A stretch of DNA of 64,000 nt from Macrostomum hystrix. Taxonomy: Eukaryota > Animalia > Platyhelminthes. Positions 1 to 64,000 of this stretch are shown here, in pieces. The position numbers were made by a program, and so were the translations under genes. The DNA lies in contig CATNEN010000029.1 of the NCBI GenBank assembly GCA_950097015.1, positions 6,634,001-6,698,000 on the forward strand, in the 5' to 3' direction. Below the pieces are notes generated by a model, which was not told the origin of the DNA, did no database searches, and saw nothing but the letters and a program-made list of their open reading frames with translations. Numbering within the stretch: the stretch's first letter is position 1; each line of letters opens with the position of its first letter.

Positions 1-599
1 CTTTGCGTGACAAACCCGCGAATTGATTCCCACTATCTTGTACTCGTAAAGTCAAGTTACATGCGAGTCACACCGCCAGTCTCCCTTGACTGCTGACTAA
101 TTGGTTAGTGAGGATGGGGGCGATGAAGCTGGGATGCCTGGATGCCGCATCAGCGCAACCTGTCCGTGAGGCCGAGGAGATTCGGCAGCGCTCGCGTGCT
201 GGCGACGACAAGTCAAATGGAAATGGGAAAATTGAATTCCCAGACCCCCCTCAGGTGTGGACCTGGGTGGCGACTCTTCTGACCGCCGGACTCGCCTAAT
301 GACTTTCCCCTCTCCCCGGTCACACTTTCCGCTCCAACGAATTCTTTCGACTCCCTCTTTTACTTTCCTCTCTTCTTTTGCTAGAAGAAGAAAGTTTCAC
401 GCCAATTTTTTAATTCTTATCGTTGAGGGCCAGACTTGGCAGAGCTGTCGCTTGGACTAACGGAATAAACTAAATCACCTGGTTGGTTACTAGCACCACA
501 ATAAGCTATCTGGACCCACTGATTCTACCTGCAGCTGCTGATTTCGTTAGAGTATTCATTGCTGAATAGTAAATTAGATTATAAATGATGGTTAATAGA

Positions 600-1250
600 T
601 CTCTCCCCTCTCTCCTCTACCCTCTCTCGCCTACCCTCTCTCCTCAACCCTCTCTCCCCTACCCTCTCTCCTCTACCCTCTCTCTTCTACCCTCTCTCCC
701 CTACCCTCTCCTACTCTCCTCTCCTCTACCCTCTCTCCCCTACCCTCTCCTACTCTCCTCTCCTCTACCCTCTCTCCCCTACCCTCTCCTACTCTCCTCT
801 CCTCTACCCTCTCTCCTCTACCCTCTATCCTCTACCCTCGCTCCTCTACCCTCTCTTCTGTACCCTCTCTCCTCAACCCTCTCTCCCCTACCCTCTCTCC
901 TCTACCCTCTCTCCTCTACCCTCTCTCCTCTACCCTCTCTCCTCTACCCTCTCTCCTCTACCCTCTCTCTCCTACCCTCTCTACTCTCTCTCCTCTACCC
1001 TCTCTACCCTCTCTCCTCTACCCTCTCTCCTCTACCCTCTCTCTCCTACCCTCTCCTACTCTCCTCTCCTCTACTCTCTCTCCTCTACCCTCTCTCCTCT
1101 ACGCTCTCTCCTCTACCCTCTCTCTCCTACCCTCTCTACTCTCTCTCCTCTACCCTCTCTACCCTCTCTCCTCTACCCTCTCTCCTCTACCCTCTCTCTC
1201 CTACCCTCTCTACTCTCTCTCCTCTCCTCTCTCTCCTCTACTCTCTCCTC
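600..1250. repeat. CT-rich minisatellite (CTCTCTCCTCTACC-like)
   Basis: Visible tandem units; source of spurious ORF 585-1352. Confidence 0.9.
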
Positions 1251-1589
1251 CTTTTCAATCTCTTTTTCAAATTGACAAATCCAATTTTCTCACTCTCTGC
1301 GCAGCACTCTTACAACACACGCAAAAAGTCTCTCGACATTCAGGAAGTGTAGAGCTATTTTTTGCTCTACTTCAAATCCGCTGGCTTGTACAAGCTTAAT
1401 TCTAGCATTTTTTCATTATCACGTCTATTGGGTTGGTCGATGGCAAGTTTCTACTCGAGATATTGCTCCGGAGACACACACTGACTTGAACACTGCTCAC
1501 ACAATATGAACCGCTAGTGATTGCTCACACTTAGTCTGAGTCTCTCCCAGCACCCTCCGGAACTTGTGGCAATCCTATACTCTCTACTA

Positions 1590-1730
1590 ACAATATCCCA
1601 CTAACACCTAATATCCCAATAACCGATACCAATATCCCACTACAATCCACCAATATCCCACTACAATCCACCAATATCCCACTACAATCCACCAATATCC
1701 CACTACAGTCCAACAATATCCCACGACAAT
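1590..1730. repeat. 21-bp minisatellite CAATATCCCACTACAATCCAC
   Basis: About 5-6 tandem copies. Confidence 0.85.
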
Positions 1731-1740
1731 CTAACAGTAT

Positions 1741-2470
<730 letters not shown>

Positions 2471-3339
2471 TAGTGCAGGACTATCGAAATCTTCGCGAAC
2501 ATAACACTGCTGTCCCAGAGAATATAAGATTCGAAATTTGGCCCCGGCCGTGGGAGAATCGGCAAACCAGCTGCTGCTGCTTCTGCTAAAGACAGATCCC
2601 AGGGCACACTGTAATATCGATTCGTCCATATTCCCACCAAACTCTAGTCGCATTTTTTGTCGGAGAAGTTCGAAGTGTCAGAATCGATAGCCTGCAGAAA
2701 TCGGTGTGAAAGAGGGCCGCTAGCTACTCAGTCTGAAAGCGATGGCTTTGAGTCGGGGCAGGGCTATAGCTATCTATGCGCTAGAATTTATCGATTTCAG
2801 CTGCCATTTTTTACCTATATGAGCACACTCCGTCTAGAAAGCTGCATTAACTAATATGCGCGGCCTTTTTATGGCCATTCTATCTGAGCACACACAACTA
2901 GCCCAATGCAGGATCGGAAGTTGGTTGAGTCAGATGAGGCATTCGATTTGATGTTTGATGTTCAAAGTGGAAAAAAAACTATTGGAACATTGACTGTATC
3001 ATTTTTTGCGAATGCGAAAGTTTGCGGCCTCGGAACTTGCTTGTTATAATCCTCTCTGTGTTTACTCTTTGAAGCTTACTAGGGGAGAGCATTAATCACC
3101 CAGATTGATGGCTTGATGGATTTTGATCCCATCTTGGCAAGATTCATTTCGGAACGGTTATTTTCTGAAGTTTTTATTCCTAGAGCTTTCGGTTTTTAAC
3201 CAGCAATGTTGTTTAAGTAATTTGGTAACTCTAGACCCGCAGCCAGCGAGGAGACAATTCTGCCCATTCCTCTGGATGGAAGCCAAGGGTTCGAATCTCA
3301 GCGCTAGGGGGTGTGACCGTGTGAGGCTATTTCAAATAC

Positions 3340-3614
3340 CCAAATTATTCTTTTTTCTGTATCTCCTAAAAAATTCAACCAATCGGCATGAAAATTCAGA
3401 GCACTGACTAAAATTTTCCGATTAAACAACTTCCAGTCACGAAACATGGGCCAGTGCCCAGCTAGGCTAAATAGCGGAACTTGAATTTGTCAAGAAATTT
3501 TCCTGTGGAAATCAATCCGAGAAATCATCAGTAAAATGCACGGGCAGAATGATGAAACCTGCTGAACTGCTTTCTCAGGTCTTACAATGGCCCCTTAGAC
3601 TGTCCACCGCTTCA
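3340..3614. repeat. Dispersed repeat, copy a
   Basis: 3509-3614 is identical (106 bp) to 10413-10518, with looser similarity upstream. 3350-3447 resembles ~19125-19220. Confidence 0.85.
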
Positions 3615-3629
3615 TTTTAATTGATTTCC

Positions 3630-6600
3630 AGTCTTATCTCTCCCCTGCCTCATCCCTCCCCTCACTCATCTCTCCCCTCACTCATCTCTCCCCTGAGTCA
3701 TCTCTCCCTTGACTCATCTCTCCCCTGAATCATCTCTCCCCTCACTCATCACTCCCCTCACTCATCTCCCCCCTCACTCATCTCTCCCCTGACTCATCTC
3801 TCCCCTCACTCATCTCTCCCCTGACTCATCTCTCCCCTTACTCATCTCTCCCCTGACTCATCTCTCCCCTCACTCATCTCTCCCCTGACTCATCTCTCCC
3901 CTGACTCATCTCTCCCCAGTCTCATCTCTCCATTGTATCATCTCTCCCCTGTCTCATCTCTCCCCTGACTCATCTCTCCCCAGTCTCATCTCTCCATTGT
4001 CTCATCTCTCCCCTGACTCATCTCTCCCGTGTCTCATCTCTCCCCAGTCTCACCTCTGCCCAGTCTTATCTCTCCATTGTCTCATCTCTCCCCTGTCTCA
4101 TCTCTCCCCTGACTCATCTCTACCGTGTCTCATCTCTCCCCTGACTCTCCCCTGACTCTCCCCTGACTCCTCTCTCCCTTATTTAATATCTCACCTATTT
4201 CATATCTCCCCAGTCTCATCTCTCCCCAGTCTCATCTCTCCCCTGACTCATCTCTCCCCTTTCTCATCTCTCCATTGTCTCATCTCTCCCCTGTCTCATC
4301 TCTCCCCTGACTCATCTCTCCCCTGTCTCATCTCTCCCCTGTCTCATCTCTCCCTGTCTCATCTCTCCCTGTCTCATCTCTCCCCTGACTCTCCCCTGAC
4401 TCATCTCTCCCGTGTCTCATCTCTCCCCTGACTCTCCCCTGACTCTCCCCTGACTCCTCTCTCCCTTATTTAATATCTCACCTATTTCATATCTCCCCAG
4501 TCTCATCTCTCCCCAGTCTTATCTCTCCCCTGACTCATCTCTCCCCTTTCTCATCTCTCCCCTGTCTCATCTCTCCCTGTCTCATCTCTCCCCTGACTCA
4601 TCTCTCCCCTGTCTCATCTCTCCCCTGTCACAACTCTCACTGTCTCATCTCTCACTGTCTCATATCTCCCCTGTCTCATATCTCACTGTCTCATCTCTCC
4701 CGTGTCTCATCTCTCCCGTGTCTCATCTCTCCCCTGTCTCATCTCTCCCCTGTCTCATCTCTCCCCTGACTCTCCCCTGACTCATCTCTCCCGTGTCTCA
4801 TCTCTCCCCTGACTCTCCCCTGACTCTCCCCCGACTCCTCTCTCCCTTATTTAATATCTCACCTATTTCATATCTCCCCAGTCTCATCTCTCCCCTGACT
4901 CTCCCCTGACTCATCTCTCCCGTGTCTCATCTCTCCCCTGACTCTCCCCTGACTCTCCCCTGACTCCTCTCTCCCTTATTTAATATCTCACCTATTTCAT
5001 ATCTCCCCAGTCTCATCTCTCCCCTGACTCATCTCTCCCCTTTCTCATCTCTCTCATCTCTCCATTGTCTCATCTCTCCATTGTCTCATCTCTCCATTGT
5101 CTCATCTCTCGATTGTCTCATTTCTCCATTGTCTCATCTCTCCATTGTCTCATCTCTCCATTGTCTCATCTCTCCATTGTCTCATCTCTCCACTGTTTCA
5201 TCTCTCCATTGTCTCATCTCTCCATTGTCTCATCTCTCCCCTGACTCATCTCTCCCGTGTCTCATCTCTCCCCAGTCTCACCTCTGCACAGTCTTATCTC
5301 TCCATTGTCTCATCTCTCCCCTGTCTCATCTCTCCCCTGACTCATCTCTCCCGTGTCTCATCTCTCCCCTGACTCTCCCCTGACTCTCCCCTGACTCCTC
5401 TCTCCCTTATTTAATATCTCACCTATTTCATATCTCCCCAGTCACATCTCTCCCCAGTCTCATCTCTCCCCTGACTCATCTCTCCCCTTTCTCATCTCTC
5501 CCCTGTCTCATCTCTCCCTGTCTCATCTCTCCCCTGACTCATCTCTCCCCTGTCTCATCTCTCCCCTGTCTCATCTCTCCCTGTCTCATCTCTCCCTGTC
5601 TCATCTCTCCCCTGACTCTCCCCTGACTCTCCCCTGACTCCTCTCTCCCTTATTTAATATCTCACCTATTTCATATCTCCCCAGTCTCATCTCTCCCCAG
5701 TCTCATCTCTCCCCTGACTCATCTCTCCCCTTTCTCATCTCTCTCATCTCTCCATTGTCTCATCTCTCCATTGTCTCATCTCTCCATTGTCTCATCTCTC
5801 CCCTGTCTCATCTCTCCCTGTCTCATCTCTCCCTGTCTCATCTCTCCCCTGACTCTCCCCTGTCTCATCTCTCCCGTGTCTCATCTCTCCCCTGACTCTC
5901 CCCTGACTCTCCCCTGACTCCTCTCTCCCTTATTTAATATCTCACCTATTTCATATCTCCCCAGTCTCATCTCTCCCCAGTCTCATCTCTCCCCTGACTC
6001 ATCTCTCCCCTTTCTCATCTCTCCCCTGTCTCATCTCTCCCTGTCTCATCTCTCCCCTGACTCATCTCTCCTCTGTCTCATCTCTCCCCTGTCTCATCTC
6101 TCCCTGTCTCATCTCTCCCTGTCTCATCTCTCCCCTGACTCTCCCCTGACTCTCCCCTGACTCCTCTCTCCCTTATTTAATATCTCACCTATTTCATATC
6201 TCCCCAGTCTCATCTCTCCCCAGTCTCATCTCTCCCCTGACTCATCTCTCCCCTTTCTCATCTCTCTCATCTCTCCATTGTCTCATCTCTCCATTGTCTC
6301 ATCTCTCCATTGTCTCATCTCTCCCCTGTCTCATCTCTCCCTGTCTCATCTCTCCCTGTCTCATCTCTCCCCTGACTCTCCCCTGTCTCATCTCTCCCGT
6401 GTCTCATCTCTCCCCTGACTCTCCCCTGACTCTCCCCTGACTCCTCTCTCCCTTATTTAATATCTCACCTATTTCATATCTCCCCAGTCTCATCTCTCCC
6501 CAGTCTCATCTCTCCCCTGACTCATCTCTCCCCTTTCTCATCTCTCCCCTGTCTCATCTCTCCCTGTCTCATCTCTCCCCTGACTCATCTCTCCTCTGTC

Positions 6601-7460
6601 TCATCTCTCCCCTGTCTCATCTCTCCCTGTCTCATCTCTCCCTGTCTCATCTCTCCCCTGACTCTCCCCTGACTCTCCCCTGACTCCTCTCTCCCTTATT
6701 TAATATCTCACCTATTTCATATCTCCCCAGTCTCATCTCTCCCCAGTCTCATCTCTCCCCTGACTCATCTCTCCCCTTTCTCATCTCTCTCATCTCTCCA
6801 TTGTCTCATCTCTCCATTGTCTCATCTCTCCATTGTCTCATCTCTCCCCTGTCTCATCTCTCCCTGTCTCATCTCTCCCTGTCTCATCTCTCCCCTGACT
6901 CTCCCCTGTCTCATCTCTCCCGTGTCTCATCTCTCCCCTGACTCTCCCCTGACTCTCCCCTGACTCCTCTCTCCCTTATTTAATATCTCACCTATTTCAT
7001 ATCTCCCCAGTCTCATCTCTCCCCTGACTCATCTCTCCCCTTTCTCATCTCTCTCATCTCTCCATTGTCTCATCTCTCCATTGTCTCATCTCTCCATTGT
7101 CTCATCTCTCGATTGTCTCATTTCTCCATTGTCTCATCTCTCCATTGTCTCATCTCTCCATTGTCTCATCTCTCCCCTGTTTCATCTCTCCATTGTCTCA
7201 TCTCTCCATTGTCTCATCTCTCCCCTGACTCATCTCTCCCGTGTCTCATCTCTCCCCAGTCTCACCTCTGCACAGTCTTATCTCTCCATTGTCTCATCTC
7301 TCCCCTGTCTCATCTCTCCCCTGACTCATCTCTCCCGTGTCTCATCTCTCCCCTGACTCTCCCCTGACTCTCCCCTGACTCCTCTCTCCCTTATTTAATA
7401 TCTCACCTATTTCATATCTCCCCAGTCTCATCTCTCCCCAGTCTCATCTCTGCCCAGTCT
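3630..7460. repeat. 16-bp CTCATCTCTCCCCTGT/GA minisatellite with higher-order structure
   Basis: Tandem units punctuated about 12 times by the marker CTTATTTAATATCTCACCTATTTCATATC. Confidence 0.95.
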
Positions 7461-7914
7461 CATACGAGGATCTGTCCAACTGTGAAGAATCCCAATTAAG
7501 TGTTTAGTTGGGCACATTACTGTTAGCACTGCACCTAACAGTTATTGATTCCTGGCCCTTCGCAATCCACTTAGACGTCACTTGACGAATAAGATTTTTA
7601 ACTCCACCCTTTGCTCAGGTAAAGAACAATCCAGCTTCACTTGATATTTGCACTTTTAATATTTTTTCAGTGCTTTACTTTATAGCGATAAAAATGAACA
7701 GTACTTCAACAGTGAAGTCGTGGACCCTGGCAGTTGGCGATGGCACAGTATCCAGTCATGCATAATGAATAAGTTTGAGCGGGTTAAAGTGAAGCCACAT
7801 TTTACCTTTCATTGTTGTCCTGTCAAGCGCGCTACAGCAAATTTGACTGCAAATAAAAATCTACTTTATAACAACGATCAGGGAACCGTCTCCAGAACTC
7901 TTTTAAATCGGAAG

Positions 7915-8925
7915 CTTAGGTGTCTTAGAGAGTGAACTGGGGTGTCTTAGAGAGTGAACTGGGGTGTCTGAGAGTGAACTGGGGTGTCTTAGAGAGTGAA
8001 CTGGGGTGTCTTAGAAAGTGAACTGGGGTGTCTTAGAGAGTGAACTGGGGTGTCTTAGAAAGTGAACTGGGGTGTCTTAGAAAGTGAACTGGGGTGTCTT
8101 AGAGAGTGAACTGGGGTGTCTTAGAAAGTGAACTGGGGTGTCTTAGAGAGTGAACTGGGGTGTCTGAGAGTGAACTGGGGTGTCTGAGAGAGTGAACTGG
8201 GGTGTCTGAGAGTGAACTGGGGTGTCTTAGAGTGAACTGGGGTGTCTGAGAGTGAACTGGGGTGTCTGAGAGTGAACTGGGGTGTCTGAAAGTGAACTGG
8301 GGTGTCTGAGAGAGTGAACTGGGGTGTCTGAGAAAGTCAACTGGGGTGTCTGAGAGTGAACTGGGGTGTCTTAGAGAGTGAACTGGGGTGTGTGAGAGAG
8401 TGAACTGGGGTGTGTGAGAGAGTGAACTGGGGTGTCTGAGAGTGAACTGGAGTGTCTGAGAAAGTGAACTGGGGTGTCTGAGAGTGAACTGGAGTGTCTG
8501 AGAGTGAACTGAAGTGTCTGAGAGTGAACTGGGGTGTCTGAGAGTGAACTGGGGTGTCTGAGAGTGAACTGGGGTGTCTGAGAGTGAACTGGGGTGTCTG
8601 AAAGTGAACTGGGGTGTCTGAGAGAGTGAACTGGGGTGTCTGAGAGTGAACTGGGGTGTCTGAGAGTGAACTGGGGTGTCTGAGAGTGAACTGGGGTGTC
8701 TGAGAGTGAACTGGGGTGTCTGAAAGTGAACTGGGGTGTCTGAGAGAGTGAACTGGGGTGTCTGAGAGTGAACTGGGGTGTCTTAGAGAGTAAACTGGGG
8801 TGTCTTAGAGAGTGAACTGGGGTGTCTGAGAGAGTGAACTGGGGTGTCTGAGAAAGTCAACTGGGGTGTCTGAGAGAGTGAACTGGGGTGTCTGAGAGTG
8901 AACTGAGGTGTCTGAGAGTGAACTG
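7915..8925. repeat. 20-22-bp minisatellite GAGAGTGAACTGGGGTGTCT(TA/GA)
   Basis: Visible tandem array. Confidence 0.95.
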
Positions 8926-9654
8926 GAGGTTCAGAAAGATAGTGGAATTTCAAGGAGGCAAGTGTTTGTTTATTGGCGAAATCCGACGCATATGGTTCAG
9001 GAGACTCTTATATTTAGCACCGCATGCAAGAATAACTTCAGTCACAGACATGATTCTGAGTCCCTGTCTCTCCTAGAAGATGAGCTCACAGAAAAAAGCT
9101 TCTTAGGAAAAAAAACCAAAAACACTGCGAGTTAGGAGAAGAGACAGTCAAACAGGAGGTCCTAGCCTTGTGACTGACAGCGAAAACTCACAGCAGCCGC
9201 GATGGTGATGAGGGGGGGGGTAAATGCATTGCCGGATAAAAAGAAGAGCTGAAATTTGAGAAGCGGAGAAATCGCGGTGAGACATTTCTGGCACGAACTA
9301 GCTGACAAGATGACTTGTGTCATAAAAAAAGCTCAATGCACATTTTCAAGCAAGATTCACTGATCAGGTTCTGTACGAACTTTCCAAATTTTCCCAACAA
9401 TCTTTAGGCTAGAAATTTTTCGACTGAAAGTCTAAAAAGCAGTTAAAAAGTGCATCTGAAGACTAGCGACCAGACTGATAACGTTTTGTTCTGTTCCACC
9501 AGTCGCTGATTCACCAGGCTGTTTATACTATGCGACTGTCGACGTACAGGCGATGGGCCCTTTTAAGGGAAGGAAATCACCAATCTTTTTTACGGGAAAA
9601 TTTCCCTATACCTTAAGGCTACTAATTACTTTGTTATCTGACGGAAGAAAATAA

Positions 9655-10260
9655 AATCCCATAGAATGATCTGACGGAATAACAATATCCCAATAGATGA
9701 TCTGACGGAATAACAATATCCCAATAGATGATCTGACGGGATAACAATATCCCAATAGATGATCTGACGGAATAACAATATCCCAATAGATGATCTGACA
9801 GGATAACAATATCCCAATAGATGATCTGACGGGATAACAATATCTCAATAGATGATCTGACGGGATAACAATATCCCAATAGATGATCTGACGGAATAAC
9901 AATATCCCAATAGATGATCTGACAGGATAACAATATCCCAATAGATGATCTGATGGGATAACAATATCCCAATAGATGATCTGATGGGATAACAATATCC
10001 CAATAGATGATCTGACAGGATAACGATATCCCAATAGATGATCTGACGGGATAACAATATCCCAATATATGATCTGACGGAATAACAATATCCCAATAGA
10101 TGATCTGACGGGATAATAATATCTCAATAGATGATCTGACGGGATAACAATATCCCATGGAATAATCTGACGGGATAACAATATCCTATGAAATAACCAG
10201 ACAGGATAAAAATATCCCAATGGATTATCTGACGGGATAACAATATCCCAATAGATGATA
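9655..10260. repeat. 31-bp minisatellite GATGATCTGACGGRATAACAATATCCCAATA
   Basis: Visible tandem array, degenerating at the right end. Confidence 0.95.
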
Positions 10261-10329
10261 TTCCGGGGTAAAAATATTCCTCTAAATAACCTGAAGGAAC
10301 AATATTATCCCAAGCAAATACTGGCGCCA

Positions 10330-10518
10330 CACAGTCGCAAACAATAAATTTAGGCCAGTATTTAGCTAGGCTAAATAGCGGCACTTGACTCTGACCTGAA
10401 ATTTTCCAGTCAAAATCAATCCGAGAAATCATCAGTAAAATGCACGGGCAGAATGATGAAACCTGCTGAACTGCTTTCTCAGGTCTTACAATGGCCCCTT
10501 AGACTGTCCACCGCTTCA
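10330..10518. repeat. Dispersed repeat, copy b
   Basis: 106-bp exact match to 3509-3614, plus shared AGCTAGGCTAAATAGCGG. Confidence 0.85.
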
Positions 10519-10529
10519 CCTTCCATGCA

Positions 10530-10790
10530 CACTTCTCACGTCTCTCCCCTGTCTCCTCTCTACCCTGTCTCATCTCTTATCTCATCTCTCCCGTGCCTCA
10601 TCTCTGCCCTGTCTCCTCTCTCCCCTGTCTCAACTCTCTCCCAGTCCCATTTCTGCCCTGACTCATCTCTCCCCTATTTAATCTCTCACCTATTTCATCT
10701 CTGCCCTGTCTCATCTCTGCCCTGTCTCATCTATCCCCTGTTTTATATCTCCCGTCTCTCATCTCTCTTTATCCTATCTCTTTATCACTT
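10530..10790. repeat. Degenerate CTCATCTCTCCCCTGT array
   Basis: Same family as 3630-7460, including a decayed marker CTATTTAATCTCTCACCTATTTCATC. Confidence 0.85.
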
Positions 10791-12224
10791 GTCTACCACG
10801 GTTATATTAGATCACACTAGTACATTCTTACACTTTTTCAGCTCTCTCTGAAAAAGGAGAGAGGAAGTAGCCTCTCGTCTCTCCCAGTCTCCATCTCGCC
10901 TGTTCTCTTGCCCGGTCTCCCAGTTGAGCACACCTGAGCACTCCCATTCACATTGTTGAGCATCCGTCTGACGCCTTATCAAACATTCATGCGACCCGCC
11001 GTACGAGTCCACGCACTGCTCAAGGGCACGTCTCATCTCAAATTCTGAGGGACCTGTGAGTAATTCCAGGCATTTCGCTACATTCTTTGGCGGCAGATAT
11101 TGACAAAGCAAGCATTAGAGTAGATGAGATTAGATTAGAGACTGCTGTGAGATTCTCATCAATTCTTTATCAGATCTGAGTTGATACTCTGAGATATTCT
11201 CATTGTAATTTCGTTACTACTTAGTCAATTGAACTGATCAGAACTGTTGGCCCATTGATATTGTATTGACACTGGAAATATGGCGTCAAGAAGTTAGCTA
11301 TTTGATCAATGAAAAGTGAAATAAATCTTATGCAAGAGTAAAACTTGAGCAGTTCTTTTATGTTCTTAACAAAAAGTCTATTTTTAGGGTTTTTCTACAT
11401 TTCTCTTCTCTTGGAAGATTTTGCTGTAGAAACAGCCGGACAGAGAGAGAGAGAGAGAAAGCTAGTCTAGTCGGCTAAAGAACCGCGAGTTAGATGTCTC
11501 GGGCCTTTTCGGACGAAGGAAGTGAGCAAGGGAGAGAGAGAGAACGAGAAGAGGAAACTTGGATCCGTTTGTGGCAATGGCGAGGAGACTTTATTTTGAG
11601 TTCATTCCGCGAAGTTAATTTGAGGCCAAAATCGGCTATGCAACGGTTGCGGGCGGAAAATAAAAAGAAATGGGAATAGGGAGCTAGGAGTTAGACAGCG
11701 TTAGAGTGAGCACTGGTCCAGTCGGTGCAAGGCTGCTCAATGGCTACTGAGTGGTCAGGGAGCAGGGGGAGAATGGGAGAAGTCCCAGGGTAGGTTCTCG
11801 AGGCTTTAGTTTCCAGGAGGGTGGGGAAAATATATCCTCACTGCTCTTTCCTTTGGATAGGACTAATCAGACACGACTGGAGTCTCTGATCTAGGATGTC
11901 TGGGGTGTTTGCCGTGTTGCCTGAAGTGTCACTAGACTTCGCCGGCTTCAAATTTTCTTCTTGCACTTTTAAAAAGAGCGATACTGAAGCTGTTTAATTT
12001 GATGAGAGGCATGGAAAACTCTGATGGAAAATTCTCAGATCGGAAGTGCGTGAATCGTTAGTTGTGGTAATTATTTCTAGTAAAGAGTTCTAAGCCACGA
12101 ATCTTTATTTCTAAGAAATAACAAACCATTTATTTATATTTTTTTGGAAAGTGACAAATGCTTTAGCTGATCTCCACGGAAATTACTAGCCGTTGCCAGC
12201 AGAATAGGATTTCCGAAGAAATGC

Positions 12225-13535
12225 AACTGGCTTGATCAGATTTCTAGGAAACACGCAAATGGCTTGAGAAAATTTCTAGGAAACATGCAACTGGCTTGAT
12301 GAGATTTCCAGGAAACATGCAACTGGCTTGATGAGATTTCTAGGAAACATGCAACTGGCTTGATGAGATTTCTAGGAAAAATGCAACTGGCTTGATGAGA
12401 TTTCTAGGAAACATGCAACTGGCTTGATGAGATTTCTAGGAAACATGCAACTGGCTTGATGAGATTTCTAGGAAACATGCAACTGACTTGATGAGATTTC
12501 TAGGAAACATGCAACTGGCTTGATGAGATTTCTAGGAAACATGCAACTGGCTTGATGAGATTTCTAGGAAACATGCAACTGACTTGATGAGATTTCTAGG
12601 AAACATGCAACTGACTTGATGTAATTTCTAGGAAACATGCAACTGGCTTGATGTAATTTCTAGGAAACATGCAACTGGCTTGTGATGAACATGCAACTGG
12701 CTTGATGAGATTTCTAGGAAACATGCAACTGACTTGATGTAATTTCTAGGAAACATGCAACTGGCTTGTGATGAACATGCAACTGGCTTGATGAGATTTC
12801 TAGGAAAAATGCAACTGGCTTGATGAGATTTCTAGGAAAAATGCAACTGGCTTGATGAGATTTCTAGGAAAAATGCAACTGGCTTGATGAGATTTCTAGG
12901 AAAAATGCAACTGGCTTGATGAGATTTCTAGGAAAATTGCAACTGGCTTGATGAGATTTCTAGGAAACATGCAACTGGCTTGATGAGATTTCTAGGAAAC
13001 ATGCAACTGGCTTGATGAGATTTCTAGGAAACATGCAACTGGCTTGATGAGATTTCTAGGAAAAATGCAACTGACTTGATGTAATTTCTAGGAAACATGC
13101 AACTGGCTTGTGATGAAACAAGCAACTCGTTTGATGAGATTTCTAGGAAACACGCAAATGGCTTGAGAAAATTTCTAGGAAACATGCAACTGGCTTGATA
13201 AGATTTCCAGGAAACATGCGACTGGTTTGATGAGATTTCTAGGAAGCATGAAACTGGTTTGATGTGATTTCTAGGAAACATGCAACTGGCTTGTGATGAA
13301 ACAAGCAACTCGTTTGATGTGATTTCTAGGAAACATGCAAATGGCTTGAGAAAATTTCTAGGAAACATGCAACTGGCTTGATAAGATTTCCAGGAAACAT
13401 GCGACTGGTTGGATGAGATTTCTAGGAAGCATGAAACTGGTTTGATGAGATTTCTAGGAAACATGCAACCGGTTTGATGTGATTTCTAGGAAACATGCAA
13501 CTGGCTTGATGAGATTTCTAGGAAGCATGCAATTT
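12225..13535. repeat. 32-bp minisatellite GATGAGATTTCTAGGAAACATGCAACTGGCTT
   Basis: About 40 tandem units. Confidence 0.95.
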
Positions 13536-14284
13536 AGTTAATACAATTTCTGGTAATTTTATTATGCTTAAATTGTTAGAAAGCACTGTTGTTGTTCTTA
13601 TGAAAGATAAAAGCGATCAGATAAGAAAGACCTTTATTCTGTGTTTGCTAGAACTTTTTGTAACATTTCAATTTTTTCCATTGAAGTTTATCATGACCGA
13701 TTGAGTTTAATTCTAAGAAACGGTTCTATGCGAATCGCCTTGATTTCTAGGAATCCCAAAAATTCTAGGAAATACGCTACGCATTTTAAATTCGCGCTCA
13801 CACAGGCGTCAAACCGGATCAGAATTGACTTCCCAATGTGCGGATCCCTAGAGTTTTGGGGAGCTGGACAGTCAGAGGGTTTCCCATATCGTGAGTTTTT
13901 TCTTCTCTCTTTTTTTCAACCTCGCTCTCCCATCCGATTGGCGGTTCTGCACGTGCCCACGCGCGAGTGTGTGTGGGCCTTAGGGACAAGGGAGCAGGTT
14001 TCCTCGAAGCAGCACCTTGCGCTGGGTTGGCAAGGAACAGGCAGGGCTGGGGGAGATGGGAGTAAGGAAACTGGATGGAGCAATTTCGCTGGCTAGGGCG
14101 AGCCCTCAAATCGACGACCCCCTCAGCCAGCCGCCCCCCGCAGCCGATGGGGGGGTATTTGGCGCGCCTTTCGCGAAATTCGCTCACAGCGGAGGAGCGA
14201 GCGAGTGAGAGACAGGAAGCTGAAGGTAGAGAAGCCTTCTGTGCTTCAGGAAGCCGACAAAAGCATCAGTCAGCGGCGACTCTG

Positions 14285-14316
<32 letters not shown>

Positions 14317-15404
14317 AGCAACTTCAAAAACAGACCAACCCACTCTCCTCTTCTCCCTTCCTAATTTTCTTTCTCCCTGTCTATTTTTCCCTTGCCTCTC
14401 CATTTTCCGCCAGTCTTCCGGCTCTATTGAAAGTCTGCAGTAGCCAGGGGGGCCAAGAGCCTCCTAGAAGCAACGCAGTTAGTGGGGATCAGTATTTTCA
14501 GAAATTCGCTGACCTCCTTCCAGATTCCTTTGATCCTTTGCCACAAAAGTTTTTTCCACCCTCGCGGCCTCTTTCGCTCCCACTGTCACTCTCCCAGCCG
14601 CAGTGATTCAGCATTTGCATCATCGTCACACTGCACGGCGTAGCGAGGATATAAGGAAGCGGACTGGGGCAGAATAACAGATTATAGAACAGCTCAGTCC
14701 ACCCTTCTTTGCCACACCCGAACAGGAAGCGAGTCGGGGCGGGGCACAGGATACCTGAGCAGATCAGGCTAGCCAGACGAAACAGGAGCCTACTACAACA
14801 CAGAGAGTCTCCTGCCATTTCCCGTAGCCGTCTCGACTTTGCTCGCTTGTGCAGTTGTGTTTTTATTCAACCACAACCGCTCCGAACCGCGACGACAAAA
14901 GCCCGCCCACTGCCACCCGCTTTTTTCTCTGCACTCCCCAAATCTGTTCGTCTTGTTCAAAGCCCAGGCTAGCTAGCCAGTGTCCTATTACCTCCTGCCG
15001 TCCTCATCCTGCTTTCCTCCTGCTGCCCCAGACTCTGCAGGTCTCTCCAGGAGGCTATACTGACCGTTGATTGCCCAGACCGCTCCTCGCCCCCACCCCA
15101 CCGCACCCCAACAAAGCCGACCCACGCGGCGGAAAACAGGCAAAGCAGGAAAGATTGTGTGTGTGTGTGCGCGCGCCGGCCCCAGCCCCCAAAAATTCTC
15201 TCCCTCTCGCCCTAGCACACGCGGAAGCCTGTGTTAGGCGTTCCTTCAGTTCAGCGCCGCCTCGTCTTCCTCCACACTTCCTTCTCCGAGCGTTTTTTGC
15301 CCCGCAGCGAATTGGACTGCCGACCATAGCGACCTCGCCTGCCCCCGCTCTGCCCCACCCACAACCTCTGCCGACACAGACAGACAGAGAGAGAAGAGGC
15401 GGTC

Positions 15405-16778
15405 ATGAATACTGACGAGCCGACTGTTCGTCAGGCGAAGGCAGAGTTTCTCAAAGCCTTGGACATTGCGACGCGGAATTTTTCTTCAAGCCTCCACGGC
15501 GGCGGCGTCGGCGGCAACAGCGGCAGCGGTAGCGGCCCTAATCAAACTTCCGCTACTTTGGCGCCAGCCGTTGTTGCCATGACAACCAGTGGCGGCTACC
15601 AGATGCCGACTCCAGCAGCAACGCCGAGTCCACCGCCGACGCCGGTGTTGCTCTACTCGCTCGGCTTCGGGCTCGCCGGGCTGACAGTCCTCGCCCAGCT
15701 GGTCCTGGCCCTGCTGGCCTTCGCGCGGGCCTGCCGAAAGCGACGTCGCCAGCACGCCGACTGCCTCTACGGACTCTGCGCTCACGCTGCCATCGTTGGC
15801 GCCATTCAGGGTGGCTACGTGACCGTCGCCCACACCCTGCTGCTGGCCCGCGGACCCGATGGGTTGGGCGACCCGCTGTGGCGCGTCAACTGCAAGGCCT
15901 ATCTGTTCTGCCGCACCCTTCTGCCTGGCATGTTCCTACACCTGCTGGCCAGCATCGGCGTCGCATTCAAGACAGTCCGGTATCCGGCCAGACGCTGCGG
16001 CGGCGGCTTCTGCGGCCGGGCCGGCAGCCTGGCGGTGCACTGCCTGCCTTGGTTTGTGTGCAGCGGCGCCCTGCTGCCCGCCCTGGTGCTGCACAAGGAC
16101 GCCACCGAGTCCGCTATTCGAGCCGGCAGATGCGCCATGCCTGAGCTCTGGCCCTGGCTGGCCCCGCTGCTGCTGCTTTTCGGCCTGCCGCAGGTGGCGC
16201 TGCTGCTTCTCACATGCCTGCTCTGCGCCTTTCGGCCCTACGAGGCCAGCGCCGATGAAGAAGATGATGACGATGACGACTCCGGAGAGAGGGCCAACAA
16301 CGGCGAAGGCGAGCCTCGACCGCCGGGCTACCTGACGGCGTCAAATAATCTGCACCTGAGGCATCCACAGCAACAGCAACAGCAGCCGCCGCCGCCGCCG
16401 CCGCCGCAGTCCCGCACTCTGCTTCGCGGCCGTCCAATGCGGATCGCCCGCCTGCTGCTGATAGTGCTGAACTGCCTGGAGGCGGCCACCCAGCTGCCCT
16501 ACTCTGTCATCAGCCTGCTGCAGACGGTGCTCCGTAATCGCCAGGCGCGGCACCTCATACCCGACGACACGGTGGACATCGCCTTCTGGCTCCACCTGGC
16601 CTTCTTTCCCGTAGCCAGCGTGTTCCTGGCCGCTCTGGTTGTTCAGCTGGACAAAGCCTACCAGATCACCGAGCGCGACATTCATCAGCGCGGCGGAAAA
16701 GTCGGCGAAGGCATCGGCGTTCGGGGCGGACCGACTGACGAGGTGCTCTACACCGCTAGCATGCTGTCCTCGGTGTAA
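15405..16778 (+). CDS. Single-exon divergent rhodopsin-like (class A) 7TM receptor, orphan, 457 aa
   Basis: Seven hydrophobic segments. N-terminal sequons NFS and NQT. TM3 Cys (NCKAYLF) with an ECL2 Cys (GRCAMP), TM4 Trp (LPWF), TM5 Pro (FGLPQ), TM6 Pro (QLPYS). Acidic/polyQ/polyP third intracellular loop. GC-rich sequence; AATAAA at 17011-17016. Confidence 0.75.
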   Translation: MNTDEPTVRQAKAEFLKALDIATRNFSSSLHGGGVGGNSGSGSGPNQTSATLAPAVVAMTTSGGYQMPTPAATPSPPPTPVLLYSLGFGLAGLTVLAQLVLALLAFARACRKRRRQHADCLYGLCAHAAIVGAIQGGYVTVAHTLLLARGPDGLGDPLWRVNCKAYLFCRTLLPGMFLHLLASIGVAFKTVRYPARRCGGGFCGRAGSLAVHCLPWFVCSGALLPALVLHKDATESAIRAGRCAMPELWPWLAPLLLLFGLPQVALLLLTCLLCAFRPYEASADEEDDDDDDSGERANNGEGEPRPPGYLTASNNLHLRHPQQQQQQPPPPPPPQSRTLLRGRPMRIARLLLIVLNCLEAATQLPYSVISLLQTVLRNRQARHLIPDDTVDIAFWLHLAFFPVASVFLAALVVQLDKAYQITERDIHQRGGKVGEGIGVRGGPTDEVLYTASMLSSV

Positions 16779-17010
16779 TCCGCTTCTGCCTGACCCGTAC
16801 CTCGATCTATCTATGCCGGTGTGTGCTGGCAGATGCAAGCATTCGTTGGGGTGTGTACTCTGAATTGCACTTCAACGACGCGTCCAACCTATTTAGCACA
16901 CCCTACACAGTCCTTCCCCTTGTGTTGTCAGCTACGAAATGCAAAAAAGTATTTAGCGTTTAGCTGTTCAAACGCAAAATTGCACTAGCCATTCAGAAAT
17001 TTGTAAATTT

Positions 17011-17016
17011 AATAAA
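17011..17016 (+). terminator. Candidate polyadenylation signal of the 7TM gene
   Basis: AATAAA about 230 nt after the stop codon, in AT-rich sequence. Confidence 0.45.
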
Positions 17017-17184
17017 GTAATAATTTATCTACTGCAGCTAAATTAATTTTTAAATAGAAAAGTAGTAAACTGGAAAAGGCACGAACAAATTAATGGCTTC
17101 TTCTGTGCTGTCAACCGTCTTCTATTTTATTAGTTTATTAGTTTATTAGTTTTTTAATCAAGGATTCCAGTGGCACATTAGCAC

Positions 17185-17495
17185 ACACAGACACTCACAC
17201 ACAGACACTCACACACAGACACTCACACACACAGACACTCACACACACACTCACACACACAGACACTCACACACAGACACTCACACACAGACACTCACAC
17301 ACAGACACTCACACACAGACACACACACAGACACTCACACACAGACACTCACACACAGACACTCACACACAGACACTCACACACAGACACACACACAGAC
17401 ACTCACACACACAGACACTCACACACAGACACTCACACACAGACACTCACACACAGAGACACTCACACACAGACACTCACACACAGACACTCATT
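17185..17495. repeat. 14-bp ACACAGACACTCAC array
   Basis: Visible tandem array. Confidence 0.9.
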
Positions 17496-17749
17496 GCGTC
17501 TCTCTCTCTGTGTGGCACTCTCGCGTGCGGCCTTGTCTATCGGCTTCTCGCAGTTCCCATGAGAAATAAACGGAGAGAGAATAGAAGAGAATGAGAGGGG
17601 GGGTATGGACGCCGTTCTCCTGCGGTCATCGAATTCCGAGTCTGCTCAACCGGCTCATCGGTCCCTGGGTTTTCCGCGCTAGAAGAACAGGAAGGGAAAC
17701 TGCAGTTCGCCACTGGGCACCCCAGTTCTAGCAAGTTATTAGGGGTGCA

Positions 17750-18300
17750 ACTCATTGATCCACCAATCCACTCATTGATCCACCAATCCACTCATTGATC
17801 CACCAATCCACTCATTGATCCACCAATCCACTCATTGATCCACCAATCCACTCATTGATACACCAATCCACTCATTGATCCACCAATCCACTCATTGATC
17901 CACCAATCCACTCATTGATCCACCAATCCACTCATTGATCCACCAATCCACTCATTGATCCACCAATCCACTCATTGATCCACCAACCCACTCATTGATC
18001 CACCAATCCACTCATTGATCCACCAATCCACTCATTGATACACCAATCCACTCATTGATACACCAATCCACTCATTGATACACCAATCCACTCATTGATA
18101 CACCAATCCACTCATTGATACACCAATTCACTCATTGATCTACAAATCCCTCATCCATCTATCCATTCATTCATCCATCCATCCATCCATCCATCCATCC
18201 ATCCATCCATCCATCCATCCATCCATCCACTCATTGATCCATCCATCCATTCATCAATCTATCTATCCATCAATCCATCCATTCATCAAGCCATCAATCC
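17750..18300. repeat. 20-bp CTCATTGATCCACCAATCCA array followed by (CATC)n
   Basis: Visible tandem arrays. Confidence 0.9.
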
Positions 18301-19953
18301 AGGTTTCCGTCAATCAATCAATCAGTCCATTCATTTAGCAATGCAAAGCAATCTGCCTATCAATCAAGCCATGCTGAATCCAGCACAAGCTAGGCAGCAT
18401 CAACATGATTTTCAAGCTCAAATTTTTCATGTTAGAAACATCCTCATCAATTTTCGTCAGCCGGGGTCGCACAGCTCCCTTTCAAAATGAGGATTTGTCT
18501 GGGCGCGAAAAAATTGAGTTAGCATGGCTTAGCCTGCTTCCTCGGTGCCCCCGAGGAAGACGCCGCAGCTCCATCAGCCTCGCCGCTCAGTCTTTTCTGA
18601 TTTGAGGCGGCCCGACTCATTTTCTTGCGTTGCCTTCTAATTATTTAGGGGCCGCCGGCACAGCGGATGGTCGGGCCGGCTATTTCCTTTGTTGAGCCCT
18701 CTATCAAGCTTTACTAGTCTCTAAGGACAGATTCCGTGTGGGGATTATGGGAAATTCGCCGAGAGAAGGTAAAACGAAATATGCTTTTCCATGCGTTTTG
18801 AGACGCAGTTTACTATGCAGAGGCTTAGGGCTCAGGGCAATGAGAAATATCAGTGATCCTCAAGGAAGCTAAGCTAATTGGCTTTCTGGGATTTCAGGTC
18901 TCAATCTCGGAGGGGAAATCGTTAAAATGACAAGAGGTGAGGCAGTTGAAAGCAGATTACTGAGTTTAGCTGATTATGGGGAAACAGAGAAACACGTGCC
19001 TATAAATTTTGTAGGACATTTCACAGGATATAACAGCGTCACGCTACTGTTAGTAACTCGCTATGTACGAAATGCTATACTTGACAGTAGAAAGACCACG
19101 AAGGCCTTTCAAACGCGCCCATTTTTATTTTTCTGTATCTCCCAATCGCCATGAAAATGCAGAACACGGCCTAAAATGTGTCGCTCAATCCAATGAAACA
19201 ACTTCCAGAATCACGGAACATCAGCATTGTCGAGATATTCAACGATTCTCGTCGGGGGGTGTGTGGTAGTGCATAAATTTTCTGCTCACAGAAAGTCATA
19301 GTGTAGCTATATCGGATATCATTCTTAACTATTTTGGATTGATAAAATTTAAATCTTTTTAATTTTTTTAACCAAAATGGATTCGCCAATATAAGCCAAA
19401 AAAGGTTTTATCCACTGTTGAAGAGCTACAACACTGGAATTTCTTCAACTTATTGTTTTATAAATTATTCCCGCGTTTTAATTTAGGATGTGGGCGCAGG
19501 ACATCATTTGCGAGACAAATTTGTTCAGTTAGAAGCATATTTGTTGGCAGAGCCAAACAGATAACTGGGCAGTGGCCAAGCGGAGTAACGACACGCTTGG
19601 CTACTGTTCATCTGTTTGGTTGAGGCAAATTTGCATTACTGGCGTGGTGAGCAAACAGACATTGCGTGGCAATAATAGCCTCAGCAGTCTGCAACCAGGA
19701 AATTGGCCAGGCATCCCGTGGCACGTTCCCATAATTGAAAGCAATGAGGCGACTGCTTATGGAAGAAATATATAGAAATGTCAGAAGCAACGTCATTATT
19801 AAGTTAGACAAATAGTCAATAGACTAATATACTTGTAAATTTGACGGACGCATTACCTAAATTAGGTAGCTCGATTGGTCAATAAATATTAGTGTGGATA
19901 CCAAAAATATTGCAAATTGCTGAAAATATTTTGAGAACGCATTACGAATTGTG

Positions 19954-22029
19954 ATGGAAGCTGAACAGGGAATAGAAGGTGAGCATCGGTTTGACCCGCT
20001 GCTGTCAGCACAGCTCACCCACTGCATTGAGTCGGACGATGTGCCCCAGATGCTGACGGTGCTCTCTGAAGCTGGACTCACCGTCGAGCACCTCGGCGGA
20101 CATCTCTCCTCCGACACTGACCAGTCGTCGCGACGCACCTGCTGGAGATCATCGCGTCCCGCATCCTCATCGCACAGAGTCAGCTTCAGCAGAGTGCCTC
20201 ACCTGAGCATGCTCATGCAGAGCTCACAGGTGCTGAGCTTCATCTCATCTGAGCATCCTCACCTGCTGGCGACGCTGGATGACTCGGGCTGTGGTGTGCT
20301 GCACTGTCTGGCGATGGCGAGTGTGCTGCGGAGAGAGAGCGCCAGCGGCAGTGGGCAGTCGGCGGCATTTGAGACGTTCCAGACTCGCCTGTTTCGCATC
20401 CTGAGCGATGCCGAGAGTCCGTGCTCGGAGCAGCAGTGAGTAGCCACTGACATTGAGACGTCTGCAGTCTCACCTAAGCTCGCATTCCACATGCAGCCCT
20501 AACGCTCAGCTTCATGCACAATGTCCACCGATTTCAGGTCGACTCAGAGTCTACTGCACTCGCTCTGTCTCATTGAGAACTCGACTGGTCTGAGAGCGCT
20601 CGAGTTCTCTGTCCTCATCGGAGCATACTCCACATTCCAGTGCATCCTCAATGTTGAGGGATACATTCTGACGAAGCAGGTGAGCCACGGCATTCGAGTT
20701 CGCAGCACCTTCGACCTGCGAGAGTACGACCTGATGCAGGGCGATCGACGGGACAAGAATCCCATGCTGATGCTGACGCTGATCTCGACGGAGCAACTGG
20801 AACTTCTCGTGCAGTCGAGGCTTCTCGATTTACAGCTTGTTAGCAAGTGGATCAAAGTCATCGATGACAGCATGTGTTTCATTGTCTCCACAATGAATAT
20901 TGTTCCTCCGGCTGTTGGAAGCGTTTTTGGTGTTTACTCTTTCACATTTATTGTGGTGGCTTCGATGTTACAGGGCGGCTATTACTTGGAGAAGGGATTC
21001 TATGAGTACGGCCGCATTTTGAAGTCCACTTTGGGATCTCAGAGCGTCAATGCTTCAGTAGTGCATCAGTACTGCACGCCGGACCGTATCATTGAGTACC
21101 TACTAAATGCTTCTAATCCAAGCAACATTGCAGTACGCATGACCTCACCCATATCCTGGAGCAACATCTCACGCCTGCAAGCTGTTATGCACAGAAAGTT
21201 GGTTCTGTACTTTCTGTGTCCAAGCTTGTGCGTCCAGTTGCTTGTCATCGTATATAGTCTACTGAAGGATCGCCATTTTTTCTCGCTAAGCTGGATGCCC
21301 CGCTGCACCACATTCGTTGTGCAGTCCAATTTTTACCTGACCGCCTATTTCCTCAACTGTTGCTGCGGTCTCATCTACTGTGCGGTGGCTATGCAGTTTG
21401 AAAATGCACTGGACTGCTCAAGCTTCGTCCTTGGCATTGAGCTGGACAACTGGCGGCTAGCTCTCCTGACAAACATCGCCGAGTGCTCAGCGGCGCTGTT
21501 CGCCTTCTTTGACATTCTGTCTTTGATTGAAGGCTACGAGCTGATTTGGAAGCCCTTAGCCTTTATGGCAATCTGCTTTCGTCAGATGCTGGCCAAGTTC
21601 ATTCTGGTTCTGCCGCTGCTGCTTTGTTGGAGTTACCTCATATTTGGTACAATGTTCTACCTGACCGACATAGCAGGCCAGGAGTTCAAAAAGTCCAGCG
21701 ACATTTTCTACTCGCCTCTACGCATTATGATGAACATGGCTAGCCTGCCGCAAAGACCGACAGTATGCATTCTGCACTCGATCTTTGCGCTGATTGTCAG
21801 CGTCAACATTGCCAACTTCATCATCGCATTCATATCGAACGCTTTCAACGAGGTTGCTTCGAAATTCGACACCCTGTTTCCCCTATTCGGACTGAACCGG
21901 TCGCTCAGAGGATGGAGGCTCTACGCCTTCCTGCTCAGATTGTTTCACAGCAGATCCCGTTCGGGTGCCCAATCGCAGACCAGGTGGGTTGTCAAGACGT
22001 GGAGCCTGAAGCAACCAGGTGCACTGTGA
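19954..22029 (+). CDS. TRPV-like channel copy 1 (ankyrin + 6TM). Two in-frame ORFs (19954-20439, 20521-22029) separated by a broken intron allele
   Basis: DDSGCGVLHCLA resembles the TRPV ankyrin motif DSRGNTVLHALV. ENSTGLRALEFSVLIG..FQCI and FDLREYD match the TRPV linker. S1-S6 hydrophobic pattern with pore helix FYSPLRI and S6 NFIIAFISNAF. Donor GTGAGT at 20436, but the acceptor is CAT instead of CAG and there is an in-frame TAA at 20500. Confidence 0.7.
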
Positions 22030-22280
22030 AAAATTTTGGCAGCCGGAAGATAGGACAAGCTCGAGTACTTGATTAGAGATCTTTTGGGGTGCAGTCTGCA
22101 TCAGATTGATGACAGTGACTACCAAAACAGTCATTTCTGACTTTTTTCCCAATGTTAAATCTATCTACTGAAATATTATTTAAAGTTAGTAAATGGCCCA
22201 TAGGGATTTCTTGCGGGAAAATTGCTTCGCGAAATAAATAAACTCAGTTGGTTCAGATTTGTCGTCGAAAGCCTACCAGC

Positions 22281-22510
22281 TTATACATTTATTGCGCGGC
22301 GCATCTGAAGGCTGCGTACGGCTGTTCAGTCCAGGGACTGGGGGACGCCACACCCACCCTCAATTACCCGAGATAGTGCTGGTAGCCATTTAACAGCTGT
22401 GGGAACTGAAACAATGAAGAGTCAAATGTCTTGCTAAATGACGCAAATTGTTGGGAATCGAACCTCAGACCTTCAAGTCGAGAGTCCGACGCTCCGCTAG
22501 GCTACAGTCC
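22281..22510 (-). mobile_element. tRNA-derived SINE with CORE-like central domain
   Basis: Minus strand: A-box TAGCCTAGCGG, B-box GTTCGATTCC, then GCAAGACATTTGAC...TCAGTTCCCACAGCTGTTAAATGG, resembling the MIR/CORE consensus (GCAAGTCACTTAAC...TCAGTTTCCTCATCTGTAAAATGG, recalled from memory). Ends GCGCAATAAATGTATAA. Confidence 0.7.
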
Positions 22511-23091
22511 GAATCTCGTCAGTGCGCAACAGCCGATAACTGCATTAAACACTAAGTTTAAGAATGTTGACTGCGCAAATTTAAATTGATGCAAAAATTA
22601 CATCAGAGCACAACTCAGAAAGCAAAACGAAAGTATGAGTCTGAGATAAAGTAAGAACTATCAGATTAAACCGAACAAGCATAGCTCTAAATTAAATTAA
22701 TCATTATCCAAAGCTTTGGTTGACACTAACCAAACGTTTGCGCTTCTATTAATTAACATCAGGCAGTGCCTGGCATAAATCAGTTTGAGATAATTACAAC
22801 AGCCCGCAATATTCAATCTGGCATGCCGACAGGAAGTTTGTTCGCCAGAGGCCAGGCATCCCGTGTCACGTCCCATAATTGAAAACAATGAGGCGACTGG
22901 TTATGAAAGAAATATATGGAAATAGCTGAAGCAACGTCATTATTAATTTAGACAAAAAGTCAATCTACTAATATAGATTTGACGGACGCATTACCTAAAT
23001 TAGGTAGCTCGATTGGTCAATAAATATTAGTGTGGATACCAAAAATATTGCAAATTGCTGAAAATATTTTGAGAACGCATTACGAATTGTG

Positions 23092-25206
23092 ATGGAAGCT
23101 GAACAGGGAATAGAAGGTGAGCATCGGTTTGACCCGCTGCTGTCAGCACAGCTCACCCACTGCATCGAGTCCGACGATGTGCCCCAGATGCTGACGGTGC
23201 TCTCTGAAGCTGGACTCACCGTCGAGCACCTCGGCGGACATCTCTCCTCCGACACTGACCAGTCGTCGCGACGCACCTGCTGGAGATCATCGCGTCCCGC
23301 ATCCTCATCGCACAGAGTCAGCTTCAGCAGAGTGCCTCACCTGAGCATGCTCATGCAGAGCTCACAGGTGCTGAGCTTCATCTCAGCTGAGCATCCTCAC
23401 CTGCTGACGACGCTGGATGACTCGGGCTGTGGTGTGCTGCACTGTCTGGCGATGGCGAGTGTGCTGCGGAGAGAGAGCGCCAGCGGCAGTGGGCAGTCGG
23501 CGGCATTTGAGACGTTCCAGACTCGCCTGTTTCGCATCCTGAGCGATGCCGAGAGTCCGTGCTCGGAGCAGCAGTGAGTAGCCATTGTCATTGAGACCTC
23601 TGCAGTCTCACCTAAGCTCGCATTCCACAGGCAGCCTCAACGCTCAGCTTCATGCACAATGTCCACCGATTTCAGGTCGACTCAGAGTCTACTGCACTCG
23701 CTCTGTCTCATTGAGAACTCGACTGGTCTGAGAGCGCTCGAGTTCTCTGTCCTCATCGGAGCATACTCCACATTCCAGTGCATCCTCAATGTTGAGGGAT
23801 ACATTCTGACAAAGCAGGTGAGCCACGGCATTCGAGTTCGCAGCACCTTCGACCTGCGAGAGTACGACCTGATGCAGGGCGATCGACGGGACAAGAATCC
23901 CATGCTGATGCTGACGCTGATCTCGACGGAGCAGGCGGACTCGCTGGTTCAGTCGAAGCTACTCGGCTCTCCCATTGTTAAGAAGTGGATCAATACAATT
24001 GAAGCCGACATGCGCTCAACCGGGATGTTAAAGAGCGTCTTCATTCCCACTGTCGTTGGTTGTCTGAGTCCCATGACATCCGCTTTCGTAGGTGTGACGA
24101 GTCTTGTTCAATTCGGTCACTTGTTGGAGATGGGCTACAATGAGTACGTTAGCATCCTGAGGTTACAGCTTTCTGCCTCGGCCCACATGGCTTTAAATGT
24201 CACGGTTGAGGAGGCCGAGATGTTTGTGAAATTTCGCTGCTCCACCAGAGCGGTTTTGACTTTCCTGTCCAACCGAACGAATCCTGCCAACAGGGCGGTG
24301 ATCAGCACATCACCGATTTATCAGACCAACGTCAGACGTTTTGAAGTGTTCGAGTCACCTCTAATTGTAACTATGGTGGTAGCCGTCTACCTGCTTATTC
24401 AGATGGTAATTATTTTGCACAGGTCGATATTAGGCTGCTGCACTCATCGTTGGACACCACGCCGGTGGAACTACCTCGTGCAGAGTAGTTTCTATGACAA
24501 CGCATTTTTATTAAGCTTCATCTGCGGTCTGCTGGTAGTGGTTTCTCGATTCCTGATGATGTCAGAGCTGAACTGCTCAGACTACATCCTGGGGCCCGAA
24601 GTTGATAACAATCGCCTACGTGCTCTCGCGACTGCCTCAGAGTGTGCAGCTGTGCTGTTCGTGTTCTTCAATCTGTTCAGCTTCTTTGAGGTCTACGAGA
24701 CGGTCCTGAAACATGTTGCCTTCATGAGCATCTGCTTTCGTTGGATGCTGGTCAAGTTTGTTCACGTGCTGCCGCTGCTTCTGTTCTGGGCCTACCTTGT
24801 ATTCGGAACAATGTTTTACATGGTCGACCTCAAGGGCCACGAGTTCAAATCGCAGTTTGATGTTTTCTACTCGCCTCTGCGCCTAATCACCAACTTGGCT
24901 CAGCTGTCACCTGGCGTCCCGACAGTTTTCCTGCACTCGCTGTTTGTTCTAGTCGTGACCATCAACATCAGCAATCTAGTGATTGCGTACATTCTGAATG
25001 CCTTCAAAGATGTGGCAGCCAAGTTCGACGTAGTTTACGACCTGTCCAGGCTGAATTGCGCATTGAAGACTTGGCAGTTCTATTCTTTCCTGACCAGACT
25101 GGGGCGCAGCTGTTCCAGTGATCAGGCTTCAGGCTATCTCCTGGCTGTTTGGAACCTGCGACAACCAATGAGCTGGCCGAACTCTGCTCAAATACACAGG
25201 CATTGA
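23092..25206 (+). CDS. TRPV-like channel copy 2, intact: exons 23092-23573 and 23631-25206
   Basis: 57-nt GTGAGT...CCACAG intron (23574-23630, phase 2) joins the two ORFs in frame as ...SEQQ-QPQRSASCT-MSTDF... Same TRPV motifs as copy 1. Confidence 0.85.
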
Positions 25207-25319
25207 GGCTTGCTCAACCATTCAGAGCATACGCATACGTACGGCAGCTCGCTTGCATCACAAGGATTGACTAAAACAGTGAACGGTTGTTGTTCCGTCA
25301 TCCTTTGTTATAATCTGTG

Positions 25320-25500
25320 CACGATGAGTATTTAGCTCTAACCGAAGGTCAGGAGTTCAAATCTCAGCCCAAGGGAAGCGATTGGGGAAGAAATTTGGGG
25401 GGAGGAATGTGGTGGCCTCCAGTCAAAACCCAGTCCATGGACTAAACAGTAGTACACACTGGCCTTACATGAGACCTAAAAGAGTTAGTTGTAATTTCTA
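25320..25500 (+). mobile_element. Degenerate SINE related in its 3' part to the 22.3-kb SINE
   Basis: B-box-like GAGTTCAAATC at 25353-25363. CCCAGTCCATGGACTAAACAG (25429-25449) matches CCCAGTCCCTGGACTGAACAG in the 22.3-kb element. Confidence 0.5.
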
Positions 25501-25664
25501 TCTTCTATTTTATTACAATGATACGCTCTCTGGTATGACATTATACTCGAAATGTCGAAAATTATTTTCCATCAAAATTATAATAGTAAATATAACATCC
25601 ATACACTAAAGAGTGCGTGCTTGCACAGAAAATTTTTCTCGAAATTCGAGGCGCATTAAAAAGT

Positions 25665-25935
25665 TTATTTTTTGGTTTTTCCTAAACTTTTAACAATCGC
25701 CAAATAGAACATGAAAACCATATGGTTAAAGTGCTTATCCGAGTAGTAATTTGATATATAGCCTGCTGACACTCCAACCTCTTCTGCCAGCTCTTGGCAT
25801 GTCCGTCGCCGATCATCATCCAGGAGCTCTTGGACTTTCTTCATCACTTTCTCGTTGGTGGCAGTCATTGGCCGTCCAGAACTATCATTGTCTTCGATGC
25901 TTTTTCTCCCTTTGGTGCGTTGCAGCCAAAAGCTT
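25665..25935 (-). mobile_element. Mariner (Tc1/mariner) transposase remnant, DNA-binding region only
   Basis: GRKSIEDNDSSGRPMTATNEKVMKKVQELLDDDRRRTCQELAEEVGVSAG matches the mariner linker/second HTH pattern GRESxEDxxRSGRP...VxxLxxxDRRxTxRELAEEVGIS. No DD34D catalytic domain visible. Confidence 0.75.
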
Positions 25936-26267
25936 AGCAAAGCCGTTGAGCATTTAGTTAATCTCTGTTTACCTCGCAGGAGAGCTAACATGATAGAATG
26001 ACCAATCGACCAATGTTGACCAAGTTAAACAAATAGGCTATATGAAACTGACTGTTTCAAATTATTATTGCGAGCATGACTCGTCAAACTGTGCCCAATA
26101 ATCTGAAGCCGAGTAGCTGATAAAAGAATCACTACCCGGGTCATTGGCAACAGCAGTGCCTTGCTGGACAGGTGATAAGAGAGGAGGAAAGCCTGATTAG
26201 ACGACATCATTTGAAATTTCTTCTAGTGAGCTAAATCGAAGCCCACAGCACTGGCCCATTGTCTGCC

Positions 26268-28386
26268 ATGAGAGTATCGGACATCGGAACAGGGACGAAT
26301 GAAGACTTCAGCAATTGGCGCTTCCATCCGCTGCTGTCAGCACAGCTCACCCACTGCATTGAGTCGGACGATGTGCCCCAGATGCTGACGGTGCTCTCTG
26401 AAGCTGGACTCACCGTCGAGCACCTCGGCGGACATCTCTCCTCCGACACTGACCAGTCGTCGCGACGCACCTGTTGGAGATCATCGCGTCCCGCATCCTC
26501 ATCGCACAGAGTCAGCTTCAGCAGAGTGCCTCACCTGAGCATGCTCATGCAGAGCTCACAGGTGCTGAGCTTCATCTCAGCTGAGCATCCTCACCTGCTG
26601 ACGACGCTGGATGACTCGGGCTGTGGTGTGCTGCACTGTCTGGCGATGGCGAGTGTGCTGCGGAGAGAGAGCGCCAGCGGCAGTGGGCAGTCGGCGGCAT
26701 TTGAGACGTTCCAGACTCGCCTGTTTCGCATCCTGAGCGATGCCGAGAGTCCGTGCTCGGAGCAGCAGTGAGTAGCCACTGACATTGAGACGTCTGCAGT
26801 CTCACCTAAGCTCGCATTCCACATGCAGCCCTAACGCTCAGCTTCATGCACAATGTCCACCGATTTCAGGTCGACTCAGAGTCTACTGCACTCGCTCTGT
26901 CTCATTGAGAACTCGACTGGTCTGAGAGCGCTCGAGTTCTCTGTCCTCATCGGAGCATACTCCACATTCCAGTGCATCCTCAATGTTGAGGGATACATTC
27001 TGACAAAGCAGGTGAGCCACGGCATTCGAGTTCGCAGCACCTTCGACCTGCGAGAGTACGACCTGATGCAGGGCGATCGACGGGACAAGAATCCCATGCT
27101 GATGCTGACGCTGATCTCGACGGAGCAGGCGGACTCGCTAGTTCAGTCGAGACTGCTTTGTTCTCCGATAATTAAGAAGTGGATCAAGGAGGTGATTCAG
27201 GACATGAATTGCACATTTTCGGTAAAGCGCTGCTTTCACTCCACATTCTGCGCCACGTTTAGCCCGATAAGTGTACGATTTTTGGCCATTGCTTCCATGC
27301 TGCGGATTGGCTACGAGTACGAGTCTGGGTTCTTCAGGTACGCCGAGTTCCTCAAGTCCCGGATGAACTCCAGCGGCTCGGAATCCTCCTCGGCATACAA
27401 CGCCTCTGAACTCAGCCGGCTTTGCAGTTCCTCCAGTCTGCAGCATTTCCTAACGGACGAATTGCAGCCCGAAAACATGGCCCTTGTTGTGTCATCTCCC
27501 ATCGGAACGGGCTTTTTTAGTCGCCATGATATCGTTTCGTTTGCAGTCTCCGTTCCCACAAACATAGCCAGCTTCGCATTCGTGCAGCTGATTATTGTGC
27601 TTTATAATTTCCTGCGAGACCTGCAACTCACTCGCTGCGATTGGATGCGAGCCATCCGCGGCAGGAGCTACCTGGTGCAGAGCAGCTTCTACAACCGCGC
27701 TATGGGCGTCTGCTTCTGCTCGTCACTTCTGCTCGAGGTAGTCTTTATGCACTTTGACTCAGTTCTAGACTGCACTGCATATGTCAGCGGCAACGTGCAG
27801 CGCAGTGCTAGCTTGTCGCTGATGGTTCTACTGTTCGAGTGCAACGCTGTGCTGTTCGTCATGCTGAATATGTGCAGCTTGATTGACGCCTATGAGATGG
27901 TAGGCCATCAGGTGGCATTTCTCAACATCTGTTTTCGCCGCATTCTGTCGGGATTCCTTCCTACGCTGCTTCTGCTGCTAATCTGGGCCTACTTGGTGTT
28001 CGGGACTCTGTTCTACATTGCTGACTTCAAGGGCGAAGCGTTCAGCGGGCCGCAGGACGTGTTCTACACTCCATTGCGCATTCTGGTCAACACAGCCAAC
28101 CTGCCGCACAATCTGCCTACTGCCGGTGCTACACTCGCTCTTTGCACTGGCGGTGAGCATCAACGTGCAGAACTTTTTCATCGCCACCCTGTCCAAGGAG
28201 TTCGCCACGGCCGCCGAAATGTTTGACGCCATTTACCAGCTGTCCCTGCTCAACTGCTCTATGCGCACCTGGAGACTGTACGCCTTCCTGACCAGGTGCT
28301 GGCGGTTCTGCTGTAACAGGCGTGGGGTGGGGCGCCACACCTGGGTTCTTCGTGTCTGGAGTCTGAAAATGTCTCATTACAAATAG
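26268..28386 (+). pseudogene. TRPV-like channel copy 3, apparently disrupted (broken intron allele plus a +1 frameshift near 28125)
   Basis: Same intron allele as copy 1 (acceptor CAT, in-frame TAA). The homologous C-terminus (VLHSLFALAVSINVQNFFIA...WRLY) continues in the frame of ORF 28018-28386 after an extra base in GCCGGTG. The frameshift could be an assembly error. Confidence 0.65.
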
Positions 28387-28624
28387 CTACTCAAAATTTA
28401 TGCCAGAAAACAGCAATCTATAAAATTTCCATTACGAATTTTCGCTGACGATTGTGTTAAAGGTGTTGATTTTGTATATTTTGCGAATAAAAAAAGGCTT
28501 GGAGTTTCTGAAGTTAATTCTCTCTACGAGTATTAGGCCTCGATTCCCAAGTTCCAGGAACTGACCATTGCAATACGAGCTCAACAGTGTTTTTTTTCGA
28601 ACGAATTAAAGATGCAAAATAGTG

Positions 28625-28905
28625 AATAATATTAATAATAATAATATTGCTAGAGGGCTGCGGGAAATTGGTGGGCAGTTCGGCCCATTTCCGCTGACTC
28701 CTCAGCACACACGCACACAGGTGTGTACACTTACTCTGACCTTCTCATTGTCAGGCGAAGTACACTTTCACTGTGCCTTGGAGTTGGCCCTTTGGGGCGT
28801 AATTTGCACGAAAAGCAACTGCCCCAAATGAATTTGGCCTCTCCGCGGAATCGAGCTCATGGACGTTGTTGCGAGAAGCAAATGCGTTAGACCGCTCTGC
28901 CGCTT
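28625..28905 (-). mobile_element. tRNA-derived SINE with (ATT)n tail
   Basis: Minus strand: A-box-like GGCAGAGCGGTCTAACGC, degenerate B-box GAGCTCGATTCC, non-tRNA body, ending ATTATTATTATTAATATTATT. Confidence 0.6.
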
Positions 28906-29298
28906 ATCCCTCACACAGGAGTGAAGCTTAATCAATAAATTTTTGTTGCTTTCTTATTTCGGTCAGTGCTTAAGCTAAAAAATCAGCATCTAGCTTATCT
29001 TACGTCAACAACAATTAATTTTACAATTGATAAACTGACTAGGCAAACAACTGCTTGGTGAGCGAAACCACATGCAAGCTTCAATTCTGCAGATTAGGGC
29101 TGGCCAACAAACCAGGCTCATGCAAACAAGCTGTGGTCAGGTCGAAGACCTAATCATTCTAATGCTTGTTGCATAAACTCCAACCAACCCAGACCAAGCA
29201 AACAGGATGCCTTGGACGTACAAATTTGAGGCGTTTGATGGATAATTAGATTGGATAGAGCCAATACTGTTATGCCCATTGCATGACTGTGCAAGATT

Positions 29299-31389
29299 AT
29301 GGCACAGCCATCGGATCATAGAGTCTTTGACCAGCTGCTGTCTGCACAGCTGACCCACTGCATCGAGTCCGACGATGTGCCCCAGATGCTGACGGTGCTC
29401 TCTGAAGCTGGACTCACCGTCGAGCACCTCGGCGGACATCTCTCCTCCGACACTGACCAGTCGTCGCGACGCACCTGCTGGAGATCATCGCGTCCCGCAT
29501 CCTCATCGCACAGAGTCAGCTTCAGCAGAGTGCCTCACCTGAGCATGCTCATGCAGAGCTCACAGGTGCTGAGCTTCATCTCAGCTGAGCATCCTCACCT
29601 GCTGACGACGCTGGATGACTCGGGCTGTGGTGTGCTGCACTGTCTGGCGATGGCGAGTGTGCTGCGGAGAGAGAGCGCCAGCGGCAGTGGGCAGTCGGCG
29701 GCATTTGAGACGTTCCAAACTCGCCTGTTTCGCATCCTGAGCGATGCCGAGAGTCCGTGCTCGGAGCAGCAGTGAGTAGCCATTGTCATTGAGACCTCTG
29801 CAGTCTCACCTAAGCTCGCATTCCACAGGCAGCCTCAACGCTCAGCTTCATGCACAATGTCCACCGATTTCAGGTCGACTCAGAGTCTACTGCACTCGCT
29901 CTGTCTCATTGAGAACTCGACTGGTCTGAGAGCGCTCGAGTTCTCTGTCCTCATCGGAGCATACTCCACATTCCAGTGCATCCTCAATGTTGAGGGATAC
30001 ATTCTGACGAAGCAGGTGAGCCACGGCATTCGAGTTCGCAGCACCTTCGACCTGCGAGAGTACGACCTGATGCAGGGCGATCGACGGGACAAGAATCCCA
30101 TGCTGATGCTGACTCTGATCTCGACGGAGCAGGCGGACTCGCTGGTTCAGTCGAGACTGCTTTGTTCTCCGATAATTAAGAAGTGGATAAAGGCTGTCAA
30201 TAATGAAATGGAGTTTCCGATGTACTTACAAAAGGCGGGCCTAGTGTTTTTTTCGCTATTGTTCTCACCGATTTCCTTCGCATTCGAGCAGCCTGCCTCC
30301 ATGCTCCGCACCGGCTATCAGTTGGAGACAGGCTTCCTAGAGTACTCAACCTACCTGAGGGCTGAGCTGTGGCCCAACAGGTCCATGCATAACGCATCTA
30401 CCATTGAGTTGGAGATTCGCAGGAACTGTCAGGCGCATCAGGTGCGCGGCTTCCTCATGGCGGACTCTCACCCAGCCAATCGGCAGGCGTTGCTGAACTC
30501 GCCCGTGTCCTCGCAGGCGGTCACTCGCAAGAGCATCATAGTGAATTCAGTGAACGTTCTGATCATCCTGGGCATATTCCAGGCCTTCAGACTGGCTACA
30601 ATCGTTCTCAGCTTCGTCAAAGACTGGCAGTTCTCGACCTGCAAATGGATGCCAGCTCGCCGCTCGAAGCGAATCGTTCAGACAAAGTTTTTTGACGTCG
30701 CCTACGGGCTTTGCTTCTGCACGGGTGTGCTGTACATCACACTGGCTGTTCAGTTTGACAACTACTTAGACTGCTCAGACTATCTGCTTGGCGTGTCAAG
30801 TGACCGCTCAGCGCTGACACGGTTAGTCCATTGCGCCGAGTGCAGCGCCGCTCTGTACTTCTTTTTCAACATGTTCGGCCTATTCGAAGCGTACGAGACG
30901 GTTGTGAAACAGGCCGCCTTCCTCAGCATCTGCTTTCGCAAGATGCTGGTCAGCTTTCTGCTGGTGCTGCCGCTGCTGCTGCTGTGGGCCTACGCTGTGC
31001 TCGGAAACCTGCTGTACATGACCGACTACAAGGGCCAGGAGTTCAGCTCGCACCTGAGCGTCTGGTACTCGCCGCTGCGCCTGATTGTCAACATGGCGAG
31101 CGTGCCGCATACTCCGTCCAGCTGCCTGCTCCACACGCTGTTTATTCTCACAGTCAGCATTGGCGTTCAAAACTTCATCGTCGGCTACATTGTTAACGCG
31201 TTCAAGGACGTCGCTTCGAAATTCGACATCGTATTTTATCTGAGTAGGTTGGCTTCCGCTATGAAAACCTGGCGCCTGTACCCGGGACTGCTCAGACTGA
31301 CCAGGCTGCTCAGTAGTTCTCTTGGCATGCGACGCGGTGAAAATTTAATTCGTGTCTGGAGCCTAAGAACTAAATTAGCTAAGCTCTGA
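29299..31389 (+). CDS. TRPV-like channel copy 4, intact: exons 29299-29771 and 29829-31389
   Basis: 57-nt GTGAGT...CCACAG intron (29772-29828) joins the ORFs in frame. Ankyrin-like motif, linker and 6TM region present. AATAAA at 31572-31577. Confidence 0.85.
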
Positions 31390-31869
31390 GGTGATCTGGT
31401 AACTGGGAACAGAATATCGATAAACTGAACTGGTGAAAGGCTGTGACTGAATTCTTACTGGATGTTGTTCGCAGCGTATGATCAGCTGGTGCCACCCGTT
31501 GAAGGTCCAGAAACTCCGTCCAGGTGAAGGCAGTAGGCACGGAAGGCTGAGAAGATGATGCAGACACATTTAATAAACTATCAGATGAACTCTAAACACT
31601 TGACAAAGCTCTACTGAGGTGCAGTGCTGATCGGCATGCAAGGGTATCCACCCTTTGACCCTTCGAATGATCTCCTTGATATTCTGCGGTTAAAAATTTA
31701 TGCCAAGCTATTAGTTTACGCTTAAATTGTAGCTCCTATCTTTCGTAAAAGCGCCATTTTTAGTTTTTTTATTCTTTAAATGTTTTCATTCCTTTAAATC
31801 TTCCCACATCGTCCTGCCTCTTCCCCATTCCCCATACCCTTCCCCATTTCTACCGTTTCTGCACTTTTT

Positions 31870-33110
31870 CCAATCTTATCTCAACCCCAATACCATCTCT
31901 ACCCCAATCACATCTCTTTCCCAATCACATCTCTTACCCATTTCTGAATCCTTCCCAATCCCATCTCTTCCCCATTTCTGAATCCTTCCCAATCCCATCT
32001 CTTCCCCATTTCTGAATCCTTCCCAATCCCATCTCTTTCCCAATCCCATTTCTTTCCCAATCCCTTCTCTTTCCCAATCCCATCTCTTTCCCAATCCCAT
32101 TTCTTTCCCAATCCCATTTCTTTCCGAGTCCCATCTCTTTCCCAATCCCATTTCTTTCCCAATCCCATTTCTTTCCCAATCCCATTTCTTTCCCAATCCC
32201 ATCTCTTTCCCAATCCCATCTCTTCCCCATTTCTGAATCCTTCCCAATCACATCTCTTCCCCATTTCTGAATCCTTCCCAATCCCATCTCTTCCCCATTT
32301 CTGAATCCTTCCCAATCCCATCTCTTCCCCATTTCTGAATCCTTCCCAATCCCATCTCTTCCCCATTTCTGAATCCTTCCCAATCCCATCTCTTTCCCAA
32401 TCCCATTTCTTTCCCAATCCCTTCTCTTTCCCAATCCCATCTCTTTCCCAATCCCATTTCTTTCCCAATCCCATTTCTTTCCCAATCCCATCTCTTTCCC
32501 AATCCCATTTCTTTCCCAATCCCATTTCTTTCCCAATCCCATTTCTTTCCCAATCCCATCTCTTTCCCAATCCCATCTCTTCCCCATTTCTGAATCCTTC
32601 CCAATCCCATCTCTTCCCCATTTCTGAATCCTTCCCAATCCCATCTCTTCCCCATTTCTGAATCCTTCCCAATCCCATCTCTTTCCCAATCCCATTTCTT
32701 TCCCAATCCCTTCTCTTTCCCAATCCCATCTCTTTCCCAATCCCATTTCTTTCCCAATCCCATTTCTTTCCGAGTCCCATCTCTTTCCCAATCCCATTTC
32801 TTTCCCAATCCCATTTCTTTCCCAATCCCATTTCTTTCCCAATCCCATCTCTTTCCCAATCCCATTTCTTTCCCAATCCCATCTCTTTCCCAATCCCATC
32901 TCTTTCCGAGTCCCATCTTTTCCCCAATGCCATCTCTTTCCCTAATCCCATCTCTTTCCCAATCCCATCTCTTTCCGAGTCCCATCTTTTCCCCAATGCC
33001 ATTTCTTTCCCTAATCCCATTTCTTTCCCAATCCCATTTCTTTCCCAATCCCATTTCTTTCCCAATCCCATTTCTTCCCCAATCCCATCTCTTCCTCAAT
33101 CCCATCTTTT
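31870..33110. repeat. 17-bp TCCCAATCCCATYTCTT minisatellite
   Basis: Visible tandem array with a longer variant unit. Confidence 0.95.
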
Positions 33111-33714
33111 CCATATATCTGAATCTTCCCTAATCCCGTGTGGGAAAAGAATCAAGGCCAATGAAAAAAGGCTTCCACGTTGGAAACATACAATTCGATC
33201 ATGGGCACTAATTTCAATCGGGTGCGGAGTAAATTTATTTATTTACAGCAGAATCTAAAACACAAGCAACAAGGAGAGTCGGTCATAATAAGCGCGCAGC
33301 ATTTTAAATTACGAGCCGTGGATGAAAAAGATGAGAATTTCTGATTTGCTAAAGCATTACAATTATTGCCTCCCGGCAATATGAATTGTCGTTTGCAGCT
33401 ATGAACAATCAAATAAAAACAGCATAACGTAGCGGTAAAAATATTATTTAGCAGGTAAATAGCATCGTATAGAACTGTGTATTATATATGTTTAAATATA
33501 GATTTGCAAATCAATTTGAACTATAGAATAGAATAATAAAAATCGAATGACCGAGAGAACATAATTTTTAACAGACCGTTTGCTCAGCAACTATTTTGTT
33601 TTGCTCTCGTGGTCTTCAAAAATAACTAAAATAGGAGATATTCGGAACGGGATTTCTTGAAACGTGATTTTTAATTATTTTTTTAATAGGATCGGGATAG
33701 AGTTGGGATTCCAT

Positions 33715-34200
33715 CGACTTGGGATTTCACCGATTAGGGATTTTATCTTTTTGGGATTTTATCTTTTTGGGATTTCATCGATTTAGGGATTTCATCATGT
33801 TGGGATTTTATCTATTAGGTATTTTATCTATTAGGGATTTTATCTATTAGGGATTTTATCAATTTGGGATTTCATCGATTTAGGGATTTCATCATGTTGG
33901 GATTTTATCTATTAGGGATTTTATCTATTAGGGATTTTATCTATTTGGGATTTTATCTTTTTGGGATTTTATCTATTACGGATTTTATCTATTATGGATT
34001 TAATCTTTTAAGGATTTTATCAATTTGGGATTTCATCGATTAGGGATTTTATCTATTAGGGATTTTATCTATTAGGGATTTTATCTATTAGGGATTTTAT
34101 CTATTAAGGATTTTATCAATTAGTGATTTTTTCTATTAGGTATTTAATCGATTAAAGATTTAATCAGTTATGGATTTCATCGATTAGGGATTTTGTCAAT
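33715..34200. repeat. 16-bp GGGATTTTATCTATTA array
   Basis: Visible tandem array downstream of Post2. Confidence 0.9.
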
Positions 34201-34675
34201 TCGTCATTTTCTCCTCATAAATTTAGGTTAAAAGATAGTTGCTAATTTCACAGAGAGTTAGCAATGAGGTCTCGGTCCCACGAAATTCTGCCTACAGATC
34301 CGGAAGCGTTTACAAAGCAATCAGTGCATAAAGAGACGAGACATAACTTAACTCCATTGCCCACTGCATTCACCTGTCCAATTAGCATTCGCATATGGGA
34401 AAGTGTTGAAAACGCATAAGAGGAAGAAAACTTTCTCTCAAAGACGGCTGCAAATAGGTGACAAAAAATTTCTGGAGACGAATGACACCGTAAGGTATTG
34501 GGCTAGGAGGTCACCTTGCATCATTTGTGCATCATTTATGCATGTTGTATATGCGAGCTAAATATATATATTGAGAGACAGAATTGTTGAGGAAAAAATC
34601 CCAGTAGTTTTAGTTTCTTAAAGATTGTGCCTCATCTGTACAGTGTGAATTTCCGGGTGCTTCCAGAGAGGATTG

Positions 34676-34954
34676 TCAAGAGCAAAGTGCTCCAGCGTGT
34701 GCGGCAATGGAAGGATCCTTCAAGTCCATGACCTGCTGGTGGAGTTCCTCCTGCTTGAAGGTGCCCAACTGTTCCATGTGGCCCATCAGCATGTTGCCAT
34801 GGTGATGGTGCATTGCCGGGTGAAGCTGCTGTTGATGCTGGTGGTGTGTCATGGCAGGGCTGACCGACTCGGCGGAGACATTGTCCTCCGATGAGCGGGT
34901 TCGAGTCTGCAGCTTCTTCTTCTTCATCCGGCGATTTTGAAACCAAACTTTCAC
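34676..34954 (-). CDS. Post2: Post2 exon 3, homeodomain helix 3 and C-terminus
   Basis: Acceptor CCCAG, then VKVWFQNRRMKKKKLQ... to TGA at 34678-34676. Phase-0 intron between homeodomain positions 44 and 45. Confidence 0.95.
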   Translation of the reverse strand: MKVWFQNRRMKKKKLQTRTRSSEDNVSAESVSPAMTHHQHQQQLHPAMHHHHGNMLMGHMEQLGTFKQEELHQQVMDLKDPSIAAHAGALCS

Positions 34955-35024
34955 CTGGGGAATAGTGAGTGAATTCCTATTGGTTAGCCAAATCTAAACT
35001 GGATAATTTGGGGATCTGAGGCGA

Positions 35025-35895
35025 GTCAGATTTGGGATCTGAGGCGAGTCAGATTTGGGATCTGAGGCGAGTCAGATTTGGGATTTGAGGTGAGTCAGAT
35101 TGGGATCTGGAGTGAGTCAGATTTGGGATCAGAGGTGATTCATTTTGGGATTTGAGGTGATTCATTTTGGGATTTGAGGTGAGTCAGATTTGGGATTTGA
35201 GGTGAGTCAGTTTTGGGATTTGAGGTGAGTCAGTTTTGGGATTTGAGGTGAGTCAGTTTTGGGATTTGAGGTGAGTCAGTTTTGGGATTTGAGGTGAGTC
35301 AGATTTGGGATCAGAGGTGATTCATTTTGGGATTTGAGGTGATTCATTTTGGGATTTGAGGTGAGTCAGATTTGGGATTTGAGGCGAGTCCGTTTGGGAT
35401 TTGAAGTGAGTCATTTTGGGATCAGAGGTGATTCATTTTGGGATTTGAGGTGATTCATTTTGGGATTTGAGGTGAGTCAGTTTTGGGATTTGAGGTGAGT
35501 CAGTTTTGGGATTTGAGGTGAGTCAGTTTTGGGATTTGAGGTGAGTCAGATTTGGGATCAGAGGTGATTCATTTTGGGATTTGAGGTGATTCATTTTGGG
35601 ATTTGAGGCGAGTCAGATTTGGGATTTGAGGTGAGTCAGTTTTGGGATTTGAGGTGAGTCAGTTTTGGGATTTGAGGTGAGTCAGATTTGGGATTTGAGG
35701 TGAGTCAGATTGGGATCTGGAGTGAGTCAGATGTGAGATTTGAGGTGAGTCAGATTTAGGATTTGAGGTGAGTCAGATGTGGGATTTGAGGTGAGTCAGA
35801 TTTGGGATTTGAGGTGAGTCAGATTTGGGATCAGAGATGATTAATTTGGGAATCTGAGGTGAGTCAGATTTGGGATCAGAGGTGAGTCAGATTTG
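35025..35895. repeat. 23-bp TTTGGGATTTGAGGTGAGTCAG(A/T) array in Post2 intron 2
   Basis: Fills most of intron 2. Confidence 0.95.
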
Positions 35896-36060
35896 TATCT
35901 GAGACGAGTGAGTTTGGGGTCTAATTTAAGTCCAATTATATTTTGGCACAACAAAATTTATTTGTTGTTTCTTTGTTTATCATTTTTCGATTTGGACAAT
36001 CGCGTAAGACTACTCGTACTGCCCGGACTGTGCAGTAGCATGTTCAGGATCGCGAAATAC

Positions 36061-36197
36061 CTGGCGCTCAGTCAGGTGCAGCTGGCAGGAGATCTCCCAG
36101 CGCTTCTGTCGTGTTATATAGGCGTTCATGAGGAATTCCCGTTCGAGCATCGCCGTCTGGTAGCGGGTGTACGGCTTGCGCTTTTTCCGGTTGCGAA
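36061..36197 (-). CDS. Post2: Post2 exon 2, homeodomain residues up to Q44
   Basis: Acceptor CCCGCAG (AG at 36199-36198). Encodes [45 protein letters not shown], with the lophotrochozoan Post2 signature ([20 protein letters not shown]). Donor GTATTT at 36060. Confidence 0.95.
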
Positions 36198-36319
36198 CTG
36201 CGGGCGGCAACAGGCGCGTGGGGTCAAATTAGAAGCTTGAAGAGATTTGGGGATATTTCTGCTTTTCTAATTTCTTTCGTGCTTTATATTTTATAGGAAA
36301 ATCCATGCGATAAGAAGAT

Positions 36320-38545
36320 ACCAATCGATTAGAAAATCACAATTGATTAGAAAACCCCAATCGATTAGAAAATCCCAATCGATTAGAAAACCCCAATCAG
36401 TTAGTAAATCCCAATCAATTAGAAAATCCCAAACGATTAGAAAATCCCAATCAGTTAGTAAATCCCGAATCGATTAGAAAATCCCAATCGATTAGAAAAT
36501 CCCAAACGATTAGAAAATCCCAATCAGTTAGTAAATCCCAATCGATTAGAAAATCCCAAACGATTAGAAAATCCCAATCAGTTAGTAAATCCCAATCAGT
36601 TAGAAAATCCCTATCGATTAGAAAATCCAAATCAATTAGAAAACCCCATAGATTAGAAAATCCCAATCGATTAGAAAATCCCAATCAATTAGAAAACCCT
36701 ATAGATAAGAAAATCCCAATCTATTGGAAAATCCCAATCAGTTAGAAAATCCCAATCATTTAGTAAATCCCAATCAGTTAGAAAATCCAAATCATTTAGT
36801 AAATCCTAATCAGTTAGAAAATCCCAATCGATTAGAAAATCCCAATCATTTAGTAAATCCCATTCAGTTAGAAAATCCCAATCATTTAGTAAATCCCAAT
36901 CAGTTAGAAAATCCCAATCGATTAGAAAATACCAATCGATTAGAAAACCCCATAGATTAGAAAATCCCACTCTATTGGAAAATCCCAATCAGTTAGAAAA
37001 TCCCAATAGATTAGAAAATCCCAATCAGTTAGAACATCCCAATCAGTTAGAACACCCCAATCAGTTAGAAAATCCCAATCAGTTAGAAAATCCCAATCGA
37101 TTAGAAAACCCCAATCAGTTAGAAAATCCCAATCAATTAGAAAACCCCATAGATTAGAAAATCCCAATCGATTAGAAAATCCCAAACGATTAGAAAATCC
37201 CAATCAGTTAGTAAATCCCAATCAGTTAGAAAATCCCAATCGATTAGAAAATCCCAATCAATTAGAAAATCCCAATCAGTTAGAAAATTCCCAATCGATT
37301 AGAAAACCCCAATCAGTTAGAAAATCCCAATCAATTAGAAAACCCTATAGATTAGAAAATCCCAATCTATTGGAAAATCCCAATCAGTTAGAAAATCCCA
37401 ATCATTTAGTAAATCCCAATCAGTTAGAAAATCCCAATCATTTAGTAAATCCCATTCAGTTAGAAAATCCCAATCAGTTAGAAAATCCCAATCAGTTAGA
37501 AAATCCCAATCATTTAGTAAATCCCATTCAGTTAGAAAATCCCAATCAGTTAGAAAATCCCAATCAGTTAGAAAATCCCAATCGATTAGAAAATACCAAT
37601 CGATTAGAAAACCCCATAGATTAGAAAATCCCAATCGATTAGAAAATCCCAATCGATTAGAAAATCCCAATCAATTAGAAAACCCTATAGATTAGAAAAT
37701 CCCAATCTATTGGAAAATCCCAATCAGTTAGAAAATCCCAATCATTTAGTAAATCCCAATCAGTTAGAAAATCCAAATCATTTAGTAAATCCCAATCAGT
37801 TAGAAAATCCCAATCGATTAGAAAATCCCAATCAGTTAGTAAATCCCAATCAGTTAGAAAATCCAAATCATTTAGTAAATCCCAATCAGTTAGAAAATCC
37901 CAATCGATTAGAAAATCCCAATCAGTTAGAAAATCCCAATCATTTAGTAAATCCCATTCAGTTAGAAAATCCCAATCAGTTAGAAAATCCCAATCAGTTA
38001 GAAAATACCAATCGATTAGAAAACCCCATAGATTAGAAAATCCCAATCGATTAGAAAATCCCAATCAATTAGAAAACCCTATAGATTAGAAAATCCCAAT
38101 CTATTGGAAAATCCCAATCAGTTAGAAAATCCCAATAGATTAGAAAATCCCAATCAGTTAGAGCATCCCAATCAGTTAGAACACCCCAATCAGTTAGAAA
38201 ATCTCAATCAGTTAGAAAATCCCAATCGATTAGAAAATCCCAATCAGTTAGAGCATCCCAATCAGTTAGAACACCCCAATCAGTTAGAAAATCCCAATCA
38301 GTTAGAAAATCCCAATCGATTAGAAAATCCCAATCAGTTAGAGCATCCCAATCAGTTAGAACACCCCAATCAGTTAGAAAATCCCAATCAGTTAGAAAAT
38401 CCCAATCAGTTAGAAAATCCCAATCGATTAGAAAATCCCAATCGATTAGAAAATCCCAATCAGTTAGAAAATCCCAATCAGTTAGAACATCCCAATCAGT
38501 TAGAAAATCCCAATCAGTTAGAAAATACCAATCGATTAGAAAATC
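36320..38545. repeat. 18-bp AATCCCAATC(AG/GA)TTAGAA array in Post2 intron 1
   Basis: About 2.2 kb tandem array with sub-repeat blocks. Confidence 0.95.
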
Positions 38546-39084
38546 TTTACATAAATCACCATATTTAGAAAAAAGTATCCCCATCGCTTAGAAGAACGTA
38601 AATAGAAAAGTCGCAAAATTGATTTTTATAATCCCGAAATTTTTAAAACTACCAAGTTTTGCCAGACTATAAAACAAAATAAATGGTTATATTAATGCTT
38701 CATCTTAACACATGTGACACCTTTTTAATATTTTTTTTCCATACCTTCGTCCATAAAACCATTTCAAAGTAGCGAAATGTAAAAGCAAAGGGGATTTCTG
38801 TGAAAAAAAGACGCACCTTTTCTTTCCTAATGGAACTAGAAATAGCTTTTAAGTGACAACTGTAAGTGGCACTTTTTACTTTAAGAGTTTAAAGGGCCGT
38901 TAGAATAGTTCGCTGAAATTCGCACAATTTTAGAGGTTAGCATCGATTTAAAGCAATAAAACTAGGCTAGATGAGTGATCACCTAATACGTCGGTGTTTT
39001 CTGAAACCAATAACTTCCTTACACTCGTCATCTGCCTAATTGCTGTGTTTTCGTGTATCTTGTTTCGCGACCTTGAATCTTCTA

Positions 39085-39560
39085 TCTCTGTCCCTCACTC
39101 TCTCTGTCCCTCACTCTCTCTGTCCCTCACTCTCTCTGTCCCTCACTCTCTCTGTCCCTCACTCTCTGTCTCTCACTCTCTCTGTCCCTCACTCTCTGTC
39201 TCTCACTCTCCGTCCCTCACTCTCTGTCCCTCACTCTCTCTGTCCCTCACTCTCTGTCCCTCACTCTCTGTCCTTCACTCTCTGTCCCTCACTCTCTCTG
39301 TCCCTCACTCTCTGTCCCTCACTCTCTGTCCCTCACTCTCTGTCCCTCACTCTCTCTGTCCCTCACTCTCTCTGTCCCTCACTAAGTGTCTCTCACTCTC
39401 TCTGTCCCTCACTTTCCGTCCCTCACTCTCTCTGTCCCTCACTCTCTGTCCCTCACTCTCTCTGTCCCTCACTCTCTGTCCTTCACTCTCTGTCCCTCAC
39501 TCTCTCTGTCCCTCACTCTCTGTCCCTCACTCTCTCTGTCCTTCACTCTCTCTGTCCCTT
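39085..39560. repeat. 14/16-bp CTCACTCTCTGTCC array in Post2 intron 1
   Basis: Starts about 10 nt inside the exon-1 donor. Confidence 0.95.
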
Positions 39561-39571
39561 GCGATGCTCAC

Positions 39572-39674
39572 CGCCTGCTGCCGAATCCGGGTCAGGCGAA
39601 GTCGTCCAGACGCGGCAGCATCATTTCGTGCGGCGACGGGAACAGATAGGAGCCACCGCCAACAGCGTTTCGAA

Positions 39675-39723
<49 letters not shown>

Positions 39724-40233
39724 TTGTTGTTGCTGCTGTTGCTGCTGTTGCTGATGATGCTGATGGTGCACGGCCGCAGCAGCCGCCGCGCCGTAGAAGT
39801 CGGTGGGCGAGTGAAGGCCGGGCCGTCCCGAGGCGAAGCCGTGCGGGAAGCCACCTCCTGTGGCCGCCATGTGGCTGAGGAGGCCCTGCGACTGCGCCGT
39901 CATGAAATCTGGCGGGCCGGGATAGGCGCATGGAATCGGCGAGGAGCACTTGCCGCCCGGGTGACCGCCGATGCCGCCACTGACTGGCGGGCTTCCATAG
40001 TGAACTCGCGGATCGTACGGCCACATGTTGGCCGCCGCCTGCAGGGCTCCGTAGCCGCAACCGCCGCCTCCGCCGCCGCCGCTGCTGCTTCCGTCGCTGT
40101 TCCGGCCATCCTGGCACATGACGGATGCCGCTGCGGCTGCTGACACGGCCGGCCCGGCGATGGCCGCGTACGGTGGAAGGCGCGAAACAGCGGATGGAAA
40201 CAATCCGCTACTGCTTGTCTCCATGGAAACCAT
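39572..40233 (-). CDS. Post2: Post2 posterior Hox gene, exon 1 (Ala/Gly/His-rich, ~26-Gln tract; apparent +1 frameshift near 39612)
   Basis: ATG at 40233. Donor GTGAGC at 39571. The phase-1 end reading ...VWTTSPDPDSAAG fits exon 2 (G+TT = Val), but the frame from the ATG hits TGA at 39594-39592, so one base must be removed to join them. Confidence 0.75.
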
Positions 40234-41109
40234 TTGTGCTGGCGTTGCTATGGCGTCGCTATGGCGTTATCAGTCTTCTGTTTAAAAAAGAATAGTTTTA
40301 AGAAGCGATTAAGCTAACATCTTTAATGATTTCTACGATTGAAAATGAAGCTCAAATTGATGAAGATTTTGCTTTGCTCAACCCAAAATTTCGCAATCCG
40401 AACGGCTCCACCCCACAAACCCTTTCGGCCCAATCAAAGCGAAGGATTTCGAAAAGCAAAGAAATTGGCTTCGAAAAAATGGGATTTCTACGAGAGTTTA
40501 TTGCAAGCCAGCTGTTCATCTGAGAGAGATAGAAAGTGAGCAGCCAGCAACCTCCCCTAAAATCCCTCCCACCTCCCCCGTTCTTTATTTCTCCCCCCCC
40601 CCATGAAAGTTTTTGATGCCTCCCAAGCGGGTTAAGCCGGGTTTGCGGCAGCCATAAAGTCGCAATTAATAATTGAGGAAAAGCCAATGCAGGCGGCCAG
40701 GGAGGCGGCGGTCGGAGCAATAAAAACAAACTTTTATCGTTTTTCAGTCAAACAAAAGAAGGCCTTCACCGGCCACTCAGTGAAGGTTAAAAAGAGAAAG
40801 GCTTTGAAAAAGATTCCCGCTGTGAGATAAAGCGTGGGGGGAGAAATTTGGGGGATCTTTTAGAGCATTGTATGAGGCCTGACCATCTGATGGGAGGTTT
40901 TCCATGTCTCACATGCCATGCACCGATGACCAGCCTAGAGCTGAGATGGCCTGATTGGCAAGTGAAAGCGCCCCGCTCACTTTGCTCAATCAGCTCAGCG
41001 CAGTTCAAGCACTCTGTGTTGTAATCATGCTGTAATTGGGGCTAAAATCATCTGCCAGCAAAGCTTATGAAGCCTTTTACTTATTACACTCCCCTGTGTT
41101 GTATCTCCC

Positions 41110-42140
41110 CTGAGAAGCCTCATCTCTCCCCTGTCTCATCTCTCCCCTGTCTCATCTCTCCCCTGTCTCATCTCTCCCCCTGTGTCATCTCTCCCCTGTC
41201 TCATCTCTCCCCTGTCCTCATCTCTCCCCTGTGTCTCATCTCTCCCCTGTGTCATCTCTCCCCTGCCTCATCTCTCCCATTGTCTCATCTCTCCCCTGTC
41301 TCATCTCTCCCCTGCCTCATCTCTCCCTGTCTCATCTCTCCCGTGTCTCATCTCTCCCCTGTCTCATCTCTCCCCTGCCTCATCTCTCCATTGTCTCATC
41401 TCTCCCCTGTCTCATCTCTCCCCTGTCTCATCTCTCCCTGTCTCATCTCTCCCCTGTCTCATCTCTCCCCTGTCTCATCTCTCCCCTGTCTCATCTCTCC
41501 CCTGTCTCATCTCTCCCCTGTCTCATCTCTCCCCTGTCTCATCTCTCCCCTGTCTCATCTCTCCCCTGTCTCATCTCTCCCCTGTCTCATCTCTCCCCTG
41601 TCTCATCTCTCCCCTGTCTCATCTCTCCCCTGTCTCATCTCTCCCCTGTCTCATCTCTCCCCTGTCTCATCTCTCCCCCTGTCTCATCTCTCCCCTGTCT
41701 CATCTCTCCCCTGTCTCATCTCTCCCCTGTCTCATCTCTCCCCTGTCTCATCTCTCCCCTGTCTCATCTCTCCCCTGTCTCATCTCTCCCCTGTCTCATC
41801 TCTCCCCTGTCTCATCTCTCCCCTGTCTCATCTCTCCCCTGTCTCATCTCTCCCCTGTCTCATCTCTCCCCTGTCTCATCTCTCCCCTGTCTCATCTCTC
41901 CCCTGACTTATCTCTCTCCTGTCTCATCTCTCACCTGTCTCATCTCTCCCCTGTCTCATCTCTCACGTGTCTCATCTCTCCCCTGTCTCATCTCTCTCCT
42001 GTCTCATCTCTCCCCTGTCTCATCTCTCCCCTGTCTCATCTCTCCCCTGTCTCATCTCTCCCCTGTCTCATCTCTCTCCTGTCTCATCTCTCCCCTGTCT
42101 CATCTCTCCCCTGTCTCATCTCTCCCCTGTCTCATCTCTC
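41110..42140. repeat. 16-bp CTCATCTCTCCCCTGT array
   Basis: Third, very homogeneous array of this family. Confidence 0.95.
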
Positions 42141-42754
42141 CTGTCTATTCGGCCCGCTGAAGTCATCATTGACTTCAATGTTGCCGACTCCTATACTCAG
42201 AAGAACTGCAGTAGGGCTTGCAGAGTAGTGAATGCAGACAACAACAATGGAGCGACAAGGGCTCTTTTATATATAGTAAGTTGTAAATTCACACCTTATT
42301 ATAGTCTAGTCACCAAGGCCCACGCGGTTTAGATAGGACAGCAATCTGAATTAGATTTCTGAAGGCTATTTGATTTTATTGCCTGGAATTGGTTTGACAG
42401 GGCCAGGCTTCCAACACTGGGGCCCAATATTATCAACGCCTTGTCATGATATTCAGGTGGGATATCCTCTCATGACGTTGGCAACTAGGCGCTGTAAATC
42501 AAGCACAATTTGCAGTGAAGTGGTTCGCAGTCTCCAATGGAGCGGTGAAAATCTACGGACGACTGAATGCCAAACGGGAGGCAAAAGATTGGCTTGGAGA
42601 CTAAAGACAAAAACGCCAGGTAGTCGTTAAACCAGCAAACACACTATTAGATCTGTCTATGCTAAAAAGAGAGAATAAATATGGAAACTATTTTAAAGCT
42701 TTCTGATCACCTACTATTGCTTTGATTTGCAACATAACCGGTTGCTAAAACAGG

Positions 42755-43205
42755 GGGAGCGGAGGGGAGCGGACAGGGAGCGGACAGGGAGCGGACAGGG
42801 AGCGGACAGGGAGCGGACAGGGAGCGGACAGGGAGCGGACAGGGAGCGGACAGGGAGCGGACAGGGAGCGGACAGGGAGCGGACAGGGAGCGGACAGGGA
42901 GCGGACAGGGAGCGGACAGGGAGCGGACAGGGAGCGGACAGGGAGCGGACAGGGAGCGGACGCGGAGGGAGCGAGAGGGAGCGGACAGGGAGCGGACCGG
43001 GAAGCGGACAGGGAGCGGACAGGGAGCGGACAGGGAGCGGACAGGGAGCGGACAAGGGAGCGGACAGGGAGCGGACAGGGAGCGGACAGGGAGCGGACAG
43101 GGAGCGGACAGGGAGCGGACAGGGAGTGGACAGGGAGCGGACAGGGAGCGGACAGGGAGCGGACAGGGAGCGGACAGGGAGCGGACAGGGAGCGGACAGG
43201 GAGCG
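42755..43205. repeat. 11-bp GGAGCGGACAG array
   Basis: Visible tandem array. Confidence 0.95.
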
Positions 43206-43789
43206 CAGCAAGTCAGTGCGTGTAAGAGCAGCTTGACAGGGCAAACGCGATTCGTTTGCCGCAAGTGTTCCCATTGTCAGCTGTTATCCCAGATTTCACA
43301 TAAACTCCATACATCTGGATACATCTGCATACTTCTCTCTTGGGATCATTTGGGGATAATTTCAAAATTGCAGAAGTTCTGGTCAGTTGATGCCGGAGTC
43401 TCGCCTAGATCCGACCCATCCACTTCTTGAATGATTTCTATATTTCCATATTATTTGCTCTCGTCTTAAATTTGGAGCAAATCTGCGTCATCCTTTGTTA
43501 TTTCCTGCAGCACTTCGTATGCAATTCCCCACGGGTAGATTGGAAGCACATTGGGTGGGACGATTGTAATGCTTGCGTCACTCGTACGCTTCACACTATG
43601 TAGTGACAGAATTTCCCCAAATCGACAAAATTCTCCCGAGAATCAAACGGAACTCGGATAAAGGAAATGTTGGAAACTATTTCTGCGGAGGTAATAAACT
43701 TATAAAAATTCTTGAATTCGAGCCTTGAATTCTTGAATTTAATGACTGCATGGATATCTATGAGATATCTATGAGGATATCTACGACAC

Positions 43790-44790
43790 ACATGAGAATG
43801 GGGATGAGACACACCTGAGAATGGGGAATGAGACACATCTGAGAATGAGGAAGAGACACACCTGAGAATGGGGATGAGACACACCTGAGAATGGGGATGA
43901 GACACATCTGAGAATGAGGAAGAGACACAACTGAGAATGGGGATGAGACATTCCTGAGAATGGGGATGAGACATTCCTGAAAATGGGGATGAGACACACC
44001 TGAGAATGGGGATAAGACACACCTGAGAATGAGGATGAGACACACTTGAGAATGGGGATGAGACACCTGAGAATGGGGATGAGACACACCTGAGAATGGG
44101 GATGAGACACACCTGAGAATTGGGATGAGACACCTGAGAATGGGGATGAGACACACCTGAGAATGGGGATGAGACACATCTGAGAATGAGGAAGAGACAC
44201 ACCTGAGAATGGGGATGAGACACACCTGAGAATGGGGATGAGACACATCTGAGAATGAGGAAGAGACACAACTGAGAATGGGGATGAGACACCTGAGAAT
44301 GGGGATGAGACACACCTGAGAATGGGGATGAGACACATCTGAGAATGAGGAAGAGACACACCTGAGAATGGGGATGAGACACACCTGAGAATGGGGATGA
44401 GACACACCTGAGAATGGGGATAAGACACACCTGAGAATGAGGATGAGACACACCTGAGAATGAGGATGAGACACACTTGAGAATGGGGATGAGACACCTG
44501 AGAATGGGGATGAGACACACCTGAGAATGGGGATGAGACACACCTGAGAATTGGGATGAGACACCTGAGAATGGGGATGAGACACACCTGAGAATGGGGA
44601 TGAGACACATCTGAGAATGAGGAAGAGACACACCTGAGAATGAGGAAGAGACACAACTGAGAATGGGGATAATACATTCCTGAGAATGGGGATGAGACAC
44701 GCCTGAGAATGGGGATAAGACACACCTGATAATGAGGATGAGACACACCTGAGAATGAGGATGAGACACACCTGATAATAGGGATGAGAG
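43790..44790. repeat. 23-bp GAGAATGGGGATGAGACACACCT array
   Basis: Visible tandem array. Confidence 0.95.
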
Positions 44791-45429
44791 ACACCTGAGA
44801 ATATAATATTAAGTGTTCGCTTTTCAGTCTGAAAGGTGAAGTTGTTTTCTTGAAATGTTTGGCATTTTTGGGGCCCGCGTAGGTTTTTGGCCGAATCATT
44901 TGTGTTTCCTTCGACCCGAGCGGCATTTGACTTCGAGAAGCCCGCCCTAGTTTTACGGTTTCCGACACTAACTGGACAACCGCCTCCAGTCTTAGCGGCA
45001 AAAAGGCCTCTTCTTTCTTTCTTTTTTTCCTAGTGCCACAGTCAGCTGCAGCAAAGCAGCAATAGTTTCTCCTTTCATGTCGACAGGAGATCCGCCAACA
45101 CCGCCCCTTGTTATACTCGTACCATAATGCAACTGCAGCTTTTTCCTTTCGTCTTCTGCTTCCACTAGCAAAAGGGGTGGGACCTGCTTTACGACTCTGA
45201 GAGCCGAAATAACAGCACAGTCTGGGGTTGGGATCGGGCGGCAATAAAGTTGATCAGTTCATGCTTGGTCTTCCAAGCTTCCAGTTCCTATCCACCTCAC
45301 ATTTTTTTCCTTTCTCTGTCGGAATTTCATTTTTTTCGCTATAGCTGTGATTAAGGATTTCAGATTTGACTATCATTCTGACTGTCAGACTGCCAAATAT
45401 CCGACCGCAGAACTGACCACTTCTGTGTG

Positions 45430-48400
45430 CCTACTTCTGTGTCTACTTCTCTCTCTTTGAGGTGTGTCGACTTCTCTCTCTTTGAGGTGTGTCGACTTCT
45501 CTCTCTTTGAGGTGTGTCTACTTCTCTCTCTTTGAGGTGTGTCTACTTCTCTCTCTTTGAGGTGTGTCTACTTCTCTCTCTTTGAGGTGTGTCTACTTCT
45601 CTCTCTTTGAGGTGTGTCTACTTCTCTCTCTTTGAGGTGTGTCTACTTCTCTCTCTTTGAGGTGTGTCTACTTCTCTCTCTTTGAGGTGTGCCTACTTCT
45701 CTCTCTTTGAGGTGTGTCTACTTCTCTCTCTTTGAGGTGTGTCTACTTCTCTCTCCTTGAGGTGTGTCTACTTCTCTCTCCTTGAGGTGTGTCTGCTTCT
45801 CTCTCTTTGAGGTGTGTCTACTTCTCTCTCCTTGAGGTGTGTCTACTTCTCTCTCTTTGAGGTGTGTCTACTTCTCTCTCTTTGAGGTGTGTCTACTTCT
45901 CTCTCTTTGAGGTGTGTCTGCTTCTCTCTCTTTGAGGTGTGTCTACTTCTCTCTCTTTGAGGTGTGTCTACTTCTCTCTCCTTGAGGTGTGTCTACTTCT
46001 CTCTCTTTGAGGTGTGTCTACTTCTCTCTCTTTGAGGTGTGTCTACTTCTCTCTCTTTGAGGTGTGTCTACTTCTCTCTCTTTGAGGTGTGTCTACTTCT
46101 CTCTCCTTGAGGTGTGTCTACTTCTCTCTCTTTGAGGTGTGTCTGCTTCTCTCTCTTTGAGGTGTGTCTACTTCTCTCTTTGAGGTGTGTCTGCTTCTCT
46201 CTCTTTGAGGTGTGTCTACTTCTCTCTCTTTGAGGTGTGTCTGCTTCTCTCTCTTTGAGGTGTGTCTACTTCTCTCTCTTTGAGGTGTGTCTACTTCTCT
46301 CTCTTTGAGGTGTGTCTACTTCTCTCTCTTTGAGGTGTGTCTACTTCTCTCTCTTTGAGGTGTGTCTACTTCAATATCTATGAGGTGTGTCTACTTCTCT
46401 CTCTTTGAGGTGTGTCTACTTCTCTCTCTTTGAGGTGTGTCTACTTCTCTCTCTTTGAGGTGTGTCTACTTCTCTCTCTTTGAGGTGTGTCTACTTCTCT
46501 CTCTTTGAGGTGTGTCTACTTCTCTCTCTTTGAGGTGTGTCTACTTCTCTCTCTTTGAGGTGTGTCTACTTCTCTCTCTTTGAGGTGTGTCTACTTCTCT
46601 CTCTTTGAGGTGTGTCTACTTCTCTCTCTTTGAGGTGTGTCTACTTCTCTCTCTTTGAGGTGTGCCTACTTCTCTCTCTTTGAGGTGTGTCTACTTCAAT
46701 ATCTATGAGGTGTGTCTACTTCAATATCTTTGAGGTGTGTCTACTTCTCTCTCTTTGAGGTGTGTCTACTTCTCTCTCTTTGAGGTGTGCCTACTTCTCT
46801 CTCTTTGAGGTGTGTCTACTTCTCTCTCTTTGAGGTGTGCCTACTTCTCTCTCTTTGAGGTGTGTCTACTTCTCTCTCTTTGAGGTGTGTCGACTTCTCT
46901 CTCTTTGAGGTGTGTCTACTTCTCTCTCTTTGAGGTGTGTCTACTTCTCTCTCTTTGAGGTGTGTCTACTTCTCTCTCTTTGAGGTGTGTCTACTTCTCT
47001 CTCTTTGAGGTGTGTCTACTTCTCTCTCTTTGAGGTGTGTCTACTTCTCTCTCTTTGAGGTGTGTCTACTTCTCTCTCTTTGAGGTGTGTCTACTTCAAT
47101 CTCTCTTTGAGGTGTGTCTACTTCATCTCTCTTGAGGTGTGTCTACTTCTCTCTCTTTGAGGTGTGTCTACTTCTCTCTCTTTGAGGTGTGTCCTACTTC
47201 TCTCTCTTTGAGGTGTGTCTACTTCTCTCTCTTTGAGGTGTGTCTACTTCTCTCTCTTTGAGGTGTGTCTACTTCATCTCTCTTGAGGTGTGTCTACTTC
47301 TCTCTCTTTGAGGTGTGTCTACTTCTCTCTCTTTGAGGTGTGTCTACTTCTCTCTCTTTGAGGTGTGTCCTACTTCTCTCTCTTTGAGGTGTGTCTACTT
47401 CTCTCTCTTTGAGGTGTGTCTACTTCTCTCTCTTTGAGGTGTGTCTACTTCTCTCTCTTTGAGGTGTGTCTACTTCTCTCTCTTTGAGGTGTGTCTACTT
47501 CTCTCTCTTTGAGGTGTGTCTACTTCTCTCTCTTTGAGGTGTGTCTACTTCTCTCTCTTTGAGGTGTGTCTACTTCTCTCTCTTTGAGGTGTGTCTACTT
47601 CTCTCTCTTTGAGGTGTGTCTACTTCAATATCTATTGAGGTGTGTCTACTTCTCTCTCTTTGAGGTGTGTCTACTTCTCTCTCTTTGAGGTGTGTCTACT
47701 TCTCTCTCTTTGAGGTGTGTCCTACTTCTCTCTCTTTGAGGTGTGTCTACTTCTCTCTCTTTGAGGTGTGTCTACTTCTCTCTCTTTGAGGTGTGTCTAC
47801 TTCTCTCTCTTTGAGGTGTGTCTACTTCTCTCTCTTTGAGGTGTGCCTACTTCTCTCTCTTTGAGGTGTGTCTACTTCTCTCTCTTTGAGGTGTGTCTAC
47901 TTCTCTCTCTTTGAGGTGTGTCTACTTCTCTCTCTTTGAGGTGTGTCTACTTCTCTCTCTTTGAGGTGTGTCTACTTCAATATCTTTGAGGTGTGTCTAC
48001 TTCTCTCTCTTTGAGGTGTGTCTACTTCTCTCTCTTTGAGGTGTGTCTACTTCTCTCTCTTTGAGGTGTGTCTACTTCTCTCTCTTTGAGGTGTGTCTAC
48101 TTCAATATCTATGAGGTGTGTCTACTTCTCTCTCTTTGAGGTGTGTCTACTTCTCTCTCTTTGAGGTGTGTCTACTTCTCTCTCTTTGAGGTGTGCCTAC
48201 TTCTCTCTCTTTGAGGTGTGTCTACTTCTCTCTCTTTGAGGTGTGCCTACTTCTCTCTCTTTGAGGTGTGTCTACTTCTCTCTCTTTGAGGTGTGTCTAC
48301 TTCTCTCTCTTTGAGGTGTGCCTACTTCTCTCTCTTTGAGGTGTGTCTACTTCTCTCTCTTTGAGGTGTGTCTACTTCTCTCTCTTTGAGGTGTGTCTAC

Positions 48401-48555
48401 TTCTCTCTCTTTGAGGTGTGTCTACTTCTCTCTCTTTGAGGTGTGTCTACTTCAATATCTTTGAGGTGTGTCTACTTCTCTCTCTTTGAGGTGTGTCTGC
48501 TTCTCTCTCTTTGAGGTGTGTCTACTTCTCTCTCTTTGAGGTGTGTCTACTTCAC
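45430..48555. repeat. 25-bp CTTCTCTCTCTTTGAGGTGTGTCTA array (~3.1 kb)
   Basis: Very homogeneous, with a recurrent CTTCAATATCT variant unit. Confidence 0.95.
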
Positions 48556-49324
48556 TTTTTATATTTAATTGTGAGAAGAAGACATTTTGCGACTTTCATT
48601 TTAAATGGTTGTCTGTTTAAAAGAGCGAATACACGAATTTAAATTTGAGCCTTAAAATAAACAAAGCTGCCAGTTGGACTTACCCAGCGACAATTACGCA
48701 CACATTTTGTGTATTCTCTACCAGAATTAGCTGGCGGGCATAAACTGTAAATACGTTAACATAACGTAAATACGTTTAAGTTAAACAAAAGAATGCAAAA
48801 TGATTGCACTTGCATTGATTTGTTTCATCGGCAGCTGACGCTGTTTAACTGCGTCAGTAACATTGGGAGGCCGTGTGGAGTAGGGTGCTTGGTGTGAAGC
48901 TAGAGCCAATACCAGCGTACAGACCTTCTCGACGGACACAGAGAAGTTGGGAGGGCAGTTGTAGACAATATGAGCAAAAGCCCTTTGATCTTTGCCGCCA
49001 TAGACCCCACCACCTCCCCAAACAAGCAGCCCCTCGCTTGTTAGCCGCAGCAAAAGCGCAAGTGTAAAATCTGCCTGCCTGCCTCGCCTAGTGGTGTGCC
49101 TTGGTGCTGAAAAACTTTATTCCTCCCCTATAAATATATCCCTAATCAGCGAGAGCTGCATAGAATCCTGAAACTATGTTTCCTTTTTAAAGGTATAGGG
49201 AAGAAAGAGCTTCAGCAGCAGCTGTGTTAACTATTTTATTAGAGTGGGTGAGCAGTGAGCATACTTTATGGTACGCGTAGATTAAAAAGTACACAATGAC
49301 TGGAAGAAAACAAATTAGAGTTCG

Positions 49325-49705
49325 TTTCAGGAGAAATCTAATTTCGGGAGAAATCTAATTTCGGGAGAAATCTAATTTCGGGAGAAATCTAATTTCGGGA
49401 GAAATCTAATTTCGGGAGAAATCTAATTTCGGGAGAAATCTAATTTCGGGAGAAATTTAATTTCGGGAGAAATTTAATTTCGGGAGAAATCTAATTTCGG
49501 GAGAAATCTAATTTCGGGAGAAATCTAATTTCGGGAGAAATCTAATTTCGGGAGAAATCTAATTTCGGGAGAAATCTAATTTCGGGAGAAATCTAATTTC
49601 GGGAGAAATCTAATTTCGCGGGAGAAATCTAATTTCGGGAGAAATCTAATTTCGGGAGAAATCTAATTTCGGGAGAAATCTAATTTCGGGAGAAATCTAA
49701 TTTCG
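49325..49705. repeat. 17-bp GGGAGAAATCTAATTTC array
   Basis: About 22 near-perfect units. Confidence 0.95.
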
Positions 49706-50479
49706 GAAAATAATTAGAAGTATTCGTTTTTAATAAAAAAATATTAAAAAATGTAGGCTTTTAGAAAAGAATTTCATTGTCAAGTTTATCATCATCAATC
49801 ATTTACCAGATCCTATATTTTTAAAGAATGTGATATTGTAAAACCCCTCACCCGGCTACCTGGTGTTTACAATATTGCTACAGTTACTAATCTTCATAAA
49901 CATGCTTTTCAACAATAAGCAGTACATATGGTCTGATTTTTAACTGCGTAAATTAACAGCTTATAAAATAAAAGAGGTGTGCCAGAGTGTTTATTCCGCG
50001 AGATCTGGAATTCAACTTCGTACCAGAAATTGATTTGCGACACTCGTGGGATCAAAAATTGAATTTGTTTAACTTTAATACTGTGCTGCTATTTTCGCGG
50101 TTTTAAGCAGTCGATTTGTTTCGGGAATTAAGCTGCTTGAATTTTTAATATTTAGCGTCGAGTTTTAGATCCAGCTTTGTTTCCTTTGTCTGACAAAGTT
50201 TTATGGTGGCACTTGGCAACAAGTGGATTTGCATTTATAGTGCTCTGAAGTGTAGTTGCTGTGCCTTTCAGCAACTCCACTTGCTGAATATGATTGTGAC
50301 AGACGCGAGTTAATCAGCTCTGATTTTTGCAACCTGCTTAAAAACTATAGTCTGTCCCAGATTCTATTTAACGGGGTCAACTTCGAGTGGATGCTCGGAG
50401 GAATTCTGCCCAATATACAAAAGTTAATTATTTAATTAAACACTTGGACTGGCTTAGCTGAAGAATTTTAGTCAGACTC

Positions 50480-51500
50480 CTTTCTCTCCCCCTCTCTCCA
50501 CATCTCACCCCCTCTCTCCATATCTCACCCATCTCTCCATTTCTCACTCCCCTCTCTCCATTTCTCACTCCCTCCATTTCTCACCCCCTCTCTCCATTTC
50601 TCACTCCCCTCTCTCCATTTCTCACTCTCTCTCAATTTCTGACTCCCACTCTCAATATCTCACCCCCTCTCTCCATTTCTCATCCCCTCTCTCCATTTCT
50701 CACCCCCTCTCTCCATTTCTCATCCCCTCTCTCCATTTCTCACTACCTCCATTTCTCACTCCCCTCTCTCCATTTCTCACTCCCTCCATTTCTCACTCCC
50801 CTCTCTCCATTTCTCACTCCCTCCATTTCTCCTCTCCATTTCTCACTCCCTCCATTTCTCACTCCCCTCTCTCCATTTCTCACTCCCCTCTCTCCATTTC
50901 TCACTCTCTCTCAATTTCTGACTCCCACTCTCAATATCTCACCCCCTCTCTCCATTTCTCATCCCCTCTCTCCATTTCTCACCCCCTCTCTCCATTTCTC
51001 ATCCCCTCTCTCCATTTCTCACTCCCTCCATTTCTCACTCCCCTCTCTCCATTTCTCACTCCCTCCATTTCTCACTCCCCTCTCTCCATTTATCACTCCC
51101 TCCATTTCTCACTCCCCTCTCTCCATTTCTCACTCCCTCCATTTCTCACTCCCCTCTCTCCATTTCTCACTCCCCTCTCTCCATTTCTCACTCCCCTCTC
51201 TCCATTTCTCACTCCCCTCTCTCCATTTCTCACTCCTCTCTCTCCATTTCTCACTCCCCTCTCTCCATTTCTCACTCCCCTCTCTCTATTTCTCACCCCC
51301 TCTCTCCATTTTTCACCCCTCTCTTTCTCACCCCTCACTCTTTCTCACCCCTCTCTCTTTCTCACCCCTCTCTCCATTTCTCACTCCCTCTCTCAATTTC
51401 TCACCCCTCTCTCAATTTCTCACCCCTCTCTCAATTCCTAACCCCTCTCTCAATTCCTCACCTACTCTCTCCATTTCTTACTCCCCTGTCTGCATTTCTC
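50480..51500. repeat. 21-bp CTCCATTTCTCACTCCCCTCT array
   Basis: Visible tandem array. Confidence 0.9.
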
Positions 51501-52899
51501 ACCGCCTCTCCTCTCCTCTCTCAGGCTGTGCCGCGGACTCTATCCGCACCAGCTGCTCAATAGGAAGTAAACGGACAATAAAATCGCAGCTCTTAAGTCC
51601 GAAGTCCCTTTAATCTGAAGCCGAGGCCATAACGCCATAAGAGGAATATAACTATGCATAAATAGATGGCACGCCTTAGCGGTGCGGATAAGAAACCCCC
51701 AAAATGTGAGCTTCTTCTCATCGTCCGCTTCCTCGTTTTCCATATTTTGCCCCTTCCTGCTCTCCGGTCGTAAAAACATTTTAGGCCTTGCCTTCTGCTT
51801 CTCTCAATAATAGCTGGAGAGGAAATTATATCTCCGTTCTCCACCCAACGCGCTCTCGGCAGATCTCAGCAAAATGCAGGCAGAAATAACACACTGAGAA
51901 GGTAATTAAAGCAAATGGATTGCCAGGAGAGAATCTTTGCAGATTAGTGGAAGAAAAAATGTCTTAAACAGATAAAAAATCGCATCGCTAATTGCTTTTC
52001 AGTTTTCCCTTGCCCCCAAATCTCCGCGTTTGCCTTCTCGGCAACATCAGCCAATTTTGGCATTATTTATTCCCCCCCCGACAGCAGCCAAAGAATTGAC
52101 AATGCACACACCAACTGCCGCCTGGTCCCTCTGGTGCAGGCTTTAAGTGGGTCTCTCGGCAACTGTAGCTACAGTGGTCCCTCGTATACACAGAGATTTA
52201 TAGTCCATTTTAGGCCAAGACACTGACCAATGTCCAATAACTTCCATCTCTATATGGGAATAACTTTTTTGGAGAGAAAAAGCAACAATTTTATGATGGG
52301 ATTTGATGTGAGTTTAAGCAAGAAATCGCTGTATTATAAAACGTAGGCCCAGTATATACTTATGGTCTCAGAGGTCACCGCCTTAGCAACAAGGTGCGGG
52401 ATACTTTCGGATTCCCCTCGCTATACGTGCTGTTCAGAGTGAGCAATAATATTGCGCAACATTTCCATTATGGAGGGCGCTTCCCCCTCCGCCTCCCCCC
52501 TCCCCAACCCGCCGAAAGCCGCATAGCTTGAAGACAATTTCCATTTCTGATAATCAATAATTTTCAGCTCCGCGCACGTGCCAGTGTTCGCTTTTTGAAA
52601 CATTTTATGTCTCTCGAGTCTAATAGAGCCACGAACGCGAAAATTGTCGCCGATTCCAAATGGCGAACGAACGAAACGGGAAACTTGGTAATAAAAATGT
52701 CCCAACCCCAATAAATAGGAATGCGTGATAGAATTTTTATAAGGCTTGAGTCTCACAGTCACTCTGCGCTCATCTTTTCAATTGTTTGGCTGGTATCTCA
52801 TATCGTTCGAATGATTGTTTGTGAGAATGGGAGAAATAAAGAGAGAAAAAATTGGGATTTTGTATATTCATTCTCCATTTTAACCTACTCTGTTCTTCC

Positions 52900-53480
52900 C
52901 CTATACACTCCCCTCCTTCCCCGCATTGATCTGTTCTTCCCCTATCCTCTCCCCTCCTTCCCCGCATTGATCTGTTCTTCACCTATCCTCTCCCCTCCTT
53001 CCCCGCATTGATCTGTTCTTCCCTTATCCTCTCCCCTCCTTCCCCGCATTGATCTGTTCTTCCCTTATCCTCTCCCCTCCTTCCCCGCATTGATCTGTTC
53101 TTCACCTATCCTCTCCCCTTCTTCCCCGCATTGATCTGTTCTTCACCTATCCTCTCCCCTTCTTCCCCTATCCTCTCCCCTCCTTCCCCTATCCTCTCCC
53201 CTCCTTCCCCTATCTTCTCCCCTCCTTCCCCTATCTTCTCCCTTCCTTCCCATATCCTCTCCCCTCCTTCCCCTATCCTCTCCCTCCTTCCCCTATCCTC
53301 TCCCTCCTTCTTCTATCCTCTCCCCTCCTTCCCCTATCCTCTCCCTCCTTCTTCTATCCTCTCCCCTCCTTCCCCTATCCTCTCCACTCCTTCCAATATC
53401 TTCTCCCCTCGTTACCCGCATTGATCTGTTCTTACCCTATCCTTTCCCCTCCTTCCCAGCATTGATCTGTTTTTCCCCAA
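52900..53480. repeat. 41/21-bp CCCCGCATTGATCTGTTCTTCCCCTATCCTCTCCCCTCCTT array
   Basis: Visible tandem array. Confidence 0.9.
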
Positions 53481-53809
53481 TCTTCTCCCCTCCTTTTCGT
53501 TAGCCTTTTTCCGAAGGTCGCTCTTTTTTCCTCTAAGTCGTTTTAAACAATATTTTAATCTATTTTCCTAAAACATTTGAGCACTGGTAAAATAGTAAAA
53601 GCATCGTGTTTTAGCCAATCTTAGTGACCGCCTAAACGCAAACAAAAAGTTTTCGAACAGCGATTGCATAACATCACTGCTGCTATTTAATTCGAGTCGC
53701 CCCGAAAACAATAATTTTTTATGAATTCAATAGATCCTGTACCTTGCTATGCTCCAAGAAATGTGCGAAGCTTGCCGTCAGTTTAATATAGCGAGTATAT
53801 TCGGCTAGA

Positions 53810-54826
<1,017 letters not shown>

Positions 54827-56359
54827 TTAATTGGTGCTTACTAACAATGGATAATCAAAAAAGGGGTGGCAATTAAAACAAACTATAGATGTGCATGCAG
54901 ACATGCACACTGTAATAAAGTGACGGTACTGAAGTGCAGCAGTGCAGCTAAAGGCCGTTAACTTTAATAGGCAATTACATTTGCCAACAAACTCAGCTAC
55001 AGGATTAGCCCTCTGCCATGCTGGCAGTATTTTAATGACCCAACAAAATTATAATTCTAGACAATAAATTTGCCCAGCCTCTTTTATCCGCTCCTCATAA
55101 AAGCTTTAGTCCCAAAAATGTTGCGTGTTGTTACCTTTTTTATGGAGCGTCGTTCGCGTCAACGATCAGTGCTGCTGCGGTGGGTGCTGCGGCCAATGCT
55201 ATGCGAGTGCAGGGGGATTGCGTTGCCAATTCGCTGTTTTCCCTTATTTTTAATGAGAACTATATTGCCGAATTTTATGGAGTACCGCTGTGAGAAGATT
55301 ATATAAAGGCCTCAAAGGAACCGGCTGGTTTGGGAGGCCGACACGGCGGTGGGGTGGTTGGTAGGGCCGCTTCGGCCAAAGCCGCAGTCTCATTGGCTGG
55401 ACCGGTTGCCGCATTCTGCGGGGACCCAAACTTAGCCCCTACCCTCCTCACGGCCCTCTCAATGCTTAATCCCCTTGGATTGATCCCCCAATTATCCTTT
55501 CTCCGAGATCTTACCAAACCCATCCCCATCCAGAAATCCCCAAAAGACTTTCCTGCATACTGGACAAGGAGGAAATTGAGTCTACTCAATTTAGCAGCCC
55601 CCAATTCCCGCTAGAGATAGAGACGAAGGGAATGCGAGTCTGGGGCTGACGGTAAAAAGTTTCAGCTGAAAGTTAGGGATCAACTTTTTCAGCTCAAACT
55701 CGGCCTGGAAGGGCCAGCCGGTCTCCTGAGGGAAGTAAAAGCCGGCATTGAAGCCGTCAGTCACAACGGCAAGGAGGGAATCGCTGAACTAGTCAGAGCT
55801 CCCATGGTTCGCAGCGAGCTGTCTGTCTGTCTGTTCCGCTGCAGTCTCGACCTGGGAGAAGGAGGAGGGGAAGATAGCACCCGCCCGGAAGAGCAAGAGA
55901 GAGAGAGAGAGGGAGCGAGGCATCGGGCATTGACTTGAGAGTAGGTCGGAGGTCGTAAAAGCGGCCCTTAAAGGCCATAAACCGCATGGCATCCTGTCTT
56001 AGCCCTGAATGATTATGGCCCACCCACACATACAACACAGCTCGTATAATATGCTCACAACTCTGAGCTGTCTGTCTGTCCCCTCCTGTCACTGCTTGTG
56101 AGCAGTTTTTGAGCACACACTCGCGCAAATATTTCGTGGTATATACTCGTAGAGTGAGCAAAAGCTAGCCAAACTCAAGTGTCTTTGAAGCGGGCCTTCG
56201 CAACATATGCATAGTGCAACGCATATGCTGAATTGAATCTATCCTATAAATAGGTGATTGAAATATATACTGAACAATTAATTGTTAAAATGCTAATTCT
56301 TATTCCCATCTAAAAGAAGATGGAAAATTTATATTCTTTTTAATTTTAGGCGGTGGAGA

Positions 56360-56935
56360 AAGGAGAGAAAATAGAAGGAAGAGAAGAGAAGCAAGAGGAG
56401 AGAAGGAAGAGGAGAGAAGGAAGAGGAGAGAAGGAAGAGGAGAGAAGGAAGAGGAGAGAGGGGATAGGAGAAGGGAGAGGAGAGAGGGGATAGGAGAGAG
56501 GGGAGAGGAGAGAAGGAAGACGAGAGAGGGGATAGGAGAAGGGAGAGGAGAAGGGAGAGGAGAGAGGGGATAGGAGAAGGGAGAGGAGAGAGGGGATACG
56601 AGAAGGGAGAGGAGAGAGGGGATAGGAGAAGGGAGAGGAAAGAAGCAAGAGGAGAGAGGGGAGAGGAGAGAGGGGAGAGGAGAGAGGGGAGAGGAGAGAG
56701 GGGATAGGAGAAGGGATAGGAGAGAGGGGAGAGGAGAGAGGGGATAGGAGAAGGGAATAGGAGAGAGGGGAGAGGAGAGAAGGAAGGGGGTGAGAGGGGA
56801 GAGGAGAGGGGAGAGGGGAGGGGAGAGGAGAGAGGGGAGAGGCGAGAAGGAAGAGGAGAGAGGGGAGATGAGAGAGGGGAGAGGAGAGGGGAGAGGAGAG
56901 AAGGAAGAGGAGAGAAGGAAGAGGAGAGAAGGAAG
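56360..56935. repeat. GA-rich polypurine array
   Basis: GGAGAGAAGGAAGA / GGGATAGGAGAAGGGAGA units. Confidence 0.9.
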
Positions 56936-57999
56936 AGAAGATAGTAGCCGGTTGCCCCGATTTCAAAGGATCAGAAACAAGGATTAAAATTCACTTCCCA
57001 AAAGCACCGCATGCTGCATTGGCATCAGTTATTAACTCACGGGACAAAGCGTAATCTCTGGAATATTTTATAGTTTTTTTGTTGCAAAAAATGTCAAAAA
57101 ATTCGAACCCCCATGGAAACGAACAATTGCGGCGGTTCTGAGGGCTCTTCAATTTATGTCGCAACGCAATAAAAATCCATTTCGATATCTATATATATTC
57201 GCAAACAGTCGGCCTTAATGGAGGAGTTTGCTTCATTGGAGGAGAGAGACCGGTTGTTCTCTGTTGCGGCAGCTGACACACACACAGTCAGTGATGAAGC
57301 ATGAATCTATACCCACATATATCCATCCTTATGCCTCGCATTGAAGATGTTTTGCATTTGCAGGCACAAAAAATTGAGAGCATCTTGTTGTTGGCACCAC
57401 TCGAATTGCTGAATGGCTAAATAGGGGGTTGTTAGCGGCAGCGGCAGCAGCAGCAGGCATCAATAAAAGGCATCTGCCGTATATTGTAACTGTGATGGGC
57501 GGCAAACTTTTATTGAGGGGGGAGCCGGGTCTTAGGTCTGCAGACACTACCCTATACCATGCACTCTCATGAATTCAATTTGTGCTGATAACTGCATGAA
57601 TTAGTCCTGTGGGTGGTGGGAGCGACCTAACTTTATGACAACACATCTAATCCATTCACCTTTATTTAATGTTGATTTTCCGTCCCCGTGTATGAACACA
57701 TGAGAGTGGTGCCGCTCATAGCAACCAGGTGGAGCGGGGTTGGTAGATACGACTGGTCTCGCCTCGTCCGCGCAGCTCTAAAAGTTGAAATGCAATTTCG
57801 ATGTTGATTTACAACGTCAGTTTTTAGTTGCCGATTTCGTTTCTGCATGCAAAGGCCTCGCGAATCACCTTTGTGACAGGCGGCCTGACAGATTCGAACT
57901 GTTTTTTTTCAGCTTTCTTAAAAACAGTAAAAAATATTGTAAAAAATAATTATGCGTTTAGTGAAAAGTACATCGCAAAGAAGTAGCTTGGAAATAGAG

Positions 58000-58385
58000 T
58001 TGGTAGTAGAGTGGAAAGTAGAGCTGAAAGTAGAGTTGAAAGTAGAGTGGAAAGTAGAGTTGAAAGTAGAGTTGGAAGTAGAGTGGAAAGTAGAGTTGAA
58101 AGTAGAGCTGAAAGTAGAGTTGAAAGTAGAGTGGAAAGTAGAATTGAAAGTAGAGCTGAAAGTAGAGTTGAAAGTAGAGTTGGAAGTAGAGTGGAAAGTA
58201 GAGTTGAAAGTAGAGTTGGAAGTAGAGTGGAAAGTAGAGTTGAAAGTAGAGTTGAAAGTAGAGTTGAAAGTAGAGTTGAAAGTAGAGTTGAAAGTAGAGT
58301 GGAAAGTAGAGTTGAAAGTAGATTTGAAAGTAGAGTGGAAAGTAGAGTTGAAAGTAGAGTTGAAAGTTGAGTTGAAAGTAGATTG
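58000..58385. repeat. 12-bp AAAGTAGAGTTG array
   Basis: Visible tandem array. Confidence 0.95.
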
Positions 58386-58969
58386 TCAAGTGTGTGATAG
58401 TGAGAAGTACAGAATGAGATGTGGTGTCAAATCGAAAGCCAAATATTAGTTGACTTCATTTAGCCTGTTGCACAAAGTCGAAACACAACCTGGAGCATGA
58501 AGAAATTTTGCACACCGAAACTCATATACGATATTGCATTAGAAAATTGTAAAAAAAGATTTAACGACTATAAAAAAAACTTGTAACTAAACTAATTTCA
58601 CTGCTTTTAACTTCTCTGTTCACAATGTAGCAACTGTGTTTTGTTAGGCAGGCTTTTAAACCATACCGCAGGCGAAATTGAAGAACATAGTGACTCAATT
58701 TTCATCAATGCAAAGGTGCGCGTATGGACATTTAACGTTAAGGAAAGATTTTGAGAATTTCGGCGTCATCCGAGGGCTGCATGTAGCAAATGAAGGCTCT
58801 AAGCAGCAGGTTGATGCTCATTTTACTCCCATCGAGGCTTCTACTCAGGCCTAATTGTAAATCCAGATTTGTCCAGTCTCTGGGACAATTCTCCCTAAGC
58901 ATTATATCTTATATGCTAATTCGCTGGTAAAATGCCGCAGGCTGTTGACTGAAGAACATTTTCCGTAAC

Positions 58970-59560
58970 TCTAGGTGAGATTCTTTGTGTGAGATTTTTA
59001 TGTTAAATTTTAAGGGTAAGATTCTGGGGTGAGATTCTAAGGTGAGATTCTTTGGTTGAGATTCTAGTGTGAGATTCTAGGGTGAGATTATATGGTGAGA
59101 TTCTGGGGTGAGATTCTAAGCTGAGATTCTTTGGATGAGATTCTCGGGTGAGATTCTAAGGGTGAGATTCTAATGGTGAGATTCTTGATTTAGAATCTAG
59201 GATGATATTCAAAGGGTGAGATTTTGGGGTTAAGTTTATGGATAGGATTAAAGATTGAGACTCTAGGATGAGATTTTAGAGTGAGACTCTGGGTGATATT
59301 CTAGGGTGAGATTCTGGGGTGAGACTCTAGGGTGAGATTATATAGTGAGATTCTAGGGTCAGATTCTCAGGGTGAGATTCTCAGCTTAAGATTCTCGATT
59401 TAGAATCTAGGATGAGATTCATAGGGTGAGACTTTTAGGTCGAGATTCTGGAGTGAGATCCTTGAGTTAAATTAATGGATAGGATTAAAGAGTGAGACTC
59501 TAGGGTGAGATTCTTGGGTTGAAATCTATGGTTAAATTTTTAGAATGAGATTGTAGGGTT
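58970..59560. repeat. Degenerate GGTGAGATTCT array
   Basis: Variable 12-14-bp units. Confidence 0.8.
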
Positions 59561-60114
59561 GAGATCAGCATCATGGATCTCAGCAGTATATCCATACACG
59601 TTATTCAGTAGTTAAATTTAATCTTTCAATCGAAAAGCTACAAAGTTACAATATAGCTTGTTTCATTTCAGTTAAGAAGTCAATCCTTCAGTTTTAAGTC
59701 TAAACCAATCGTAATACATTGTTTGGATAGGATAAAATTAGTGCAACTGAATCAATGTCTTAAAATGAACTACAACAATTCATAAATAGAATAGAAACGG
59801 TGATACTTATCCGATGTTAATTTCGCAAAGTTTGTTTAGAATAAGAGTAGTACTCATTCGTATCTACGTCGACGAATTTTATTCAGAACTGTCTAGATTT
59901 GATGGTTGCTACCCGCTAGTGCGCAGCATAGCAACTTGAACATTTTATATATACTGGGTGGGCGGCAAATTCGCTTTGATGTTTCCGGCTTAATTATGAA
60001 GTGTGCCTATTAGCATGAACACCGTTGTGCCATTCGCCTGAGGATTTCTTAAATAACAGGACTGAAAAATATCTGCGATTCCTAAAATTTGCTTAATTGC
60101 TAATTGCCATTGCC

Positions 60115-61110
60115 TGATTCACACAGATACATTCACACAGACATATTCACACAGACACATTCACACAGACACATTCACACAGACACATTCACACAGACAC
60201 ATTCACACAGACACATTCACACATTCACATTCACACAGACACATTCAACCAGACACATTCACACAGACACATTCACACAGACACATTCACACAGACACAT
60301 TCACACAGACACATTCACACATTCACATTCACACAGACACATTCACACAGACACATTCACACAGACACATTCACACAGACACATTCACACAGACACATTC
60401 ACACAGACACATTCACACATTCACATTCACACATTCACATTCACACATTCACATTCACACAGACACATTCACCCAGACACATTCACACAGACACATTCAC
60501 ACAGCCACATTCACACAGCCACATTCACACATTCACATTCACACATTCACATTCATACATTCACATTCACACAGCCACATTCACACAGCCACTTTCACAC
60601 AGCCACATTCACACAGCCACATTCACACAGACACATTCCCACATTCACATTCACACATTCACATTCACACAGACACATTCACCCAGACACATTCACACAG
60701 ACACATTCACACAGCCACATTCACACAGCCACATTCACACATTCACATTCACACATTCACATTCATACATTCACATTCACACAGCCACATTCACACAGCC
60801 ACTTTCACACAGCCACATTCACACAGCCACATTCACACAGCCACATTCACACATTCACATTCACACATTCACATTCATACATTCACATTCACACAGCCAC
60901 TTTCACACAGCCACATTCACACAGCCACATTCACACAGCCACATTCACACATTCACATTCACACATTCACATTCATACATTCACATTCACACAGCCACAT
61001 TCACACAGCCACATTTCACACAGCCACATTCACAGCACATTCACACAGCCACTTTCACACATCCACATTCACACAGCCACATTCACACAGCCACATTCAC
61101 ACAGCCACAT
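60115..61110. repeat. CACATTCACACAG(A/C) array
   Basis: Visible tandem array with block duplications. Confidence 0.95.
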
Positions 61111-61729
61111 GTCGAGACTGATATATAAAGCAATTCGCAGCTGTAGGCCAAAAGAATTTGTTTCGTGAATCTTTGCCTCTGAAAACAGATAAAAGGGGAG
61201 CCAAAAACGGCCGCTAGGCGCAAAGCGAGGCTTTCGGCGGGATGAAAAAGGAGAGAAAGAGAGAGTGAAAGAGAGAGAGAGAGAGTGGGTGGTAGAGAGC
61301 AAGCAGAAGGAGAGCAATTTTATTGTTGCTCGTAAAAGTTTTATATGGCCGGCCAGCGCAAACAGAAAGGATTGTGCGAGACTGAAAAACAGAGAGGCCA
61401 AAGCAGAGACACACGGAGAAGCCGCAAAGCAGTAGTTTTCCGTGTGTTGGCCAGGCAAGTAGGTGTTCCTTTATACTAGAATGTTGGCTTTCACATTCCG
61501 AAAGTGTCGAGAATTTGGCGCCCAGTCAGTTTTTGCCAAATATTTCTAAACACTCGACTATATATCTGGGTGTTTGGCTAGAGAAAACTTTAAACACCTG
61601 TTTTCGTGATGCCTGATTGACTTTGGGGATCATGTGACCTGTTTTTACTATTTCTTTCTGTAATGAGAACATAATTTTGGAATATTTTCTACTCTAGCTG
61701 AGATGTTAGTTTAAATGGAGAGCAGGTTA

Positions 61730-62315
61730 CATGGTGTCAGGAGAGTAGATTACAGGGTGTCAGGAGAATTGATTATAGGGTGTCAGGAGAATTGGTTACA
61801 GGGTGTCAGGTGAGTAGGTTATAGGGTGTCAGTAGAGTAGGTTATAGGGTGTCAGTAGAGTAGGTTATAGGGTGTCAGGAGAATTGGTTACAGGGTGTCA
61901 GGTGAGTAGGTTATAGGGTGTCAGTAGAGTAGGTTATAGGGTGTCAGTAGAGTAGGTTATAGGGTGTCAGGAGAGTAGGTTACAGGGTGTCAGTAGAGTA
62001 GGTTATAGGATGTCAGGAGTGTAGGTTATAGGATGTCAGGAGAGTAGGTTATAGGATGTCAGGAGTGTAGGCTATAGGGTGCCAGGACTGTAGGTTATAG
62101 GATGTCAGTAGAGTAGGTTATAGGATGTCAGGAGAGTAGGTTATAGGATGTCAGTAGAGTAGGTTATAGGATGTCAGGAGTGTAGGCTATAGGGTGCCAG
62201 GACTGTAGGTTATAGGATGTCAGGAGAGTAGGTTATAGGATGTCAGGAGAGTAGGTTATAGGATGTCAGGAGAGTAGGTTATAGGATGTCAGGAGAGTAG
62301 GTTATAGGATGTCAG
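61730..62315. repeat. 23-bp GGTTATAGGRTGTCAGKAGAGTA array
   Basis: Visible tandem array. Confidence 0.95.
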
Positions 62316-62674
62316 ACTTGCGTACAGTGTTTCAGGATAGCCAGGAGTCAGGTGAAAATGTAAAACTTTTTTTTTTTCACTACGGGAAGGAAACTTATTA
62401 ACGAGCAAAAGTCACTACTGTTAGTAGAAATGCACAATCGACACAATTTAGGAAAATAAAAAACATGACTTTATACAATGGCAGACGTACGAGTATAATT
62501 TTTGTAAATCAGAAAATACTAATCCAAAGATTTTTAACCTACTGCATAAAATGGGAAAAAAGAAATGAGAACAGAAATTCTTCATTTGACGGAAGGCGAA
62601 AAGCATGCTGAAATTTACGAGTAAAGTGGAACATTATTACTGACATAACTGCATTTCTACGCATTCTGTGGTCA

Positions 62675-63000
62675 CTGGAATCTGTCACACTGCTCTGGAA
62701 TCTGCCACACTGCTCTGGAATCTGTCACACTGCTCTGGAATCTGCCACACTGCTCTGGAATCTGTCACACTGCTCTGGAATCTGCCACACTGCTCTGGAA
62801 TCTGCCACACTGCTCTGGAATCTGTCACACTGCTCTGGAATCTGTCACACTGCTCTGGAATCTGCCAAACTGCTCTGGAATCTGTCACACTGCTCTGGAA
62901 TCTGTCACACTGATCTGGAATCTGTCACACTACTCTGGAATCTGTCACACTGATCTGGAATCTGTCACACTGATCTAGAATCTGTCACACTGATCTGAAA
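62675..63000. repeat. 20-bp TCTGYCACACTGCTCTGGAA array
   Basis: Visible tandem array. Confidence 0.95.
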
Positions 63001-63684
63001 TCTTTTACGAGGCGTGCAGAAATGATTGTCTCAATACAGAGTGACTCATTGACTGCCATTGGCAAACGCTTCCACAAATGTTTCAATAGCTCAGTATGCA
63101 ATTAGCTTTAAATTAGAAAGAGCATTTTCGGAACATTTCGGTATTACAGCAAGCAGAAGGAACGAGTTAATGTAAATTCATATGCTCATAATAGTGTATT
63201 AGTACAACTTGAGATCGAATTCTGGATTAGTTGACACAACTGATTTGATTGGCTGAGAATAGTCACGCGCCTAGTGACTCACACAGTTTGTTTCTAAAAA
63301 TAGAACGTCAGCTTGCAGTTGGCACTGGCGCGCATCGACAGTCGACCCGCAGCCAATGAGGAGGCAATTCTGCCCATTCCGTTGACACCTGAGAACAGCA
63401 ATGGCGCGGATTGTAATATCAAATTAAAAATTTGGCTATCAAATAAAATAAACTAACTTTTACGATTCTTACCAATTTCCATATTATATACTACTTACGA
63501 GTACTCAAGTAGACATATTGAAGATACTTAAATATATTTTATTTGAGTTACGCGATTTTTGGTCTGCCGCTGCTGTAATACACAGCGAGTGTTATTATGA
63601 CAATAATAATTGATTGTGCGATCAGTCATTACAAGTTCAGGGATTTATATAATCATTATTGGTAAGTATCGAGTATTAAAAAAG

Positions 63685-63730
63685 GGTTGTAGCCAAGTGG
63701 TTAGAGCGTCGGACCTACGAATGGAAGTGT
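63685..63730 (+). mobile_element. Truncated tRNA-like SINE head
   Basis: TGTAGCCAAGTGGTTAGAGCGTCGGAC resembles the head of the 22.5-kb SINE (TGTAGCCTAGCGGAGCGTCGGAC). No intact B-box or acceptor stem. Confidence 0.4.
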
Positions 63731-64000
63731 CGTGTCGTTTAGAGTGACTCTTATGTTTGTTAGTTTGGAGCGAACTCGATAATATATTTGTGCATCAGTC
63801 ACATCACTTATATAGAACGCGAGATACAAGTACAACGTGCGATATTATTGAGCGGTGGCCACGTGCCACACAATAGGCATGTACATTAATAGGTCAGTGA
63901 AGAGTTAAAGGACATTGGCGGCACCGTGCCCGCCCACGCTCAGGCTATCAATGCGCCTGGCCGCGATAGACCGACGGCGCCACAGGAAGGTCGGGGGTTC

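What the first reader, a model, noticed from the sequence alone, without database searches (positions are those of the whole stretch)
19996..31389. Four TRPV-like genes built as constant 5' block plus variable transmembrane half
Seen: an ~800-bp block (copy 1 19996-20795; others start 23134, 26328, 29332) encoding LLSAQLTHCIESDD...LISTEQ is nearly identical in all four genes, including synonymous sites. Immediately after it the proteins diverge sharply. My hand count for copies 1 vs 4 gives about 55% amino-acid identity in the best-conserved S4-pore segment, and far less in S1-S2. Known: TRPV ankyrin and linker domains mediate inter-subunit assembly and gating. Inference: old paralogues whose cytoplasmic assembly module is kept uniform while the sensing/pore half diversifies, which could allow combinatorial heterotetramers. 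This could be an undescribed constant/variable ion-channel chemoreceptor system.
Basis: partly seen in the sequence, partly recalled or inferred. Interest (0 to 1): 0.9.

Follow-up and report, generated by a model that had tools for sequence, protein, structure and literature searches.

The report
Tandem TRPV-like genes with gene-converted 5' block
Four neighbouring, very old copies of a divergent TRPV-type ion-channel gene in a Macrostomum-like flatworm share an almost identical 800-base front part because that part keeps being copied between them (gene conversion); this is real and tidy, but it is a known kind of genome behaviour and not a demonstrated new receptor system.

Summary
Four head-to-tail genes on the + strand each carry an 800-nt block (19996, 23134, 26328, 29332) that is 98.1-99.5% identical, including a 102-nt GT..AG intron. 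Block dS is 0.012-0.048. Downstream dS is 1.2-1.9 and amino-acid identity is 36-41%. Public read contigs support the assembly. The block has about 3.6 times the flanking depth, a two-copy haplotype has about twice that depth, and an RNA-like contig runs from the spliced block into variable half 2.

The genes are a long-branch clade of TRPV-like channels. Pfam is blank on them, but a family profile hits TRPV6/5/3/4 at about 1e-39, and a pLDDT 84 model matches only TRPV1-6.

Identity at neutral sites, staggered tract ends, incompatible SNP groupings and a frameshifted copy that is still homogenised all point to regionally restricted interlocus gene conversion. Selection on the protein does not explain them.

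The heterotetramer/chemoreceptor reading is untested. It is weakened by unchecked scan notes that report similar mosaics in many unrelated gene families of this genome, including another TRPV-like locus.

Verdict: a new member of a known kind, of moderate interest.

The parts
19954..22029 (+). Gene 1, a TRPV-like channel of 657 aa. Exon 1 is 19954-20435, the intron 20436-20537 and exon 2 20538-22029.
   Evidence: ORFs. Donor GTGAGT, acceptor TTTCAG and a frame that stays open. Exon 1 product aligns collinearly with the N-terminus of the Macrostomum lignano homologue P0057, and exon 2 product with the following part. RNA-like contigs cover the variable half.
23092..25206 (+). Gene 2, 670 aa. 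Exon 1 is 23092-23573, the intron 23574-23675 and exon 2 23676-25206.
   Evidence: An X3 contig of 786 nt joins 23573 to 23676 (skips 102, GT..AG) and continues to 24006 in the variable half. An X4 contig shows the same joint.
26268..28386 (+). Gene 3. Exon 1 is 26268-26767, the intron 26768-26869 and exon 2 starts at 26870. The reading frame breaks around 28110-28125, just before S6. S6, the TRP helix and the C-terminal strand continue in another frame to 28386. This is either a pseudogene or an assembly or allelic indel.
   Evidence: tblastn places residues 410-497 of gene 1 at 28096-28368 in a second frame.
29299..31389 (+). Gene 4, 662 aa. Exon 1 is 29299-29771, the intron 29772-29873 and exon 2 29874-31389.
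   Evidence: The structure model of its exon 2 product has pLDDT 84.1 and pTM 0.81.
19996..20795 (+). Homogenised block, copy 1. It codes for residues about 15-246: the ankyrin-like region, the intron, the last ankyrin-like helices, the beta-hairpin and the first linker helix.
23134..23956 (+). Homogenised block, copy 2. Identity with copies 3 and 4 runs 23 nt beyond the copy-1 boundary.
26328..27184 (+). Homogenised block, copy 3. Identity with copy 4 runs about 57 nt beyond the copy-1 boundary, with one mismatch.
29332..30188 (+). Homogenised block, copy 4.
19705..19995 (+). Upstream extension of the tract, shared only by genes 1 and 2 (partner 22850-23133). It is 100% identical for the last 150 nt and about 93% over 291 nt. 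It covers the start codon, the first 14 codons and the promoter-proximal DNA.

Best explanation
The locus is a tandem array of four anciently duplicated genes. They belong to a lineage-specific, very divergent TRPV-like cation-channel subfamily in a Macrostomum-like flatworm.

An 800-nt 5' segment is kept almost identical in all four by recurrent, DNA-templated interlocus gene conversion (concerted evolution). It holds most of exon 1, the only intron and the first 258 nt of exon 2. It encodes the cytoplasmic ankyrin-like region, the beta-hairpin and the first linker helix.

The rest of each gene, from pre-S1 through S1-S6, the TRP helix and the C-terminus, escaped conversion long ago. So did the spacers. 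All of it has diverged to saturation.

Shown here: the pattern, its reality in independent reads, splicing and expression of at least genes 1 and 2, and the TRPV-like fold.

Inferred: the tract is self-sustaining, because identity permits conversion and conversion renews identity, and it stops where roughly 50% divergence blocks heteroduplex formation. The segment that stayed competent for conversion includes the most slowly evolving part of the family, which is where most database relatives match best.
For: 1. Neutral sites are homogenised. Block dS is 0.012-0.048 against 1.24-1.92 downstream. The 102-nt intron differs at 0 or 6 sites between copies, while the spacers cannot be aligned.
2. 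The boundaries lie inside continuous homologous coding sequence. Residues just upstream of the block are still recognisably homologous (RFDP / RFHP / VFDQ), so no foreign insertion is involved.
3. The 3' ends are staggered by pair: +800 for copy 1, +823 for copy 2 against copies 3 and 4, and +857 for copy 3 against copy 4. Only the copy 1-2 pair extends 150-291 nt upstream.
4. SNPs are mosaic. Eight sites group copies 1 and 3 against copies 2 and 4, and one site groups 1 and 4 against 2 and 3. This fails the four-gamete test. Neither grouping matches the variable-half tree, which is gene3,(gene4,(gene1,gene2)).
5. Gene 3 has a frameshift before S6, yet its block is 99.5% identical to copy 1.
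6. GC3 is somewhat higher in the block (0.73-0.74) than in the variable half (0.63-0.71).
7. Read contigs show about 3.6-fold depth on the block and about 2.2-fold on the haplotype shared by copies 1 and 3. Contigs also bridge block to variable half and spacer to block.
8. Family assignment. Fifty-six HMMER relatives were found, the best from Macrostomum lignano at 6e-23. Relatives carry Ion_trans. The family profile hits TRPV6/5/3/4 at about 1e-39 over one stretch from the ankyrin repeats to the TRP helix. All of the top 50 Foldseek PDB matches are TRPV1-6. Protein-language-model features of exon 1 point to ankyrin clusters at 0.96.
Against: - No sister-species comparison shows the classic signature in which paralogues within a species are more alike than orthologues.
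- Three different upstream sequences all meet the block at the same nucleotide. The tract-limited-by-homology model explains this, but does not prove it.
- The higher GC3 of the block is modest and could reflect composition.
- The run types are guessed. X2-X4 behave like RNA, but their records do not say so.
- The block's ends roughly coincide with a structural domain boundary, so some role of selection in fixing the boundary cannot be excluded.
Confidence: 0.85

Rival explanations
1. A functional constant/variable system. Selection favours an identical cytoplasmic assembly module so that the four channels can co-assemble into mixed tetramers, while S1-S6 and the large S1-S2 loop diversify for sensing. 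Gene conversion would be only the tool.
For: - The block encodes the parts that form the cytoplasmic inter-subunit contact in solved TRPVs, namely the ankyrin domain against the neighbour's beta-sheet. This is established TRPV structural knowledge. The mapping comes from the model and the matches.
- The block ends near a domain boundary.
- Genes 1 and 2 are both transcribed in the same whole-animal data sets.
- An unchecked scan note reports another TRPV-like locus with a shared ankyrin half and unique S1-S4.
Against: - Identity is equal at intron and synonymous sites.
- A frameshifted copy is homogenised too.
- Unchecked notes report the same kind of mosaic for EGFR, ovo, odd-skipped, TPMT-like, TEP, ceramidase and EPDR paralogues in this genome.
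- dN/dS in the variable half is about 0.3-0.47 with saturated dS, so no sign of positive selection can be extracted.
- There are no co-expression or co-assembly data.
Confidence: 0.15
2. A single recent replacement event, such as template switching, unequal exchange or an element-borne exon, put one 800-nt segment in front of four old TM halves. On this view there is no ongoing conversion.
For: All copies share the same 5' breakpoint, and their 3' breakpoints lie within 57 nt of each other.
Against: - Two intron haplotypes differing by 6% are each shared by non-adjacent copies. Incompatible SNP groupings and pair-specific tract ends need several events.
- Homology continues across both boundaries.
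- There are no terminal repeats or element features at the ends.
- Reads show further block haplotypes and reshuffled variants in other samples.
Confidence: 0.06
3. An assembly or polishing artefact, in which one block was copied in silico onto four different genes.
For: Repeats of 800 nt at 99% identity are a classic place for collapse or over-polishing. The best DNA holder may be the same sample as the assembly.
Against: - Block contig depth is 281 against 74-85 in the flanks, and the two-copy haplotype has depth 171.
- A contig links variable half 2, the spacer and block 3.
- An RNA-like contig from a different study links spliced block 2 to variable half 2 (all).
- The copies carry their own private SNPs.
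Confidence: 0.02
4. Purifying selection alone, meaning an extremely constrained protein or nucleotide sequence, keeps the block identical.
For: The exon 2 part of the block is the best conserved region of the family. Most of the 56 relatives match best at query positions 9-140.
Against: dS is 50-100 times lower than next door, and the intron is identical within haplotype pairs. The exon 1 part is poorly conserved in the family, at 31% identity to M. lignano with Pfam blank, yet it is equally homogenised.
Confidence: 0.01

Closest known systems
TRPV channels (vertebrate TRPV1-6; invertebrate OSM-9/OCR and Nanchung/Inactive; flatworm TRPV homologues reported for Macrostomum lignano, Schmidtea and Dugesia in PMC5196486)
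   Same: Same overall architecture and fold: N-terminal ankyrin-like region, linker beta-hairpin, pre-S1, S1-S6 with a pore helix, a helix after S6 in the TRP-helix position, and a C-terminal strand. The family profile hits TRPV6 at 1.2e-39, and all of the top 50 fold matches are TRPV1-6.
   Different: - There is no direct Pfam or PDB sequence hit for the four proteins. The clade sits on a stem branch of 2.8 substitutions per site.
- The N-terminal region is only about 160 aa, with no Pfam-recognisable ankyrin repeat.
- The S1-S2 extracellular insert is about 80 residues long and carries N-glycosylation sequons.
- The position aligned with the TRPV6 selectivity-filter Asp is S/Q/N/S, and the outer pore loop is shorter.
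- The TRP-box motif is degenerate.
- Channel activity is untested.
Domain-restricted gene conversion in clustered protocadherin variable exons (Noonan et al. 2004, as summarised and re-measured in PMC4978886)
   Same: Both are tandem arrays of membrane receptor genes in which conversion homogenises one part of the coding sequence (EC4-6 and beyond) and spares the specificity-determining part (EC2-3). In both cases the pattern is diagnosed by regional dS differences.
   Different: - In the data seen here the largest ratio of highest to lowest dS between protocadherin domains is about 5, while here dS differs 50-100 fold with a boundary sharp to tens of nucleotides.
- Here the homogenised part is cytoplasmic and includes an intron.
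- Protocadherins also have truly shared constant exons joined by splicing. Here each gene carries its own copy of the block.
Mosaic gene conversion between paralogues elsewhere in this same genome (scan notes, for example EGFR paralogues s1-258399 and a second TRPV-like locus s1-270690)
   Same: Near-identical tracts are embedded in anciently diverged paralogues, and the 'hypervariable' parts are old and not fast-evolving.
   Different: Those are AI notes that I did not check. The families and geometries differ (inverted pairs, intronless genes). Here there are four tandem copies with one common tract.
Classical partial concerted evolution of tandem duplicates (human gamma-globin, RHD/RHCE and red/green opsin genes; from general knowledge, not tested here)
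   Same: Conversion tracts with defined ends homogenise part of the duplicated genes, introns included, while other parts stay diverged.
   Different: Those duplicates are young and similar throughout. Here the unconverted parts are saturated (dS above 1), so the contrast is far more extreme.

Membership tests
TRPV-type TRP channel | Six-helix transmembrane domain (S1-S6) with a re-entrant pore helix between S5 and S6, recognisable as an ion-transport domain | tested here: met
   The gene 4 model (pLDDT 84, pTM 0.81) has the expected helices. All of the top 50 Foldseek PDB matches are TRPV1-6, with TM about 0.5 over about 520-550 columns. HMMER-linked relatives pass the Pfam Ion_trans cut-off. 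The four proteins themselves do not reach any Pfam threshold.
TRPV-type TRP channel | Sequence homology to TRPV, as distinct from other TRP subfamilies | tested here: met
   The link is transitive only. The profile of the four finds 56 relatives. The profile of the four plus 41 relatives hits TRPV6/5/3/4 at 1e-39 to 1e-31, as one stretch from the ankyrin repeats to the TRP helix. The four-sequence profile alone gives no PDB hit.
TRPV-type TRP channel | N-terminal ankyrin repeat domain (six repeats in vertebrate TRPVs) | tested here: inconclusive
   Pfam finds no Ank hit in the exon 1 product. Language-model features point to ankyrin clusters at 0.96, but recognition is below the usual level. 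The product aligns with the N-terminus of an M. lignano protein that UniRef names ANK_REP_REGION. The model shows one last ankyrin-like helix pair at the start of exon 2. There is room for at most about four repeats.
TRPV-type TRP channel | Linker beta-hairpin joined by a C-terminal strand, and a TRP helix after S6 | tested here: met
   The model has strands at 50-56 and 59-65, a helix at 456-474 directly after S6, and a C-terminal strand at 497-503. The family consensus carries an LQR motif at the TRP-box position, which is degenerate in the four genes.
TRPV-type TRP channel | Acidic selectivity-filter residue and cation conduction by a tetramer | tested here: not met
   The column aligned with the TRPV6 filter Asp is S, S, Q and N in the four genes. 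It is D in 21 of 45 family members. Conduction and tetramerisation cannot be tested with these tools.
Interlocus gene conversion / concerted evolution | Homogeneity at neutral sites (synonymous sites and intron) in a bounded tract between otherwise diverged paralogues | tested here: met
   dS is 0.012-0.048 against 1.24-1.92. The intron shows 0 or 6 differences in 102 nt. The spacers cannot be aligned.
Interlocus gene conversion / concerted evolution | Several events: pair-specific tract ends and incompatible site patterns | tested here: met
   Ends fall at +800, +823 and +857, and at -150 to -291 for the copy 1-2 pair only. Groupings 13|24 (8 sites) and 14|23 (1 site) coexist.
Interlocus gene conversion / concerted evolution | Paralogues within a species more alike than orthologues between species in the converted tract | not testable with these tools
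   Organism B (run X2) is nearly identical in the unique parts (1 difference in 1505 nt and 4 in 1474 nt) but differs at 8 of 517 nt in the block. Contigs cannot be assigned to copies.
Constant/variable receptor system with shared module (protocadherin- or UGT1-like) | One shared constant exon set joined to alternative variable exons by splicing | tested here: not met
   Each gene has its own block copy and its own start region. The only cross-gene joint (20435 to 23676 in X4) has a 31-nt side that is identical in genes 1 and 2, so it is the ordinary gene 2 intron.

The most novel reading that the evidence does not exclude
Conversion of the N-terminal cytoplasmic module is favoured by selection in this flatworm's expanded TRPV-like family. 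It keeps the ankyrin/beta-sheet inter-subunit interface interchangeable, so that tandem paralogues with very different S1-S4 and extracellular loops can form mixed tetramers. That would be a combinatorial sensory channel repertoire with a conversion-maintained 'constant region'. A second locus, reported in an unchecked note to share the ankyrin half while S1-S4 is unique, would be an independent instance.
Probability: 0.12. Interest if true: 0.75.

Novelty: new member of a known kind. Interest (0 to 1): 0.38.

Why it matters
It is an unusually clean natural example of regionally restricted concerted evolution. dS differs 50-100 fold across a boundary sharp to tens of bases, inside single exons of expressed genes, and an intron is carried along.

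It also marks a poorly annotated, long-branch TRPV-like subfamily in free-living flatworms that Pfam does not recognise. That matters for gene annotation and for studies of TRP evolution and flatworm sensory biology.

For family trees in this genome it is a warning. Different parts of one gene carry very different histories, and 'hypervariable' regions next to converted tracts are old and not fast-evolving.

If the selected-interface reading were right, it would give a testable model for how heteromeric channel repertoires are kept compatible.

Tried and rejected
- Direct identification failed. Pfam on the five ORF products was blank. The word-indexed homologue search gave nothing at E 0.01. 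The four-sequence profile against PDB sequences was blank. The first AlphaFold run with only four sequences was unusable at pLDDT 50. All of this was resolved with the exhaustive HMMER search and a 45-row alignment.
- No further copies of the block or family were found in the window. A findings search by sequence was blank.
- Relatives' loci (P0002, P0053, P0006) are single uninterrupted genes without tandem arrays, so they gave no comparative test of conversion.
- Cross-gene splicing, from exon 1 of gene 1 to exon 2 of gene 2, was considered and rejected as a mapping ambiguity.
- A second intron at the in-frame CAG|GTGAGC (20680, or 23818 in gene 2) was rejected, because the X3 contig is continuous there.
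- A cDNA-templated conversion was rejected because the intron lies within the tract.
- Positive selection on the variable half could not be assessed, because dS is saturated.
- The high-copy repeat at 22122-22509 is neither a tRNA nor any Rfam family.
- Literature searches found no report of gene conversion in TRP channel arrays or in Macrostomum.

Full report
**1. What is in the sequence**

Between 19954 and 31389 the + strand carries four head-to-tail genes at spacings of 3138, 3194 and 3004 nt. Each gene is made of two long ORFs separated by 102 nt. That gap begins with GTGAGT and ends with TTTCAG. Removing it keeps the frame open and gives products of 657, 670 and 662 aa for genes 1, 2 and 4.

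Gene 3 has the same structure, but its frame breaks around 28110-28125, just before S6. The rest of the protein (S6, the helix after it and the C-terminal strand) continues in another frame to 28386.

The two-exon model has outside support. The exon 1 product aligns with residues 76-176 of a Macrostomum lignano protein (P0057), and the exon 2 product aligns with residues 196-356 of the same protein, in the same order.

**2.

Pairs differ at 4-15 of 800 positions.

A sliding-window comparison shows about 100% identity through the block, intron included, and 45-65% immediately after it. Upstream and downstream DNA cannot be aligned.

| Measure (NG86, codon alignment) | Block | Variable half |
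|---|---|---|
| dS | 0.012-0.048 | 1.24-1.92 (saturated) |
| Amino-acid identity | 99-100% | 36-41% |

Identity by structural element of the variable half:

| Element | Mean pairwise aa identity |
|---|---|
| S1 | 19% |
| S1-S2 insert | 29% |
| S2 | 20% |
| S4 | 43% |
| S4-S5 linker plus S5 | 60% |
| Pore | 48% |
| S6 | 53% |

**3. It is not an assembly artefact**

I laid Logan contigs of four public runs on 19600-25400.

- In the DNA-like run X1, the block contig (23173-23933) has word depth 281. Unique flanking contigs have 74-85, a ratio of about 3.6.
- A 61-nt contig over the two sites that distinguish copies 1 and 3 from copies 2 and 4 has depth 171, about two copies.
- A 2433-nt X1 contig starts at 23927 and, by its length and the reported 'goes back to 19996' joint, ends about 32 nt into block 3. 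This links variable half 2, the spacer and block 3.
- Runs X2-X4 cover only the genes and not the spacers, and they contain contigs that lack the intron. They therefore behave as RNA, although their kind is not on record.
- An X3 contig of 786 nt covers 23119-23573, jumps to 23676 (skips 102, GT..AG) and continues to 24006, which is 73 nt into variable half 2. X4 shows the same joint.
- The variable halves of genes 1 and 2 are covered in X2, X3 and X4 at depth 2-9.

So at least genes 1 and 2 are transcribed, and gene 2's intron is spliced. The depth ratio also suggests that the genome holds about four copies of this block and not a large hidden family. This is a rough estimate, because contig depth is approximate.

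**4. What the genes are**

Direct searches fail. Pfam is blank, the word-indexed search is blank, and the four-sequence profile finds nothing among PDB sequences.

The exhaustive HMMER search with the four-sequence profile finds 56 proteins with E-values up to 0.001. The best is a Macrostomum lignano protein named ANK_REP_REGION (6e-23), and the list also includes a Lineus longissimus protein. Several of these relatives pass Pfam's Ion_trans threshold and show weak ankyrin hits.

A profile of the four plus 41 relatives hits TRPV6, TRPV5, TRPV3 and TRPV4 structures at 1e-39 to 1e-31. For TRPV6 the match is one stretch from the ankyrin repeats through S6 and the following helix.

With that alignment AlphaFold gives a confident model of the gene 4 exon 2 product (pLDDT 84.1, pTM 0.81). 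The model contains:
- an ankyrin-like helix pair;
- a beta-hairpin and linker helices;
- S1, then a helical extracellular insert of about 80 residues;
- S2 to S6 with a pore helix;
- a helix in the TRP-helix position;
- a C-terminal strand.

All 50 best Foldseek matches in the PDB are TRPV1-6. Language-model features agree: TRP clusters for exon 2 and ankyrin clusters for exon 1.

In a tree of the variable halves the four genes form a clade with 100/100 support. The clade sits on a stem of 2.8 substitutions per site, and its terminal branches are 0.5-0.8. This is a lineage-specific, old and very divergent expansion.

The genes differ from canonical TRPVs in several ways:
- a short N-terminus without Pfam-recognisable ankyrin repeats;
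- the large S1-S2 insert;
- a shortened outer pore loop;
- S/S/Q/N at the column aligned with the TRPV6 filter aspartate, which is D in 21 of 45 family members.

Free-living flatworms, including M. lignano, are reported to have TRPV homologues, while parasitic ones lack them (PMC5196486).

**5. How the pattern arises**

The evidence points to recurrent interlocus gene conversion confined to the 5' segment.

- **Neutral sites are homogenised.** This holds for synonymous sites and the intron. Protein-level selection therefore cannot be the cause. A cDNA template is also excluded, because the intron is inside the tract.
- **The boundaries lie within continuous homologous coding sequence.** The residues just before the block are still homologous at the old-paralogue level, and the proteins stay alignable after it. 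The block is therefore not an inserted element.
- **Tract ends differ by pair.** Copy 1 departs at +800, copy 2 from copies 3 and 4 at +823, and copies 3 and 4 from each other at about +857. Only copies 1 and 2 share a further 150 nt (100% identical) to 291 nt (93% identical) upstream.
- **The few SNPs are mosaic.** Eight sites, six of them in the intron, group copies 1 and 3 against 2 and 4. One site groups 1 and 4 against 2 and 3. Neither grouping matches the variable-half tree.
- **The frameshifted gene 3 is homogenised like the others**.
- **Block GC3 is slightly raised** (0.73-0.74 against 0.63-0.71). This is compatible with GC-biased conversion but is weak evidence.
- **Reads from other samples show more variation in the block than in the unique parts.** They carry a further block haplotype (four changes at 20350-20382) and reshuffled variants. 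In X2, 8 of 517 nt differ in the block, against 1 of 1505 and 4 of 1474 in the unique parts. This is expected when variants move among copies, although contig paths through repeats could also produce it.

Why the tract sits where it does is inference. The exon 2 part of the block is the best conserved region of the whole family. A majority of the 56 relatives match best at query positions roughly 9-140. That region would have stayed similar enough for conversion the longest. Once the neighbouring sequence passed the divergence that blocks heteroduplex formation, the boundary would become fixed and self-maintaining.

**6. Comparison with what is known**

Domain-restricted conversion in tandem receptor arrays is documented for clustered protocadherins. 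There EC2-3 are spared and EC4-6 are homogenised, and the pattern is diagnosed by regional dS (PMC4978886, citing Noonan et al. 2004). The present case is more extreme and sharper, but it is the same kind of process.

This locus is not a spliced constant/variable system of the protocadherin or UGT1 type. Each gene has its own block and its own start region. The one apparent cross-gene joint is a mapping ambiguity.

Unchecked notes of this scan report similar mosaics in many unrelated families of the same genome: EGFR, ovo, odd-skipped, TPMT-like, TEP, ceramidase and EPDR. They also report a second TRPV-like locus. If those notes hold, partial conversion is a general property of this genome.

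I found no paper describing conversion in TRP channel arrays or in Macrostomum.

**7. The functional reading**

In solved TRPVs the cytoplasmic contact between subunits is between the ankyrin domain and the neighbour's beta-sheet. This is established knowledge. Both sides of that contact, except the C-terminal strand, lie inside the block.

An identical block would therefore not hinder heteromer formation, and genes 1 and 2 are transcribed in the same whole-animal samples.

No data bear on cell-level co-expression, assembly, ligands or conduction. The non-acidic filter even leaves the ion selectivity open. I put this reading at about 0.12-0.15.

**8. Verdict**

This is a new member of a known kind and of moderate interest (0.38). 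It is a clean teaching-grade case of regional concerted evolution and a pointer to an unannotated flatworm TRPV-like subfamily.

Noticed in passing
window 22122-22509: A stretch in the spacer between genes 1 and 2 has word depth 1.4-2.0e5 in DNA-like run X1 and 500-1100 in the RNA-like runs, with many loose ends at 22290-22345. It is a very high-copy dispersed repeat. It occurs once in the window and is neither a tRNA (ARAGORN) nor an Rfam family.
   Followed up: partly
window 20436-20537, 23574-23675, 26768-26869, 29772-29873: The intron has two haplotypes that differ at 6 of 102 sites (copies 1 and 3 against copies 2 and 4). Both keep GTGAGT...TTTCAG. The copy 2/4 type is removed in RNA-like contigs of X3 and X4, so it is not a 'broken' allele. 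Removal of the copy 1/3 type could not be assigned to a copy.
   Followed up: partly
window 28110-28125: Gene 3 changes frame just before S6, in a stretch with repeated CTGCC motifs. The remaining 90 or so codons are intact in the other frame. It may be a recent pseudogene, an allele or an assembly indel.
   Followed up: partly
window 20350-20382 (equivalent to 23488-23520): Contigs of X1 and X2 carry four clustered changes (A>G, T>C, G>A, G>A) that are absent from all four window copies. X3 carries only the last one. These are further block haplotypes in other samples.
   Followed up: no
window 20678-20686 (and 23816-23824): An in-frame consensus donor-like CAG|GTGAGC lies inside exon 2. The X3 contig is continuous across the gene 2 equivalent, so it is not used there.
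   Followed up: yes
window 17126-17559, 17650-18368, 31764-33100, 33686-34247: Long minisatellite arrays with 14-, 20-, 17- and 16-nt units flank the four-gene array on both sides. The long minus-strand ORFs at 31908-33114 are just these repeats.
   Followed up: no
window 15405-16778: A GC-rich (0.6) ORF of 457 aa has several hydrophobic segments, an acidic run and polyQ/polyP. Pfam is blank. It may be a multi-pass membrane protein gene upstream of the array.
   Followed up: no
L001 3747-5621; L004 3030-5009: The database relatives P0002, P0053 and P0006 are single uninterrupted ORFs of 613-659 aa. The 102-nt intron therefore seems particular to the window's clade, and conversion could have spread it among the copies.
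   Followed up: no
pore region of exon 2, about 21720-21800 in gene 1: The column aligned with the TRPV6 selectivity-filter Asp is S, Q, N and S in genes 1-4, and the outer pore loop is 6-10 residues shorter than in relatives. Ion selectivity may differ from canonical TRPVs.
   Followed up: partly

What the first reader, a model, noticed from the sequence alone, without database searches (positions are those of the whole stretch)
19996..30190. SNPs in the shared block give incompatible groupings, a signature of recurrent interlocus gene conversion
Seen: copies 1+3 vs 2+4 at TGCATTGAGTCG/TGCATCGAGTCC and at the intron alleles. Copies 1+4 vs 2+3 at CTGACG/CTGACA(AAGCAG). Copy 1 alone at ATCTCATCT and CTGGCG. 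Copies 1+2 share the 5' flank and N-terminus (identical from about 19840/22979, looser to about 19705/22850). Copies 3+4 share a longer 3' tract through CTGCTTTGTTCTCCGATAATTAAGAAGTGGAT. Tract ends differ per copy and fall inside exons, not at splice sites. Inference: no single duplication tree fits these patterns, so patchwork conversion is the likely mechanism.
Basis: partly seen in the sequence, partly recalled or inferred. Interest (0 to 1): 0.75.

Follow-up and report, generated by a model that had tools for sequence, protein, structure and literature searches.

The report
Repeated gene conversion in flatworm channel genes
Four neighbouring, very old copies of a flatworm TRPV-like ion-channel gene keep about 800 bases of their front part almost identical by repeatedly copying it onto one another, which is a clean example of a well-known process.

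Summary
Observation confirmed.

The window holds four tandem two-exon genes. They encode ankyrin-plus-TRPV-fold channel proteins of a Macrostomum-like flatworm.

A block of about 800 bp is 98-100% identical in all four copies. It covers most of exon 1, the 102-nt intron and the first 86 codons of exon 2. The rest of exon 2 is about 50% identical, with saturated synonymous divergence: dS 1.4-2.2 against at most 0.03 in the block. Only DNA copying between paralogs explains this step.

Several events are needed:
- The core groups the copies as 1+3 versus 2+4 (8 sites).
- The 5' flank joins copies 1 and 2, in two age tiers.
- The 3' edges are staggered: copy 1 leaves first, then copy 2, then copies 3 and 4 part.
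- Split types are segregated along the sequence (permutation p about 1e-4).

The incompatibility inside the core rests on one CpG-type synonymous site and is not significant alone (p=0.23).

Eight of the 10 exonic SNPs are synonymous, which argues against random consensus error (p=4e-4). Reads were not available, so mis-assignment of real variants is untested.

Two other clusters of the same family repeat the design. The scan has already noted many conversion mosaics in other gene families of this genome. This is a known kind of event.

The parts
19954..22029 (+). Copy 1 gene: exon 1 19954-20435, intron 20436-20537 (GT..AG, phase 2), exon 2 20538-22029
   Evidence: ORFs. Splice sites read. Exon-2 product folds as a TRPV-like channel.
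23092..25206 (+). Copy 2 gene: exon 1 23092-23573, intron 23574-23675, exon 2 23676-25206
   Evidence: offset +3138 from copy 1 within the block.
26268..28386 (+). Copy 3 gene: own first codons, intron 26768-26869, exon 2 from 26870. A one-base frame shift at about 28120-28140 splits the last ~85 codons into another frame
29299..31389 (+). Copy 4 gene: own first codons, intron 29772-29873, exon 2 29874-31389
   Evidence: offset +9336.
19998..20795 (+). Homogenised block in copy 1 (798 bp). It covers the ankyrin-like exon 1 from codon 15, the intron, and exon-2 codons 1-86 (last ankyrin repeat plus linker hairpin)
23136..23956 (+). Block in copy 2. It extends 23 bp further 3' than in copy 1, shared with copies 3 and 4
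26330..27184 (+). Block in copy 3. It extends a further 34 bp 3', shared only with copy 4
29334..30188 (+). Block in copy 4. The first 20 bp carry 3 mismatches, so the youngest tract starts at about 29353
19706..19997 (+). 5' flank tract shared by copies 1 and 2 only (partner at 22851-23135). 100% identical from 19840, about 90% from 19706 to 19839. Found nowhere else in the genome
20436..20537 (+). Intron of copy 1 (allele A, also in copy 3). Copies 2 and 4 carry allele B, which differs at 6 of 102 positions. Donor and acceptor are identical in both alleles

Best explanation
Four anciently duplicated, tandem TRPV-like channel genes undergo repeated, region-restricted interlocus (non-allelic) gene conversion.

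Homologous repair copies stretches of a few hundred bases from one paralog onto another. The copying is confined to the part that is still similar enough to pair: the ankyrin and linker coding part plus its intron. This keeps about 800 bp at 98-100% identity.

The transmembrane half escaped long ago. It is now about 50% identical, too diverged to be invaded, so the boundary maintains itself. Selection for different pore or sensor halves may also help hold it.

Shown here: the step in synonymous and intron divergence, the mosaic of groupings, and the staggered, tiered tract ends.

Inferred: at least three recent events, namely a 1-2 flank tract, a 1-3 core tract and a 2-4 core tract. Older events are also inferred: the distal 1-2 flank tier, the 3' extensions shared by 3+4 and by 2+3+4, and the original homogenisation of all four. 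Continuous conversion since the duplications is inferred as well.
For: - Divergence step. In the block part of exon 2, dS is at most 0.03 and dN is 0. In the variable half, pS is 0.64-0.71 (dS 1.4-2.2) and dN is 0.59-0.71. Nucleotide identity there is 48-52%. The intron is 94-100% identical.
- Age of the genes. The variable halves form an unresolved star with a paralog on another contig, with branches of about 1 change per site.
- Segment differences. Over 20028-20500: d13=3 and d24=1, against d12=10, d14=11, d23=9 and d34=10. Over 20796-20818, copy 1 has 9 differences from copies 2, 3 and 4, which have 0-1 among themselves. Over 20819-20852, copies 3 and 4 are identical while copy 2 has 9 differences and copy 1 has 13.
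- 5' flank. Copies 1 and 2 are identical over 19840-19997 and about 90% identical over 19706-19839. The flank is unique to these two places. Differences between copies 1 and 2 are 0/188 in the flank against 10/473 in the core (Fisher p=0.034).
- Spatial order. Split types are segregated along the block plus edges (permutation p about 1e-4).
- The SNPs look real. Eight of 10 exonic SNPs are synonymous (p=4e-4 against random error).
- Replication. Two other clusters of the family, on contigs C32 and C30, have their own 640-770 bp 5' blocks at 96-100% identity followed by 35-55%. These include inverted gene pairs and show tiers of identity.
Against: - Inside the core, only one site (20673, a synonymous CpG-type transition) conflicts with 13|24. 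The core-only test gives p=0.23.
- There is no clear GC3 excess of the kind biased conversion leaves. The block has GC3 0.73 against 0.62-0.71 in the variable halves. This is significant only for copies 1 and 2, and unconverted paralogs show a similar small N-terminal excess.
- No reads, population data or orthologous cluster could be examined. The phase of the SNPs and true concerted evolution across species are therefore untested.
Confidence: 0.8

Rival explanations
1. One homogenising event, or one wave from a single donor, was followed by ordinary divergence. On this view the conflicting groupings come from recurrent mutation and chance.
For: Within the core, 8 informative sites fit one split and only one site (20673) conflicts. 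That site is a transition in a CG context. The core-only permutation gives p=0.23.
Against: One tree cannot make copies 1 and 2 identical over 158 bp of mostly non-coding flank while their cores differ by 2%. It also cannot make copies 3 and 4 identical over 20819-20852 while they carry different core haplotypes. The 0% and 10% tiers in the 1-2 flank need two dates.
Confidence: 0.08
2. The SNP groupings are an assembly product. Real variants could have been assigned to the wrong copy during polishing, or the consensus could switch between two haplotypes, each of which is internally homogeneous.
For: The intron sites lie 300-450 bp from the nearest copy-specific sequence, where short-read polishing is least reliable. 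The alternating A,B,A,B order could arise from haplotype switches. No reads were available.
Against: - The six intron sites are in perfect association with 20028/20034, which lie 30 bp from the copy-specific edges of copies 3 and 4.
- Eight of 10 exonic SNPs are synonymous, so they are real variants.
- No alternative haplotig of the block exists in the assembly.
- A 3-kb repeat period is spanned by single long reads in an assembly of 42 contigs (inference).
- This rival would change only the fine pattern. It would not change the conclusion that the block is converted.
Confidence: 0.08
3. Unequal crossing-over within the array, rather than non-reciprocal conversion, produced the chimeric 5'/3' combinations.
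For: This is a tandem array with a 3.0-3.2 kb period and a shared recombinogenic block. Crossing-over and conversion share intermediates (established knowledge).
Against: A duplicating crossover would leave two similar variable halves, and none exist: all pairs are 48-52% identical. A deleting crossover cannot give two genes the same flank. In the C30 and C32 clusters, inverted gene pairs share blocks, and there crossing-over would invert the intervening DNA rather than homogenise the blocks.
Confidence: 0.03
4. The genes are recent duplicates. The block shows their true age, and the transmembrane half diverged fast under positive selection. Alternatively, the block is simply conserved by purifying selection.
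For: The block encodes the region most conserved across the family.
Against: Synonymous sites in the variable half are saturated, and its dN/dS is about 0.3. Intergenic DNA and 3' ends cannot be aligned. The intron is as conserved as the exons. Against paralog L008, the same protein region has dS of about 1.6.
Confidence: 0.01

Closest known systems
Regional gene conversion in clustered protocadherin variable exons of teleosts (fugu: PMC1852091; zebrafish and human work by Noonan et al. 2004 as cited there)
   Same: In both cases tandem paralogs share one part of a large exon at more than 99% nucleotide identity while the other part stays old and diverse. In both, synonymous sites are homogenised, so repeated regional conversion is inferred. 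Each subcluster has its own homogenised sequence.
   Different: Here the genes are complete two-exon TRPV-like channel genes, not variable first exons spliced to shared constant exons. The tract includes an intron. The GC3 excess used as support in fugu is not clear here. The arrays have only 3-4 members.
Classical partial conversion between tandem duplicates, such as the human fetal globin genes HBG1/HBG2 or the RHD/RHCE and opsin pairs (from general knowledge, not checked here)
   Same: A 5' tract including intron sequence is kept near-identical between neighbours, with a sharp 3' boundary and older divergence beyond it.
   Different: Those pairs are young and similar throughout. Here the unconverted half is saturated, so the contrast is far stronger, and four copies exchange in a network.
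TRPV-type (ankyrin plus six-helix) cation channels
   Same: The exon-2 model (pLDDT 90.7) matches TRPV1/3/5/6 and Nanchung-Inactive chains over about 510-540 columns (E about 1e-6, TM about 0.5). Ankyrin repeat proteins lead the match list for the exon-1 model. Family relatives pass the Pfam Ion_trans cut-off.
   Different: Sequence identity to solved TRPVs is only 11-15%. The window's own proteins have no Pfam hit. The proteins are short (about 655 residues) with few ankyrin repeats. Channel activity is untested.
Other conversion mosaics noted by this scan in the same genome (lectin, EGFR, NACHT, SLC23, TEP, ZAP-like and HELZ2-like paralogs)
   Same: Old neighbouring paralogs with sharply bounded near-identical blocks.
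   Different: They are different gene families. Those notes were not re-tested here.

Membership tests
Interlocus gene conversion / concerted evolution of tandem paralogs | A paralogous tract far less diverged than adjoining paralogous sequence, at silent and intron sites as well | tested here: met
   dS is at most 0.03 in the block against 1.4-2.2 in the variable half. The intron is 94-100% identical.
Interlocus gene conversion / concerted evolution of tandem paralogs | Mosaic phylogenetic signal: different segments support different groupings, and the segments are spatially clustered | tested here: met
   The order along the sequence is 1=2 flank, 13|24 core, 1|234, then 34|2. Permutation p is about 1e-4 for block plus edges. 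For the core alone the result is inconclusive (p=0.23).
Interlocus gene conversion / concerted evolution of tandem paralogs | Paralogs within a species are more alike in the tract than orthologs between species | not testable with these tools
   No ortholog of the cluster was found. The nearest Macrostomum lignano proteins are orthologs of paralog L011 at 60% identity.
Interlocus gene conversion / concerted evolution of tandem paralogs | Raised GC3 in the converted tract (GC-biased conversion) | tested here: inconclusive
   Block GC3 is 0.73 against 0.62-0.71 in the variable halves. The p-values are 0.005-0.01 for copies 1 and 2 and 0.28-0.73 for copies 3 and 4. Control paralogs show a similar small excess.
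Interlocus gene conversion / concerted evolution of tandem paralogs | Non-reciprocal transfer without a change of copy number | not testable with these tools
   This needs pedigrees or population samples. The absence of duplicated variable halves argues indirectly against crossover products.
TRPV-like channels (TRP superfamily) | Six-helix voltage-sensor-like plus pore fold with a TRP helix, preceded by a linker hairpin | tested here: met
   The top 50 Foldseek PDB hits for the AF2 model are all TRPV1/3/5/6 or Nanchung-Inactive chains (E about 1e-6).
TRPV-like channels (TRP superfamily) | Significant sequence match to Ion_trans or TRP profiles | tested here: inconclusive
   The window proteins have no Pfam hit. 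A family profile against the PDB hits the S6 region of TRPM4, Iav and crTRP1 only at E 0.36-2.5. Relatives P0003, P0004 and P0040 pass the PF00520 cut-off.
TRPV-like channels (TRP superfamily) | N-terminal ankyrin repeat domain | tested here: inconclusive
   The exon-1 model (pLDDT 83) is built of helix pairs. Most of its best matches are ankyrin repeat proteins, but only at E 0.16-0.65. Relatives have sub-threshold Ank hits and a UniRef name of ANK_REP_REGION.

The most novel reading that the evidence does not exclude
The constant-front, variable-back build may be a selected design of this flatworm channel family and not just a by-product of recombination. In at least three separate clusters the cytosolic ankyrin and linker domain is kept identical among neighbours by conversion, always up to the cytosol/membrane junction. 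The promoters and the transmembrane, pore and C-terminal halves are kept different. Identical assembly or regulatory domains would let cluster members co-assemble or share a partner, while the membrane halves supply a repertoire of sensor and pore properties.
Probability: 0.15. Interest if true: 0.6.

Novelty: new member of a known kind. Interest (0 to 1): 0.35.

Why it matters
This is a very clean, quantifiable case of region-restricted concerted evolution. Silent divergence jumps more than 50-fold within one exon. Tract ends are staggered and show age tiers. The pattern is replicated in three clusters of one uncharacterised TRPV-like family.

The case is useful in three ways:
- Trees built from the N-terminal part of these genes would be badly misleading.
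- It adds to the evidence that mosaic conversion is pervasive in this flatworm genome.
- It gives a natural system for asking what sets conversion boundaries: a homology threshold or selection at a domain junction.

It does not reveal a new mechanism.

Tried and rejected
- Two-gene-unit duplication as the source of 13|24. Rejected, because the variable halves of 1-3 and 2-4 are no closer than other pairs (dN 0.69 and 0.66 against 0.59-0.71) and the tree is a star.
- The block or the 1-2 flank as a mobile element. Rejected, because the block occurs only four times and the flank only twice in the genome. No terminal repeats were found in the spacers.
- Biased-conversion GC3 signal. Inconclusive.
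- Recombination test on core SNPs alone. Not significant.
- Searches for relatives and domains. Pfam gave nothing on the window's exon products. phmmer against the PDB gave nothing. The word-indexed protein search gave nothing. The profile search gave 359 distant relatives but no ortholog of the cluster.
No independent contigs or transcripts could be fetched, and no read-level check was possible.
- tRNA and Rfam scans of 15000-35000 found nothing.
- Literature searches found no report on gene conversion in Macrostomum.
- The spliced (joined) protein was never built, searched or folded. Exons were handled separately by reference.
Full report
**What is there**

The window is G000:C29:6634001-6698000 of a 220-Mb, 42-contig eukaryotic assembly. 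An earlier scan note calls it a Macrostomum-type flatworm. In support, the nearest named database proteins to a paralog of the genes studied here come from Macrostomum lignano, at 60% identity.

Between 19954 and 31389 lie four head-to-tail genes, spaced 3138, 3194 and 3004 bp apart. Each gene has three parts:
- an exon 1 of about 160 codons;
- a 102-nt GT..AG phase-2 intron;
- an exon 2 of about 500 codons.

Copy 3 has a one-base frame shift at about 28120-28140, which puts its last ~85 codons in another frame.

I treated the exons separately by reference throughout. The joined spliced protein was not built, searched or folded.

**What the genes encode**

Pfam finds nothing in the exon products. 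phmmer against the PDB and the word-indexed protein search also find nothing.

A profile built from the four genes plus paralogs from elsewhere in the genome finds 359 relatives of about 600 residues. Some of these pass the Pfam Ion_trans cut-off and have weak ankyrin hits. One is an uncharacterised Lineus protein.

An AlphaFold model of copy 1 exon 2 (pLDDT 90.7) matches only TRPV1/3/5/6 and Nanchung-Inactive chains among its top 50 Foldseek hits. The matches cover about 510-540 columns at E about 1e-6. The exon-1 model (pLDDT 83) is made of helix pairs. Its best matches are mostly ankyrin repeat proteins, but they are weak, at E 0.16-0.65.

So these are short ankyrin-plus-TRPV-fold channel-like proteins of an undescribed spiralian family.

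**The observation**

With constant offsets the copies align without gaps over 19998-20795, with 4-14 pairwise differences in 798 bp.
- 13|24 at 20028, 20034 and six intron sites (20447-20500);
- 14|23 at 20673;
- copy 1 alone at 20248 and 20269.

The flank and edge claims also hold. Copies 1 and 2 share the 5' flank: 100% identity from 19840, about 90% from 19706 to 19839, and nothing beyond. At the 3' side copy 1 departs at 20796, copy 2 at about 20819, and copies 3 and 4 part at about 20853. All ends lie inside exons.

**Why it is conversion**

In the block part of exon 2, dS is at most 0.03 and dN is 0. In the remainder of the same exon, pS is 0.64-0.71 (dS 1.4-2.2), dN is 0.59-0.71 and nucleotide identity is 48-52%.

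The intron is as conserved as the exons, and the spacers cannot be aligned. The variable halves form an unresolved star with a paralog on another contig, with branches of about one change per site.

The genes are therefore ancient and the block is young. Purifying selection cannot explain this, and neither can recent duplication followed by fast divergence.

The block and the 1-2 flank are not mobile elements. They have only four and two copies in the genome respectively.

Pairing between sequences as diverged as the variable halves is mechanistically implausible (established knowledge of homology requirements). The block must therefore have been kept similar continuously. This is itself an argument for recurrent events, though it is an inference.

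**How many events**

Differences per segment are:
- 20028-20500: d13=3 and d24=1, against 9-11 for the other pairs. This gives ((1,3),(2,4)).
- 20501-20795: a near-star, with 0-2 differences.
- 20796-20818: copy 1 against copies 2, 3 and 4.
- 20819-20852: copies 3 and 4 identical, copy 2 with 9 differences and copy 1 with 13.

In the flank, copies 1 and 2 are identical where their cores differ by 2% (0/188 against 10/473, Fisher p=0.034). That flank also has a second tier at about 10% divergence.

Informative sites run in the order 13|24 (8 sites), 14|23 (1 site), 12|34 (6 sites). Permuting their order gives p of about 1e-4.

At least three recent tracts are needed: the 1-2 flank, the 1-3 core and the 2-4 core. 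Older ones are needed as well: the distal flank tier, the 3' extensions, and the first homogenisation.

Duplication of a two-gene unit cannot explain 13|24, because the variable halves of 1-3 and 2-4 are not closer than other pairs.

**Weak points**

Inside the core the only conflict with 13|24 is 20673, a synonymous ACG/ACA change in a CG context. The core-only test gives p=0.23.

GC3 gives no clear sign of biased conversion.

Mis-assignment of real variants, or haplotype switching in the consensus, therefore remains possible for the fine pattern.

Random consensus error is unlikely. Eight of the 10 exonic SNPs are synonymous, against an expected 25% (p=4e-4). The intron alleles are also in perfect association with variants 30 bp from copy-specific sequence.

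**Replication elsewhere in the genome**

Two other clusters of the same family show the same build.

On C32, three genes, two of them inverted relative to the third, share a 5' block of about 760 bp at 99-100% identity. This is followed by 40-55% identity. A 3' block is 99-100% identical between two of the genes and 68-96% identical to the third.

On C30, three genes share a 5' block of about 640 bp at 96-100% identity, with an older tier in one copy, followed by 35-60%.

The 3' ends of the blocks map to residues of copy 1 exon 2 as follows: about 77 (C30), 86-105 (this window) and about 126 (C32). All lie at the junction between the cytosolic linker and the first membrane helix.

The scan's own notes list many conversion mosaics in other gene families of this genome. 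I did not re-test them.

**Comparison with known cases**

The closest described analogue is regional gene conversion in teleost protocadherin clusters. There, paralogs share more than 99% identical parts of the variable exon next to old, diverse parts. Repeated regional conversion was inferred on the same silent-site logic (PMC1852091).

This case differs in gene family, in including an intron, in lacking a clear GC3 signal, and in the extreme age of the unconverted half.

**Verdict**

This is a new member of a known kind of event. It is of moderate interest, mainly as a clean, replicated example. It also raises a possible link between conversion boundaries and a domain junction.

Noticed in passing
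L031:3369-5324 (-), L031:8114-10000 (+), L033:659-2476 (-) = G000:C32:2587368-2596475: Three further genes of the same family share a 5' block of about 760 bp at 99-100% identity, including inverted pairs. Two of them share a 3' block of 552 bp at 99.3% identity. The middle of the genes is only 40-55% identical.
   Followed up: partly
L032:3522-4169, L032:6895-7543, L034:5450-6103 = G000:C30:2067521-2080103: A third cluster of the family has a 5' block of about 640 bp that is 99.4% identical between a direct and an inverted gene and 96% identical to a third gene. The rest is 35-60% identical. One gene (P) has no in-frame ATG before the block.
   Followed up: partly
window 28120-28140: Copy 3 has a one-base frame shift just before the last membrane helix. 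Its converted block nevertheless carries only one private, synonymous change. It may be a very recent pseudogene still exchanging sequence, or the shift may be an assembly indel.
   Followed up: partly
window 20499-20500 and partners at 23637-23638, 26831-26832, 29835-29836: Intron allele A (copies 1 and 3) has a CTAAC branch-point-like motif 38 nt before the acceptor. Allele B (copies 2 and 4) reads TCAAC at that place. Donor, acceptor and pyrimidine tract are identical in both, so neither allele can be called broken from sequence alone.
   Followed up: partly
window 17126-18368, 31764-33100, 33689-33995: Long minisatellite arrays with periods of 14, 20, 17 and 16 nt flank the gene cluster on both sides. 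The 17-nt array reads as a long repetitive open frame on the minus strand.
   Followed up: no
window 25665-25991 (-): A short ORF sits in the spacer between copies 2 and 3. It has a weak, sub-threshold HTH_32 match (E 6e-4) and may be a transposase remnant.
   Followed up: partly
L008:949-3054 (G000:C39:7303564-7305669): The closest paralog outside the cluster is an intronless 701-codon gene. At the position of the cluster's intron it has extra coding sequence. The intron may therefore have been lost or gained, or may be read through, in this family.
   Followed up: no
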